From contig NC_082713.1 in assembly GCF_030144855.1 (NCBI RefSeq), forward strand, positions 21,576,001-21,640,000: a stretch of DNA of 64,000 nucleotides. Reading direction: 5' to 3'. The translations under genes and the position numbers were made by a program. The notes under the pieces were generated by a model that saw nothing but the letters and a program-made list of their open reading frames with translations, made no database searches and was not told where the DNA came from. Shown one piece after another: positions 1 to 64,000 of the stretch (positions within the stretch are counted from its first letter, which is position 1; each line of letters opens with the position of its first letter). This DNA comes from Hypanus sabinus. Lineage: Eukaryota.

Positions 1-120
1 TTCAAAAGAACCCTGAAAGGGAAAAATAAAGATATTAAAGATAGAAATAAAGCTGTTTCTGAAAATGCAAGCAAAGGAGTCACCATTAGGCGCCATCATC
101 CTTCCTAAGCTCCGCCTCCG
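1..120 (-). mobile_element. 5' end of a ~780-bp non-autonomous retroelement (copy 1, cut by the window edge)
   Basis: The reverse complement (GGAGGCGGAGCTTAGG...GACTCCTTTGCTT...CCCTTTCAGGGTTCTTTTGAA) aligns by eye with the starts of the copies at 3568 and 21850. Confidence 0.75.
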
Positions 121-1170
121 TCAACCTAATATATTGCATTTCTGTGTCTGAAATTGGGCTAAGTCCCTCCATCTCTACGGCAGAGGCAAATGAGCCACAG
201 ATCTACCAATATTGAATAAAAGAGGCCAATTTTTGAATTATTTTAACAGCTTCCATATGAGCATTATTTAAAACATTTGAAAACCCACATTAGCGCAAAT
301 AGGGAACTATATATATGCATGTAAAAACTTAGATTTCTCAATCACATTGTAGCCTCAAGATATTTTTTTGGCAAAATCTTTCCAGCATTTCAGTGTGCAG
401 ACTTTCAAAGGCAGGTAATTAAGGAACATTTTTTACTTGAATCAAAAATTTGGTATATTATGTTTGGATCAGGTGGGATTTGGGAAATGAAATGTTTCAT
501 GGAATCCAGAGTTATGCTTGGATTAGGAGTATGCATCCCTGGAGTTGACTAGAAGCTTGTGTGAACCCATAGTGTGATGTCTTGGATTTGGCAGCAACGT
601 TTCAGACCTGGCTCATGCAGATCAGCCCAAATTAAATCCATCAGAATTTCTACAAAATATTGAAGTAACTATCCTTAAATCAATAATTTGAAAACAATCA
701 AACTTAAACTGTGAGCTGAAGACTTAAGTCTTGCTTCAAGGCCTGTTGTTGAGAGAGACTGTCTCAAGCAAGATGCTGGGTGATTTGAGTGAAAGCACAG
801 CCTGTGAGGGTGAGCTGGATCTAGTTATGCACAGTGAGGCTTTTTTCGCATGCAAGTGTTCACATTTCATGGCTGCTGTGCAACTGTGAGAAGTGGAGAG
901 CTGGGAGAACAGAGGGAGACAAGGCCTGGCAAGGCAATTGTGCAAACTGAGATCTGAGGCAGTGGGAAAAATACAAACATTAGGAATGTTGAGAACTACA
1001 ACAGCACATTTGGTTTTGACTGTCTACCTTAGATAACCAAGTTTCCATAACCTTTTGCTTTCCTGTCCAGCTGTAGATGGCTCTGTAACAGCAATTATGT
1101 CAAATGTTATTATTCTTTAGTACTGCAGGAAGCAGTTTTTGAAGGTTTGTTAAAGAAAGGCTTTACCATA

Positions 1171-1432
1171 GGGCATCATGTTAGCAGCTTGGAGCATCGA
1201 AGTTCAGAGTTCAATTCTGGTGCATTCTGTAAAGAGTCTCCTCCTTATGTCCTCCCTATGGAATGTATGGACTTTCCCTAGGTATTCTGGTTTCCTCCTG
1301 CTGTCCAAAAACATACCAGGTAGGTTAATTGGTAATTGTAAATTGTCCTGCGATTAATTTAGGTTTAATTGGGGCAGCATGGCTTGAAGGGTTGATAGGC
1401 CTACTTACCGCAGTATTGCTAAAATAAATATA
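1171..1432 (+). mobile_element. tRNA-derived V-SINE (HE1-like)
   Basis: B-box-like GAGTTCAATTC; V-domain GGTTTCCTCC...TCCAAA...GGTTAATTGGTAATTGTAAATTGTCC; A-rich tail. Confidence 0.7.
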
Positions 1433-1449
1433 TGTAAAAATTAAATTCA

Positions 1450-1670
1450 GATCTGGTTGCCTCACTATAGGAAGGATGTGGAAACCATAGAAAGGGTGCA
1501 GAGGAGATTTACAAGGGTGTTGCCTGGATTGGGGAGCATGCCTTTTGAGAATAGGTTGAGTGAACTCGGCCTTTTCTCCTTGGAGCAATGGAGGATGAGA
1601 GGTAACCTGGTAGAGGTGTGTAAGATGATGAGAGGCATTGAACATGTGGATAGTCAGAGGCTTTTTCCTA
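1450..1670 (+). mobile_element. CR1 LINE ORF2 C-terminal fragment
   Basis: PHYRKDVETIERVQRRFTRVLPGL...RLSELGLFSLEQWRMRGNL is the typical CR1 RT C-terminus. Confidence 0.85.
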
Positions 1671-1854
1671 AATTAGTTTCTAAATTAGGCATCCCTCTCG
1701 ACCTAGATTGTGTGAGCTGAAACACAGGGGTGCAGTTCAATGGCACTTGCTTTACACTATTTGTATCAAATCAAATCAGCAAGGATTGTGCTGAGCAGCT
1801 TGCAAAAATTGCCCTGCTTCTGACACCAACATTGCATGCCCACAGCAAGTACCT

Positions 1855-2628
1855 GCCTAGCCCTCCGATCAGGGTCACATGAAGCCATGGGTGCAGGTGG
1901 TGTATGGTCGTATGAGCTGCTGGTGCATATCACAAGTCCTGGTTATGCGACCATTGACGCTAGGCAGACGATCTCTGAAGAGATTGGGAAATGGCTGGGG
2001 TCACCCGTTTGTAAAGACACGGCCCAGGGGAAAGCAATGGCAAAGCACTTCTGCAGAAAAATTTGCCAAGAACAATTGTGGTCATGAAAAAAGTCCATGA
2101 TCACCTATGTTTGCTGTTGTGTGCTGGGGCAGCAGGCTGAGGGTAGCAGACATCAACAGAATCAAAAAACTCATTCGTAAGGCCAGTGATGTTGTGGGTG
2201 TGGAACTGGACTCTCTGACGGTGGTGTCTGAAAAGAGGATGCTGTCCACGTTGCATGCCATTTTGGACAATGACTCCCATCCACTCCATAATGTACTGGT
2301 TAGGCACAGGAGTACATTCAGCCAGAGACTCATTCCACCGAGATGCAACACTGAGTGTCATAGGAAGTCATTCCTACCTGTGGCCAACAAACTTTACAAC
2401 TCCTCCCTCGGAGTGTCAGACACCCTGAGCCAATAGGCTGGTCCTGGACTTATTTCACTTGGCATGATTAACTTATTATTATTTAATTATTTATGGGTTT
2501 ATATTGCTATATTTCTTCACTATTCTTGGTTGGTGCGGTTGTAACGAAACCCAATTTCCCTCGGGATCAATAAAGTATGTCTGTCTGTCTGTCTGTCTGT
2601 CTGTTATGTGACATGGCACATAACGAAC
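1855..2628 (+). mobile_element. RTE/BovB-tail SINE-like element, interrupted by a Rex1 insertion
   Basis: GCAATGGCAAAGCACTTCTGCAGAAAAATTTGCCAAGAA resembles the RTE/BovB-type 3' motif; the host sequence resumes at ~2604 after a TATGT duplication. Confidence 0.5.
2107..2603 (+). mobile_element. Rex1/Babar LINE, 5'-truncated 3' end
   Basis: ORF FAVVCWGS...LHAILDNDSHPLH...RLIPPRCNTECHRKSFLP; tail CCCTCGGGATCAATAAAGTA(TGTC)n. Confidence 0.85.
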
Positions 2629-3567
2629 AGACTTGTAGCTGGACTACAAAGCATTAAGTGAGACAGTAAGAAGGATTATCAGATCAGTGACCTCAGGGCT
2701 TTCAAAAACCATTAAGACTATGAGGGGGAGGGAGAAATATGCCTCCCATGAAGGATCATTGAGCTGAATTGTCAATTCTGCTTCTCTCTCCATAGATGAT
2801 GCCTGACATGCTGAATATTCCCGCATTTTCCGTTTTTAATTCCAACATCTCTAGCTTGTGCTCTTTGACTTTTCTCCTATCCTGACTGCCTTGATACAGT
2901 GAGGATGAAGCAGTAGCTTTGTGATCCTGTGATTATGCAGAAAAAGGAAGAGACATAGGAACAGATTTAAGGTTTAGGCTTCATGCTGTGCATGAAGATG
3001 ATGCTATTGTTGGTATTTATAAATTGAATATCTTTCAATACCCACGAATAACAACATGAGAGAAAGAGTCTGCCTGTCTCCTAACAAAAGGACACTAATC
3101 TCCTGAGCTGTATACTTATTCAGCTGTGTAATACAGTGTTTATAAAATATCTTTATTGACATTGGAAACAAGTTAAAGGCTCCCAGGGATAATTTCAATG
3201 TAATCAAGCTAAGCTGAATCATCTGAAAGGAAGAAACAGATAGTGTCTGTGAACCAATTCAGTTAATACAGAACTTGTAATGAGATTAAAGGGTCTTAAA
3301 TTAAGACCAGGCAGAAAAGGGTCTGATACTGTTCCATAAAATGTATTTGTGGTTTCAATAAATGGCAGACATCTACACTGGCAACCCAAACCAACAGCAT
3401 CAAATGGCATTCCAAAAACCCTTCAATTATAAAAGAACCAGAGGTGAGTCCATCACGATTAGATTTTGTGTGAGGTTTTGTTGTGAGTCACTGGGGAATT
3501 TTTCAGAACCATTTGTAGCAAATGGACCCCAATTTACTATCAACAAACTCATCAGGAATCACTGGAA

Positions 3568-3995
3568 TGGAGGGCGAAGCTTATGGTGATGGTGATAACA
3601 ATGACTCCTTTGCTTTCATCTTCGGAAACAGCACTATTTCTATATTTAATGTCTCTTTTTTTTTCCTTTCAGGGTTCTTTTGAAGACCCTGACCTGGAGT
3701 TACATGCACACTTTGGTTCTTTTTGAGAATGGCACCCGCTCTTAGGGCCTCACAAGCGGCTGCTTTTCGATATACCAAGGACGTGGCGTGAAAGACTAGT
3801 GTGCCTTCAGGATGGCGGATTTTCGTGTCTCTGGAGGCGGGTGGACTCGGGGCCGGTGCCTCCTCAGAAAACTGGGGTGTTATGAGAGTACATGGAAGAA
3901 AAGCGAAGCAAAAGACTTTTAACACCATGAATTGGAGAGTTGTTTTGTTATGTCTCCCCTCTCACTGTGAAACAGGACACCTCTTTTTCCCTTAT

Positions 3996-4030
<35 letters not shown>

Positions 4031-4347
4031 TGTGGTATTTTGAATTACTGGGTGAATGAGTAGTCTTTGGGAGTACTGCAAATCTGTGTCTTTATTGATG
4101 CTTTGCTGCACGCTTGAGTGCTCGGTGGGGATTGCTGATTTTTGCTGGTGGGGGGGATCGTTACTTTGCTGTGGGAGGGAGGAGCTTGGGGGGGACTTTG
4201 GGGACCTAACATTTAACTGTCTTTCATTCTCTGGGGCACACCGCTGTTTTCATGGATGTTTGTGAGTAAAAAGCATTTCAGGATGTATATTGTATACATT
4301 TCTCTGACATTAAATGTACCTATTGAAACTTATTGAAACCTATTGAA
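3568..4347 (+). mobile_element. ~780-bp non-autonomous retroelement (copy 2)
   Basis: Colinear with 21850-22648; internal (GA)n at ~3997-4028; ends ACATTAAATGTAC(CTATTGAAA)x3; no credible ORF. Confidence 0.75.
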
Positions 4348-4391
4348 TAACCCTCAGCTCATTTCGTACAACCTTTTTTTATGATAATATA

Positions 4392-4770
4392 CATGTCATG
4401 GCCACTTTATTAGGTACACCTACTTGTTAATGCAAATATCTAGTCAGCCTGTCATGTCACTGCAACTCAGTAAATAAAAGCATGCAGACATGATCAAGAG
4501 GTTCAGTTGTTGTTCAGATCAGAACACCAGAATGAGGATGAAATCTGATGTAAGTGACTTTGACCATGAAATGATTGCTTGTGCTAGACAGGGTGGTTTG
4601 GATTTGTCAGAAACCACTGATCTCCTGGGACTTTCACACACAACTGTCTCTAGAGTTTATAAAGAATGGTGCAAAAAATTTAAAAACAAATGCAAAGGGT
4701 CAAAATGCCTTGTTACCGAAAAAGGTTGGAGGAGAATGGTCAGATTGGTTCAAGCTAAAGGGAACTCAAT
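4392..4770 (+). mobile_element. Non-autonomous Tc1 derivative with transposase N-terminal HTH only (right end missing)
   Basis: TIR-like GGCCACTTTATTAGGTACA; translation SDFDHEMIACARQGGLDLSETTDLLGLSHTTVSRVYKEW. Confidence 0.8.
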
Positions 4771-4874
4771 GGCCATTTTATTTAGTCTGCTTTAAGCAGA
4801 AAAAAATCGATAATTTTTTTACTAAATGATGGGTTCATATATTTTCTTGTCCATCAAGCCTTGAAAAAATAGTA

Positions 4875-5855
4875 GGTGTGTCTGCAGGGGCAGTGCTCTG
4901 TTCTGGATGTCAGATGTGGGATTTCCAGGAAACTTTCAGCCTCCCCGATGGCCACATCTGCTCCATAGGGAACGTGCTATGGAACTGGAGCTGCAGTTCA
5001 ATGACCTTCAGCTCGCTAGGGTAAATAAGGAGGTGATAGACAGGAGTTACAGGGAGGTAGTCATCCCAAAGCTACAGGAGATAGTTTAATGGGTGACTGT
5101 CAAGAGAAGGAAGGGATAACGTCAGATAGTGGAGAGCACTGCTGTGTCTGCCCCCCTCAACAATAAATACTCCATTTTGAGTACATTTATGGGGGAGCGA
5201 CCTACCTGGAGGAAGCAACCCTGGCTGTGCCTCTGGCACTGAGTCTGGCTCTGAAGGGTCGGAACTGGAGAGGATGGCAGCAGTAATAGGGGGCTCTATT
5301 ATAATTAGGGGGACAGATAAGTGATTCTGTAGATGCTAAAAGGAAACACAGTTGTTAGTTTGCCTCCCAGGCACCAGGGTCTGTGATGTTTCTAAATGTG
5401 TCCACAATATCCTGAAAAGGGAAGGTGAGCAACCAGAAGTTATGGTGTGTATTGATACCAATGACACAGATAGCAAAAGTCCTTAAAAAGAATACACGGA
5501 GTAAGGAAGGAAGTTGAGAGGCAGGACCTCAAGGGTAGTAATCTCAGGATTACTGCCTGTGCCATGCGACAGTGAGAATGGGGTGGCAGATAAATATGTG
5601 GCTGAAAAACTGGAGTGAGAGGCAGGGATTCATGGGACTTCTGGATTATTGGGAACCATTCTGGGGCCAGTGTGACCTGTACAAAAGGGATGGGTTGCAC
5701 TTGAATCTGAAAGGGACCAATATCCTTGCAGGCAGGATTGCTAGTGGTTTGGGAGTGGTTTAATTTAATATGACAGGGGATGGGAACCAGGATGATAGAG
5801 CTGAGGATGAGCCAGAGGGTTTACAAGTAGATGATGGGTGTAACATGAATGTAAG
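4875..5855 (+). mobile_element. CR1 LINE ORF1 remnant (SGNH/esterase domain), degenerate
   Basis: Motifs CLPG, GEQPEV..IDTND, VVISGLLPVP and LYKRDGLHLNLKGTNILAGR across frameshifts. Confidence 0.8.
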
Positions 5856-6347
5856 TGTAGCCTCCGTGCCCTAGTTGACCCACGTTCGCAGAGGGTAAAC
5901 TGCCGTCGCCCCACCAGTAGTGCAACACTTCCGTGCAAATGCGGTGTAATGCTCCCCCAGTTCACGCTCACAAGACAAATACCAGACAATACCCAAAAGT
6001 GAGTTAAATAACTTTATAGTGATTTCTTAGTGATGGGTTAGTAAAAACAGATAACCTAAAGGCACCAAAGTAATAATCAGTTTGTTAGTTTGTGCACATA
6101 CTTTAATACGTTGGAGCTCATGCCTCCGGTTCCCTTCCACAACGACCTTCCGAGCCTTTGGCCACCATCCAAACTGCCGACGTCCAGTATCCGTCGCTCT
6201 GAAACCGCTGCCCGCTCCACACACGTCCGTCCTCCTCGCTCTCCTCCCAAAAAAGACGGCGAGTTCACTAAGTTCACCGCATCTTGGTGAAGTCCCATTG
6301 AACTGGGGCCGCACGATATTCCTTCATGACCGTCTCTGCAGCTGACA
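5856..6347. mobile_element. CpG-rich LTR-like insertion, unclassified
   Basis: Starts TGTAGC and ends CTGACA; abruptly truncates the CR1 ORF1; high CpG density; no TSD found. Confidence 0.35.
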
Positions 6348-7689
6348 TTGAAAATTATTCCACTTCTTAAGTCTCATTTCACTCTTTTGAAACCCTTATC
6401 AGTTTAACATTCTCTCTTTACCCTGCAGCTCTTTCTGAACATTGTCCCAATCTTTCACTCTCTGTTCTGTCTAAAGTCATAACAGACTGCACTAGAAATG
6501 TTCACAAAACAAACAGCGGCTTCCTTTGCTATCTTTTTGCAACCAGTGAAATAATCTTCCAAGGATCCAACTTCAGCCTTCTCTTCCTTATCCATTAATC
6601 TTCATTGATTCCTCACTAAATGTCTCCATTTCTTACTGCTTCTTGATTGCATCTGTTCAGTCAAATTTCAGCCAACACAATAGAACCATTTGTTGCAACA
6701 GTGACGAATGTACATTAGACTTTGGCAGCACTCACCACAACATTCTCTTCCAACTCACTCTCAATGTTCTCTGGCAATGAGGAAATTACCCTGCTTGGTT
6801 TCAATCCTAGCTACCTGATTGTAGCCAGAAGAAATCCAAAAGTGGTTGTGGCTTCTGCCCCCTTGCTTTTCCATCCTGATGAAGGATCTTGGCACAAAAT
6901 GTTGACTGCTTATTCTCCTCCTTATATGCTGCCTGTCTTTTTAAATTCCTCAAATATTTTGTGTGTTGTTCCGAATCTAATAATGGCTTCACTTTGCTTC
7001 TGTACTCAGAAGAACATTGTAGACATGTTATATTGGCACTGGAATATGTGCCAACACTTGCCAACTGCTCCAGTACTTACTTTGATAACACAAATGACAC
7101 ATTTCACTATGTTTTGATGTACATGTGTTAAATAAATCTGGATCTGGATCTGGTGGAATCACCTAAATATGCAGGTTTGGCCTTCTCTTTCTTCATCTCG
7201 GCTAACCACAGACACGAGGATACCTCCCACAGGCACACTATTGAGTCCTTCCTTAATATTTCTTGCACTTTTCACTGCTTTTTTCAGTCACTGCCTTTTC
7301 CCCGTGCTAAGGTTGTTGAAAATTAGAAGGCAATAGTTTAAGATGAGAAGGGAAAGATTTAAAGGGAAGCTGAGAGACAAACTATTTACACAGAAGTTCA
7401 ATGTCGAGTTTAACTATACAGATGAAGCCAGCTGAAGAAAACATTGTTCCTCTGGGCCAAGGTGTGAAGCAGCACATATACAGTTGCACACATACATACA
7501 GTCACAAAATAATATTCTCACAAGTCCCTGTGTGGCATTGCTTGAAGATTGATAGGTTGACATAGAGTGTGGGGTGCATGTTTATGTAAGACAGTATAAT
7601 TTTACAGACATTATTATAGTAAAACGAACAGGCAGTAGTATATATACGTGAATCTGCAGCAATAAAAGATGAAAAAGCATGCAGCTCAG

Positions 7690-9860
7690 ACAGGGTGAAG
7701 GCTGATAACTAAAAACCTGTGCTGATCAACTGGCTGAGTGTTCATCAATATCTTTAACCTTTCGCTTCTGCAGACTGAGGTACCACCTACTTCAAGCAGG
7801 CTTCCATTATACTGTGACTTAGAAAAATGTGGTAAACTGCCTTAATTACTATCATCCAGTAGCACTTACATCCAGTGTGATAAAGTCCTTTGAGAGATTG
7901 GAGATGAATTCCTGTCTCATAAGAGAATTTTGGACAGGTACATGGAGCTTAGAAAAGTAGAGGGCTATGGGTAAGCCTAGTAATTTCTAAGGCAGGGCAT
8001 GTTCAGCACAACTTCGTGGGCTGAGGGGCCTGTATTGTGCTGTAGGTTTTCTATGTTTCTATGAGAGGTGACTTGGATCCACTCTAATTTGCCCACTCAA
8101 CAGCAGATGTCATTCACTGGCTCTTCACTCAATCCTGGAACATCTGAACATCAAAGGTGCATACATCAGGATGCTCTTTATTGATTACAGCTCAGCACTC
8201 AATGCCATCATCCCCTCAAAACTAATTAATAGGTTTTAAGACCTTGGCTTCAATACTCCTTCTGCGACTGGATCTTCGATTTCCTCACTCACAAACCCCA
8301 GTCAGTTCAGTTTGGCAACATCTCCTCAGCACAGGTGCACCTCCTAAACTGTGTGCTTAGCTCCAGCTCTTTTGTTTTATACTGATGACTGTGAGGCTAA
8401 GCACTGCGCCAATGCCATATTTAAGTTTGCTGATGACCCCAAAGGTTGGAATCAAAGGTGGTGATGAATCAGCATATAGGAAGAAGATTCAAAATCTAGC
8501 TGAGTGGTGCCATAAGAACAACTTTTCATTCAATGTCAGCAAGACCACAGGGCTGATGATTGACTTCTAGAGGAGGAAACGGAAGGTCCATGAGCCGGGT
8601 CTCACTGGGGGATCAGAGACAGAGAGGGTCAGCAACTTTAAATTTAGAATTTATTTAAATCTTACATCCATCCCACCTCTTGAGGGAGTTAAAATCTTTG
8701 CATTATGACTCAGTTGCAATATACAGACATGTGAATTTAAAAGTCTAACGCATTGTAGAATGAAGCTGTCCTGTAGCCTATTGGTCCTGGTCTTCATGCT
8801 GCGGCAGCGTTTGCCAGACGGAAGCAGCTGAAACAGTTTGTGGTTGGGGTGAACAGTGTCCCCCATGAACTTCCAGGCCATCTTACTGGACCCGCTGCTG
8901 CAAATGTCCTCAGTGGAGGGTAGTTCACACCCACAGACTGGACATCCACAGCCCATCTACAGGCTGTCCGTACCACTTTCTGCAGTGCCCAGCAATCAAG
9001 GTTGGTGCGGTTCCCGTACCAGGCAGTGATACAGCCAGTCAGTGTGCTCTCAGTGGTGCCCCTGTAGAAGGTATTGAGGATCTGGGGGCCCATGCTGAAC
9101 TTCTTCAGTTTGTTGAGACGGTGTTGTGTTTTTTTTCCGCAAAGCCAGTGTGTACAGTCCAGGTGCGATCATCGGCGATGTGTATACCGAGAAACTTGAA
9201 ACTACTCACCCTCTCAACTGCAGACCCTTGGCTGTTGATGAGGCCAAGCCTGTCTCAGTTCCTCCGCAATCAGCTCTTTTGTTTTTTGGACATTGAGGTT
9301 GTTATGACACAAGTTGCTATTCTGGAACCACTGTATCAGGGTGTCAACCTCTCCTCTGTAGGCGGTCTCATTACCACTAGAAATAAGACTGATTCAAAGT
9401 CGTGTCATCTGTGAATTTGATCAGCAGAGATTGGAGCTGTGGCAGTACAGTCAGGGGTGTAAAGGGAGTAGAGGAGGAGATTCAGAACACAACCCTAGGG
9501 GCACCTATGTTGAGGGTTAGAGGGTCAGAGATGAAGGAGTCCATCCTTACCACCTATCAGTGTATGCCTTGTTGTTATCAATTTCAGAGGATTTGTCCTG
9601 GGTCCAGCATGTAAGTGCTATTACACAGAAAGCACAGCATTACCTCTACTTTCTTAGAAGATTGTGAAAATATGGCATGTCATCTTTGACAATCTTCTGT
9701 AGATGTGTGGTGGAGAGTCTACTAACCAATTGCATAATGTCCTAGTATGGAAACACAAATGTCCTTAAATGACAAAGGCTACAAAAGAATTGGATAAGGC
9801 CCAGTTGATCATGGGTAAAACCCCCTCCACCACACACAGGAAAGCAGCATCCATCATCAA
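7690..9860 (+). mobile_element. Rex1/Babar-type LINE RT remnant, fragmented by later insertions
   Basis: LKTCADQLA..., NCLNYYHPVALTS, IRMLFIDYSSA and KFADD motifs; interrupted by a CR1 tail (~7915-8062) and opposite-strand Rex pieces (~8650-9560). Confidence 0.75.
8650..9420 (-). mobile_element. Rex1/Babar-type LINE 3' fragment
   Basis: Minus-strand ORFs FYRGTTESTLTGCITAWYGN and HPNHKLFQLLPSGKRCRSMKTRTNRLQDSF. Confidence 0.8.
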
Positions 9861-9864
9861 GGAT

Positions 9865-10272
9865 CTTTTTCCCTTGGAGCGACGGCGGATGAGAGGTCAC
9901 CTGATGGAGGTATATAATATGATGAGAGGCATTGATCATGTGGATAGCCAGAGGCTTTTTCCCAGGGCTGAAATGGCTAACACGAGAGGGGACAGTTTTA
10001 AGGTGCTTGGAAGCAGACACAGAGGAGATGTCAGGGGTAAGTTTTTTACGCAGGGAGTGGTGAGTGTGTGGAATGGGCTGCCGGCAACGGTGGTGGAGGC
10101 GGATACGATAGGGTCTTTTAAGAGACTCCTGGATAGGTACATTGAGCTTAGAAAAGTAGAGGGCTATGGGTAACACTAGGTAACTTCTAAAGTAAGTACA
10201 TGTTCTGCACAGTTTTGTGGGCTGAACGGCCTGTATTGTGCTGCAGGTTTTCGACGTTTCTATGTTTTTATG
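9865..10272 (+). mobile_element. CR1 LINE 3' end (relatively young)
   Basis: LERRRMRGHL...NTRGDSFKV...FFTQGVVSVWNGLP; tail GGGCTGAACGGCCTGTATTGTGCTG followed by (TTTCTATG)-like repeats. Confidence 0.85.
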
Positions 10273-11304
10273 TTTTCCGTGGGGTTTACTCTCTAAGCCT
10301 TCCCCACAGTGGGTACAGCTGCAAAGTAGTAGAGGTTTGACTACCCTGTTCTCTTTCTCTAAGATAAGCTGCCAACCACGGCTGACAAGCCCCATCTGCC
10401 CAAAACTCAAACACATAAATGTTATATAACTTAAATACTTAAATTAAAAACTATAACTCAGTGAATTTAGCCTCAGTATTATTGACTTTTTATAGGACAT
10501 CTAAAATAGAAAAATCAGAAAATGCTGCAATTATTCAGCAGGTCAGGCCACAGATTTAATGTTTCAGGTTGAAGATCTTTCAAGGTTCAAGCTGTGAGTA
10601 AATTTTCATTTAAATTTTATGCAGCTGAGCTTTTGACCTCCCACTACAATGATTATGTCATTATGCCTTGCCAGCTCTTTGATGTTATCCATTTAACTAC
10701 AAATAGATATTATCGCAGGCCAATATTTCCTTTTCAAGTGCATTTCTATCCTTTTTTGTAAGTTAACTGAGTCTCCTTCCTCTAATTTTTAAGAGTGCCC
10801 TATCAAAAGCAACCTTATCTCACCTCCACTTTGCTTTGTCAATTGTTTTCTAAAGTACTGCATAAATACAAATCCCTGCTGTTTGTTGACACTGTCTTGG
10901 TATAGGCTTGGGATGTCTCGGTACTGGTTTACTAAAACTAACAATGAGAATTATGCACACATTAATTTCTGAAACACCGCTGAGTTAATGATTATTTTTG
11001 AAATATACATTTGTTAACTGAATTGCTGCCTCAGTCGTACATGTCATGCCTGGTGATTCTTCTCATGAAATTTGTTTTTTTTAAATTTAAACAAAAATAG
11101 CCAAAGATCAACTAAGGTAACCAGAAACAGGGGAAACTAAGATGCAGCCAGATATTTTTGTCATGCAAAAAAGGTTTGGCAGGATCAGTTCTCTTTGGTT
11201 ATCCATGTGAAAAGCGTAGACATGGCTGTATTATTTCTAAATGAAATGGCTGTTATGGAAAACCAATTGTACTTTTCCTAATACTTAGTATACTTTGCAG
11301 ATGC

Positions 11305-11590
11305 ATTTATTTATTTATTATTGAGATACAGTATAGAATAAGCCCTTCCAGCACTTCATACCCCTTCGCTCATCAAACCCTCAATTTAATCCTAGCCTAA
11401 TCATGAGACAATTTACAATGATCAATCAACCTTCCAACCGTTACGTTGCTGGGCTGTGGAGGGAAACTGGGGTACCCAGAGGAAACCCACGTGGTCACAG
11501 GGGTACCTATGAACTCCTTACAGACAGCAGTGGGAACTGGGCCTCTGTACTGTATAGTGTTGTGCTAACCACTACACCAGCATCCGCCCT
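11305..11590 (-). mobile_element. V-SINE (HE1-like)
   Basis: Reverse complement of the V-domain (GACAATTTACAATGA...GGAGGGAAACTGG...GAGGAAACCCAC) and of a tRNA-like head. Confidence 0.7.
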
Positions 11591-11939
11591 TGAAGGTAAT
11601 CCATGTATTTTTTTAAATCTCAGAGCATTCAATTAAAAGGTCTTGACTTGAAAAGCTGACTGTCTATTTCCTTTCACGGAGGCTGCCTGACCTGCTGAGT
11701 TCTTCTAGCTGCTCAGTTTTTTGCTCCAGATTCCAGCATCTGCAGTCTGTTACGAATCTCAGGTGGTTGATAGCCAACTGGAGTCATTATTGCAATATGT
11801 GAGACAACTTGCCGACAGAAAGTTTCCACAAATACCAATGAATTGATGAGTAAAACATTTCTGGGTCTTAATTTGCAGATCACTATTGGATGACATGGTT
11901 GGATTGGAGCCAATGACATAAATTGTTCCTTAAGCCAGA

Positions 11940-13775
11940 CAGGGACGTGACAAATAGAGCATCTAGGCCAATTTAGACAGGCACCAATTTAGAGAGGTGA
12001 CAAGGACATTCTTTCTAAATGAAATTGATATTCTCAGTTATATTAACAGTCAGAGAGTGACTAGGGAGAGACGAGGTTTTTCTTAATGACCATCAGGGCC
12101 ACCTATCCATGGAGTCAAAGGAGATAGGTAAGATTTTTAAAGTCTAATTTTCCTCAGAGAATATAATGGATGCCAAAGAAATAAAGGTCATAAGTCTAGG
12201 AATATTAGCACTTTATGAAAAAGGAGTTACTTGCAGCCTTAAAGCACATTAGGATAGGAAAAATTTGGAGTCTGGGCAAATGCACCACTGAACCATTTTG
12301 GGAAGCCAGGGAAGAAATCATGGAAGCTCATGCAGAGATGCTTCTTTCATTGCTATCCATTGGTGAAGTTCCAGAAGACTAAAAGGTGGTTAGTGTGGTT
12401 CCATTGTTCAAGAAAGGTAGCAAGGATAGGCCAGTGAACTACAGCCTAGTAAGCCTGAAGGTTACTGGAGGGATTTCTGAAAGACAAGATTTACCATCAC
12501 CTGGATAGTGAAGGGCTGATCAGGAATAATTAGCATGGCCTTGTTCATGGGAGGTCACACCTGATGGATCTTTTGGAGTATCTTCAAGAGGTAACCAAAA
12601 GGATAGATGAAGCTATGGCAGCAAACATTGTCCATATGGACATTAGTAGGATGTTTGAAATGTTCCAAATGACAAGCCGATCTGGAAGGTTAGGTAACAT
12701 AGGATCGGGGAGAACTAGCAAAGTGAATTCAGAATTGGCCCAGTAACAGGAAGCAGAGGGTGATGGTTGAAGGTCGATTCTCTGACTGGATGCCTGTAAC
12801 TAATGGGGTGCCCTAAGGACTAGAGTGCCAGAATCTCTATTTTTTTATATGAGCGATTTGGATGTGAAAGTACATAGAACAATTGATAAGTTTGCTGATG
12901 ATGTGATATTAAAGGGTTTGATAGTGAGGCAGGTTTCAATGAATTACAAAGTGACCTTGATTGGTTAGGGAGATGGGCTGAGGAATAGCAAATAGATTTC
13001 AGCATCAATGGGTGTGAGGTGTTGCATTTTAGATAGTCAGACCAAGCTAGGAACTGTACAGTGAATGGTAGTGTTGTGGAAACGTCGACTGTACTTCTTC
13101 CTATAGACACTGCCTGGCCTGCTGCATTCCACCAGCATTTTATGTGTGTTACTTGGATTTCCAGCATCTGCAGATTTCCTCGTGTTTGAGGTTTAGAAGC
13201 ATGGTCAATATGTTGCGGTTATGCAATCATTAGCTCACCTGAAATATTGTGTCCAGCTTTGGCCACCCTGTTGTAGGAAAGACTTTGTCAAGCTGGAGAA
13301 GATGCAGAAGAGATTTACAAGGATGCTGACTGGACTAGAGGACCTGAGTTATGGGGAGATGTTGGTCATGCTGGATCTTTATATCCTTAAACACAGGAGA
13401 ATGAGGAATGACCTCATAGATGTTTATACAATCATGAAGGGTACAGATAAATGGGTGATCACAGACTTTTTCCCAGGATTGGGGAGTCCAAAACTAGATG
13501 GTGCAGATATCAGAGGGGGAGATTTAAAAGAGGTGTGAGAGGTAACTTCCATACATATAAGGTAGTGACTACCTGGAATGAGCTGCCTGAGGAAGTGGTC
13601 AAGGCATTTTCCATGAAAAATTTAACGTGCTCTTTTATACATATGTGGAGGAGAGGGGCTTGGGGGATTATGGCCAAAGAAGGACAATCAGGACTAGCAT
13701 GGAGGATGTTATGGTCAGCATGGACTAGTTGGGAAAAAGGGGCCAAGTTCTGTGCTGTATTACTCAATGATCCTG
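11940..13775 (+). mobile_element. CR1 LINE ORF2 remnant (~1.8 kb), with a Penelope-terminus insert at ~13078-13190
   Basis: GEVPED..V..VVPLFKKG.K..P.NY..VSL, KFADD and LKYCVQLWPP...MQKRFTRM motifs; many stop codons. Confidence 0.85.
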
Positions 13776-14169
13776 TGACTCCATATTGTTACTTGGGACT
13801 TGGAATGGCATGGCAGGCAGAGAGAGATAGGGACCCAGACAAATATAACAGTCACAGACAGGTGAGTATACTTTCTTGTCTTGCCTAAATTCATGACCCA
13901 TTGTTTAATGACCCACACTCAGAAGATAGAAAACATTCTGTCATTCAGAGCAACAGTAATCCCAATGGCAGAAGTTGCACTGAAAATTAGAGGCAAGTGT
14001 AAACTATCATTCCAATACCACAGATCATTATGTCCATATTGAACTGGCCAGTGCAAAAGAGGTTTTTGGATAGTACATGGTATGTTGCTGGCTGTGTAGT
14101 TACGTATATTTATCTTTTCCCACAACCAGCCCAGGCTTGCCCATTGATTTGTTTATTTTGCCAACCCAA

Positions 14170-15405
14170 GGTCTATTTGTTTCCTATTTGTTCCTGCAAT
14201 AATAAAGAAAGTCATTCTATTTGTCTTAGCCTTCCTTAATTACTCAGTTTTAATTTTTATTCATGACAAGCTCTATGGCAAATTAAAATATGTCAAAGTG
14301 TTCTAGAGCAATAGGAGCTTAAATTAGTGGAAAAAATGACAAGTGTATGTAAGTAAGTGATCATCAGGATAATATTTGAAATGATAATTAAATTTGAATT
14401 TTCTGATGATACAAATATTTCCCAGGTGGTTGATGAGGAGGAAGAAATCTTTAGACTGCAGGAATGTTTCGATGACTCAGTCAGCTGAGCAGAATGTCGG
14501 CAACTGGGATTTAAGTCAAAGAAGCATTTGGGGCGAGGCAACAAGGAAAGGAAAGGTTAAAAGTACATAATATTGAGAAGGCTATTAAGTAGTTCAGAGG
14601 AACAAATGGTCCTTGAAGTGTATATCCACAAATTTTTAGTAGGCCAGGTCAAAAGGTAGTAAAACTAATGATTTCTTTATTGGCTAATTAGCCACTGGCT
14701 TCATTTTTGTATTAGCTAATAAAAATATTATTTATGTGCTCAATGTCTATTATATGTTATCTACATATTGAATGTTGTACGTTTAATACAGTGTTGAATA
14801 ACATTCAATAAAAATATAAGGATATTCTATTTACATTATTAGAACGTAAGAAAATAGAGGTCTGGAGGTTAAGCTGGAACTGTGCATGAATCATTTAACA
14901 ATAGCTTGAAGCTGAATGCAGTTCTGGTCACTTTGTATGAGTGGTATGGTTGTACTAGAGGGGCACGGGAGAGATTCGGAGGGTATTTCAGGAGTAATAA
15001 TGTAGTTATGAAGAAGAGTTGGATAGGCTAGAGTTGTTCTCTCTGATGAAGAGAAAGCTGAGGAGTGGTGTGTAGAATAATGAGGAGATAAGGCAGAGTT
15101 TAGACGGAAGCTTTTCTCCACAAGTGGTAGCAAACTTGTTCCTTATCAGAAAGCTCACGGACAAGGGTAAGTAGTAGCTGGTGGATGAAGTACAGGGTAA
15201 GTAAAGAGGCTGGTAAGGTTTCTGGAACTTACTGCTTGAACGTGCAGAAGGGTTAGAACCCCTATCACATTTATTTGGAAGTTGAGCCATGCAAGGCTAC
15301 AGATCAAGTGCTGGAGAGTAGGATAAGGTTGAAATTGGTTTCTGGCTAATATGGAGACATATGCTAAATGGCCTTTTGTGCTTTGCTCTCTTGATGATAC
15401 TATGA
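14170..15405 (+). mobile_element. Old CR1 ORF2 remnant
   Basis: Degenerate FSDDT region and CR1-like 3' UTR; heavily decayed. Confidence 0.6.
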
Positions 15406-15504
15406 CCAAATGAAACTAAATTAAAGATTTATTTTTTCATTATTTTTGTAAATGATAGATATTTATGGTTTTGCACATTATTGCTGCCACAAAAAACCAT
15501 ACCA

Positions 15505-15778
15505 CAATGGCTTAGCGGTTAGCACAACTTTATTACAGCTCAGGGCATCTGAATTCAGACATCAGTTCCCAGGTCCTCTGTAAGGAATCTTTGTACGTCC
15601 TCCCCGGATTGTCTCTGGGTCTTCTGTTTCCTCCTGCATTCCAAAGAGATGCTGGGTCGGTTAATTGGTCATTGTAAAATTGTCCCATGATTAGGTTAGG
15701 GTTAAATCGGGGTTGCTGGGCAGTGTGACTCGAAAGGTTCGACGGGCCTATATTGCACTGTATCTCTAAATGTAAATA
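15505..15778 (+). mobile_element. V-SINE (HE1-like)
   Basis: A-box-like TGGCTTAGCGG; V-domain; CTGTATCTCTAAA tail. Confidence 0.7.
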
Positions 15779-16526
15779 CCAATAACTGTCACGTCATATG
15801 TCAGTGATTGTAAACACAAGAGATTCTGCTGATGCTGAAAATCCAGAGTAACACACACAAAATGCTGGAGGAGCTCAGCAGGTGAGGCAGCATCTATGGA
15901 AATGAATGAACAATGGATGTTGCAGGCTAAGACCCCTCACCAGGACTTGAAAGGATGAGGAAAGAAGCCAGAAGAAGGTGTGTGCGGAGGGGCAGGAGTA
16001 CAAGTGAGAAGGTGACAGGTGATACTCAGTAATAATAAACATAATTCTAATTCGGAAATCAGCGTGAGAACATAGACACTTCTTCTGAAGTTCAGTGATG
16101 TACAATCAGATCGAAAATGTTAGAAGAGAAAGAAGACAAATAACTGGGAATAAATGCATAAAGGCTTGAGCCATGCGTCAAAAGAATTAAAATGTGAGAG
16201 CAAGGTCAAATTCCTTTGGGCTTAAATGATTAATGGGGATCATAACTGAGCTGTTCAGGTTGAACAAGGAGTTGAAAGAGTAAATAATAGGAATGTATTT
16301 CCTCCTCTGTGGGAGTCCAGAACACAGGAGCGCGACTGCAAATTTAGAGCCAGGTTGTTCAGGGGTGAAGTCAGGAAATGCTTCTTCACTACTGAATGTG
16401 TCAATCAATCATCTCACTGCCAAAGACTGGGAGCATCACTGAAGCATTCCAAAGCATGGAACAATGGATTTTAGTTCAGCAGCGGTAGGGATCTAAGAAA
16501 GGAGGATGAAGCTAAGAGATGTGAAC

Positions 16527-17430
16527 TATAAGACCATAAGACAGACAAGCAGAACTAGACCATTTGGCCAATCATGTCTGCCCTGCCATTCCATCAAGGT
16601 TGATTCATTATTCTTCACAACCCCATTTTCTTGCCTTCTCCCCATAACCTTTAATGCCCTTACTAATCAAGAACATATCAATATCCATTCCAAGTATACC
16701 CAATATCTTGGCCTCCACAGCCATTCATGGCAATGGATTCCACAGATTCACCGTCCTCTGGTTGGAGAGATTTCTCTTCATCTCTGTTCTAAAGAGACGT
16801 CCTTGTATTCTGAGGCTGTGCACTCTGGTCCTGGACTCTTCCACTATAGGAAATGATCAGTCAATCTAGGATCGTATTGAACTCCAGAACAAACTTGAGG
16901 AAGCAAGTTTCTTTCCTCCATAATAAAATTGAATCTAATAAAAACAAGCATCTTCCAATCCTTGATTCCAGTTATATTCAATCATACAACATTTCGTATA
17001 ATGGAATTATTTTCAAAATTCATGTAAAGTTAACTGGAATTTGTTAACAGAGGCTGCTGTCTGTTTACCTTTTGCCAGACACTGAATTTATTAACCTGCC
17101 CATAGACATTGGGACTCAAAATATTCATAAAGTGCAGCACAGAAACAGACCTTTTGGCCTATCTACTCCACGTCAAAACCATTTAAACTGTCTGCTCCCA
17201 TTAACTAGCACCGAACATAGCCCTCCATATCCCTACCATCCATATACCTATCCAAGCTTCTCTTAAACATTGAAATCAAGGTTACATGCAACACTTGTGC
17301 TGGCAACTCATCTCACACTCCCATGATCCTCTGAGTGAAGAAGGTTCCTCTCATTTTCCCCTTAAATTCACTTTTCACACTTAACCCATGACCTCTGGTT
17401 GTCATCCCACCCAACCTCGGTGGGAATGCA
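16527..17430 (-). mobile_element. Two CR1 3'-end fragments (~16527-16855 and ~17105-17430)
   Basis: Reverse complements of CR1 3' UTR and FF..RVVNLWN sequence. Confidence 0.7.
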
Positions 17431-18859
17431 CAGAGGAGAGGAGGATGCACAGTTCTGTACTCAGTTAAAATAACATAGAGACTCTATTGATCTAAAAATA
17501 TTAACAGCGCCTGGCAAAGTAATCAGGATTAGGCAGATGAGATGGTGGCATGTTGAGACAGGAATCTGAAACTGAATCTCTGCTCTGATCCTGACAGCAA
17601 TATTTTCTTTTCATACCTAGAAATGCATAGTTTTACAGTATTTATTATTTTTTGTCCTCTTGCTCTGAAGATGCAATGTTCTGTCTTGGGGATGGGCCCA
17701 CTCCTGCTGAATGGTAACGAAATGTTCAGATGATTATTGCAGGTGTGCTGCTCCAGTTGTTATTCACTGTTAGGCTGTCTCATCTTTACCCCTGAAGAAA
17801 AATATAGCCTGCAATTCCCGTGATCCAGAACATATTACAGGGATTGATAATTATTGACATATTGGATGTCATGTATCAATTTATCAAAGTACAAAGTAGG
17901 TTTGTTATCAAAGTTTATTACGTTACCATATAAAAACCTGAGATTCATTTTTTTGCAGGCATACCCAATAAATCCCTAGAATAATTACCATGGCAGAATC
18001 AATAAAAGACCACACCAACTTTCAACCAATGTGCAAAAGACAACAAACTGTGAAAATGCAAAAAGAAAGAAATAATAAATAAATAAATAAACAATAAATA
18101 TCAAGTACATGAGATGAAGAGTCCTTGAAAGTGAGTCCATAGGTTGTGGGTACATTTCAACGATGGGGTAAGTGAAGTTGAGTGAAGTCATCGCTTTTGG
18201 TTCAAGAGGTTGAGGGGTAATAACTGTTTCTGAACCTGATCAGATAGAACTGTAGAATATAAGCACAAAAACAGGTCCTCCGGCCCAACATCCATGCCAA
18301 CCAAGATGCCCATCTAAGCTAATTTCATTTGCCGAGTTTGGACAATATCCACAAAGGTACGCTGACCAAAACAGCTAGTGGATAGCACTGAAAACACAGC
18401 TTAGTTCAAGTCAAGGATTCCAACTCTTTGGTTATTTCTGGACTTATGGTAGCTGACCCATCTGGGTTGTTAATAACCAGGTTGTTAAACATTGAAAGAC
18501 AATTTGACATGTATATGAATAGGAAAAGTGTAGGGGACATGGGATACATATGAGCAATTGAGATTAGCTTAGGCAGGCATCTTGGTCGGTCAGCTGTGTT
18601 GAAAGGCCTGCCTTCTACTGTATGACAATGACACCTTGACTCTACATTATGGGAAAAGGCTTCAATTTAGATACACTTTTTATATTTTTTCTGACTGGTT
18701 CAGAAGTAGTTGAGCTGAGGCTGAGCCACAAGACCAAAGGAATGTATTATTTAATCAGCAATTAATTAGAGATGATTATACTGAAGCAGTATGGCTTTTA
18801 AAAGCCTTGTCAGAGACCGTGGCTTAACCTGAACAGTAGCATTATTCTCTTTTTTGAGT

Positions 18860-19392
18860 CACATGGGCTCACTGCAAGCAGTTCTGGTCTCCTTACTTGG
18901 AAAAAGATCTACTACCTTTAGAGGTAGTGCAGAGGAGATTCACCAGATTGATTCCAGGGATGAGGGAATTAGCCAATGAGGAGAAATTGAGCTGCCTGGA
19001 CTATACTCATTGGAATTCAGAAGAATGAGAGTGGATCTTACAGAAAGTTATAAAGTTATAAAACGGTTACACAAGATTAAGGCAAGAATGTTGTTTCCAC
19101 TGGTAGATGAGACAACAGCTAAGGAACATAAGCTCAAGATTTGGAGAAGTAGATGAAGAAGAGCTGCTTTTCCCAAAGATTAGTGAATCTGTGCAATTCT
19201 GTGACCAAGGCAGCAGCAGAGGTCGCCTCATTAAATATAATGAAGATACAGTTGGAAAGATTTTTGCATAGCAGGGGAATGAAGGGTTATAGGGAAAAGA
19301 CGGCAGGTGGAGTTGATCCCCCCGAAATATCCGTCATGATCTTATTGATAAGCAGATGGCCTATTTCTGCTGCTATTTCTTTTTTTCTTATG
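18860..19392 (+). mobile_element. CR1 LINE 3' end
   Basis: QFWSPYL...VQRRFTRLIPGM...FSQRLVNLCNS. Confidence 0.8.
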
Positions 19393-19861
19393 TCCTACTT
19401 AATTACCTACCTATCGTGATGTAGTATGAGGCCATTCAGCCCATTAAGTCCATGCCAGCTTCCCTCTCCTTAATTCCCTGTCATCTTCCAACTTATTATT
19501 CTGCATGCTCTCCAATTAGCTTTTGGATTTTTTTTATCACCTAGCTGCACTAAAGGATAACGTACAGGAGACATTTAAACTGACAACACATCGTTGGAAT
19601 GTGGGAGGGAACCAGAGCAGAAATACATGCTGTCAAAGTGAGAATGTGATAGCACCTTTGTGGTAGCTCAGTAGTGTAGTGTTTAGCCCAATACTTTACA
19701 GTGCTAGCGACACGGGTTCAATACCCATCACTGCCTGTAAGGAGTTTGTATGTTCTCCCTGTGACCGTGTGGATTTCCTCCAGCTGGTCAGGTCTCCTTC
19801 CACAGTCCAAAGACGTATCAGTTGGAAGGTTAGTTTGTTATTCTTAATTGTCCCATGATTG

Positions 19862-21312
19862 AGGTGAGCACCTCTGTAGGTCAGAGTTGACCATGGATAT
19901 TGTGTCCTAGCTGTCTAGATACGGAAGCCTGGTAGGTACAATATGGAGGGCAAATTGTTGCCCATGTAGCAAGCTCCCCCTCTCCATGCACCTGATGAAC
20001 TGAAAGGAGTGGCAGAAATCGATACAGTTTCGTACCAGCAGTGTCACAGGAGTTGTCAGTCAGCATTGAAGTCAGTGTAGGACCACTTTAGGGACTCCAG
20101 CTCTGGAATTTTCCCTCGGGATTTACTCTCAAAGCTTTTCCCATGAGTGAGTATAGCTGCCAGGCAGTTAGAGGTTTGAGATCAGAGTTTTCCTTCTCCT
20201 AAGTGAGCTGCCGACCACAGCTAATGAGCCCAACCCCCCAAGAGTGACTGGTTTTAAAGTGCCAGTAATCCACCTTGTTCCTTCTCCTGCCAGTAGAAAG
20301 GGTTTCACGGCACTTAGTAGCTAAGCTGCACATGAAGGCCAGGAGCCGCACGTGAAGACCAGGAGCTGCACATGAAGGCCAGGACCCGCACATGGTAGCT
20401 AAGCCGCACATGAAGGCCAGGAACCGCACATGGTAGCTAAGCCGCACATGAAGGCCAGGAACTGCACATGGTAGCTAAGCCACACATGAAGGCCAGGAGC
20501 TGCACATGAAGGCCAGGAGCTGCACATGAAGACCAGGAGCCGCACATGAAGGCCAGGAGCCGCACGTGAAGACCAGGAGCTGCACATGAAGGCCAGGACC
20601 CGCACATGGTAGCTAAGCCGCACATGAAGGCCAGGAACCGCACATGGTAGCTAAGCCGCACATGAAGGCCAGGAACTGCACATGGTAGCTAAGCCACACA
20701 TGAAGGCCAGGAGCTGCACATGAAGGCCAGGAGCTGCACATGAAGACCAGGAGCCGCACATGAAGGCCAGGAGCTGCACATGAAGGCCAGGACCCGCACA
20801 TGGTAGCTAAGCCGCACATGAAGGCCAGGAACCGCACATGGTAGCTAAGCCGCACATGAAGGCCAGGAACTGCACATGGTAGCTAAGCCACACATGAAGG
20901 CCAGGAGCTGCACATGAAGGCCAGGAGCCGCACGTGAAGACCAGGAGCCGCACATGAAGGCCAGGAGCTGCACATGAAGGCCAGGAGCCGCACATGAAGA
21001 CCAGGAGCCGCACATGAAGGCCAGGAGCTGCACATGAAGGCCAGAACCCGCACATGAAGGCCAGGAGCTGCACATGAAGGCCAGGAGCTGCACATGAAGG
21101 CCAGGAACCGCACATGGTAGCTAAGCCGCACATGAAGGCCAGGAGCTGCACATGGTAGCTAAGCCGCACATGAAGGCCAGGAGCTGCACATGAAGGCCAG
21201 GAGCTGCACTTGGTTGTTGGAGGCTATTTGAGGTGCATGCAGTTGGGAGTATTTAATAGGTAGTGGGAGCTTGTCCCTATTACCACCCTCGAATATAACC
21301 ACCTTAAGGACC
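19862..21312 (-). mobile_element. RTE-related non-autonomous element hosting a minisatellite
   Basis: Minus-strand motif GGCAGCTCACTTAGGAGAAGGAAAACTCTGA typical of RTE UTRs; a second fragment of the family lies at ~10272-10405. Confidence 0.55.
20328..21205. repeat. Two-unit minisatellite: 34 x 20-bp unit A and 11 x 18-bp unit B
   Basis: A = GCACATGAAGGCCAGGAGCY, B = GCACATGGTAGCTAAGCC; 34x20 + 11x18 = 878 bp, matching the span. Confidence 0.95.
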
Positions 21313-21509
21313 CTGTTCCATAATTAGTCTAGGATTAAATCTAGATTGAATCTAGGATTAGAACTATTCCACACTGTATCTCAATAGCAAAATAAATAAA
21401 TATCTAAAGTGAGATGGATTGAAATTACAACAGGTGGGCTAACATCAAAACTCACAGGGAGCAGGGATATTGACCACTTCAGCTCTATTGGCTGTCCATC
21501 ATTTCCAAC

Positions 21510-22810
21510 AATGACTGGAAACTTGTGCAGGAGAGTTTTGTGATGAAAAATCTTTTGCACTGGAGCAGTTTCACTCTCTCGAGCCCTACAAATTTGGGTC
21601 CAGTGGAACGATTAATCATCACAACTGGGGTCTTCCTTGGTTGCAGTGGATGACTTCTTCTGTGTCTTATCATGCCCTTCGCTCTCCACAAAGTTGTTGC
21701 AGAATGGCATTCCTGATCATTGGATCTCTCTGTTGATCTCATCAGCCAGGTCCACTAGAGCTGACTTCATATGTTAGGACAGACATGTCTATGTGTCACT
21801 GGGATTTGAGGTCCGCCGCCTACCCTCACCTCGTTTAGACCACCTGTCAAGCTGGCGCTAACCAGCGACTCCTTTGCTTACGTCTTCAGAAACAGCTCTA
21901 TTTCCATCCTTAACATCTCTATTTTTTCCTTACAGGGTTCTTTTGAAGACCCTGACCTGGAGTTACGCGCTGACTATGGTTCTAAGCAGGAATGGGACCC
22001 ACTCTCGGGGCATCACGACTGGCTGTTATCCAGCACGCCAAGGGTGTGGCCTATGAGTAAGCCTCGTCTTTGGAGGCCTAGGCTCTCGGGGCTCTGGAGA
22101 CTGACGGATCAAAGGTTGGTGCCCTGGACCGGTGTGTCGAGGGAGCTGGAAGATCTTTGGCTGTGTGCCCAGAGACCTGAGATCTTTGGGCACGGAGCTC
22201 AGAGAAAGCGACACAACGGACTTTTAACATCATAAACCAGCGAGTTGCTTGATATGTCTCCCCTCTTGCTGAGAAACAGAGACATCTTTTTCTCTCTTGT
22301 TAGGGAGAGAGAGAAAACTTGTGGTACATCGAATACAGGGTGAACGCATAGTATTTGGAGTGCTGCAAGCCTGTGTCTTTGCTGCTACTTCTGCTGCACG
22401 CTTGAGTGCTCGGTGGTGAGTGCCAATGCTTATTTTTGCCGGTGGGGGGAGGGGGGATTGTTGCTTGCTGACGCTTACCCACGGGAAGGAGGGTAGCTGG
22501 GGGGGGGGACCTTGGGGTTCTAACATTTAACTGTCATTCATTCTTTGGGGCACTTCTCTGTTTTCGTGGATGTTTGCAAAGAAAAAGCATTTCAGGATGT
22601 ATATTGTATACATTTCTCTGACATTAAATGTACCTTTGAAACCTTTGAGTGTGGTCGGGGTCATGGTGCAAACAGCTACTTGGAGCCACAGGTGAGAGTT
22701 AAGTGTCCGGTGGGGACAAAAGGTGAGTGAGCTGCACCGGAATGGACACAACAAGCCCCTTCACCAGAAGTCCTATGGTCCTATCCCTCCCTGGAGACCC
22801 CTTACCCCGT
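21510..22810 (-). mobile_element. RTE-like 5'-UTR-derived element, split by the ~780-bp element
   Basis: Colinear with 61575-62045 (shared TTATCATGCC, CTACC.TCACCT, CTAAGTGTCCGG-like and ACAACAAGCCC.TTCACCAGA blocks). Confidence 0.55.
21850..22648 (+). mobile_element. ~780-bp non-autonomous retroelement (copy 3)
   Basis: Colinear with 3568-4347; tail ACATTAAATGTACCTTTGAAACCTTTGA. Confidence 0.75.
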
Positions 22811-23619
22811 ACTTCAGCTCTGGGAGCTTGTTAATGAGACAAAATTAATTTGGCTGAGAGCATAAAATTAAAAAGGTAGTGGAAAATTACAGATGCGTGC
22901 AAGGTCAAGAGAAGAAAAAACTACAACCATGCTGATCATAATTGGCCCAATGGTTAAAATGCCACGTACTCCAAATTACTTCAATTGTCCTATTTCAGTT
23001 GGACAATTTGGTTTGGAGGCTAAACATATCTAAGCTGTACAGTAATTGTAAGCTGAGTATCAGAATGTTAGGTGGTTATCTCTCATTACTGGTAGGATAT
23101 GGCAGGGTTACAACCATCATCACCACTTATGTACAGATTGTTACAGCAGTTAGTTACATTAGTGTTGGTTGGAAATGGAACATGGCTCTTTCTAATAATC
23201 CTATTAATTAGCAGTTCCATTTCAGTGGGTTGTTATTAGTTACTGGAGCAATTAAATTTTATATTGCCTCTTGTTTACTCTCTGCGGCTCAGCTACGATT
23301 TCTCATCACTGTGTTCTCATGAGTTACCTCATGCAACATCTGGCATAACAGCTAGTGGCAGAGGAGCTCGAGCAAAGACGCTGAACATCAAAAGTTCCAG
23401 CCTTGGCAGGATATGTACAATAACATATGCAAAATACTATACATTGAAGAAGATCTCATCTGATTAAATATTACTTGCTTCAAATTTCATATGAACAAGT
23501 AACCTGGATGTTAATGCTGTTAGTATTCAACTTCAGTGATATATATCTAACCCCATCCATATGGAGTTTGCATATTCTCCTCCTGACCCAGGGTTCTTTG
23601 CTTTCTTCCCACATCCTAT

Positions 23620-24680
23620 TTGCATTTAAGAGAGTCCAGAGAAAGCTCATGGGAATGAAAGGGTTAATATATGAGGAGCATTTGGTGGCCCTGGGCTTGT
23701 ACTTGGTGGTGTTTAGAAGAATGAGGGAGGATTTCATTGAAAGCTATTGAATATTGAAAGGCCTATGTTGTCACTTGAACAAAGTCACCAGAGAGATACA
23801 GTTGATAGATACAAAAAGTAGACTTTTTATTTAATACACACACTCCTAAATAAGCTGGCAGCCTTTTGGAGTTATGAGTGAAGTGGGGGGGGGGGGGGGA
23901 GGGTAAAGAGAGAGGGGGGGTAGAGAGAAAGGGGAGAGTGAGTGAGAGTGAGAGGAGAGAAAGGCAGAGACCTTTTCAGAGCAAGAGCTCTACTCAACCC
24001 AATGCTACAAAACTTTTTATGTGCTAAAGGTCAAAGGGCAATTCCATATTTATAATTCATCCACAATGCTTTCTTTGAACTTCACACAAATGTCACACCT
24101 CCTGCTTCACACTCACAGAACATATACCCAAATAATGAATTTAAATCAGCATTGTCTGGTCTTCCAATGAACTGTGGTATTGTTCAATCAATTTGGTCCC
24201 CTGCCTTAGAAACCCATTGTTCAGTGTTGCATTTTAGATTCAATCCATAGTTCATATTCAAAACTGAAAACTGGTGGCTGAAGACAGTCGCTGAAGTTAT
24301 TTGCTATATGTGCTAACCCCCCCAAAAAGCACTCTAATAGCCTAGTTAGAGTGGATGTGGAGAGGATGTTTCCTACAGTCTAGGACCAGAGAGCACAGCC
24401 TCAGTATAGACAGATGTCCTTTTAGAACAAAGACAAGGAGAGATTTCTTCAGCCAGAGAGTGGTGAATCTGTGAAATTCATTGCAACACATGACTGTTGA
24501 GGCCAAGTCATTGGGTATATTTAAAGCAGAAGTTGGTAGATTCTTGATTAGTAAGGGCATCAAAGGTTATGGGGAGAATGCAGAGGAAAAGGTTTGAGAG
24601 AGATAATAAATCAACCGCGATGGTGTGGCAGAGTAGACATGCTGGGCTGAATGTCCTAATTCTGCTCCTATATTTCATGA
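23620..24680 (+). mobile_element. CR1 3' end inserted in a SINE and split by a solo LTR
   Basis: CR1 sequence reads through GAAAG-GCCTA|insert|GCCTA-GTTAGAGTGGATGTGG; SINE halves at ~23520-23617 and ~24681-24900. Confidence 0.75.
23766..24339 (-). mobile_element. Solo LTR (574 bp)
   Basis: 5-bp TSD GCCTA (23761-65 / 24340-44); TGTTG start and near-inverted CTAATA end; minus-strand AATAAA at ~23826. Confidence 0.65.
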
Positions 24681-26198
24681 CCTCAAAGACATACTGGAAG
24701 GTGGGTTTGATTGCTGACTGTAAATTATACTCAGTGTAGGTGGATGCCAGGAGAATTGAGGAGAGCTGATGAGCTTATTGGAGAGAGGAGGTCACAGGGC
24801 CAATGAATGAGGTAATGGTATAGTTCAGGATGTCTTCATTGACTAGATGGGCCAAATGGTCCTTTTCCCCCATCATAAGAGAATATGAGAATATAATACG
24901 AGAACATCTTTTACCCAGAGCTGGAAATCTTGGAGTAGCAATGTGAAGATAGATACTGAATCGTGTTCTCCCCTCAGGGATAAAAACACAGAGCTTCTGA
25001 TTGCAACAAGAAGTTAATTATTGTTTTTAGTTTATAAAGGACAAGTCTATATAAGAGAAATTTCTGCATGTCCAATCCACGTTGAAGGAAAGCTCAATTG
25101 CCCACAACTAGCATTATTTCTGCCTTGTTTATATGAGTCATTGAAAAGGAGTTACCAACTAATTACAATAGATAACTCTATTAATGACTTGTATTAAATA
25201 AAGGAAAAAAAAATCATCTTTATTTTAGAGAGAGGTGTCAGAGTTTGAAGAACAGCCCCAGGTGAGGAAATGGCCCTCTCAGGCTCACAGTGATTTAATA
25301 TTGACAAATGACGCATGTGGAACATTTGTTCCTGTTTCTCCTCGTGATTCCTCAGCCCTCTGACCAGGGGAACTAGCCTGCGGTATTATTGGCATGAAAT
25401 TTTTGATTCCCGTGTTCCACTGCAGCTAGATTGGTTCATCAAGTCGTGCTTTCCTAATGCTTTCTTGACAAGTATTGCATTGTTAATTGATTATAAATAT
25501 AGGTGTGTTATGAGTCAGCGAATCCGAAGAGTCAAGTAAAAGATTTCGAATAATCCTTGATCGTCACTAATAGAAGCAAGGAAATCAAGTTTCCTATCAC
25601 AATGAATGCTTATATAAGGATTCTTCTTTTTAAATTTCTGCATTAGTTCTTTAAATTTCAGTCAAATTGTTGCCATTGATTAAAACATTTTAGTTAGATC
25701 TTACCAGGCTATGAATGAAAATTATATTAAAAAAATATAGAAGCAAGAGTTTGAACAGCCCTTTGAGCCTTTCTGTTATTCAAGGCGTTTGCCTCAGATC
25801 CCACTTTTCAACCTGATTCCTATAAATCTTAACATCCTTGTGATCCAAAAATGAGTCCATCTTTGTATGAATATACACAAGGACTCAGGTTTAGAGCTCT
25901 GTGGAAAGAAGAATTCCAACGATTCCTAATTTTGACTGAAAGAATTCCTCCTCATCTCTCCATCAAGTTGTTGACCTCTCATTCCAAACAATCATGATAA
26001 CAATTGTCATTCAGTTGTCTGAATAATGCATCATTAACTGATGTTTATGACACAAAAGTAAAATCGTTTTATTCATTGCACCTCTGTGACAGGCTTAAAG
26101 GTATGCTGATTTTTGATAAAATCCCAGGACGGTACTGGTTTCACCACCAATGTGGGATTAGAAATCCCTCTGCCATTCCAGACATTTGCTGTGCCTAA

Positions 26199-26817
26199 AG
26201 GCTGATTTATACTTCTGCGTAGTAGCCTACGCCGTAGCCTTCGTAAGTGGCCTGCACCGTTGTGAGCATTTATACCTGTGCATTGGTGTGTATGCGTTGC
26301 TCTGCAATTCACCACCAAAACGCTAGTTGGCGGTGGCATTTTTATGCCCCTGTGTAGAGTTTCTTTGTATATTTCCAACAATGGCAACTGAGTGCATCAT
26401 GTTGGAGTTGGAGCTAATAAATGTTGAACAAGGGTTACTTTTATCGAAATTACTGCAACGCAGAAAAGAGAAGACGTCGGAGGAGATGGTGTGTACGGCC
26501 ATTGAATGGATTGAGGCAGAAGGAGGGTGAATTTTCTGTTCTGTTCTCTCTGGCCACCGAGAGACATGGACGAGGAGATGCATTTCAAATATTTCGGATG
26601 TTGGCAGGTAGATTTAACAATTTGGTTTCTTGTCTCCAACAATTTATTTCGCATCAGTGTACACACAGTATGCCTATAGACAGGAGAAAATGCGATACTA
26701 CCAAGCAGAGAGGTACGCGTCAGGCTACGGCATAGGGTAGGGCATAGGGTGCAGTGTAGGTTACGTGGCTATGCCATACCTATGGTGTTCATTTGATGCA
26801 GAAGTATAAATCAGCCT
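26199..26817 (+). mobile_element. PIF/Harbinger non-autonomous transposon (619 bp) with transposase N-terminal remnant
   Basis: Perfect 20-bp TIR AGGCTGATTTATACTTCTGC; TAA TSD on both sides; RRRWCVRPLN...GEFSVL and HFKYFRM...FNNLV remnants. Confidence 0.9.
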
Positions 26818-27689
26818 TAAGACCATAAAGTTCAAAGTACATTTATTAACAAAGTATGTATACATTATAAAACTTTCAGATTTGTCTCATAATAAACAGC
26901 CACAAAACAAAGAAACCCAAAATAATCCTTTAATAAAAGACGGTCAAACACTCAATGTACAGAGAGAAAAAAAGAAACAAATCATGCAAACAATAGATGC
27001 AAGCAAACAGTGCTCTGAACTGAAGGAGAGTCGGTTCACAGACCCTTCATTCAGTGCAGAGTGGAGCAGCAAGCCGAATTGGCCTGACCCTCATGCCAGA
27101 CCCCAACACCCTGACCTTTACAATCTGGCCCAGTGCCTCAATCATCGTCCAAGCATTCGGTTCAGTCGCTTTGGTACATTCTGGAGCCTGGAAGCCGTCG
27201 CTTCGACTTGGCCTGTACCTGACCTTTGTGATTCGGCACAGCATTTATATATCATTCCTATAGCTAATGGATGGCACGAGGGGTTGGTAGTTCTCACTGG
27301 GAAAGGCTACTGTGCTTCCTCCAACCATTTGGTTCCCAAACTTACAGGCACAACCTTAATCACTAGAGTTTACCAAAGTTATGCCTACTGATCACTTTGC
27401 ACTAAAATTTTGTTCCAATTCCATTCTCTTTTGTAGAAGATGTGTTTAATTTATATTTAATTCCTGTTTTTCTTTTGATCGCAGCTTACATGATGCTCTG
27501 TGCTTGTGATGCTGTTGCAAGTTAATTTTTCATCGCACCTCAGCATATCCGCACCATTCTGTGGTTTTGTGGTCTCTGTGTGTATTGCCAGGTCTAATGT
27601 TCGCACTGTGAGCCTTACGCGAGCAAGGAATTTCATTCCACCCTGGTTGTATTTGACAACAAACTGATCTGAATTTGAATACGCTCTCT

Positions 27690-28350
27690 CCCTATTACCC
27701 TCGATTCCCTCAGAGAGTAAAATATCCATCCATCTTTCTGGGGCAAGCAGTTCCACAGACTCACAACCTACGGAATGAGAGAAAAATCATCTTCATCTCA
27801 GCGTTAAATAGGCAGTAGATAATTCTGAGATTATGCTCCTTGATCCTAATTTCTCATTTTTCTACACCTTTCTGAGCACAGACCCAACCTGTCCAATATT
27901 TCACCTGAGACAATCCCTCCATACTTAGAATCATCCTAGTGAATCTTCAATGTGCTGAATTCATTAATAACACATCTTTAAAAAAAGATTACCAAAACAG
28001 ACTATATATAATCCTATCCATGTATATCATATTTAAGACTTCCTAATTATATTATCTAATCTGTTAGCAATAAAATATAGTTTTCCATTCACCTTCCTGT
28101 TTAGCTACTGTACCTGCATTCCCTTTTCCTGTGTCATGCACAAGGACTCTAAATTCCAATGGACTTCTGCTTTCTCCATTTCGATAATCATCTACCATTC
28201 TCCCAACCGAAGTGCACAACATATTTTATTTCCCACATTATACATAATTTGCCAATTATTTGCCTACTCACATAACCAATCAATATCTCTACATAAATTT
28301 TACATAATTTATTTTACTTTCTCCCATACACTTGTAAAGTTCTGGGACAT
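27690..28350 (-). mobile_element. Old CR1 remnant
   Basis: Degenerate reverse-complement CR1 3' ORF2/UTR. Confidence 0.55.
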
Positions 28351-28735
28351 TCTTCTAATATATACATCTTTTTTTATTAGAATGTGCCACACTGATTAAG
28401 CAAAAGACTAACAGCTTATCTTCTATATATTTTAAAACATTCTCCATTGCACTTGTAAAGTCAAGCCATGCCTTTATAAGATATGATCATAACCATCACA
28501 AACTCTGGTATACCAGACGAAGGCTACAGTTGTTTTTTTAATATACAGTATATTTCAAAAATATCTTTATTCACAATCAACACTTACACACAATGCTGAA
28601 GGAACTCAACAGGTCATGCAGCATTCAATGTGTGTTGATCAAGATTTCCAGCATCTGCAGAATCCCTTGTGTTTCTGTAAACGTTATTCATAGTGCTGTA
28701 TTTGCCACAAGTATAGCAAAATATACATTACTTGC

Positions 28736-28985
28736 ATCAAATCAAATCAGCAAGTATTGTGCTGAGACAGCCTACATGTGACTCCATGCTTCCAGTGGCA
28801 ATATAGCACTCCCATAACTCACTAATCGTAACAGTACGTCTTTAGATTGTGGGAGGAAATGAGAGCACCCAATGGAATCACACCCGGTCACGGGAAGAAT
28901 GTACAAACTCCTTAACGCAGCAGTGGGAAACAAACTCTGACTGGCGATCACTGGCATTGAAAAGTGTTCGTGTTAATCACTGGGA
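28736..28985 (-). mobile_element. V-SINE variant
   Basis: TACGTCTTTAGATTGTGGGAGGAAA...GTACAAACTCCTTA is a reverse-complemented V-domain. Confidence 0.65.
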
Positions 28986-29018
28986 TATATAAAATACATA
29001 TGCATATGGTGTATGATA

Positions 29019-29583
29019 CACTCAGTGGCCACCTTATGTACCTCCTGATCCTAATAAAGAGGGCACTGTGTGTATGTTCGTGGTCTTCTCCTGCTTTAGC
29101 CCATCCACATGAACGTTGGATGTGTTGTGTGTTCAGAGATGCTCTTCTGCACTCCACTGTTGTGATATGTGTTTTTTTTTGAGTTACTGTCACCTCCCTG
29201 TCAGCTTGAACTAGTCTGGCCATTCTCCTCTGATTTCTTCCATGAACAAGGTGCTCACAGAACTGCAGTTCTCTGGATGGTTTTTGTTTCTCACACCATT
29301 TTCTGTAAACTCTAGAGACAGTTGTGTGTGAACGTTCTAGGCAATCAGCAGTTCTTGAGTACTCAAACCACTCTGTCTGGCACCAGCAATCATTCCATGC
29401 ATGGTTAAAGTCACTTAGATCACATTTCTTCCCCATTCTGATGGTTGGTCTGACCAACAACTGAACCTCTTGACCATGTCTGCATGCTTTTATGCATCAA
29501 ATTGCTGCCACATGATTGGCTGGTTAGATATATACATTTTTGAGCAGGTTCACAGGTGTACTCAATAAAGTGGCCATTGAATG
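29019..29583 (-). mobile_element. Full-length non-autonomous Tc1 derivative (565 bp)
   Basis: TIRs CACTCAGTGGCCAC / GTGGCCATTGAATG with TA flanks; MGKKCDLSDF...SHTTVSRVYRKW...RRMARLVQADR; no DDE region. Confidence 0.9.
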
Positions 29584-31149
29584 TATATAATACACTATAC
29601 ATATGCTGTACAAAACTTTTATAACCATGTTCATTACAGTCAGTAGTGTTAAATTAGTCTTTGAAACCATAGCAGCATTGCCACTTTATGTGACCCTCTG
29701 GAGTGATTCACCCTTTCATTGCTTGAGGGGCTTCCCTATCTGACTCAGTCCCTCCAAGTCCTGTTGAAGAAGGACCCTAGACTATACTACGCCAGTGGCA
29801 ATGGTACTTGTAGAGGATTCTTGGGAGCTGCCTCATGGACCCTGAGAATCAACCCACAGAGAGCTCCATCTGCATCCAACATAGCTTAGTTCGGGTTAAT
29901 CCAATTGATCTCCTTAAGAAGTCAATGGTCATCATAATTCTTCTTTTCTTCCTTGTATGTAGATATTTGTACAGCAGGTGACATCTAATACTTGTGATTG
30001 TAGACCTTTCAAGCAAGGCCATGCAGACAGATTGTTTAAGACAAGAATCCATGCTACAAACCAGAACCTGATTGGTGTGGTCATAATCACAGCTGGATCT
30101 TTTTTCTAATTTTCCCCTTCATGTAGTAAGTGACTGTATCATTTCTGGCCCATTGTCAAGATGTTTAAAATGGACCATCTGTTTCAAGGCAGGGATAGTG
30201 TGAAATGATTTCTGCCAATTCTATCAGATGGATTTGAACTAATTCTTCTAAAGCAGTGCATTTGTAGCAGAAGATGCTTTCATTTTCTGACAAAGATGTT
30301 GAGTCCTTCAATGGCTGTTTCTTAATAGCTCACACTGAAAGAGATTACTCATCCATTACTGCTTCCCTGATGGAAATGGAAGAGGCATTATTGAAACCAC
30401 AGTTACAAAGCACATTCGAAGCAGCACATTTCCTGGCCTTCTTGGTATAAATGAATACAAAACCCTTGACAATTTCATGTTATTTTCCCATAGGACTAGG
30501 TAGATTTCAGTTTCTCACTAGATTTCAATATGGCTGCCTTCAGTAGTTTGTGAGGTTAGCTGTACCTGGCAGTGCTTGGGTTTAATGTGGCAATAGCTGC
30601 TTCTGCAGATATGGTAAAGTTTACCCTCACTCCTTTGCCATGGTAAGTAGCAACTGTTTTATTATTGTCACATGTATGTATGAGAGTCAATGAAGAGATT
30701 TGTTTTCATGCCATCCAGATAGATCATTCTATATATACTGTAAGTACGTCAAGATAGTACACTGGGAGGTGGGAATAAAACAGAGCATGCAATATACTGC
30801 TACGTTGACAGAGTAAATGCAGTGCAGCTAGACTTGTGAAGTGCAAGGGTCAGGATGAGGTACAACGAGGGATCAAGAGTTTATCGTTATTGTAGAAGAG
30901 GTCCATTCAAGAGTCTTATAGCAGCAGGATATAAGCTAACCTTGAGTCTGTAGCAGTATGCTGTCAAGTCTTTGCACAGCCTGCCGGATGGGAGTTCACA
31001 CAGTGCTGTGGTACTGGACCAGGAACTCAGAAGGCTGGACTGAAACTCCAGAGATCTGATTCAAATCCCACCGTGGCAGTTGTGGAATTTAAATTCAGTT
31101 CATAATCTGGAATAAAATAAAGTCAATTGATATTAATAGTCTATCATTG

Positions 31150-32215
31150 ATGCTGCCCTCACCCACTCTTACCTGTTCTTCCCATCACCACAAAGGATTG
31201 ATTCTCCCTTGTCTTAATTACTGTCCCACAACCCTCTGTATCCAGCACATCATTCTCTGTGATTTCAGCCATCGCCAGTGGGATCATACTACTAAACACA
31301 TCTTTCCCACCCCTCCCCACTACTTCCCACTTTCTGCAGGGACCAGATTCTCCATGACTCCCTTGTCCATGTCTCCCTCCTAGCACTTACCCTTGCAAGC
31401 AGAACAAGTGCTACACCTGCCCATTCACCTCCACTCTCACCACTGTTCAGGACTCCAAATAGTCCTTCCAGGTGAGGCAACACTTCACCTGCGACTCTGT
31501 TGGAGTCATCTGCTGTATCTGGTGCTCACAGTGTGGCCTTTTCTACATCAGCGAGAGCCAAGGTAGATTGGAAGACCGCTTGCTGAGCATATTTGCTCTG
31601 TCCGCCACAAAAGACGGGATTTCTTGGTGACCACCCATTTTGACTGTTCTTCCCTTTCCCATTCTGAAAGGTGGGTTCATGGCCTCCTTTACTGTCATGA
31701 TGAAACATCTCTCAGGATGGAGGAACAACACCTCATATTCTGCTTGGTTAGCTTCCAACCTGATGACATAAACATTGAATTTTCTATCTTCTGGAAATTC
31801 CTCTCTTTTCCATTCTCCATACTGGCTTACCTCTTGTCTCTTCTCTTTTCCTCACTCACATATCACCTCCATCTGGTGCCCCTCCTCCTTCCAATTCCCC
31901 CATAATCCACTCTCCTCTCCTATCAGATCTCCTCTCTTTCAGCCATTTATCTTTTCCTCCAGTCACCTCCCAGCTTCTTACTTCATCCCTCGCTTCCCCT
32001 ACCCACCCACCTTCCCCCTCACCTGGTCTCACCTATCACCTCCAGCTTGCGCTCCTTCCTCTCCACCCACCTTCAGACTGGACATTCCAGTCCTGATGAA
32101 GGCTATCAGCATAAAATGTTAACTACTTTTTCATTGATGTCTATTCTGGTGGGTGTCTCCACTATTTTGTCTGTGTTACTGTGGATTTAAGCATCTACAG
32201 AATCTACTGTGTTTA
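31150..32215 (+). mobile_element. Penelope-like element 3' fragment (GIY-YIG endonuclease and terminal repeat)
   Basis: CYTCPFT...FQVRQHFTC.SVGVICCIWCSQCGLFYISE...EEQHLIFCL...QPDDINIEF; pyrimidine-rich UTR; terminal CAGTCCTGATGAAGG motif. Confidence 0.85.
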
Positions 32216-33859
32216 TTACTGTCTCCAATTTCCATCCTTCCTCTCTTAAAGTAACTGATATCATAGAATTATTTAGTATCTTCCAGTGAGATAGTGGCCC
32301 GTTTGAGTGCAGCAAACAAAGGTGTAATCATTCCTCTTTAACGTCTATTTTACAAACATTAGATCCTGTGGGATCTTAAGAACATCAAGTGCTGCAGATC
32401 TACCCCACTAGCGAGTTCTATGATACTGGACTTGTTCTGGACTTGTTGCGTACCATGTTGCCACTTGCTACAGGAAAGTGTTGAAGGCAGTGTTGCGTCC
32501 AACAAGCAGTGTGAAAGATTGTCTCAGATGCTTTTATTAAGATCGCAGAACCCTGTTGGACTTTGGATGTGTTGAATACTGCAAATCCTGTTCATTAGTT
32601 CATTGATGAGACCAATGTTGGGGGACCTGAATGCCCTTGGCTGTTGCACTAACAAAGCCCTCATGCCACAAGGTTGCCTTTTTCAGCCGTCTGGGGGTGG
32701 GGACGCCAAAGCTGGTGATGCTCATTTGGGTTGGGGACCGGCCCCTCCTGTCAGTGCTGCCCTCCAGTGTTCGCTCAGTGAAAGGCAAGATGGATTGCCT
32801 TCATCTGCAGCTGTACTAGCACATGATGATCGGATTGCTGTGTATTTGGTCTTGCAGATCCCTTGCATCATCAGTTTACAAGCCATGACACACAAGAGTT
32901 AAGGCTATGTTATTTTTATTATGGCTGCGTGTTTTAATACCACCATAATTATATGTGCTCTATGTACCTTGTGCTGTGTGTGAGTGCTGGTATGGTGTTT
33001 TGCTCCTTGGCCCTGGATGAACACTGTTTTGATTGTCTGTATTCCTGTATGGTTGAATGACAATTAAACTTGAACTTGGTGAAGGCCATTTGAGACATCA
33101 GCAGGGCCTGGAATCATTGCTCAGATAATGTTGCGATAATTGAAACGCTGGATTTGGTATTTTTCCATTTTTTTTGGTTCTGTACTTGTCTTACAGCGCT
33201 AGGAGCATCTGAAGGTCCTATTCACAAATTTTAGAGATAGCATAAAAATGTGGGCAGTAGGAGAAAGGATTAACATCAATGAGGCAAACACAGAATGGCT
33301 GCAATCTACTCAAAGAAATAGATGTTTGGCCAGAAATACTCCTAAATGAATATATAAACTAGAACATTTTAGTAACTGCCTACTACTGCAGAAAAAATTG
33401 CAAAGGTAAATGACAAATTAATTTAATGCTTTTATAATTTCTAAGCTATTGATTTTCAGTATATATCTCAAAGCAATGGAAGTGCCTTCTTCATTACTAA
33501 CAACTCTCTCTAAAAGATCTCATAACTTGTTTTGGCTGAGGACTTGTAAAAAAAAGGTAAAAATCAATAGAAAATCATTGCAAACTAATCATCAGAATGA
33601 AGCAAGGAAGGGCAGAATACTGAGGTCATAAGCCCTGGAATTAAAACTCAATTCTATAAGCATGTAGGGCTTAAAAATAGAATGCCTCCCCAGCCATACT
33701 CACTGACCTCTTGACAGTGTCTATTGGATCTAAAACGAGAGGAGGCAAATTTCATTAGCAGGTCTAAATCCAGCTCTCACAGGTTGGTTGTATATGATTG
33801 TATTTGGTATATGTACTTTGATAATAACTTTACTTTGAACTTTGAAGTTTGGTTGCATT

Positions 33860-34252
33860 TGTTTAATGCCCATCATCCCATTTCCAGGATATCCTTGCAG
33901 GGATTCCTTGAGATGGTGTATTCGGCTACAGTGACTGTGGAGTGTACCACCTTCACAGTATTCTGCAATAACACGCTGGGGCTACTTCTACAGCAACCTC
34001 ATAAATCTGAGGCTTCCACCACCAAGAAGGTGTATGGGAACCACGTGCAGATGAACACTGTGGTAATTTGGAGAAATCTCTCTGGTCCTTCATCTTTAAA
34101 TCCTGCTTATGCAAGTACTTTAATCAGAAAGACCACATTAATTTAAGAAGGCAGCTCATCAGCACATTCTGAAGTGTAATTAGGAATGGACCTACAGGAT
34201 ATTAGCCTTGCCAATGGTGCCAATATCTTGAAAAATCAATGCATTAAAAAAA
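33860..34252 (+). mobile_element. Old LINE 3' end (L2/CR1-group)
   Basis: Tail TTAAGAAGGCAGCTCATCAGCAC...AATTAGGAATGG...GCCTTGCCA...A-rich. Confidence 0.5.
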
Positions 34253-34544
34253 GACTACAGGAAGTTGAACAAAAAAATCAGCAGACAAACAGATTTGGTG
34301 CATTGCTGGTTTTGGATTGTCATCAGTATCAAGGCTCATGTCCCTAACCTGATAATAGGTTAACATACACAAAGTGCTAGAGGCCCTCAGCAAGTAGGGA
34401 GCTTCTATGGAGAGGAATAAAGAGCCGTTGTTTTGTGCCATGACTCTTCTACAAAAAGATGAATCCATAGATATTGCCTGACCTGCTGAGTTTCTCCCAT
34501 ATTCCGCATGTTTTACTCTAGATTACCAGCATCTCTTATGTTTC

Positions 34545-35101
34545 CACTCACTGACCACTTTATTAGGTACATCTGTACACCTGCTCGTTAATGTAATATC
34601 TAATTGGCCAACCAATGGGCAGCAACTCAATGCGTAAAAACATAAATACACGGTCAAGAGGTTCTGTTGTTCAGACAAAATATCAGAATGGGGAAGAAAT
34701 GTGATCTGAGTGACTTTGACTGTGGAATGATTATGGGTGCCAGACAGGGTGGTTTGAGTATTTTAGAAAGTGCTGATGTCCTGGGATTTTCACATATTCG
34801 CTGGAGTTTACGAAGAATGGCATGAAAAAAAAACAACTCAAAATATCCTGTGAGTGGCAGCTCAGTGGGCAGAAACGCCTTGTTAATGAGAGAGGTCTGA
34901 GAAGAATGGTCAGACTGGAGACAGGAAGGTGACAATAACCATTCATTACAACAGTGGTGTGCAGAAGAGCAGCTCTGAATGCACAACACATTGAACTTTG
35001 AAGTCGATAGGCTACAGCAGCAGAAGATCATAAACATATACATGTATTCAGTGTCCACTTTATTAGGTACAGGAGATTCTTAATGAAATGGTCACTGAAT
35101 G
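34545..35101 (+). mobile_element. Non-autonomous Tc1 derivative (same family as 29019)
   Basis: Left TIR CACTCACTGACCACTTTATTAGGTACA; HTH-coding remnant; palindromic right end 35045-35101. Confidence 0.9.
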
Positions 35102-35607
35102 TATGTATAGTAGTGTACAAAAGCCTTAGGCACATACAATGTCTATAAAAAGTATTCACATCCCTTGGAAGCTTTTATGTTTTATTGTGTTACAACATTG
35201 AATCACAATGCTTTTAATTTGGCTTTCTTTGACACTGATCAACAGAAAAAATACTCTTTTGTGTCCAAATGGAAACAGATCTTTACAAAGTAATCTAAAT
35301 TAATTACAAATAGAAAACACAAAATAATTTGTTACAGAAGTATTCACGTCAGTATTTAGCAGATTGCTTTGGCAGCAATTACAGCCTTGAGTCTGTGGGG
35401 ATAGGTCTCCATCAGCTTTGCACATCTGGACACTGCAATTATCCCCCATTCTTCTTTACAAAACTGCTCAAACTCTGTTGGATTTAATGGGGATTGTGAA
35501 TGAACGGCCCTTTTCAACTCCAGCCACAAATTCTCAATTGGATTGAGGTCTGTACGCTGACTTGGCCACTTCAGGACACTAACTTTACAAACAAGAGGAA
35601 ATCTGTG

Positions 35608-35752
35608 NNNNNNNNNNNNNNNNNNNNNNNNNNNNNNNNNNNNNNNNNNNNNNNNNNNNNNNNNNNNNNNNNNNNNNNNNNNNNNNNNNNNNNNNNNNNN
35701 NNNNNNNNNNNNNNNNNNNNNNNNNNNNNNNNNNNNNNNNNNNNNNNNNNNN
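35608..35752. other. Assembly gap (145 N)
   Basis: Run of N. Confidence 1.
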
Positions 35753-36117
35753 CCAGGCAGCATCTATGAACAAAGTACAGTTGACGTTTCAGGCCAAGAC
35801 CCTTCAGCAGGACATTAACTTTGTTGTTTTTAAGCCATTCTTGTGTAGCTTTGGCTTTTTGCTTGGGGTCATTGTCTTGCTGGAAAACAAATCTTCTCCC
35901 AAGTCACAGTTCTCTTGCAGACATCATCATGTTTTCCTCCAGGGATTTCCCTGTATTTTGCTAAATTCATTTTACTCTTTACCTTCACATGCCTTCCAGG
36001 GCCTGCTGCAGTGGAGCATCCCCACAGCATAATGCAGACACCACCATGCTTCATTGTAGGGATGGTGTGTTTTTCTTGATGTGCCCTTCGTTATAGGGCC
36101 CCTGCCCTCTCCTCCTT

Positions 36118-36155
36118 CAGTCCTGATGAAGGGTCTTGGCCCGAAACGTTGACTG
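36118..36155 (+). ncRNA. Minimal type I hammerhead ribozyme motif in a Penelope terminal-repeat fragment
   Basis: CAGUC-CUGAUGA-A-GGGU(CUUG)GCCC-GAAA-CGUU-GACUG: helix I CAGUC/GACUG, complete core boxes, helix II, palindromic ACGU in place of helix III. Activity not shown. Confidence 0.65.
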
Positions 36156-38439
36156 CTCATTTCAACGGATGATGCCCGACCTGCTGAGTTCATCCAGCTT
36201 GTTTGTATGTGTTGAGTTTTGTTGTATGTGTGGTCTCTCCCATCTCAGCCATGGAAGCTTGTATCTCCTCCAAGTTGTCATAGGTCTCGTGGTAGCCTCC
36301 CTCACTAGTCCCCTTCTTGCGTAATCATTCAATTTTAGAGGGCAGCCTGCTCCAGTCAGATTTACAGTTGTACCATATTCCTTCCATTTCTTGATGATTG
36401 ACTTCACTGTACTCCAAGGGAAATTTTGTGACTTGTAAGTGTGCTTGATCCCTTGGAATCAATTGAAACACCTTGAATGAACACAGGTCTCCAATAACAG
36501 TTCTCAATTTAATTAATTATTTGACTTCTAAAACCAATTGGCCGCACCAGTGATAACTTGGTCTGTCTTATTAAAGAGGGGTGAATACTTATGCATGAAT
36601 TATTTTGTGTTTTATATTAGTAATTAGCTGAGATCACTTTATAGAGATCTGTTTTCACTTTGTCATGAAAGAGACTTTTACTATTGATCTGTGTTAAAAA
36701 AGCCAAATTAAAGCCATTGTGCAAACACGAGATGCTGAAAATTCACGCAACACACACAAAATGGCGATGGAACGTAGCAGGCCAGGCTGCATCTATAGGA
36801 AGAGGTACAGTCAACATTTCAGGCCGAGACCCTTTGTCAGGACTAACTGAAAGAAGAGAAATGTAGTAAAACAATAAACCATGAAAACTTCCCAGGGGTG
36901 TGAAAACTTTATAGGCACTGTATGTGCTTTTGACTTTTGCACAGTGCTGTACCTGATGCTAAATGCTCTCCATATGCAAGGCCATGCAATGAGCATTAGC
37001 ACGCAATGAAACCACGGAAGTCATCAGAGCCAATTTCAACATTCCTCTCATCCAATGTCCACATACAAGCACCTTTCGGTGATGATTACTGAATATTGTG
37101 CAGGAGCAGAAAACCTGACTGTTTTTTTTCTCACCTCTCAGACTCAGCGGTATTGGTTACCCTCCTTCACCCTGTCAATCCTGTCTTGGCTTGACAGGAA
37201 GACCGCAGCTGATAATTTTCATTCCTGTGTGAATCAGTAGCATTTTGCTCAGTTCAGCTGCTGACAAGCCAGCAGGGACCACATTGGTTTTTTTTTGCTT
37301 TTGCCATGTTTATCAACATAACCAATAACCAGTGGTTTTCATGGAAAGATGGAATGTGCGAAAAAATACCAAAATGCTAGATAAAGGCTTCGGAAAATCC
37401 CACATCATAAAATCGCACATGTGCATAATCAAATAAATAAATTGCTTAAATTAGCTTTTGTACAACATTTACATAGCAGTTGAAAGGAACTCATTGAAAG
37501 CACATGGAATTTTAATCACAGGTGCCAGAATTTTGTTTGATTGGTATGGCTTCTTGTGTGGTTGTGTATATTTTTATCAAGTCAAAATTGTGGTTTCCTG
37601 AAACTATTGACATTAATTTTATGTTGAGAACAGTTTAATTTGCAGTGTGTGTAAGATTGGCCCAAGATCACATCTATAATTTGTATTCCTGTGGCACTTT
37701 TAAGGAAATATTCCAATTCACTTCTTAAGTGATAGTTTGCATGGGCATAAGAGCTAGGGGAACAGTCCAGAGGGTAGATGCCAGAGAATGAAGGGTGATG
37801 TGAGGAGTTAAGCATGATTGAGAATTTTTAATTGGAGACCTTTGGAAAATTTGAAGTCAATGCACATCAGTAACTACAGGAATGATTTCGTGATTTTGAT
37901 CTTGTGAAGGATAAACTATTGGAGAACTCAGCAGCAAGCAGACGCTACTCAAAAAGTCAAATAGCATCTGCGAAGGCAAAGGAATCGCCATTTTGTTTGA
38001 TAGTCTGCATCTGGACTTTATGTTGTGTCTTGACCCAAAAGGTTGAGTGTCTCCCTGCTGCAAAGTTGCTGCTTGACCGACAGTTCCTCCAGCAGTTGTA
38101 TTTTTGGCTCCAAGTTACAGCATCTGGAGTCTGTTCTGTCTCTAAACTTAAAAACGCTTTAGGAGTTTAGTTTGAAAAGCATGAACATAGAAAATGCAAC
38201 ACAGTATTGTCGCTTCTGTTCACAATGCTGCTTTGACCTTTTAATCTACTCAAAGATCAATCTAACCCTTCTCTCTCATATGGCCCTCCATTTTTCAAAC
38301 ACTGATGTGTCTATTTAAGAGTCCCTTAGATGTCCCTAATGTATCTGCCTCTACCACCACCCCCAGTAGTGTGTATGTGTTCCTGTGAGTGTTGAGCATC
38401 TGTAGTGTTAAATCTGTGCATTAATAAGCTAATTGTTCC

Positions 38440-39480
38440 CAAATATGAGTGTCCTATTCCAAGGTTGAGCTGACATTTTAGTGCAGTATTATTTATCTGT
38501 TTGCTGTATACTGTAACCTAGAGTAACTTTCTGTCTTGCACTGTAGTGCTGCCTCAGAACAACAGATTTTATGACATGCAGTGTATCAGTGATAGTAACC
38601 TTGATTACCATTTTGATTCTGATTCATTGTACTGCACTGACAGGCACTGTTTGGATGAAACCTTGAATTACTCATAATTCTCAGAAGAGTACATATAAAG
38701 CAGAGGTTGATAGGCTGACGATTAGTAGGGGTGTCAGAGGTGATGGTCAGAAGGTAGGAGAATGAGGTTGAGAAGGAAAATAAATAGACCCTAAAGCCAT
38801 AGATTTAGGAATTAGGCCATTTGGCCCATCAAGTCTCTTCCACCATTTCATCATGGCAGATCCAATTTTCCTCTCAGCCCCAATCTCCTACCTTCTCCCC
38901 ATATCCCTTCATGTCCTGACCAATTAAGAATCTATTAACCTCTGCCCTAAATATACATAAGGACTTGGCCTCCACAGCTGCCTATAGCAAAGAATTCCAC
39001 AGATTCACCACTCTCCGACTAAAGAAATGCTTCCTCATCTCTGTCCTAAAAGGACGTTCCTCTCTTCTGAGGCTGATCCTCTCCACATCCACTCTGTCAA
39101 GGCCTTTCACCATTCAATAGGTTTCAATGAGGTCACCCTTCATTCTTCTGAATTCCAGTGAATACAGGCCCAGAGCCATCTGCCATGATCAAATGGCAGT
39201 GCAGACAATGGCCAAATCGTCTAATTCTACTTTTATGTCTTAATTTCTTATGATTTAAAAGATCTTGCAGAAAAATTTCAACACCTTTGCCTAGTCTGAG
39301 TGACAAAAATGATCCACATTACTAAAATTGTTTTTATTCCAAAACAGTTTGCTAGAACTTATGGTTAACAAATTGGTGACTGTATTTCCTACATTGTAAT
39401 AGTGACTCTATGTCATAAACATTTTGCTGGTTATAATGTGCTCCTAATGAATGATGCTGAATTAAAATAGTATCTTCCCA
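38440..39480 (+). mobile_element. DeuSINE (SacSINE1-like) remnant fragmented by Rex-tail and CR1 insertions
   Basis: Pieces GCTGACATTTTAGTGCAGTA (~38470), CTGCACTGA...TTGGATGAAAC (~38630) and AAATTGGTGACTGTATTTCCTACATT (~39370); CR1 ends at ~38690-39250. Confidence 0.5.
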
Positions 39481-41729
39481 TACTTCATTGTGGAATTTTT
39501 AACTGTTAACATGTTGGAATAGTTTGGCTTAAATCCAAGAGAGAATCATAAAGCAACACCAACTAGAGGCAAACAAGAGTGTTTTTAATGTAGGAGGACA
39601 TGTCAGAATGTCTCATAGAGGTGGGAGGGGAGAGGCAGGTCACGCCATGTGTGATATTATTATAACCTTTTTCAATAACAGTGATGATGGGGGAGTGGTT
39701 GCTCAGGCTAAAGGGAGGTGCTGAATTGGGAAAAGCTCAGCTGATGATTCTGTGCTTGAAGAGTTGAAGAGACAAGGGATGTTGGTAAGAAGCAAAAATG
39801 TTTCGGGAGCAGAGCTGTTGAAGGGTGGTTTCTATGTGGAGTTAGTGTGCCCGACAATTTTGATGGGAAGGGAAAGCTCAATACACTGTTGTAAAAACTG
39901 TATTATTTAATAAATGTAAAATGGTAATTTACTGTAGAATAATATTATATCAGCGCTGTACTGCTGCTGCAAGATGACAAATTTCATGTCATAGATCAGC
40001 GATAATAAACCTGGTTCTGATGTGAAAGTATCAGCTGCTCTAGGAGAAATTGCAAAATTAAAATCCAAGTCAAGGGAGAGTTTATTGTCAGATACACAAG
40101 AACATGTAGGTGCAATGAAAAACTTATTTGCAGCAACATCACCAGCGCATGGCATTAGAGACACGGCATTCACAAGAAGAGCAAATTAAACAGAAATTAT
40201 ACAAAATTTGTATAAAAATATTAATTGCAGTGCAGATTTAGAACTTAAAGATGAGGTTTATTTATAAAGATTAGTTTTTATTTTTCACATGTACATTGAA
40301 ACATAGAAACATACAGTGAAATGTGCTATTTGTGTCAACGATCAACACAATCTGAAGGTGTTTTGGTGGCAGCCTGCAAGTATCATAAACATCACATCTT
40401 TCCCCTTCCTTTCTAGTATTGATGAAGGGCCTTGGCCTGAAATGTTGACTGTTTATTCATTTCAATATGAGCTCCTCCAGTGTTTTTAGCCTGCAAGTAT
40501 TACTATGCTCCTGGCCCTAATGTAGTATACTCACAACTTGCTACAATACATCTTTGGGAGGAAAGCAGAGCACCTGAAGTAAACCCTTGTGGTCACAGGG
40601 AGAACATATACGCGGACGTTCAACCCCAACTACTAGTGGCGTAAAAGGTTATGCTATCTGCTACATTACTGTGCTGGCCCTGAATGGCTGAAAGGAAGAA
40701 GCTGTTCATGTAGCTGATGTATAGGACTTTAGATGAGATGTGGTTTGTAGGTCATGTCATGATGAGCTTCTGCGTTCTGGTTACTCCTTGTTTAATTGGT
40801 ATTTTGTGTGATTTTGATTGGGGTGAACTAGCTCTGGGGCTTACGGTCAACAAATGACACAGGGCCAAATTAAACCGTACTGAACTAAACTGAACATTCC
40901 TAAACTGTTTCAAGGACTCTGTGGTTTAATATTTAATATTCTGTGTGTTATTCACTCATTTTTTGACATTTGTGTGATTTGTTCCCTTTTTTGTGTGTGG
41001 GGTGCTTGTTTATTTTTCTTTGAATGGGTTCCATAGTGTTTCATTGTTCTGTGGGTCTCTGTGGGAGGATGAACCTCAGGGTTGTAATCCACATACATAC
41101 TTTGATAATAAATGTACTTTCAATCTTTGCAAAGGGCATGAGCTGAATTTTAGTGCTATATGTGTGTGAAAAGAAGGGAAATACCGAAAGGAAGAAATTA
41201 GAGAGAAGGAGAGAAAAGTGGGAGGGAGAAAGAAATGTGCTGTTATCTAACTTTGAGAGAATATCTGTTGCCCTGCTCTCTCCTCATACCTCAGTATTTG
41301 TTTTATTATGCTATCTGATTATCCTATGATCAAATCATTGGGATGTGGAAGAAAACCAAAACAACCAGGGAAATGCATGTGCACCAGGCTCTCACAACCA
41401 GACTATGTAACAGTTTCTTCCCCCAAGCTATCAGACTCCTCAATACCCAGAGACTGGACTGACACCAACTTACTGCCCTCTACTGTGCCTATTGTCTTGT
41501 TTATTATTTATTGTAATGGCTGCACTGTTTTGTGCACTTTATGCAGTCCAGGGTGAGTCTATAGTCTAGTACAGTTTTTTTTCTGTGTTGTTTTCAGGTA
41601 GTTCAGTCTAGTTTTTGTACTGTGTTGTGTAGCACCATGGTCCTGAAAAACATTGTCTCTTTTTACTGTGTACTGTACCAGCAGTTATGGTTGAAATGAC
41701 AATATAAGGTGACTTGTCTTGACTTGAGA

Positions 41730-42722
41730 GAACGGGAAGGAGGAAGGGTCCCGGGGGAGGCATGAAGAGATAAGGGGTCAGAATGGGGAATAGAAGAAGA
41801 GGTCAGAGGGAGGGATTTTTTTTTTACCAGAATGAGAAATTGATATTCATGCCATCAGTTTGGAGGCTACCCCTACAGAGCATAAAATATTGCTCCCCCA
41901 ACCAGAGGGTGGCCTCATTGTGGTACAAGAGGAGGCCATAGACCGACATATCAGAATGGGAAGAAAAATTGGAATTAAAATGTCTAGCTACCGAGAAGTT
42001 CCACATTTGACAGGTGGAGTGGAGGAGCTCGATGAAGTGATCCCCCAATTTACGACAGACCTCACTAATGCAGAAGAGGCCATATCAGGAGCATCAGACA
42101 CAATAGACGACCCCAGCAAGCTCGCAGGTGAAGTGTTGCCTCACCTGGAAGGACTGATTGGGGCTCTGAATGGAGTTGAGGGAGTAGGCGAATGGGCAGG
42201 AGTAGCATTTTGGCCGCTTGCAGGGGTAAGTGCTGGGAAGATGATTAGTGGGGAGGGACGAATAGACAAGAGAATCACAGAGGGTGCAATTGCTGCAGAA
42301 AGTGAAGAGAGGACAGAGGTAAAGATATGTTTAGTGGTAGGATCCCTTTGGAGATGATGGAAGTTATGGAGAATGAGGTGTTGGATGTGGAGGGTCATAG
42401 GGTGGTAGGTAAGGACAACAAGAACCCTTTCACTGTAAGGTGGTGTGAAGGTGGGGTGAGTGCCGTTGTTTGGGAAATGGGGGGGATGAGGGTAAGGGCA
42501 GCATAATTATGGAGAAAGGGGAACAACGTTCTTCGAAGAAGGAGGACATCTCTGTTATTTTGGAAAGGAAAGCCACATCCCAGGAACAGATGCTGGGGAG
42601 ATGAATAAACTGAGAAAAGGGAATATCATTTTTACAGGAACGAGGGTGGGAAGAAGTATAGTCTAAGTAACCACATGAACTGTTTGGTTTATAAAAGATG
42701 TCAGTCAACAGTTTGTCTCTGG
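41730..42722 (-). mobile_element. Penelope-like element fragment (RT C-terminus and GIY-YIG)
   Basis: TDIFYKP...YLDYTSSHPRSCKNDIPFSQF...; LQRDPTTKHIF; EQYFMLCRGSLQTDGMNINF. Confidence 0.85.
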
Positions 42723-42769
42723 AGGTGCATATAAAAGATAAAAGATGAGGAAGCTTACAGAAGTGAGAT

Positions 42770-43475
42770 AGAATTTAGTGCTGAGTGTTAATGCTACAGT
42801 ATCCTTGCATTCAACATTAACAAGACCAAGGAACTGATAGTGGATTTCAGGAAGGGGTAATAGGAGAACCCACACCAGGGATCAGCGGTGGAAAAGGTGA
42901 GCAGCTTCAAGCTCTTTTTCCCAACATCTCAGAGGACCTATCTTGTGCCCAAAGCATTATACAATCATGAAGAAGGCCAGTGGCTCTGCTTTGGAAGGAG
43001 TTTTGAAGTTTGAAAAGCCACCAAAGACTGACAGGTTTCCCTTGACTATGGTGGAGAACCTTCAGACTGGCTGCATCACAGCCTAGCATGGAGGCTCCAA
43101 CGTATAGTATTGCAAGAGGGTACAGAGGGTTGTAGGCTTTACCAGCTCCCACTACAGGTGCAATCATCCCCACGATCAAGTGCATCTTTGGGGCTCCATT
43201 ATGGACACAATTGTCCTCACCATCCAGGACAATCCCTCTTCTCATTACTACCAACAAATTAGAGGTACAGGAGCCTGAAGACCCACTCTCAGTGATTCAG
43301 ATGCAGCTTCCTTTGCTCTCCTTTGGAAAGATCTATGAACACTGCCTCAGAACTCCTTTGTTTTGCTTTATTTAGTTAGTTTAATAATGCATTGATTTTT
43401 ATATTTCGCTTTGTACTGATGCCACAAAACAATAGATTTCATGTCACACATCAGTGGAAATAAATCTGATCCTTC
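42770..43475 (+). mobile_element. Rex1/Babar-type LINE 3' fragment
   Basis: LNINKTKELIVDFRK-like start; GCITA; tail AAATCTGAT. Confidence 0.7.
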
Positions 43476-45449
43476 GTAATAGGAGTATTGGAAACATGAT
43501 GGACATGTGAAAGAGAAATGGAAATAAGCGAGAGAACGGAAATGATGGGATGCTTCTGAGAACTGGTTGAATGCCCTACTTCTATACCATAAGATTATTA
43601 TAACATTAATCATGGTTTCAACCGCCTTGAGGTCAATTCACCAGGATCTGAATTACTTTACAATAATCCTCTGCTGAAACTCTATATTGCTTAAGCACTT
43701 TGCTTTACAGTTCTATATCTTGTTGTATTATCTTCCACTGTATAGATATAACCTTGCTTGTTATCTCCACTAAACTAAATATATGAATTTACATAATGAG
43801 TTCTTGTTCATCAGAAAGGGGAATCACAACAGTCTTTATTCTGCCTTGACCTCACTTACACCATTTTCTCAAAGAGTTGATCCAGCACAGAAACTGTAAG
43901 CAATGGTTCTATTCTCCAGTGTCTGGTCAGTTGTAGGGAAACCATTAGTCAATACAGCCCTGAGCAGCTATTCCAAACAGAACCAAGATCGTCTCTGTAA
44001 TTTTCTTATTGCATATCGATCTGTACCAGACATAGTCGATCATTAACTCAGTTTCAAGCATTAAAAGTCAATCTATTTTTCAGACAATACTTAATAGCAG
44101 TTTGAGGTAGGGTTTCCAGTGTTCTTAAACTGCCTTGGAGTCTCCCAAAATGACGTTGAATTTCTCAGTCACTACAGGGAGTACCTGAAATACAGTTACA
44201 CCTGTGTAGACATATCTTTCTCTGCCTTTTCAGGAACGGTATAAAGAGTACAGATGCAGCAAGTCCTGGGTGGAAGTTTAGAGATAAAGTCAATTACATT
44301 GCAGCTCAAGCTGGGAGCCCTAGCTTGCTTAGTCCACGCTCAATAAATAGGAGGATAGTCACTAATGAAACTTCATTACCTGGTTTTCACAAATTAAATC
44401 ATTGAAATATACGAGGGGTGATTGATAAGTTTGTGGCCTAAGGTAGAAGGAGTCACTTTTAGAAAACCTAGCACAGGGGTCAGCAACCTTTACCACTGAA
44501 AGAGCCACTTGGACCCGTTTCCCACAGAAAAGAAAACACTGGGAGCCGCAAAACCCGTTTGACATTTAAAATGAAATAACACTGCATACAACGTTTTGTT
44601 TTGTCTTTATGCTATGTATAAACAAACTATAATGTGTTGCATTTATGAAATTGATGAACTCCTGCAGAGAAAACAAAATTACATTTCTGCATGCAACAAA
44701 AACATTTTGAACTCCGAAAAAAAGACGTTGGGTTGAAGGTTACTTTTAAGTAAAATACTCAACGTCTATTTGAGTCCTTCTTGTATTTATGTAAAACGCC
44801 AAACTTAAATTTGCCGCCAGCAGCAAACCAAAAATAACGTCAGCCAGCTGTCAACCTGAAAAATAAAAGGACTATTTCACTGAACAATGAAAACATATGA
44901 ATATTCGTAAAATAATACGCAATTAAAATATTTATCATACTTGTTCAGGTTGACTCACGCCTGACAATGCAGTCGTATTCAGTAGGGATGGATTGATGCT
45001 TAGGGGAGTGACCGGGAAGGATAATGTGTTTTTTTCCTCTCTGAACTCACAGAAGCGTTTCCCAAACGATGTTTGCATTGCGATGATTGCAGAATGTAAA
45101 TACTCCGAATTTATCATGTCGTGACATTGTTTGAACTCTCTCAAATTGGGGAAGTGAGACAATGTGCCTTTCTGTAAATCTCTGGCAAGCAACGTCAACT
45201 TGCGCTCGAATGCCAAAACATCCTCCAACATGTGCAGGGCTGTACGTCCTTACCCCGTTGAAGAGCTGTGTTCAGCGTGTTCAGGTGCGCTGTCATGTCT
45301 ACCATGAAGTGTAGCTTTTCCAGCCACTCTGGCTGTTCCAGCTCAGGAAAGCTGAGCCCTTTGCTGCCCAGGGAAGTTTTCACTTCTTCCAGACGCGCGA
45401 CAAAGCGTTTCAGCACCTCCCCTCTGGACAGCCAGCGATAAAAACACGT

Positions 45450-45663
45450 TGTAGCGGTTGCTACACGCAGTCAGTAAACTACAGTCAAAGATAGCTTTAT
45501 TCGAACTAAACAGCCTTGCTTTTAAGCCTCCCTCAACCCGCCCCCCATGGGCGTGGATGCTGCAAAAGACACGTACTCACAAACCCCCGTAGGCTATCTC
45601 CCTTAGCCTGAACGCTGGCTAATTGTGAGCCGGTTCAGATGTGTCAGGAAATGGGTCGCCACA
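45450..45663 (-). mobile_element. Solo LTR 1 (214 bp, Gypsy-like)
   Basis: TGTAGCG...CGCCACA termini; 4-bp TSD ACGT; minus-strand AATAAA. Confidence 0.8.
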
Positions 45664-45768
45664 ACGTCTTATTTAGATTGTACAAGATCACCATAATCTT
45701 CAAATTTAGATTTACATTTCAAAAACTAACAAACTAACATAAAATACATTTTAATTAAATACTGACCA

Positions 45769-45987
45769 TGTAGCGGTGTGCTACACGCAGCGCTAAAATT
45801 ACGACACAGAGTCGGTAACTGCAGTCGAAGGAAAAAACTTTATTCGAAATCTTCAGCCTCACTTTTAAGCCTCCCTCAACCTGCCCCCCCCCAATGGCGC
45901 AGAGGCTCCAAAGCTCTGTGCTCGCAAACCCCCGTAGGCTATCTTATTGTGAGTCGGTTCGGATGTGCCAGGAAAAGGGTCGCCACA
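45769..45987 (-). mobile_element. Solo LTR 2 (219 bp, related to LTR 1)
   Basis: TGTAGCG...CGCCACA termini; 4-bp TSD ACCA; shares CTTTATTCGAA, CTTTTAAGCCTCCCTCAACC and AAACCCCCGTAGGCTATCT with LTR 1. Confidence 0.8.
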
Positions 45988-47987
45988 ACCAATTATTTCC
46001 CAAAGCAACAGGGAGCCGCAGCACAGACGTAAAAGAGCCACATGTGGCTCCGGAGCCGCGGGTTGCCGACCCCCGACCTAGCACATTTATTTTTCAACAT
46101 AGTCCCCACCTGCATTTACACACTTAGTCCAGTGGTCGTGGTGCATACAGATCCCTTCTTTGTAGAAGTCGGCATCTTGGACCCACAGAAGCGTTCCACA
46201 GCAGGGGTGATTGATAAGTTTGTGTCCTAAGGTGGAAGGAGGTGTGTTATACAGCTCTCGTTACATGCACATGCAATTCAACTCTGAATGATTATGCAAA
46301 AAGTTTGAAGTTAATAACTCATCTCCTTCTACCTTAGGCCACAAACTTATCAATCACCCCTGTTGTGGACCACTTCTGGAGGTCCAAGATTCCGAGTTCT
46401 ACAAAGAAGGAATCTGTATGTTTCGTGACTGCTGGACTAAGTGTGTAAATGTAGGCAAAACAAATGTGCGAGGTTTTCTAAAATTGACTCCTTTTACCTT
46501 AGGCCATGAACTTATCAATCACCCCTCGTAATCACATTTGAGGCATGATCATTTTGAGAAACCTACTATTCCAGGATAGAATAGCTAAATTAAGAATTTA
46601 AGCTCCCACATGGAAAGAGTTAATTAAAAGTGCAGGCAAAATAACTTTGGAACTCTATTGCAAAAATAGGATAATGGCATATTGTAGGAACGTCATGACA
46701 GATTTCCTGCCATATCCCTATGGCTTGCTCTTACTTTCCAGCCTACGTCTGCTCCCAGCACTCTCCAATCCTCTCTCTCATTTTTTCCTAACACATTCTC
46801 TCTCACGCACCCATCAGCTTCAGTCTAATTTTCCAAACCATGCACCCATAATTAGGAACAATTTAAAATATCCAACTGATCTGCCAACAAGTATGGCTTA
46901 AGGGGAGGGGTGGGGAATTTGAAGCAATTGGGACTTTTTTTCTGCAGGGGAGTGGTAGAGGATTTTGGGGGTTTGCAGATTTAGTTTCCTCTTCTTTTTC
47001 ATGCTGGGGGGGTAGTTGGTATCTTTTATTTCAACAATTCCCATGGTCTTTTTTGTATTTCTAGAGTAGATAAATATCACAGTTGTATTGTACATGCATA
47101 CTTTGACAATAAAATGTACCTTTTCAACCTTTGATGTGGGAAAAAACTTGGGCAACAGAGGGAAGCAGGAACAGTCACAGGAAGAATATACCAACTCTAC
47201 ACAGACAGCTCCCAAAGCCACTGGAACCCGGAGGCATCAGTGCTACCTGCTGAATCAACCAGCTGGCAGGCTGATTGGTGCTTGTAAGTTATCTCTGAGG
47301 TACGAGTTCTGGTTTTGTTCTCTAACTGCAGATGCTGAGGGGAGACTTAATAGAAACCTACACGGTTATATGAGACAAAGAGTAGAAAGCTGACATTTTT
47401 TTTCCCTATTTTGGAAAGAGTGCAAGAGGGCATGAATTTAAGTTGTGAGCAGAATAATTCCAAGGGGATGTGTGGGGCAAATATTTTTCACATAGAGGGT
47501 ACAGCCAGAGAAGGTAGCGGAGGCAGATCTGATGGAAAAACTTAAGTGTACCTTGAAGCTGGGTGAAATTAGAACTAGTAGTCAAAGGTTAAGGTTGAAA
47601 TGTAAAATGTTTAAGGCGAAACTGAGAGTGATATTCTTCGCTTGGAGGGTGGTGGATGCAGGTTTGAGTTTAATATTTATGACAAGTTTGGATAAAGACA
47701 TAGATGGGACAGGAATGGGCTCTGCAGCTTGCTGATGGAGCTTTGAGCATCTAGGTTTCTTGAATACCCGTATTTACTAATTGTTAGAGCCTTTAAGCTC
47801 AGCTACTTTCTGTTTGGTCTTGTCAAGCTGATTGTGACTGGCAGGTGATTATTTAAAGGAGACTCACATTGTGCTCTGTAAGTGAGGTCCTCCTGTGAGT
47901 TGGAGATTAATCTGTCTCCGGGTGTCACTCGACCATGCCTTCAATGCTCTGTTGGCATTCCTATGTCTCTTCATGGGGAGCGCGCCA

Positions 47988-48727
47988 TTCCTCCGTTCCT
48001 GGGTCGAGTCGGCGCCAGCGACCACCGTGACAGAGAGAGACTGCCGTTCCTCCGTTCCTGGGTCGAGTCGGCGCCAGCGACCACCGTGACAGAGAGAGAC
48101 TGCCGTTCCTCCGCTCCTGGGTCGAGTCGGCGCCAGCGACCACCGTGACAGAGAGAGACTGCCGTTCCTCCGCTCCTGGGTCGAGTCGGCGCCAGCGACC
48201 ACCGTGACAGAGAGAGACTGCCGTTCCTCCGCTCCTGGGTCGAGTCGGCGCCAGCGACCACCGTGACAGAGAGAGACTGCCGTTCCTCCGCTCCTGGGTC
48301 GAGTCGGCGCCAGCGACCACCGTGACAGAGAGAGACTGCCGTTCCTCCGCTCCTGGGTCGAGTCGGCGCCAGCGACCACCGTGACAGAGAGAGACTGCCG
48401 TTCCTCCGCTCCTGGGTCGAGTCGGCGCCAGCGACCACCGTGACAGAGAGAGACTGCCGTTCCTCCGCTCCTGGGTCGAGTCGGCGCCAGCGACCACCGT
48501 GACAGAGAGAGACTGCCGTTCCTCCGCTCCTGGGTCGAGTCGGCGCCAGCGACCACCGTGACAGAGAGAGACTGCCGTTCCTCCGCTCCTGGGTCGAGTC
48601 GGCGCCAGCGACCACCGTGACAGAGAGAGACTGCCGTTCCTCCGCTCCTGGGTCGAGTCGGCGCCAGCGACCACCGTGACAGAGAGAGACTGCCGTTCCT
48701 CCGCTCCTGGGTCGAGTCGGCGCCAGC
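47988..48727. repeat. 59-bp GC/CpG-rich minisatellite, ~12.5 near-identical copies
   Basis: Unit TCCTCCGCTCCTGGGTCGAGTCGGCGCCAGCGACCACCGTGACAGAGAGAGACTGCCGT; the first two copies carry one C>T variant. Confidence 0.97.
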
Positions 48728-49686
48728 ACTTACCAAGATTGAGGCCGTCATCTGCTGCACCTGGGTTGAGCCAGTGCTGGCAACCTCTGTGACTGAGCGA
48801 TTCTGCTGTTCCTCCACACTTGGGTCCCAATCCTGTGAGTGGGCTCTACCACAGGGAAGGGTATGGCAGGTTGTGGTCCGGGTGTGGGTCAATGGGACAG
48901 GGCAGAATAACAGACTAGATGGGCTGAAGGGCCAGTTTCTATACTGCAGTGCACTTTCACTTGATGACTCTACTACATGGATATGCAGAAAATGGAGAGA
49001 TATGGACCATGTGCAGAGAAAAGAGGTTAGCGGTAATTAGCTTAATTAGTTCTGCGTAACACTGAAGGGCCTGCTTGTGTTCCGTACTTTTCCATGTTGT
49101 ATGTTTTACATTCTAGTACATGTTGACACAGATCAGACTCTGAGTAACGACAGACAGAGTATAAAGTCTAAACGAGGGGCCAAAATTGATGCAATTATAT
49201 CATATGATGAAACCTGGTGGAATCGGTTCAAACTAAGGTTGCAACTTTAGTTTGAGGAGTAGGGACAGATAGCTGATGTGGGAGGGACCAAGTGAGTGGA
49301 GCAAGTAATTATAAGGTGAGCTGGTGAAAATGAAAGGGCTCTATTATTTTCTGGATCATTAGGGAAACAATTTTAGATGGCATTTTGATAAAACCTGGGT
49401 GTCATGGGAACATTGCAGAACAGCACTCAGTGACATTAACAAAGGTCAGACAGGAGTGCTGAAGCTGCCGGCTACACTGTAACATATCTGCTGTTTAAAT
49501 AGTGCCCTGGCTGGGCAGGGCATTGATCAGAAATCTCCTGGACGCTGCTCCCCATCGTCTTCCAATGGTGTACGGCAGAAACTACCCTTGTGTGCCTCAA
49601 ATTTTCACTCTGATGGAGAGAGGGCAGAGCTAATGGAATCCCAATTTTTAGAATCCATCTTCATTGCTGGCACAAAGTCTGGTAAC

Positions 49687-49793
49687 ATAGGACATAGAAC
49701 AGTCCAGCTTAGGATAGGACATAGAACAGTCCAGCTTAGGATAGGACATAGAACAGTCCAGCTTAGGATAGGACATAGAACAGTCCAGCATAG
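49687..49793. repeat. 27-bp tandem repeat (~4 copies) at a CR1 tail
   Basis: Unit ATAGGACATAGAACAGTCCAGCTTAGG, followed by reverse-complement CR1 tail GGCCCTTTGGCCCACAATGT. Confidence 0.9.
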
Positions 49794-50383
49794 GAGCAGG
49801 CCCTTTGGCCCACAATGTGTTGCTGAACCAATTAAATTTGTACTCAAGTGTAAGGTTTTACATTGAGTAATATTCATCCAGCACTGAGGATTCATCTGTT
49901 TTGTGACTGCCTGTAAGGAAATGAATCACAAGGCTGAATAATGTATACATTACTTTGAAAATAAAGTATTTGAACTTTGATTGCAGAACTATGAAATCAG
50001 GCCGATGTCTACAAATGGGCTGGGAAATGCAGGAACATAAATGAGGCAGACATTTAATCCTTGAGCTCTTGGCCTCCCAACCCCCCTCATTCTGGCCCTT
50101 GCACCCATTTTGTCTTCCTGCTCCACACATCCTCCGTACCTGCAACACTATATTGTACTCTGTTTTCTTTCTGCAACCTCGATGTAAATATGTATGACAT
50201 GATCTGTCCAGATGGCGTGCAGAACAGAAGTTTTTTTCTCAGAGTCTCAGTTCACGTGACAGTAATGAACTAAAACCAACACCTGCTCCACCATTCAGTG
50301 CCATCATGGCTGCTTATTCATTTCAGTAGTTCATTCCTGCTTTTTCCCCATGTCCTTTGGTTTCTCTGGGATTCAGGAATATA

Positions 50384-50956
50384 CACTCACTGGTCAGTTT
50401 ACGGAATAAAGTGGCCACTGGGAGTATGTTTCTGATCTGTCCATTAATGCAAATATCCAATCAGTCGATCATACAAGCATGCAAACCTGGTCGAGAGCTT
50501 TCGGTGTTGTTCAGACCAGACACTAGAGTGGGGAAGAAATGTGATCTAAGTGAATTTGACCACGGAATGATTGCTGGTGTCGGGTGGGGTGGTTTGAGTA
50601 TCTCAGAAACTATTGACCTCCTGTGATTTTCATGCACAACAGTCTCTCCAGTTTACAGAGAATGGTGAAAAAATTTTTTTTAAAAATTCAGTGACCGGCA
50701 GTTCTGTGCACCTAAGATACTTAGTTAATGTATTAATTCTCCAGAGGAGAATGGCCAGACAAGTTCAAGCTGATAGAAAGGCGATGGTAACTCTAATAAC
50801 CACACAGTTACAACAGTGGTGTGCAGAAGAGCAATTCTGAATACACAACACGTCGAACTTTGAAGTGGATGGGCTACAGCAGCAGAAGACCACGAACATA
50901 TATTCAGTTGCCACTTTATTAGTACAGGAAGTACCCAATAAAGAGGCCACTGAATG
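50384..50956 (+). mobile_element. Non-autonomous Tc1 derivative (same family as 29019)
   Basis: TA-flanked TIRs; VGKKCDLSEFDHGMIAG...ETIDLL; palindromic right end 50901-50956. Confidence 0.88.
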
Positions 50957-53098
50957 TACATTGAACTCCTGGGGCCTAAGAACTTATTCCTGTACCTATG
51001 AACCAATGAACACTACAGCATTATTCCTTTTTTTTCCTTTTTAACTTCTCAATTACATTGTTATTTATCATAATTTTATATCTATGTACTGTACCACTGC
51101 TATAAGACGTCAGATATGGCAATGATACGAAATCTGATTCTGATTTTGTTTGTACTATCAACCGATTCTTGCCAATGTGTAATCTGAAAGTCCTAGAGTT
51201 TTATTTTGGCACAATGACTGTTTTTGGGACATTCTCAAACACCTTCTTAAATTCCAAACATACCATGTCCATAATTTGTTTTTTGTCTATTTTACTAATT
51301 AAATCCTCAATAAACTGCAGGAGAGGCATCATTTCTCTTTCCTAAACCTATGCTGACTGTCTAATCTCATTAATGCTTTTTGTTTGAAATGCTATTAGTT
51401 GTGTAGAGGTCTCTGCCTGTAAGGGTTTTTAACTGGCTCAATAATTCTTGATTATTACCCTATAAAAATTCTCCATCATGAAGTTTCTGATTTACAATGA
51501 TACTGATAATAGTATAGCCATATGGACAGTTAAATGGCACAGGAAGTCAAAAGAAAGACATAGTTAAATAGGAACATCACACCTCTCCCTCTTTGTTATT
51601 CTGTCTGTCTGTCTGTCTGTAACTCAAAACCCCTCTCCCTCTCTTTCACTCTCTCTGTCTGTCTCTCTCTTCTCCCTCCCCGATTGCTATTCTGCACTCA
51701 AAGCTTCTACATCCACAGAGCCTCAGATCCCTCACTGTGTGTTTGGAGATTATATTTTGGACAAATATGTCAACATTTAGGTGTAAGTGCCAGACCCTAT
51801 TAATCTAGGAATCATTTGCCGCTTCTCCTGCTGCTGTTTTTGCAATTGCTGCACAGAAAGAAATTTTTAAAAGATAGTTGAATAAAAATGTAGCTATTAT
51901 GACTCAATTCCATACTGTAATCAAATAAAGAGAAGTTAAACTGCCAAAAGGCGTATTTAGGACAAACAGTATTATTACCATGTTGAACGGAACATAAGTT
52001 TTAATGGCAAAATACCGTCATTTAAGGAGTATTTACGCCCTAAATCTGGAATGGTTGGTTTTGTTTAAATAGCTATTATTCTGGTGTGTTTAAATTTCAA
52101 TAATTTAACTAATAACCCAGCAGTAAAATATAGGCACCATCCTATGAATAAAGTTGAACTTCTATTTTATCAACTGCACGGCCGCACTGTATTGAGAAAT
52201 AATTTCAACGAGTTGTCAGGGGAGACATTCAATAAATTAGATGGCTGTTTCTTACAAATTTTGTTGCATTTTTATCCAGTAAAACTACTGCTAAAATGTA
52301 TATTTTTTTTGCGAATGTCAGTTCAGCAAAATCATCAGTAGGTGGGACTTTTATTTTACCCATTTGTTCCATTCACAAAATGGCTCCTTCAACTGTTCTT
52401 GTGATTAAATGGTCAGAGACTGCTACTGGGTTGTTATTCAAATCCAGATCATGCATCAGATCTCCCAGTGGGAAACAGTGGTGGCACAAAGACTCATGAT
52501 TAGAAGGTAGAATAATTACTTCAAAAGGGGGAGCAACAACGAGTTTTTTTGGAAGACGTCCTAACAATGGACATTCTATGTTCAATTTTAGGACTAAAAT
52601 TCAAACATTCATAACATTCAAAGCAGCTGTTGTGGATACGGTCCATGGGAGATAGGAAATCAATACGCTTCATTTATCAATAACAGAGTCCTTCCACAAA
52701 ATAATCTCCAATTGATGGTGGCCAGGATTGTTGCCAATTCTGTCTGCTGTGAGCTATCAGGAAATGTATAAAATGTAAGGCTGGTATTTATAGTCAGTTA
52801 TAGACATTTAAAGTTTCTAATTACAAGCTCCATTTTAAGGTAAGGAATATTTTTATGAAGGCTACACACACAAAATGCTGGAAGAACTCAGCAGCCGAAG
52901 CAGCATCTATGGAGATAAAGTACAGTCAAAATTTCGGGCCAAGACCCTTCGGCAGGATTTCCAGCATCTGCAGATTTTCTCTTGTTTGTGTTTTTATAAA
53001 GGTTATTAGTTTTAATATAGCAGATTAATAACCAACCTAAACATAATTATAATTGTATTAATGATATTTACTACATTATAAAAAACAAAACTAAATTA

Positions 53099-53497
53099 CA
53101 GTACCATGCAAAGGTCTTAAACACATGTAAAACAATTCTGTAAAGATACTTTCAAAAATAATGAAATGAAAAGTTTCTAAATATCAAAAAATACTCAAAT
53201 AATAACAAGCAGTAAACAGTAAAAAATGACATCAAATCAATATTTGGCATTCATCTTTTGCCTTTAAAACCGAATCAATTCTCTGCTGTGCAGTTTTATA
53301 AGAAAATTGGCTGGTAGGTTGTTCCAAACATCTTGGAGAATTTGCCACAGATTTTCTGCAGACTTTGGCTGTCTCGCTTGCTTCTGTCTCTACAGGTAAT
53401 CCCAGACAGCCTCGATAATGTTGAGATCAGGACTCTGTGGAGGCCACACCATTGAAAGTATATAAAAAGTCTAGGGCACAACATTTGCACAGTACTG
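53099..53497 (-). mobile_element. Short Tc1 derivative with CAGTACTGTGCAAA-type TIRs
   Basis: TA-CAGTACCATGCAAAGGTCTT...TTTGCACAGTACTG-TA; minus-strand remnant QPKSAENLWQILQDVWNNLP. Confidence 0.75.
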
Positions 53498-53829
53498 TAT
53501 ATTAAACATAAATCACTTTGGAGCATTCTGAGGTTGAGAAAAGTACCAAAAATTGTCTTTTTGTTCTTTCCCCTTTGTCATTCCACTTAAAAGAACTTAC
53601 AGCAAGAGCAAGGCAAACATTAGAAATGCCATGATCTCACGCCTCCTCCCTGGTTCAGTATTATATTAGAGCTCAAATAATAATGTCCCAAAGCCAATTG
53701 GTTGCGAAACCATTTATTTAACTATAGCGCACCCTAGTGACCTAAGACATCATCGGCAGTCTGTTGATCTAAGAATCTACTCATTAAAAAACATTGCTTT
53801 CTTGCACAATTTCTGTTTATATCATTTCT

Positions 53830-54300
53830 CTTAGTCCAGTGAAAATCTACAGGTCTCTGTCCTGAGTATAATCAACAAGAACATCCAAAAGCCCTTCGCA
53901 GCAGAGGGCTTCAAGGATTCATAACATATTACTGAGGGTATTTTTCTCATTGCTACCCAAATTGGTCTGCTCCTTATTCTGAGGGGATATGCTTCCTAGG
54001 TCTAGGCTCTCCCATTTGTGAAAATGCCTTGTCGAGCCCTTTCATGTTCCAAAGAATTATCCTTCATTCTTCTAAATTCCCAAAAGAATAGACCTATCCA
54101 AGTCAATGTCTTCTCACAGGACAACACCTCTGATCCCAAGAATAGCCTGTTCTCTGACTTGTTCTATGAGATATTGCTTGAAGAATGTGCCTTGAATTCA
54201 TCAAGTCTTTTTGGCAATTTAATTATGACAGTCAACAGTCTATATGCAGATTAAAAACTCCTCTGGTTATTAAATTATTTTCCATATTGTCCTCTTAGCA
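53830..54300 (-). mobile_element. Old CR1 remnant
   Basis: Degenerate reverse-complement CR1 3' end. Confidence 0.5.
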
Positions 54301-54539
54301 GTGCTTTGTTTTAACCAGTGATGAATCCAATTGTCCAGGAACTGAAACACTCATCTCCTCTACCACACTCATAGCTATACATTCTGACCTTTGATTTGGT
54401 ATATCTACCTCAATATTCTTTTTGCTAAGAAACTACAGATAATAATCTGTTAGAGTCTGTGGCTTAGTCTTGACCATAATCCACTAACAAAATCTCTCAG
54501 AAGAATCTCTTTCTAAGTGCTACTAAATTATTGATGGTT

Positions 54540-54912
54540 GAGGATCCCTACCTCCCCTCCCACAATCTCTATGAACCACTAGCGTCAGGAAGGAGATACA
54601 GGAACATCAGGAGTAGCACTGTCAGACTGGGTAACAGCTTCTTCCTCCAGGCTGTGAGACTAATGAATACCCTGCCACCAGTGAGGTCTCGTCACTAAGA
54701 CAGGAAGTTTTTTTACTGAACTGTTTATTGTTTATCTGTGCTGCACACTACAGGCACTTTGAATTACATTTTAAAAACTTACTTGCAGTAATATTTTGAT
54801 TTACGTGATGTGGGTGATATATGTTTTATGTGAACACCATGATTGTGAGAAACAGTGTTTTGTTTGGTTGTATATATGTAGAGTCTACACGACAATGAAC
54901 TTGACTTGAACT
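54540..54912 (+). mobile_element. Rex-type LINE 3' end
   Basis: PL.SGRRYRNIRS.T.RLGNSFF.QAVRL; (AACTTG)-like tail. Confidence 0.7.
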
Positions 54913-55750
54913 TGCTGAATGGATTGCTCTTCAGTTCAACGTTATACAGCACATCATATATGCAGCACAAAAATGCACCAATGTACACCACAATGGACCC
55001 AACAGAATATATAATAACACAAAAAGTGGATTACAGATAAATAGTATGGCATCATAACCTAATGAAATACAACAAACTATAGAGTGTAGCACAACACAAC
55101 GTCACACAGCATAACCCTATGTAACAACCCAATTAGACCATAACATTAATTCAAAGTTACAAATGGATCTTTTCCTCCCTCTGAACTACTTTTCACTATA
55201 TATGAGGAGATTGCTTTACAAGTTGGCGACTGATACTGTGCCTCTGGGACTCCAAAGAGCCCAATCAATGCCTCTTTCTGCCACTTACTTTCTTCCACCC
55301 TCAGTTTAATGAGCTCTTTCACTGTGGTGTGGGGGAAATATTGACCACACTCTGTGCTCTCACCCACACAGTTTGAAGGCTGGTCATACACCGACGCCTC
55401 CTCTGTCCACTACTCTCGTCAGCTTCTTGTATATTCAAATTACCATACCGGGCCATGATGCAATCTGTCAGGTTACTTCCAACAGTACGTCTGTTAAATT
55501 GTTAGACTTTTCGATGACAAGCCAAACCTTCAAAGCTGGTACTCTTTCCTTATAATTGCTTTGATGTGCTGGTCCAGGACAGGTCATCCAATATGTTAAT
55601 GCCCAGGAATGTAAAGCTGCTAACCCTCACCGGTGCTGCTCCCCCAGTGTAGACTATTTCCCCTTGCTGAAGTTCACAATCAGCTCTTAAGTGTTGCAGC
55701 TCCAGTTAACTAGTGTCATGAGGCTGCAGAACATTATGCACTTCATTATA

Positions 55751-56200
55751 TAGTACTGTGCAAAAGTCTGAGGCATATATATACAGCTCGAGTGCCTAAG
55801 ACTTTTACACAGTCCTGTATTTGTCAACATGGAGCAGAAAGCAAGTTTGTAAATCTGACAAGGGCAAAAGAGGTTGGGAATGGTGAGCGTGGAGCACTGT
55901 GGGAGGGGTGTGGGACAGGTGGCAGAGAAGGAGTCCCAGGGGTGGTGCAGGTACAGACACACCCAGCCCTGAGACACCAGACAAGGTCACTTGATTCCAA
56001 ATAACTGCTTTATTGATCATTACTGAATGCCTTTCTGGTGCTTCCTACTCCATCTCTTCTCCCTCCCCCCTTTCATAACCATGATTCCCTTCTCCCTGCC
56101 TCTTCCCACTCTCAGTCCACAATAGAGATCTGTATCAGAATCAGGTTTATCATCACTCACATATGTCATGAAATTTGTTGCTTTTTGTGACAATACAGTA

Positions 56201-56203
<3 letters not shown>
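55751..56203 (-). mobile_element. MITE plus cargo, copy 1 of a putative composite transposon (second MITE reduced to CAGTACTGT and (TA)n)
   Basis: 67-bp palindromic MITE at 55751-55817; 55818-56195 aligns in reverse complement to 62628-63041. Confidence 0.7.

Positions 56204-56251
<48 letters not shown>
56204..56251. repeat. (TA)n microsatellite
   Basis: About 24 TA units. Confidence 0.95.
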
Positions 56252-56255
<4 letters not shown>

Positions 56256-56814
56256 ATGTTCATCGATTGGTTGATAATTAATATAAATAGTACATTCAGA
56301 AATCTGATGGTGTAGGGAAAGAAACCGTTCCTTAAACATTGAGTGCGTGTCTTCAGGCTCCTGTACCTTCCCCCTGATGGTAGGCATGAGAAGAGGGCAT
56401 GGCCTGGGGTAATAATGCTCCTTCATGTTGGATGCTGCCTTTTTGAGGATGTTTTGAAGATATCCTCAATGCTGGGGAGGCTACTCTCCTCTTCTTGGGT
56501 ACAATGCAACATAGTGCTAAATAGCACACTATGTAACATAATTGAATACAAGATAATGCAGTGTAGGGAAGAGCTCTGCAGCATGATGTGAAACAGTAAG
56601 TAAAGACTAATACGTTTCAATAGAGTTATGTGTGCAATATCTCTGGCATGGTAGGGTGTTAAATGAATGTTCGCTTAAGCTTCCAACATTCTGTGATGCA
56701 AAAAGCCTGCCAGAGACCATAAACAAAAATCTTTATGACTGGATTGTATTGCAGAACTGTACTGGCAGAAATGGGGGTGGGAAATAACGTTTAGTTCTCA
56801 GCTGGACTTCATTT

Positions 56815-58465
56815 TTAATTCTCAGACTTGGTCAGATTCAATGCCGCTTCAAACTCTTATTAAGTTTTCTACAGTGTATCGAAGCCTATTGTGAAGATTC
56901 GGAATACTTTTAGAGACATTGACAATGGATTAAATCTGATTTGTAGTGGAGTGGGAAAGAAATCTGCAAGTATTCTAAAGGAATGAAAAGGTGAGAAGCA
57001 AATGTATTAAATTCACCCATCTTTTGAACAACATGCATTCTATTATTAATAATCCAGAACCTTTTTATCCACGGCCATAATCTTACATCATCCTTAGATA
57101 TATAAACAGTGCCTGATGTGATGTGTATTAGCAAAGTCCAAAATTCAAAAGCAGATTTTAAGCCTTATCCGATATAGGTATATATCTATAGGTTTCCTCA
57201 CTATAGGGAGATGTACTGTATTAACCTACTCTCCAAAGATTAGCTTCCTTCCCTCTCTTGGCTCAGCAGTGAGGTCTAACAGCCAATACCCACGATTTGA
57301 CTGATGGGATCCCCCTCTCTACCAAGAAGGAGATTCTTCCAGCTACCAAAATAGTTTAAATACAGTTTATTTTATTTTTACTGACATATGCTTAATTTTA
57401 GACTTATTGTTCTGAACACATATTTAAAACTCACAGGGGATTTATAAAAGATTTGTGAATTATAGAAGATTTATAAACTTCAAAAGATATCCAAACACAG
57501 GTACAATTCTTACAAACTAAAAGAACATACCAATAAGTGCAGACAAACGAGTCATCCATTGCAGAAAACAAAGGCTAAGGAATGAATTCAAGTTCTTCTT
57601 TCTCTCGACCTGTCTTTCTGTTAATCTTCTTGTCATTCCCAACAATCCCCAGTGCATTCTAACATTTATACTGTTTTGCTGCTAGTTGACATTGTTTGCA
57701 TGTGATGTGTTTTAGATAATTTTGCTGGGACAAAGTAATTCACACAGATGATCTAAAAGTTTCTGTGGACAGAGATACAGACTCCCAAAACAAACGCTGT
57801 ATGACCTGAGTCTCTGAGTAAACAGATACCCCAACCATTGATGGATTATATCTGTGACCATGTTTGATGTGCTAAGTGACAAAATCAATTTATTCTGCAA
57901 GCTTATTTGAACTCAGTCACAATAGTGCAATCAACCCAGCCAGTCCTGCTTGTTTGCAATGTTATCTTTTTAACTTCAGACTTTGTACGTTAAAAATTAA
58001 AGGCTGGCTCTTGCTTATATAAAGAAGCTGAGCAAAGAATATTGGTTAGAAGTTTAACTAACATCTCTGACCTTTTGGGAGGTCATGCTGCTGTGATAGA
58101 AAGCTGAGGTTAACAATAAAACTCTAAGGCTCTGGAAAATGAATATCCATCAATCAAGTTTAACTGTCAGACATTGTCAGATTGGAGGTTGCTTTAACCT
58201 TTATTAGGCTTCAACAAGGTGTTGAAACTCATTGTGAAGATTTAGAATACTTTTAGAGATATTTACAATGAATTAACTTTGGCTTGTGGTGGAGCAGGAA
58301 TAAACCTGTAGGAAATGTATTCTGAAGGAATGAAAAGATGAGAAGCAAATGTAATGAAGGCACCCATTTTTACAACCAACTCTCAGTCCATTATTAATGA
58401 TCCAGAACCTATTATCCATGGCCATAATCTCAAATCATCCTAAAATACATGTACCTACAAGCCTG
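56815..58465 (+). repeat. Diverged ~300-bp direct duplication (56815-57115 and 58159-58465)
   Basis: Shared blocks in the same order: TCAGAC.T.GTCAGATT, ATTGTGAAGATT..GAATACTTTTAGAGA, GGAATGAAAAG.TGAGAAGCAAATGTA and ATCCAGAACC...GGCCATAATCT. Confidence 0.85.
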
Positions 58466-58639
58466 GCAATTCATCCTCTTGATGGAAGTCGTTATTAGCT
58501 CATGGAATAAACAGGGGAGATGCAGCACGCATAAGCTATTGGCTTACAGACAAAATACAGACAGATGAAACTGAATTGCATCTTTTTTTTGATGTGATGC
58601 ATTTTATGGCAGATCCCAATTTTTTTCCTTGCGTAAAAG

Positions 58640-58972
58640 GATTGAGTGGACTGCCAGAGGTTTTTTACTGGACAGAGATGGCTAAAACACAGGGGCATAA
58701 TTTGAAGGTGATTGCAGTAAAGCATAGGGGACATTACAAAGGTAAGTTCTTTAAACAGAAAGTGATCAGTCTATGGAACACCCTGTCAGGGATAGTGGTA
58801 AAGGTCAATACATTAGAGGCATTTAAGAAACTTTTAGATAGGCACATGGGGAGCCATGCAGGAGGGAACAGTTAAATATTTCTTACAGTAGGTTAAAAGG
58901 TTAGAACAACATCATGGGCTGAAGGGTCTGGACTATGCTGTAATATTTGATGTAATATTCTAATGTTCTATG
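58640..58972 (+). mobile_element. CR1 3' end
   Basis: KTQGHNLKV...FFKQKVISLWNTL...AFKKLLDRHM. Confidence 0.8.
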
Positions 58973-59514
58973 GCTACAGGATTGTTTATACCCAGGACCA
59001 AGCTCAAATGAAGACCATAAGACTCTAAGACATAGGAGAGAATTAGGCTGTTCAGCCCATCAAGACTGCCATTCTATCATGGCTGATTCATTATCATTCT
59101 CAATCCCATTCTCCAGCCTTCTTCTCACATTCTTTTCTGTTCAAAAACCCATCAGTCTCTGCAGATTCCACCTAGGAGTTGGAAAGGATGTCTTCCCTTA
59201 AGACACTCTCCCCATTTCAACTGGACAAAAACAACACACACTAAGACAGCTGAGGAAGAGAGAAAGGACACAGGGGAGAGGTAGAAAAAAAATAAACAAG
59301 ACTCAAAACTCCTAATAACTGAAGTGCACGCTAGGAGAAAATTACTGTGTGGCAAAAGGCCAGCAAACCAGCCAGGGCAGGATATGTTTCCAGTCATATC
59401 CTCTAGGGGTGAGAATTACTTCTCATTTAAGCAATGCAAAATTAAATGTTATGTTCTCATACAAAATGTTGCAACAAATAGTCCATTGCTGAAACAATTA
59501 TAGTTGAATTTATT

Positions 59515-59610
59515 ATTACAATCATGTTATGGTTCTAATTAAATTATAGTCATGTTATGATTCTCATTAAATTATAATCATGTTATGATTCTAATTAAAT
59601 TATTATCGTG
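59515..59610. repeat. 28-bp AT-rich tandem repeat (~3.3 copies)
   Basis: Unit approximately AATCATGTTATGATTCTAATTAAATTAT. Confidence 0.85.
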
Positions 59611-60983
59611 TAATAATTGGTGCATGTGGTTCAGCAAAGGAAGATATAACGGATTATCATGTATCATCTGAGCTGTCATCAGACTTCGGTGAACGATGTG
59701 GGTGTTAAGACTTGTGGTGTGAGAGCATCACTGTGCCGGCTGGGAAATAAAATTTTATTTGGTTTCTTATGAAAACTTGAGCTCTTTGAGGGCATCCCCC
59801 ATATAACTTTTAGTTAATGTGCCGACTTACTTTGTTCTACTCATATTTGTGTTCTGCAGATTCATATCTTGGTGCTCCACCATTTATGGCATCTGTTATT
59901 TGTTTTTGACCTGTGCATTATGTCCCTGCAGTGTTAGGTCTCATCTCTGCTCACCTGCAATACAAATTGTTTGTAGCGTGCAGCATATCTAACAGAGGGG
60001 CTGTGACTCTTGGGCATTTTCGACATGGACTAGTACAGGAATGGGATTTTTAAAAGACCAAAGATTCTGAACTTGTGTAACTGTTGTATCTACTAAGGTG
60101 GATTACTGGTTGGTGTGAGGAAACATTTAACCCTATGGTGGTGATACATCACAAAAATTGTCCGGCAATCTGGTCTTGCATTGACATCATTCACAGCATC
60201 TGCACATTCAGGAAACAGGAGAAGGTCTATATTGAGTGGATAGCCAGAGACTTTTCCCCAGGAGAGTGGAGGCATTTATGGCGGGGGGGGGGTGGATATC
60301 AGTGGTAGGCTTTTGAAACGGAGAATGGCAGGTGAATGGAATGCTCTGCCAGGGGTGGTGGTAGAGATTGATAGCTTAGGTGTATTTAAGAAGATAGAAA
60401 ATGACGGGCTATGTAGGACGGTAGGTACAGATTGATCTTAGAGTAGGTAAAAAGGTAGGAAAAATATCATGGGCTGAATGGCCTGAACTGTGCTGTACTG
60501 TTCAATGTTTTGTGTTACAAGGTAGCAATTATGATTTCCCTTACAACATTTGAAAAGTTTCTGGATGAGCATTTGAATTTGAATTCTTTAGACATAGAAG
60601 ATTATGGACCTAGTGCTAGAAAGTAGGATTAGTATGGAAGCCACTTGATCAACGGCATGGACATGCTGGGTCAAAGGGCTTGCTATTGTGTTACATAACT
60701 CTAAAGCAGGGATGTACTGAGCCTGCAGATCGTAGATTATACCCTAAAGTTCTAATTAATGTTATTTATTGCAGAACAAGGATTTTTGTGAATGGTGACT
60801 GGTGACTTCATTCATGGTGCATCAGACTGAATAAGCACAGAACAATCAATCCAGTTTTAGTTGTAGTAACTGACTGTTTTCTGACTGAATGAAGGTTTAA
60901 GTTGGGGTGTTCCCCAATGATTGAAAGTTGGGCCAATGTTTGGCATCAATGACATAGATTTAATGATACAAAACTTGGAAATA

Positions 60984-62279
60984 CAGTGAATTCTGGTTAA
61001 TTGGTCCATTGATTAATCATGGCAGCCTCTTATGTGGGACAACTCCTGAAGTACAGAAACTTATCAATAAAATAGTCAAGATTCCCTTTGTTTATTTGGA
61101 ACACTTTGCTGCTTAATTGGGACAAGAGACTGTTGCCGAACAGTTTCTAACTAGTATCATTTGCATGAACTTGTGTGGCTGTTAGATGTTACTCCAGGCT
61201 TAGAGCAAACAGTTTCTAAATAGGATGATTTTGCATGTGTTTGTGTTCAAAAAGCAGTGATTTTTATCACCGATAGTTGGCAAGAAATAAGCAGTAAGAC
61301 AGCTTAGAATTGCTTTGCTCACTGCATTTCATGGATTCAGACTTGGAGATGCCAGAAATGGCTGGGAGTGAAAATTAAATGATTTCACTACATCAACAAG
61401 TTAGACACTACAAAGAATTTGAAAGTATCGACAATTATCTTGAATGTTACAATGAAAATGAAGATTTGGAGGATGCAAACATCAAAAGCATTGCATGAAG
61501 GCAGTCTTTGCAATAGGAGTATGAGCTAATTCTGTTAATTTAGAGTCAATCAAAAGAAAGCGGCTACATATTAGTTGTCCGTCATTTGTGACAATGACAT
61601 TGAAATTTGTGCGGGAGAGCTTTTAGAGTACAAAACCCATTACATCAGGACAGTTCCACTCTCTTGGACTTGGAAGTCTATGGCCAGTGGTATGATTAGT
61701 CTTCACAAACTAGGATCTTCCTCGTCTGCAGTGGATAACCATGACTTCTACTGTGCCTTATCATGCCTGTTGCTCTGCACGAATTGCCTTCTTGGCCATT
61801 TGATCTCATCCACCCAGTTTGCTGGAGCTGACATGAATTGACAGGGATATGATGCCACCAGCTACCTTCACCTGGTTTAACCTGTCTGTAGACGTGCTGT
61901 ACCAGAATGTGGCCACTGTCATATGCAAAGAGTTGCAGTCACAGTTGAAAGCTAAGTGTCCGGCGAGGAGCTGTCCCAGAACTACACAACAAGCCCTTTC
62001 ACCAGAGGTGTTACCCATCACTGGAACCCCATACACGACAGCGTACACTGAATGAATTCATCTGTTGATAACTGGTATTAGGAACTAATACAGTTTTATA
62101 GTACTGCAGTAGCATTGGTAGTGTCCTAAATTATTTTGTATTTCATTTAAGTACATACATTGTTACTCAGTTAAATGTTCGTTTCTCTTTTTTATACCAT
62201 TTTAGCTATTTCCAAGAAATTTTGGCTAATTGGGCCAAATGTTCTGGTCTGATGTCTCCCAATTAACCGGAATCCATTG
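60984..62279. mobile_element. Tigger/pogo-like non-autonomous DNA transposon containing an RTE-like insert (~61575-62045), itself inside a CR1 remnant
   Basis: TIRs CAGTGAATTCTGGTTAATTGG / CCAATTAACCGGAATCCATTG; left TA; CR1-like sequence on both flanks. Confidence 0.7.
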
Positions 62280-62560
62280 AATGATGAACAGGGTACTGAT
62301 AAACTTCAAGAGCTGGAGACAGACAGGCACATGGCAGATGGAATTTAACACAGACAACGGAGTAGTCTTGAAGTTAGATGGAAAGAGCGAGGAGCAGAAT
62401 TAAGAAGTAATTGCACAGCGAGTACATGAATAATCAAGTCAAGTTGAGTTTCAAGTCGAGTTTATTGTCACATGTCCAAGTATGGTGAGGTACAGGTACA
62501 ATTAAATACTTGCCTGCAGCAAAGGTAGCCATTCAGATTACACACAAAACATAAATTATA

Positions 62561-63100
62561 TAGTACTGTGCAAGGGTCTTGGGCGCCTTTATATAGCTAG
62601 GGTGCCTAAGACTTTTGCACAGAATTGTAGTAATTTAATGTATTGCAATGTACTGCTGCCACAAAACAAAATGGCAGATGTGAGTGATGAAAAGCCTGAT
62701 TCTGATATGGGTCTCTATTGTGAAATGAGATTGTGAAGGGATCAGGGAGAACGGAATTCTGGTTGGGATAAAGGGAAGGGGGAGGAGAGGGAGTGGGAAG
62801 CACCAGACAGCCGTTCTGTAATGATTAATAAACAAATTGTCTGGAATCAAATGACCTTGCCTGGTGTTTAAGGACTGGGTGTTTCTACATCTGTGCCACT
62901 ACCCACCACCCCCCCCACCGCCGGTACTCCTTCTTTGCCACCTGCCCCACACCCCTCCCGTAGAGCCCCACCCTTGCCGTTCCCAGAATCCTTTGCTCTT
63001 TCCAGATTTCCAGATCACTCTCCATTCCACCTTGACAAGTACAGTACTGTGCAAAAGTCTTAGAACCCTAGCTATTTATATAGACGTTTGCACTGGACTG
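62561..63100 (+). mobile_element. Putative composite transposon: MITE (62561-62627), 414-bp cargo, MITE (63042-63100)
   Basis: Both ends are self-contained palindromic CAGTACTGTGCAAAAGTCTTAGGCAC-type MITEs, each TA-flanked and inverted relative to each other; cargo shared with 55818-56195. Confidence 0.8.
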
Positions 63101-63344
63101 TATTCAATAGGCTGAATGGCCTAATTCTGCTCCTATGTCTTATGGCCTTTATGGTCTTACTGTACAGAGAGTAACTAGAAAAAAAATACATGCAAAATAA
63201 AACAGTAGTGCAAAATAATTACAATCAGAGAGCTTGGTGCACATGTACAGAATTCTTCATTAGCTGGACTGGGTGAGAGAGCACTTATGAAACCAGACAG
63301 GGTCTTGAAATTCATCTAGAGATTGCATATAAATCTGGTCACTA

Positions 63345-63820
63345 CATTCTATTTGTATTGGTTTATGTTGTCACATGTACTAAGAAGCAGTCAATAGCTT
63401 GTCTTTCATATGGTTTATACAAACCAAATAAGTACACGGTGCATGGAGCTAGAATAAGGTAAAAACAATAGCAATGCAGAATAAGGTGCAAAAGCTACTG
63501 AAAAAAGTGCAATGCAGGAACTAATAAAGTGAAAAATCATAGTGAGGTAAATTGGAAAGCCGAGAGTCCATTTTATAATCTGTTTGAGAGTATGATAATA
63601 GTGGGATAGAAGAGGTCTTTGAGACCTGAGGTACATGATTTCAGGCTTTTGTATCTTCTGCTAGAAGGGAGGGGGGGAAGGGGATGTCCAGGGTGGGTGG
63701 GGTCTCTGATGATGCTGACTGCTTTACTGAGGCAGCAAGAAGTATGGACAGAGTCTATAGAGGGGAGGCTGGTTCCTGAGTTACACCGAGCTGTATCCAC
63801 AGCTCTCTTGCAGTTTGCTT
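63345..63820 (-). mobile_element. Rex-type LINE 3' end
   Basis: LPSIDSVHTSCCLSKAVSIIRDPTHPGH..PLPSSRRYKSLK. Confidence 0.8.
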
Positions 63821-64000
63821 AGCGGTGATGTGTGTGCCAAGCATTTAGGAATTATGTAAAGGTTAGTCCATGGAGTTCCGAAAATGGTTACTGGAATTGT
63901 CAGGGAGTGAGGGACCAACAAGGAAAAACTGGAGAAACTGTGACTGTTCTCCTTACATCCGAAAAAGTAGACAAGAGGTGATAGAAGGCTGCTCAGATGA

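What the first reader, a model, noticed from the sequence alone, without database searches (positions are those of the whole stretch)
55751..63100. Eukaryotic composite transposon: two tiny MITEs bracketing ~410 bp of captured DNA, cargo present twice in the window
Seen: 62561-63100 reads TA-[67-bp palindromic MITE]-TA...414-bp cargo...TA-[MITE]-TA. The two MITEs face opposite ways (central TAGCTAGGG vs CCCTAGCTA). The same cargo, with the same MITE junction (CTGTA.TTGTCAA), occurs inverted at 55751-56203 in unrelated flanks. The cargo is a mosaic: a piece of LINE tail (GTGAGTGATGA.AA.CCTGATTCTGA), a G-rich tract and an AATAAA at ~62826. The MITE also occurs without cargo (35108-36949, split by a Tc1), and its TIR is on a Tc1 remnant at 53099-53497. 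Established: Tc1 transposases act on the outermost TIRs and duplicate TA. Inference: two nearby MITE insertions were mobilised together, like a bacterial IS-cargo-IS composite, and spread the host fragment between them. Caveat: in copy 1 the second MITE is only CAGTACTGT plus (TA)n and abuts a LINE body, so 3' transduction is an alternative.
Basis: partly seen in the sequence, partly recalled or inferred. Interest (0 to 1): 0.72.

Follow-up and report, generated by a model that had tools for sequence, protein, structure and literature searches.

The report
Two mini-transposons bracketing LINE-derived DNA
In this stingray-like genome, two tiny palindromic Tc1-type transposons sit head to head around 410 bp of old repeat DNA and probably move as one 540-bp unit, but the supposed second copy in the window has only one of them and is still attached to its LINE.

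Summary
At 62561-63100 two complete Tc1-type palindromic mini-MITEs, each flanked by TA on both sides, lie head to head around 410 bp. The same 410 bp plus one MITE lies inverted at 55751-56205 (73-74% identity, E about 1e-77). Homology stops at the MITE's outer TA.

- The cargo is not a mosaic of host DNA. It is the last 77 bp of a LINE 3'UTR plus the 333 bp that follow it, and all of it is multi-copy.
- Copy 1 is not a second composite. Its "CAGTACTGT + (TA)n" is the LINE's own 3'UTR, and the LINE runs on into its ORF2 C-terminus (56485->56288). It is a one-MITE, LINE-attached form, possibly progenitor-like.
- In copy 2 the LINE is cut exactly at the left MITE, and the DNA beyond is unrelated.
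- Contigs of four public runs show single-copy-depth paralogues with the same left MITE/LINE-tail junction (at least 5 in one run). One firm paralogue, and two marginal ones, cross the cargo/right-MITE junction.
- No single other copy was seen with both ends.

First readers noted the same architecture in at least 9 other windows of this genome; none was followed up. Composite mobilisation through the outer ends is the best reading (about 0.6). It is a new variant of a known kind.

The parts
62559..62560 (.). outer TA left of the composite
   Evidence: TA precedes the TIR start (T)AGTACTG
62561..62627 (+). MITE_L: complete 67-bp palindromic Tc1-type mini-MITE. The outer arm carries four A>G changes that keep pairing as G.T.
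   Evidence: hairpin -18.4 kcal/mol, z -6.6. Present at the orthologous locus in runs X14, X15 and X18: contigs 62250-62615, 62476-62615 and 62253-62617.
62628..62629 (.). inner TA between MITE_L and the cargo
62630..62706 (+). cargo part 1: last 77 bp of a LINE 3'UTR in sense orientation, ending ..CCTGATTCTGAT. It is cut on its 5' side by MITE_L.
   Evidence: aligns with LINE copies ending at 43473, 40021 and 38619. Summed contig depth about 527,000 against about 20 for single-copy flanks.
62707..63039 (+). cargo part 2 (A'): 333 bp that follow the LINE end in both copies. It holds a G-rich tract, an AATAAA, a highly repeated core (about 62816-62875) and a C-rich tract. The last 40-80 bp are low copy.
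   Evidence: 76% identity to copy 1. local depths in X14: 246,761 at 62723; 405,596 at 62841; 4,797 at 62979; 382 at 63001; 281 at 63014.
63040..63041 (.). inner TA between the cargo and MITE_R
63042..63100 (-). MITE_R: 59-bp mini-MITE, inverted relative to MITE_L. The inner arm matches the TIR 22/22; the outer arm is decayed and has a deletion.
63101..63102 (.). outer TA right of the composite
55749..55819 (+). copy 1: outer TA, 67-bp MITE (55751-55817), inner TA. Same polarity towards the cargo as MITE_R.
55820..56133 (-). copy 1: A' (inverted)
56134..56287 (-). copy 1: complete LINE 3'UTR, including the intrinsic CAGTAC motif (56195-56203) and a (TA)24 run at 56204-56251
   Evidence: (56137-56407 matches 43473-43224, E 1e-14)
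56288..56485 (-). copy 1: C-terminal end of LINE ORF2 (..PGHALF..LPSGGRYRSLK..FFP..IRFLN), 5'-truncated near 56485
   Evidence: tblastn E 2e-5 against the ORF at 63800->63576; the same motif occurs at 8932->8735, 54534-54674 and 43215-43283
53097..53499 (-). internally deleted Tc1-like element with the same TIRs and a transposase C-terminal fragment
   Evidence: DDE_3, E 5.6e-5, below Pfam's cut-off
35106..36951 (+). solo mini-MITE without cargo, split in its loop by an unrelated Tc1-like element. The N run 35608-35752 inside it was left untouched.

Best explanation
Copy 2 (62561-63100) is a 540-bp non-autonomous Tc1/mariner element of composite origin.

Proposed steps:
1. A 5'-truncated LINE lay upstream of the sequence called A' here.
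2. One 67-bp palindromic mini-MITE inserted at a TA downstream of A'. That stage is what copy 1 still looks like.
3. A second mini-MITE inserted at a TA inside the LINE 3'UTR, 77 bp from its end, in the opposite orientation.
4. The Tc1 transposase that moves the solo MITEs can then synapse the two outermost TIRs and cut and paste the whole MITE-cargo-MITE unit into new TA sites, leaving the rest of the LINE behind.

Shown: the anatomy; the Tc1 affiliation of the TIRs; that both inner junctions recur in paralogues; and that homology ends at the outer TA.

Inferred: that the whole unit moves by transposase action on the outer ends.

Copy 1 is not a product of that reaction. It is a one-MITE, LINE-attached relative of the same lineage. 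It could be the progenitor arrangement or a recombinant with one of the many LINE-A' copies.
For: - Both MITEs of copy 2 are complete, with inner TIRs and a TA on each side. This is the signature of two insertions, not of capture between one TIR pair.
- The TIRs match a Tc1-like element with a DDE_3 fragment, and a solo MITE is present.
- The LINE part of copy 2 stops exactly at MITE_L. The left flank is a different repeat, not LINE.
- Homology between copy 1 and copy 2 ends at the outer TA of the shared MITE.
-, left junction: contigs at single-copy depth span 62590-62722, that is MITE_L loop and inner TIR, the LINE tail and the start of A'. They are records 2, 11, 12, 18-22, 26 and 27, five of them in run X18 alone, with long unaligned left parts.
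-, right junction: record 7 bridges the cargo/MITE_R junction (62938-63075, 83% identity). Records 30 and 31 reach 22-29 nt past it.
-, depth: beside MITE_R (63001-63014) it is 12-43 times the single-copy level.
- Leads not tested here: at least 9 first-reader notes of 319-551-bp MITE-cargo-MITE units with a LINE tail on other pieces of this genome.
Against: - No other copy was seen with both MITEs at once, so the two junctions could belong to different arrangements.
- Copy 1 lacks the second MITE and continues into the LINE, so the window's 'two copies' do not show composite transposition.
- TA flanks are uninformative, because every MITE has them.
- LINE tail plus the start of A' is itself very abundant: about half of the LINE-tail depth continues into A'. 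Part of the read support may therefore come from LINE copies.
- Contigs show presence, not structure, beyond about 150 nt.
- No intact transposase was found in the window.
Confidence: 0.6

Rival explanations
1. LINE-driven copying. A LINE master carried A' and the MITE(s) downstream of, or inside, its 3'UTR. Read-through RNA was then reverse-transcribed, giving 5'-truncated copies (3' transduction or a long-UTR subfamily).
For: - Copy 1 is exactly LINE ORF2 end, 3'UTR, A' and MITE.
- The LINE-tail-to-A' junction is very abundant in reads (246,761 at 62723 against 526,752 at 62691 in X14).
- One contig (record 3, 62627-62768) has the tail and A' without MITE_L.
- MITE_L's outer arm has four A>G changes of the kind RNA editing of a hairpin would leave. 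This is anecdotal.
Against: - Both window copies end exactly at the MITE's outer TA, with no poly(A), no microsatellite and no recognisable target duplication.
- Copy 2 would have to be 5'-truncated exactly at the outer base of a hairpin.
- Depth falls towards the supposed 3' end (382 and 281 at 63001 and 63014), which is the opposite of a retroelement profile.
- Other LINE copies in the window end at ..GATTCTGAT without A'.
Confidence: 0.15
2. A static structure spread by recombination or duplication. The MITE-cargo-MITE arrangement arose once. The few relatives come from ectopic recombination or gene conversion with the thousands of LINE-A' copies, or from segmental duplication, not from transposase action on the outer ends.
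For: - The cargo shares 77 to about 300 bp with a very abundant repeat, which is an ample substrate for ectopic exchange.
- Copy 1 has the structure expected of a crossover within A' between a composite and an inverted LINE-A' copy.
- The copy number beside MITE_R is modest, at 12-43 times the single-copy level.
Against: - The homology boundary lies exactly at the TIR end plus TA.
- Several paralogues share the MITE_L junction.
- There are many independent sightings of complete units elsewhere (untested).
Confidence: 0.1
3. Coincident hot-spot insertions. Solo MITEs inserted independently at the same favoured TA sites in different copies of the LINE-A' repeat, so nothing was ever co-mobilised.
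For: - The MITE and the LINE-A' repeat are both present in thousands of copies.
- Tc1-type elements have preferred TA contexts (established knowledge).
- The LINE UTR holds a near-copy of the TIR tip: CAGTACAGTGCAA against CAGTACTGTGCAA.
Against: - Homology between copies does not resume beyond the MITE.
- MITE polarity and junction are identical in copy 1, copy 2 and a paralogous contig.
- Copy 2's left flank is not LINE.
Confidence: 0.05

Closest known systems
MADE1 / MiHsmar1 of primates (palindromic mini-MITE of the mariner Hsmar1; PMC5224488, PMC1784062)
   Same: It is two terminal inverted repeats joined by a few bases, has a TA target, has no coding capacity, occurs in thousands of copies and has hairpin potential.
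   Different: The TIR here is Tc1-like (CAGTACTGTGCAAAAGTCTTAGG), with about 26-bp arms and a 15-bp asymmetric loop. In the passages read, MADE1 is described as a solo element, not as pairs carrying DNA.
Engineered Sleeping Beauty 'sandwich' transposon (Zayed et al. 2004, as described in PMC4229213)
   Same: Two complete Tc1-family elements lie head to head around a cargo, and transposition goes through the outermost ends.
   Different: It is man-made, and its inner ends are mutated to block cleavage. Here the arrangement is natural. The inner TIR tip is intact in MITE_R, and also in the read consensus for MITE_L's inner TIR (62623 A>T, 62625 T>C).
Bacterial composite transposons, especially TIME-COMPs bounded by two Tn3-derived MITEs (PMC13367494)
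   Same: Two non-autonomous miniature elements bracket intervening DNA and mobilise it with a transposase supplied in trans.
   Different: They are bacterial, belong to the Tn3 family and carry resistance genes. Here the host is a vertebrate, the family is Tc1/mariner and the cargo is junk repeat DNA.
Plant Pack-MITEs / transduplication (PMC2817404)
   Same: They are MITE-sized elements whose interior is genomic or TE-derived DNA, amplified as a family.
   Different: Their cargo lies between a single pair of TIRs and is thought to be acquired during repair. Here each end is a whole MITE with its own inner TIR and TA.
LINE 3' transduction (named only in the discussion of PMC2817404; otherwise from my own knowledge)
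   Same: A LINE 3' end and the DNA downstream of it are copied together, which is the arrangement of copy 1.
   Different: There is no poly(A) or tail repeat at the end, the ends coincide with TIRs, and copy 2 has no LINE body.

Membership tests
Tc1/mariner-derived palindromic MITE | TIRs shared with a transposase-bearing Tc1/mariner element | tested here: met
   The element at 53097-53499 has the same TIRs (23/28 and 20/28) and a DDE_3 fragment, E 5.6e-5.
Tc1/mariner-derived palindromic MITE | TA on both sides of every copy | tested here: met
   True for all five TIR-bounded elements in the window.
Tc1/mariner-derived palindromic MITE | Short, non-coding, two TIRs joined by a short loop, many copies | tested here: met
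   59-67 bp, hairpin z -5.4 to -6.6. Summed depth is 142,000-390,000 against about 20. There are 666 loose ends with the TIR consensus at 62590 in X14.
Composite transposon (two element copies mobilising the DNA between them) | Two complete element copies, each with both ends, flank the cargo | tested here: met
   Met in copy 2. Not met in copy 1, which has one MITE only.
Composite transposon (two element copies mobilising the DNA between them) | The whole unit recurs at unlinked loci, with homology ending at the two outer ends | tested here: inconclusive
   The right outer end is shown. Each inner junction is seen in paralogous contigs. No single copy was seen with both ends. At least 9 untested first-reader notes exist elsewhere.
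Composite transposon (two element copies mobilising the DNA between them) | Target-site duplication around the whole unit, and empty sites | tested here: inconclusive
   TA lies at 62559-60 and 63101-02, but any MITE has this. The runs laid carry MITE_L at the orthologous site. No empty site was available.
Composite transposon (two element copies mobilising the DNA between them) | A transposase able to act on the outer ends | not testable with these tools
   Only decayed Tc1 remnants are in the window.
LINE 3' transduction / LINE-borne copy | LINE body contiguous upstream of the carried DNA | tested here: inconclusive
   Met in copy 1. Not met in copy 2, where the left flank is unrelated.
LINE 3' transduction / LINE-borne copy | 3' end with a poly(A) or tail repeat, and a target duplication | tested here: not met
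   Both copies end at a TIR plus TA. No A-run or repeat is present and no shared flank words were found.
Pack-MITE / transduplication | Cargo sits between one pair of TIRs, with no inner TIRs | tested here: not met
   Inner TIRs and inner TAs are present on both sides of the cargo.

The most novel reading that the evidence does not exclude
The window may hold both stages of the birth of a vertebrate composite transposon. Copy 1 would be the progenitor locus itself (LINE, A' and one MITE, before or without the second MITE). Copy 2, 6.3 kb away and inverted, would be a local-hop daughter of the finished MITE-cargo-MITE unit, which then spread through the genome.
Probability: 0.12. Interest if true: 0.65.

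Novelty: new variant of a known kind. Interest (0 to 1): 0.42.

Why it matters
Composite transposons are textbook in bacteria and are built on purpose in Sleeping Beauty 'sandwich' vectors. I found no description of a natural, amplified MITE-cargo-MITE family in a vertebrate in the papers I searched.

If genome-wide data confirm it, this family would show three things. Tc1-type transposases mobilise arbitrary DNA lying between two nearby mini-MITEs. DNA transposons and LINE fragments can fuse into new repeat families. Such units must also be recognised in repeat annotation, where they would otherwise be split into MITE, LINE and 'unknown'.

The cargo here is junk repeat DNA, so no host function is at stake.

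Tried and rejected
- **Protein word searches** with ORFs across the cargo/MITE_R junction and the LINE C-terminus, meant as handles to fetch paralogous loci, found no candidates. The ESM Atlas gave only unnamed chordate clusters.
- **Metagenome scan** for the most conserved cargo core found 0 matches. No ray DNA is reachable in the public collections on hand. The costly representative-protein search was not spent on non-genes.
- **Rfam** on 55000-64000 gave only sub-threshold miRNA-like hairpin hits on the MITE and the (TA)n.
- **A decayed second MITE to the right of copy 1.** The best candidate, 56686-56747, scores no better than 8% of random windows, and no gapless TIR-like site lies in 56250-57500. 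Rejected as unsupported.
- **Copy 1's TACAGTACTGTA as a MITE remnant or excision scar.** Rejected, because it aligns with the LINE-intrinsic motif in three other LINE copies.
- **The cargo as a SINE.** The LINE-derived tail lies at the 5' side of A', not at the 3' end, and no pol III-like head was seen. Rejected by inspection.
- **Composite inserted into the abundant repeat on its right.** The left flank does not continue that repeat.
- **Pfam on large window ORFs** gave only DDE_3 fragments, so the LINE clade could not be named.
Full report
**Observation.** Copy 2 reads as follows:
- outer TA (62559-60)
- MITE_L (62561-62627, 67 bp)
- inner TA (62628-29)
- 410-bp cargo (62630-63039)
- inner TA (63040-41)
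- MITE_R (63042-63100, 59 bp, outer arm decayed)
- outer TA (63101-02)

The two MITEs are inverted relative to each other, and each points the same loop polarity at the cargo. Copy 1 lies inverted: outer TA (55749-50), MITE (55751-55817), inner TA (55818-19), then the cargo from 55820.

The two copies align over 442-481 bp at 73-74% identity (E 4e-77 to 6e-80). They share the junction TTGACAA(G/A)-TA-CAG. By segment, identity is 70% in the LINE tail, 76% in the rest of the cargo and 83% in the MITE. It is 41% in the 17 bases beyond the outer TA, which is no homology. The TIR 22-mer has 4 hits against 0 expected. All three MITEs fold as hairpins with z -5.4 to -6.6.

**What the MITE is.** The same TIRs bound a 400-bp deleted element at 53097-53499. 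Its interior still encodes the ..WPPQSPDLNIIEAVWDYL.. end of a Tc1/mariner transposase (DDE_3, E 5.6e-5, below Pfam's cut-off). A solo MITE without cargo lies at 35106-35136 and 36924-36951, split at a loop TA by an unrelated Tc1-like element. Every copy is flanked by TA. In four public whole-genome runs, summed contig depth over the MITE is 142,000-390,000 against about 20 for the unique flanks. The closest known thing is the human mini-MITE MADE1, which is two 37-bp repeats plus 6 bp (PMC5224488).

**What the cargo is.** It is not a mosaic of host DNA.
- The 'LINE tail' is the end of the 3'UTR of a LINE.
- In copy 1 this tail is contiguous with the rest of the UTR and with the C-terminal end of ORF2, encoded on the minus strand at 56485->56288. 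tblastn gives E 2e-5 against the ORF at 63800->63576, and the same motif occurs at four more places.
- The block 56137-56407 matches another LINE copy at 43473-43224 (E 1e-14).
- Three other LINE copies in the window end at ..CCTGATTCTGAT and are followed by unrelated DNA.
- So the cargo is the last 77 bp of a LINE (62630-62706) plus the 333 bp downstream of it (A', 62707-63039).

A' is repetitive in its own right. In run X14 the local depth is 526,752 at 62691 (LINE tail) and 246,761 at 62723, where the consensus equals copy 1. It is 405,596 at 62841 and 4,797 at 62979, but only 382 and 281 at 63001 and 63014. Roughly half of the LINE tails therefore run on into A'. Only the last tens of bases next to MITE_R are low copy, at 12-43 times the single-copy level across the four runs, counting matches of 80% identity or more. 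The tool warns that these sums are not copy numbers, so I use them only as orders of magnitude.

**Copy 1 is not a second composite.** Its 'CAGTACTGT' aligns column for column with the LINE-intrinsic motif GCAGCAGTACAGTGCAA of the other LINE copies and of copy 2 (alignment A2). The (TA)24 at 56204-56251 sits in the LINE's AT-rich UTR, and LINE sequence resumes right after it. No TIR-like site lies in 56250-57500. The best gapped candidate, 56686-56747, is not better than chance. Copy 1 is therefore a 5'-truncated LINE, then A', then one MITE.

**Copy 2 does look like a composite.**
- The LINE is cut exactly at MITE_L's inner TA.
- The DNA left of MITE_L is a different repeat, not the LINE.
- Both MITEs keep their inner TIRs and inner TAs. 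This is the mark of two whole insertions rather than of DNA captured between one TIR pair.

**Family evidence from reads.**
- Ten listed contigs span the MITE_L loop and inner TIR, the LINE tail and the first 16-44 bases of A'. Eight span 62590/62593/62594-62722, one 62576-62722 and one 62592-62750. They are records 2, 11, 12, 18-22, 26 and 27, five of them in run X18.
- Each of these contigs is at single-copy depth, 80-86% identical, with long left parts that do not match this locus. They are paralogues sharing the left junction.
- Record 7 (62938-63075, 83% identity) bridges the cargo/MITE_R junction by 36 bases. Records 30 and 31 reach 22-29 bases past it.
- Record 3 (62627-62768) has the tail and A' without MITE_L, so copy-1-like forms also exist elsewhere.
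- Contigs from X14, X15 and X18 run from the unique left flank into MITE_L, so the insertion is shared at the orthologous site.
- No contig is long enough to show both ends of another copy.

**Leads from the scan.** First readers described the same architecture on other pieces of this genome in at least nine notes: s1-210458, s1-207126, s1-191547, s1-203464, s1-219716, s1-179865, s1-188045, s1-207124 and s1-213490. These units are 319-551 letters long, two mini-MITEs bracketing cargo with a LINE tail. None was followed up. I could not read their sequences and count them as leads only.

**Mechanism.** The best reading (about 0.6) is this.
1. A MITE inserted downstream of a LINE-A' copy.
2. A second MITE inserted in the LINE UTR in opposite orientation.
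3. The Tc1 transposase then acted on the two outer TIRs and moved the 540-bp unit into new TA sites.

The anatomy, the Tc1 affiliation, the recurrence of both junctions and the boundary at the outer TA are shown. The joint movement is inferred.

Rivals:
- **LINE-driven copying (0.15).** It explains copy 1 and the abundant LINE-A' junction. It does not explain ends that coincide with TIRs, the lack of a tail repeat, a depth that falls towards the supposed 3' end, or copy 2's truncation at the outer base of a hairpin.
- **Spread by ectopic recombination or duplication (0.10).**
- **Independent hot-spot insertions (0.05).** This is contradicted because homology does not resume beyond the MITE.

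The origin of copy 1 stays open. It may be the progenitor locus, a recombinant between a composite and one of the many LINE-A' copies, or a LINE-borne copy.

**Comparison with what is known.** It works like three known systems:
- a bacterial composite transposon;
- the MITE-bounded TIME-COMPs (PMC13367494);
- the engineered Sleeping Beauty 'sandwich', described as two complete elements head to head around a cargo (PMC4229213).

It differs from plant Pack-MITEs (PMC2817404), where the cargo lies between a single TIR pair. I file it as a new variant of a known kind. Membership in 'composite transposon' is only partly tested.

**Housekeeping.** The N run at 35608-35752 was left as it is. Read laying was given 1,301 letters.

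Noticed in passing
window 63103-63149: Right after the composite's outer TA lies the last ~46 bp of a hyper-abundant repeat (..GGCCGAATGGCCTAATTCTGCTCCTATGTCTTATGG). Summed depth is 1.4-2.8 million against about 20. Other copies lie at 59011-59060, 16530-16572, 24645-24683 and 19348-19399. It is 5'-truncated exactly at the composite's edge.
   Followed up: partly
window 62561-62587: MITE_L's outer arm differs from the family TIR mainly by four A>G changes on the + strand. All four keep the hairpin paired as G.T (G.U in RNA), and the inner arm has none. This resembles an RNA-editing footprint, but there is no A>G excess elsewhere in the copy (6 A>G against 5 G>A relative to the read consensus).
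   Followed up: partly
window 62643-62655, 56195-56207 and the LINE copies in alignment A2: The LINE 3'UTR carries a near-copy of the Tc1 TIR tip: CAGTACAGTGCAA against CAGTACTGTGCAA. It might also matter for transposase binding or target choice.
   Followed up: partly
window 55751-63100: The two cargo copies form about 460-bp inverted repeats 6.3 kb apart, with their shared MITE ends pointing outwards, so the outermost ends of the whole 7.35-kb stretch are again TIR plus TA.
   Followed up: no
window 15499-15779: A tRNA-type SINE (..GGCTTAGCGGTTAGCACAAC.. to ..GTATCTCTAAATGTAAAT) is inserted inside another copy of the same LINE 3'UTR tail (15440-15498 and 15780-15815).
   Followed up: no
window 55600-55745 and 54534-54674: More LINE fragments lie next to copy 1. 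One is a LINE-like stretch (identified by my recall, untested) abutting the MITE's outer TA. The other is a +-strand ORF2 C-terminus at 54534-54674 (tblastn E 2e-5).
   Followed up: partly
window 56814-57103 and 58159-58450: A direct repeat of about 295 bp at 77% identity lies between the two cargo copies. Its nature was not examined.
   Followed up: no
window 42430-42708 (-): An ORF with ..DIFYKPNSSCGYLDYTSSHP.., which I recall as typical of Penelope-like reverse transcriptase regions. Pfam gave no hit.
   Followed up: no
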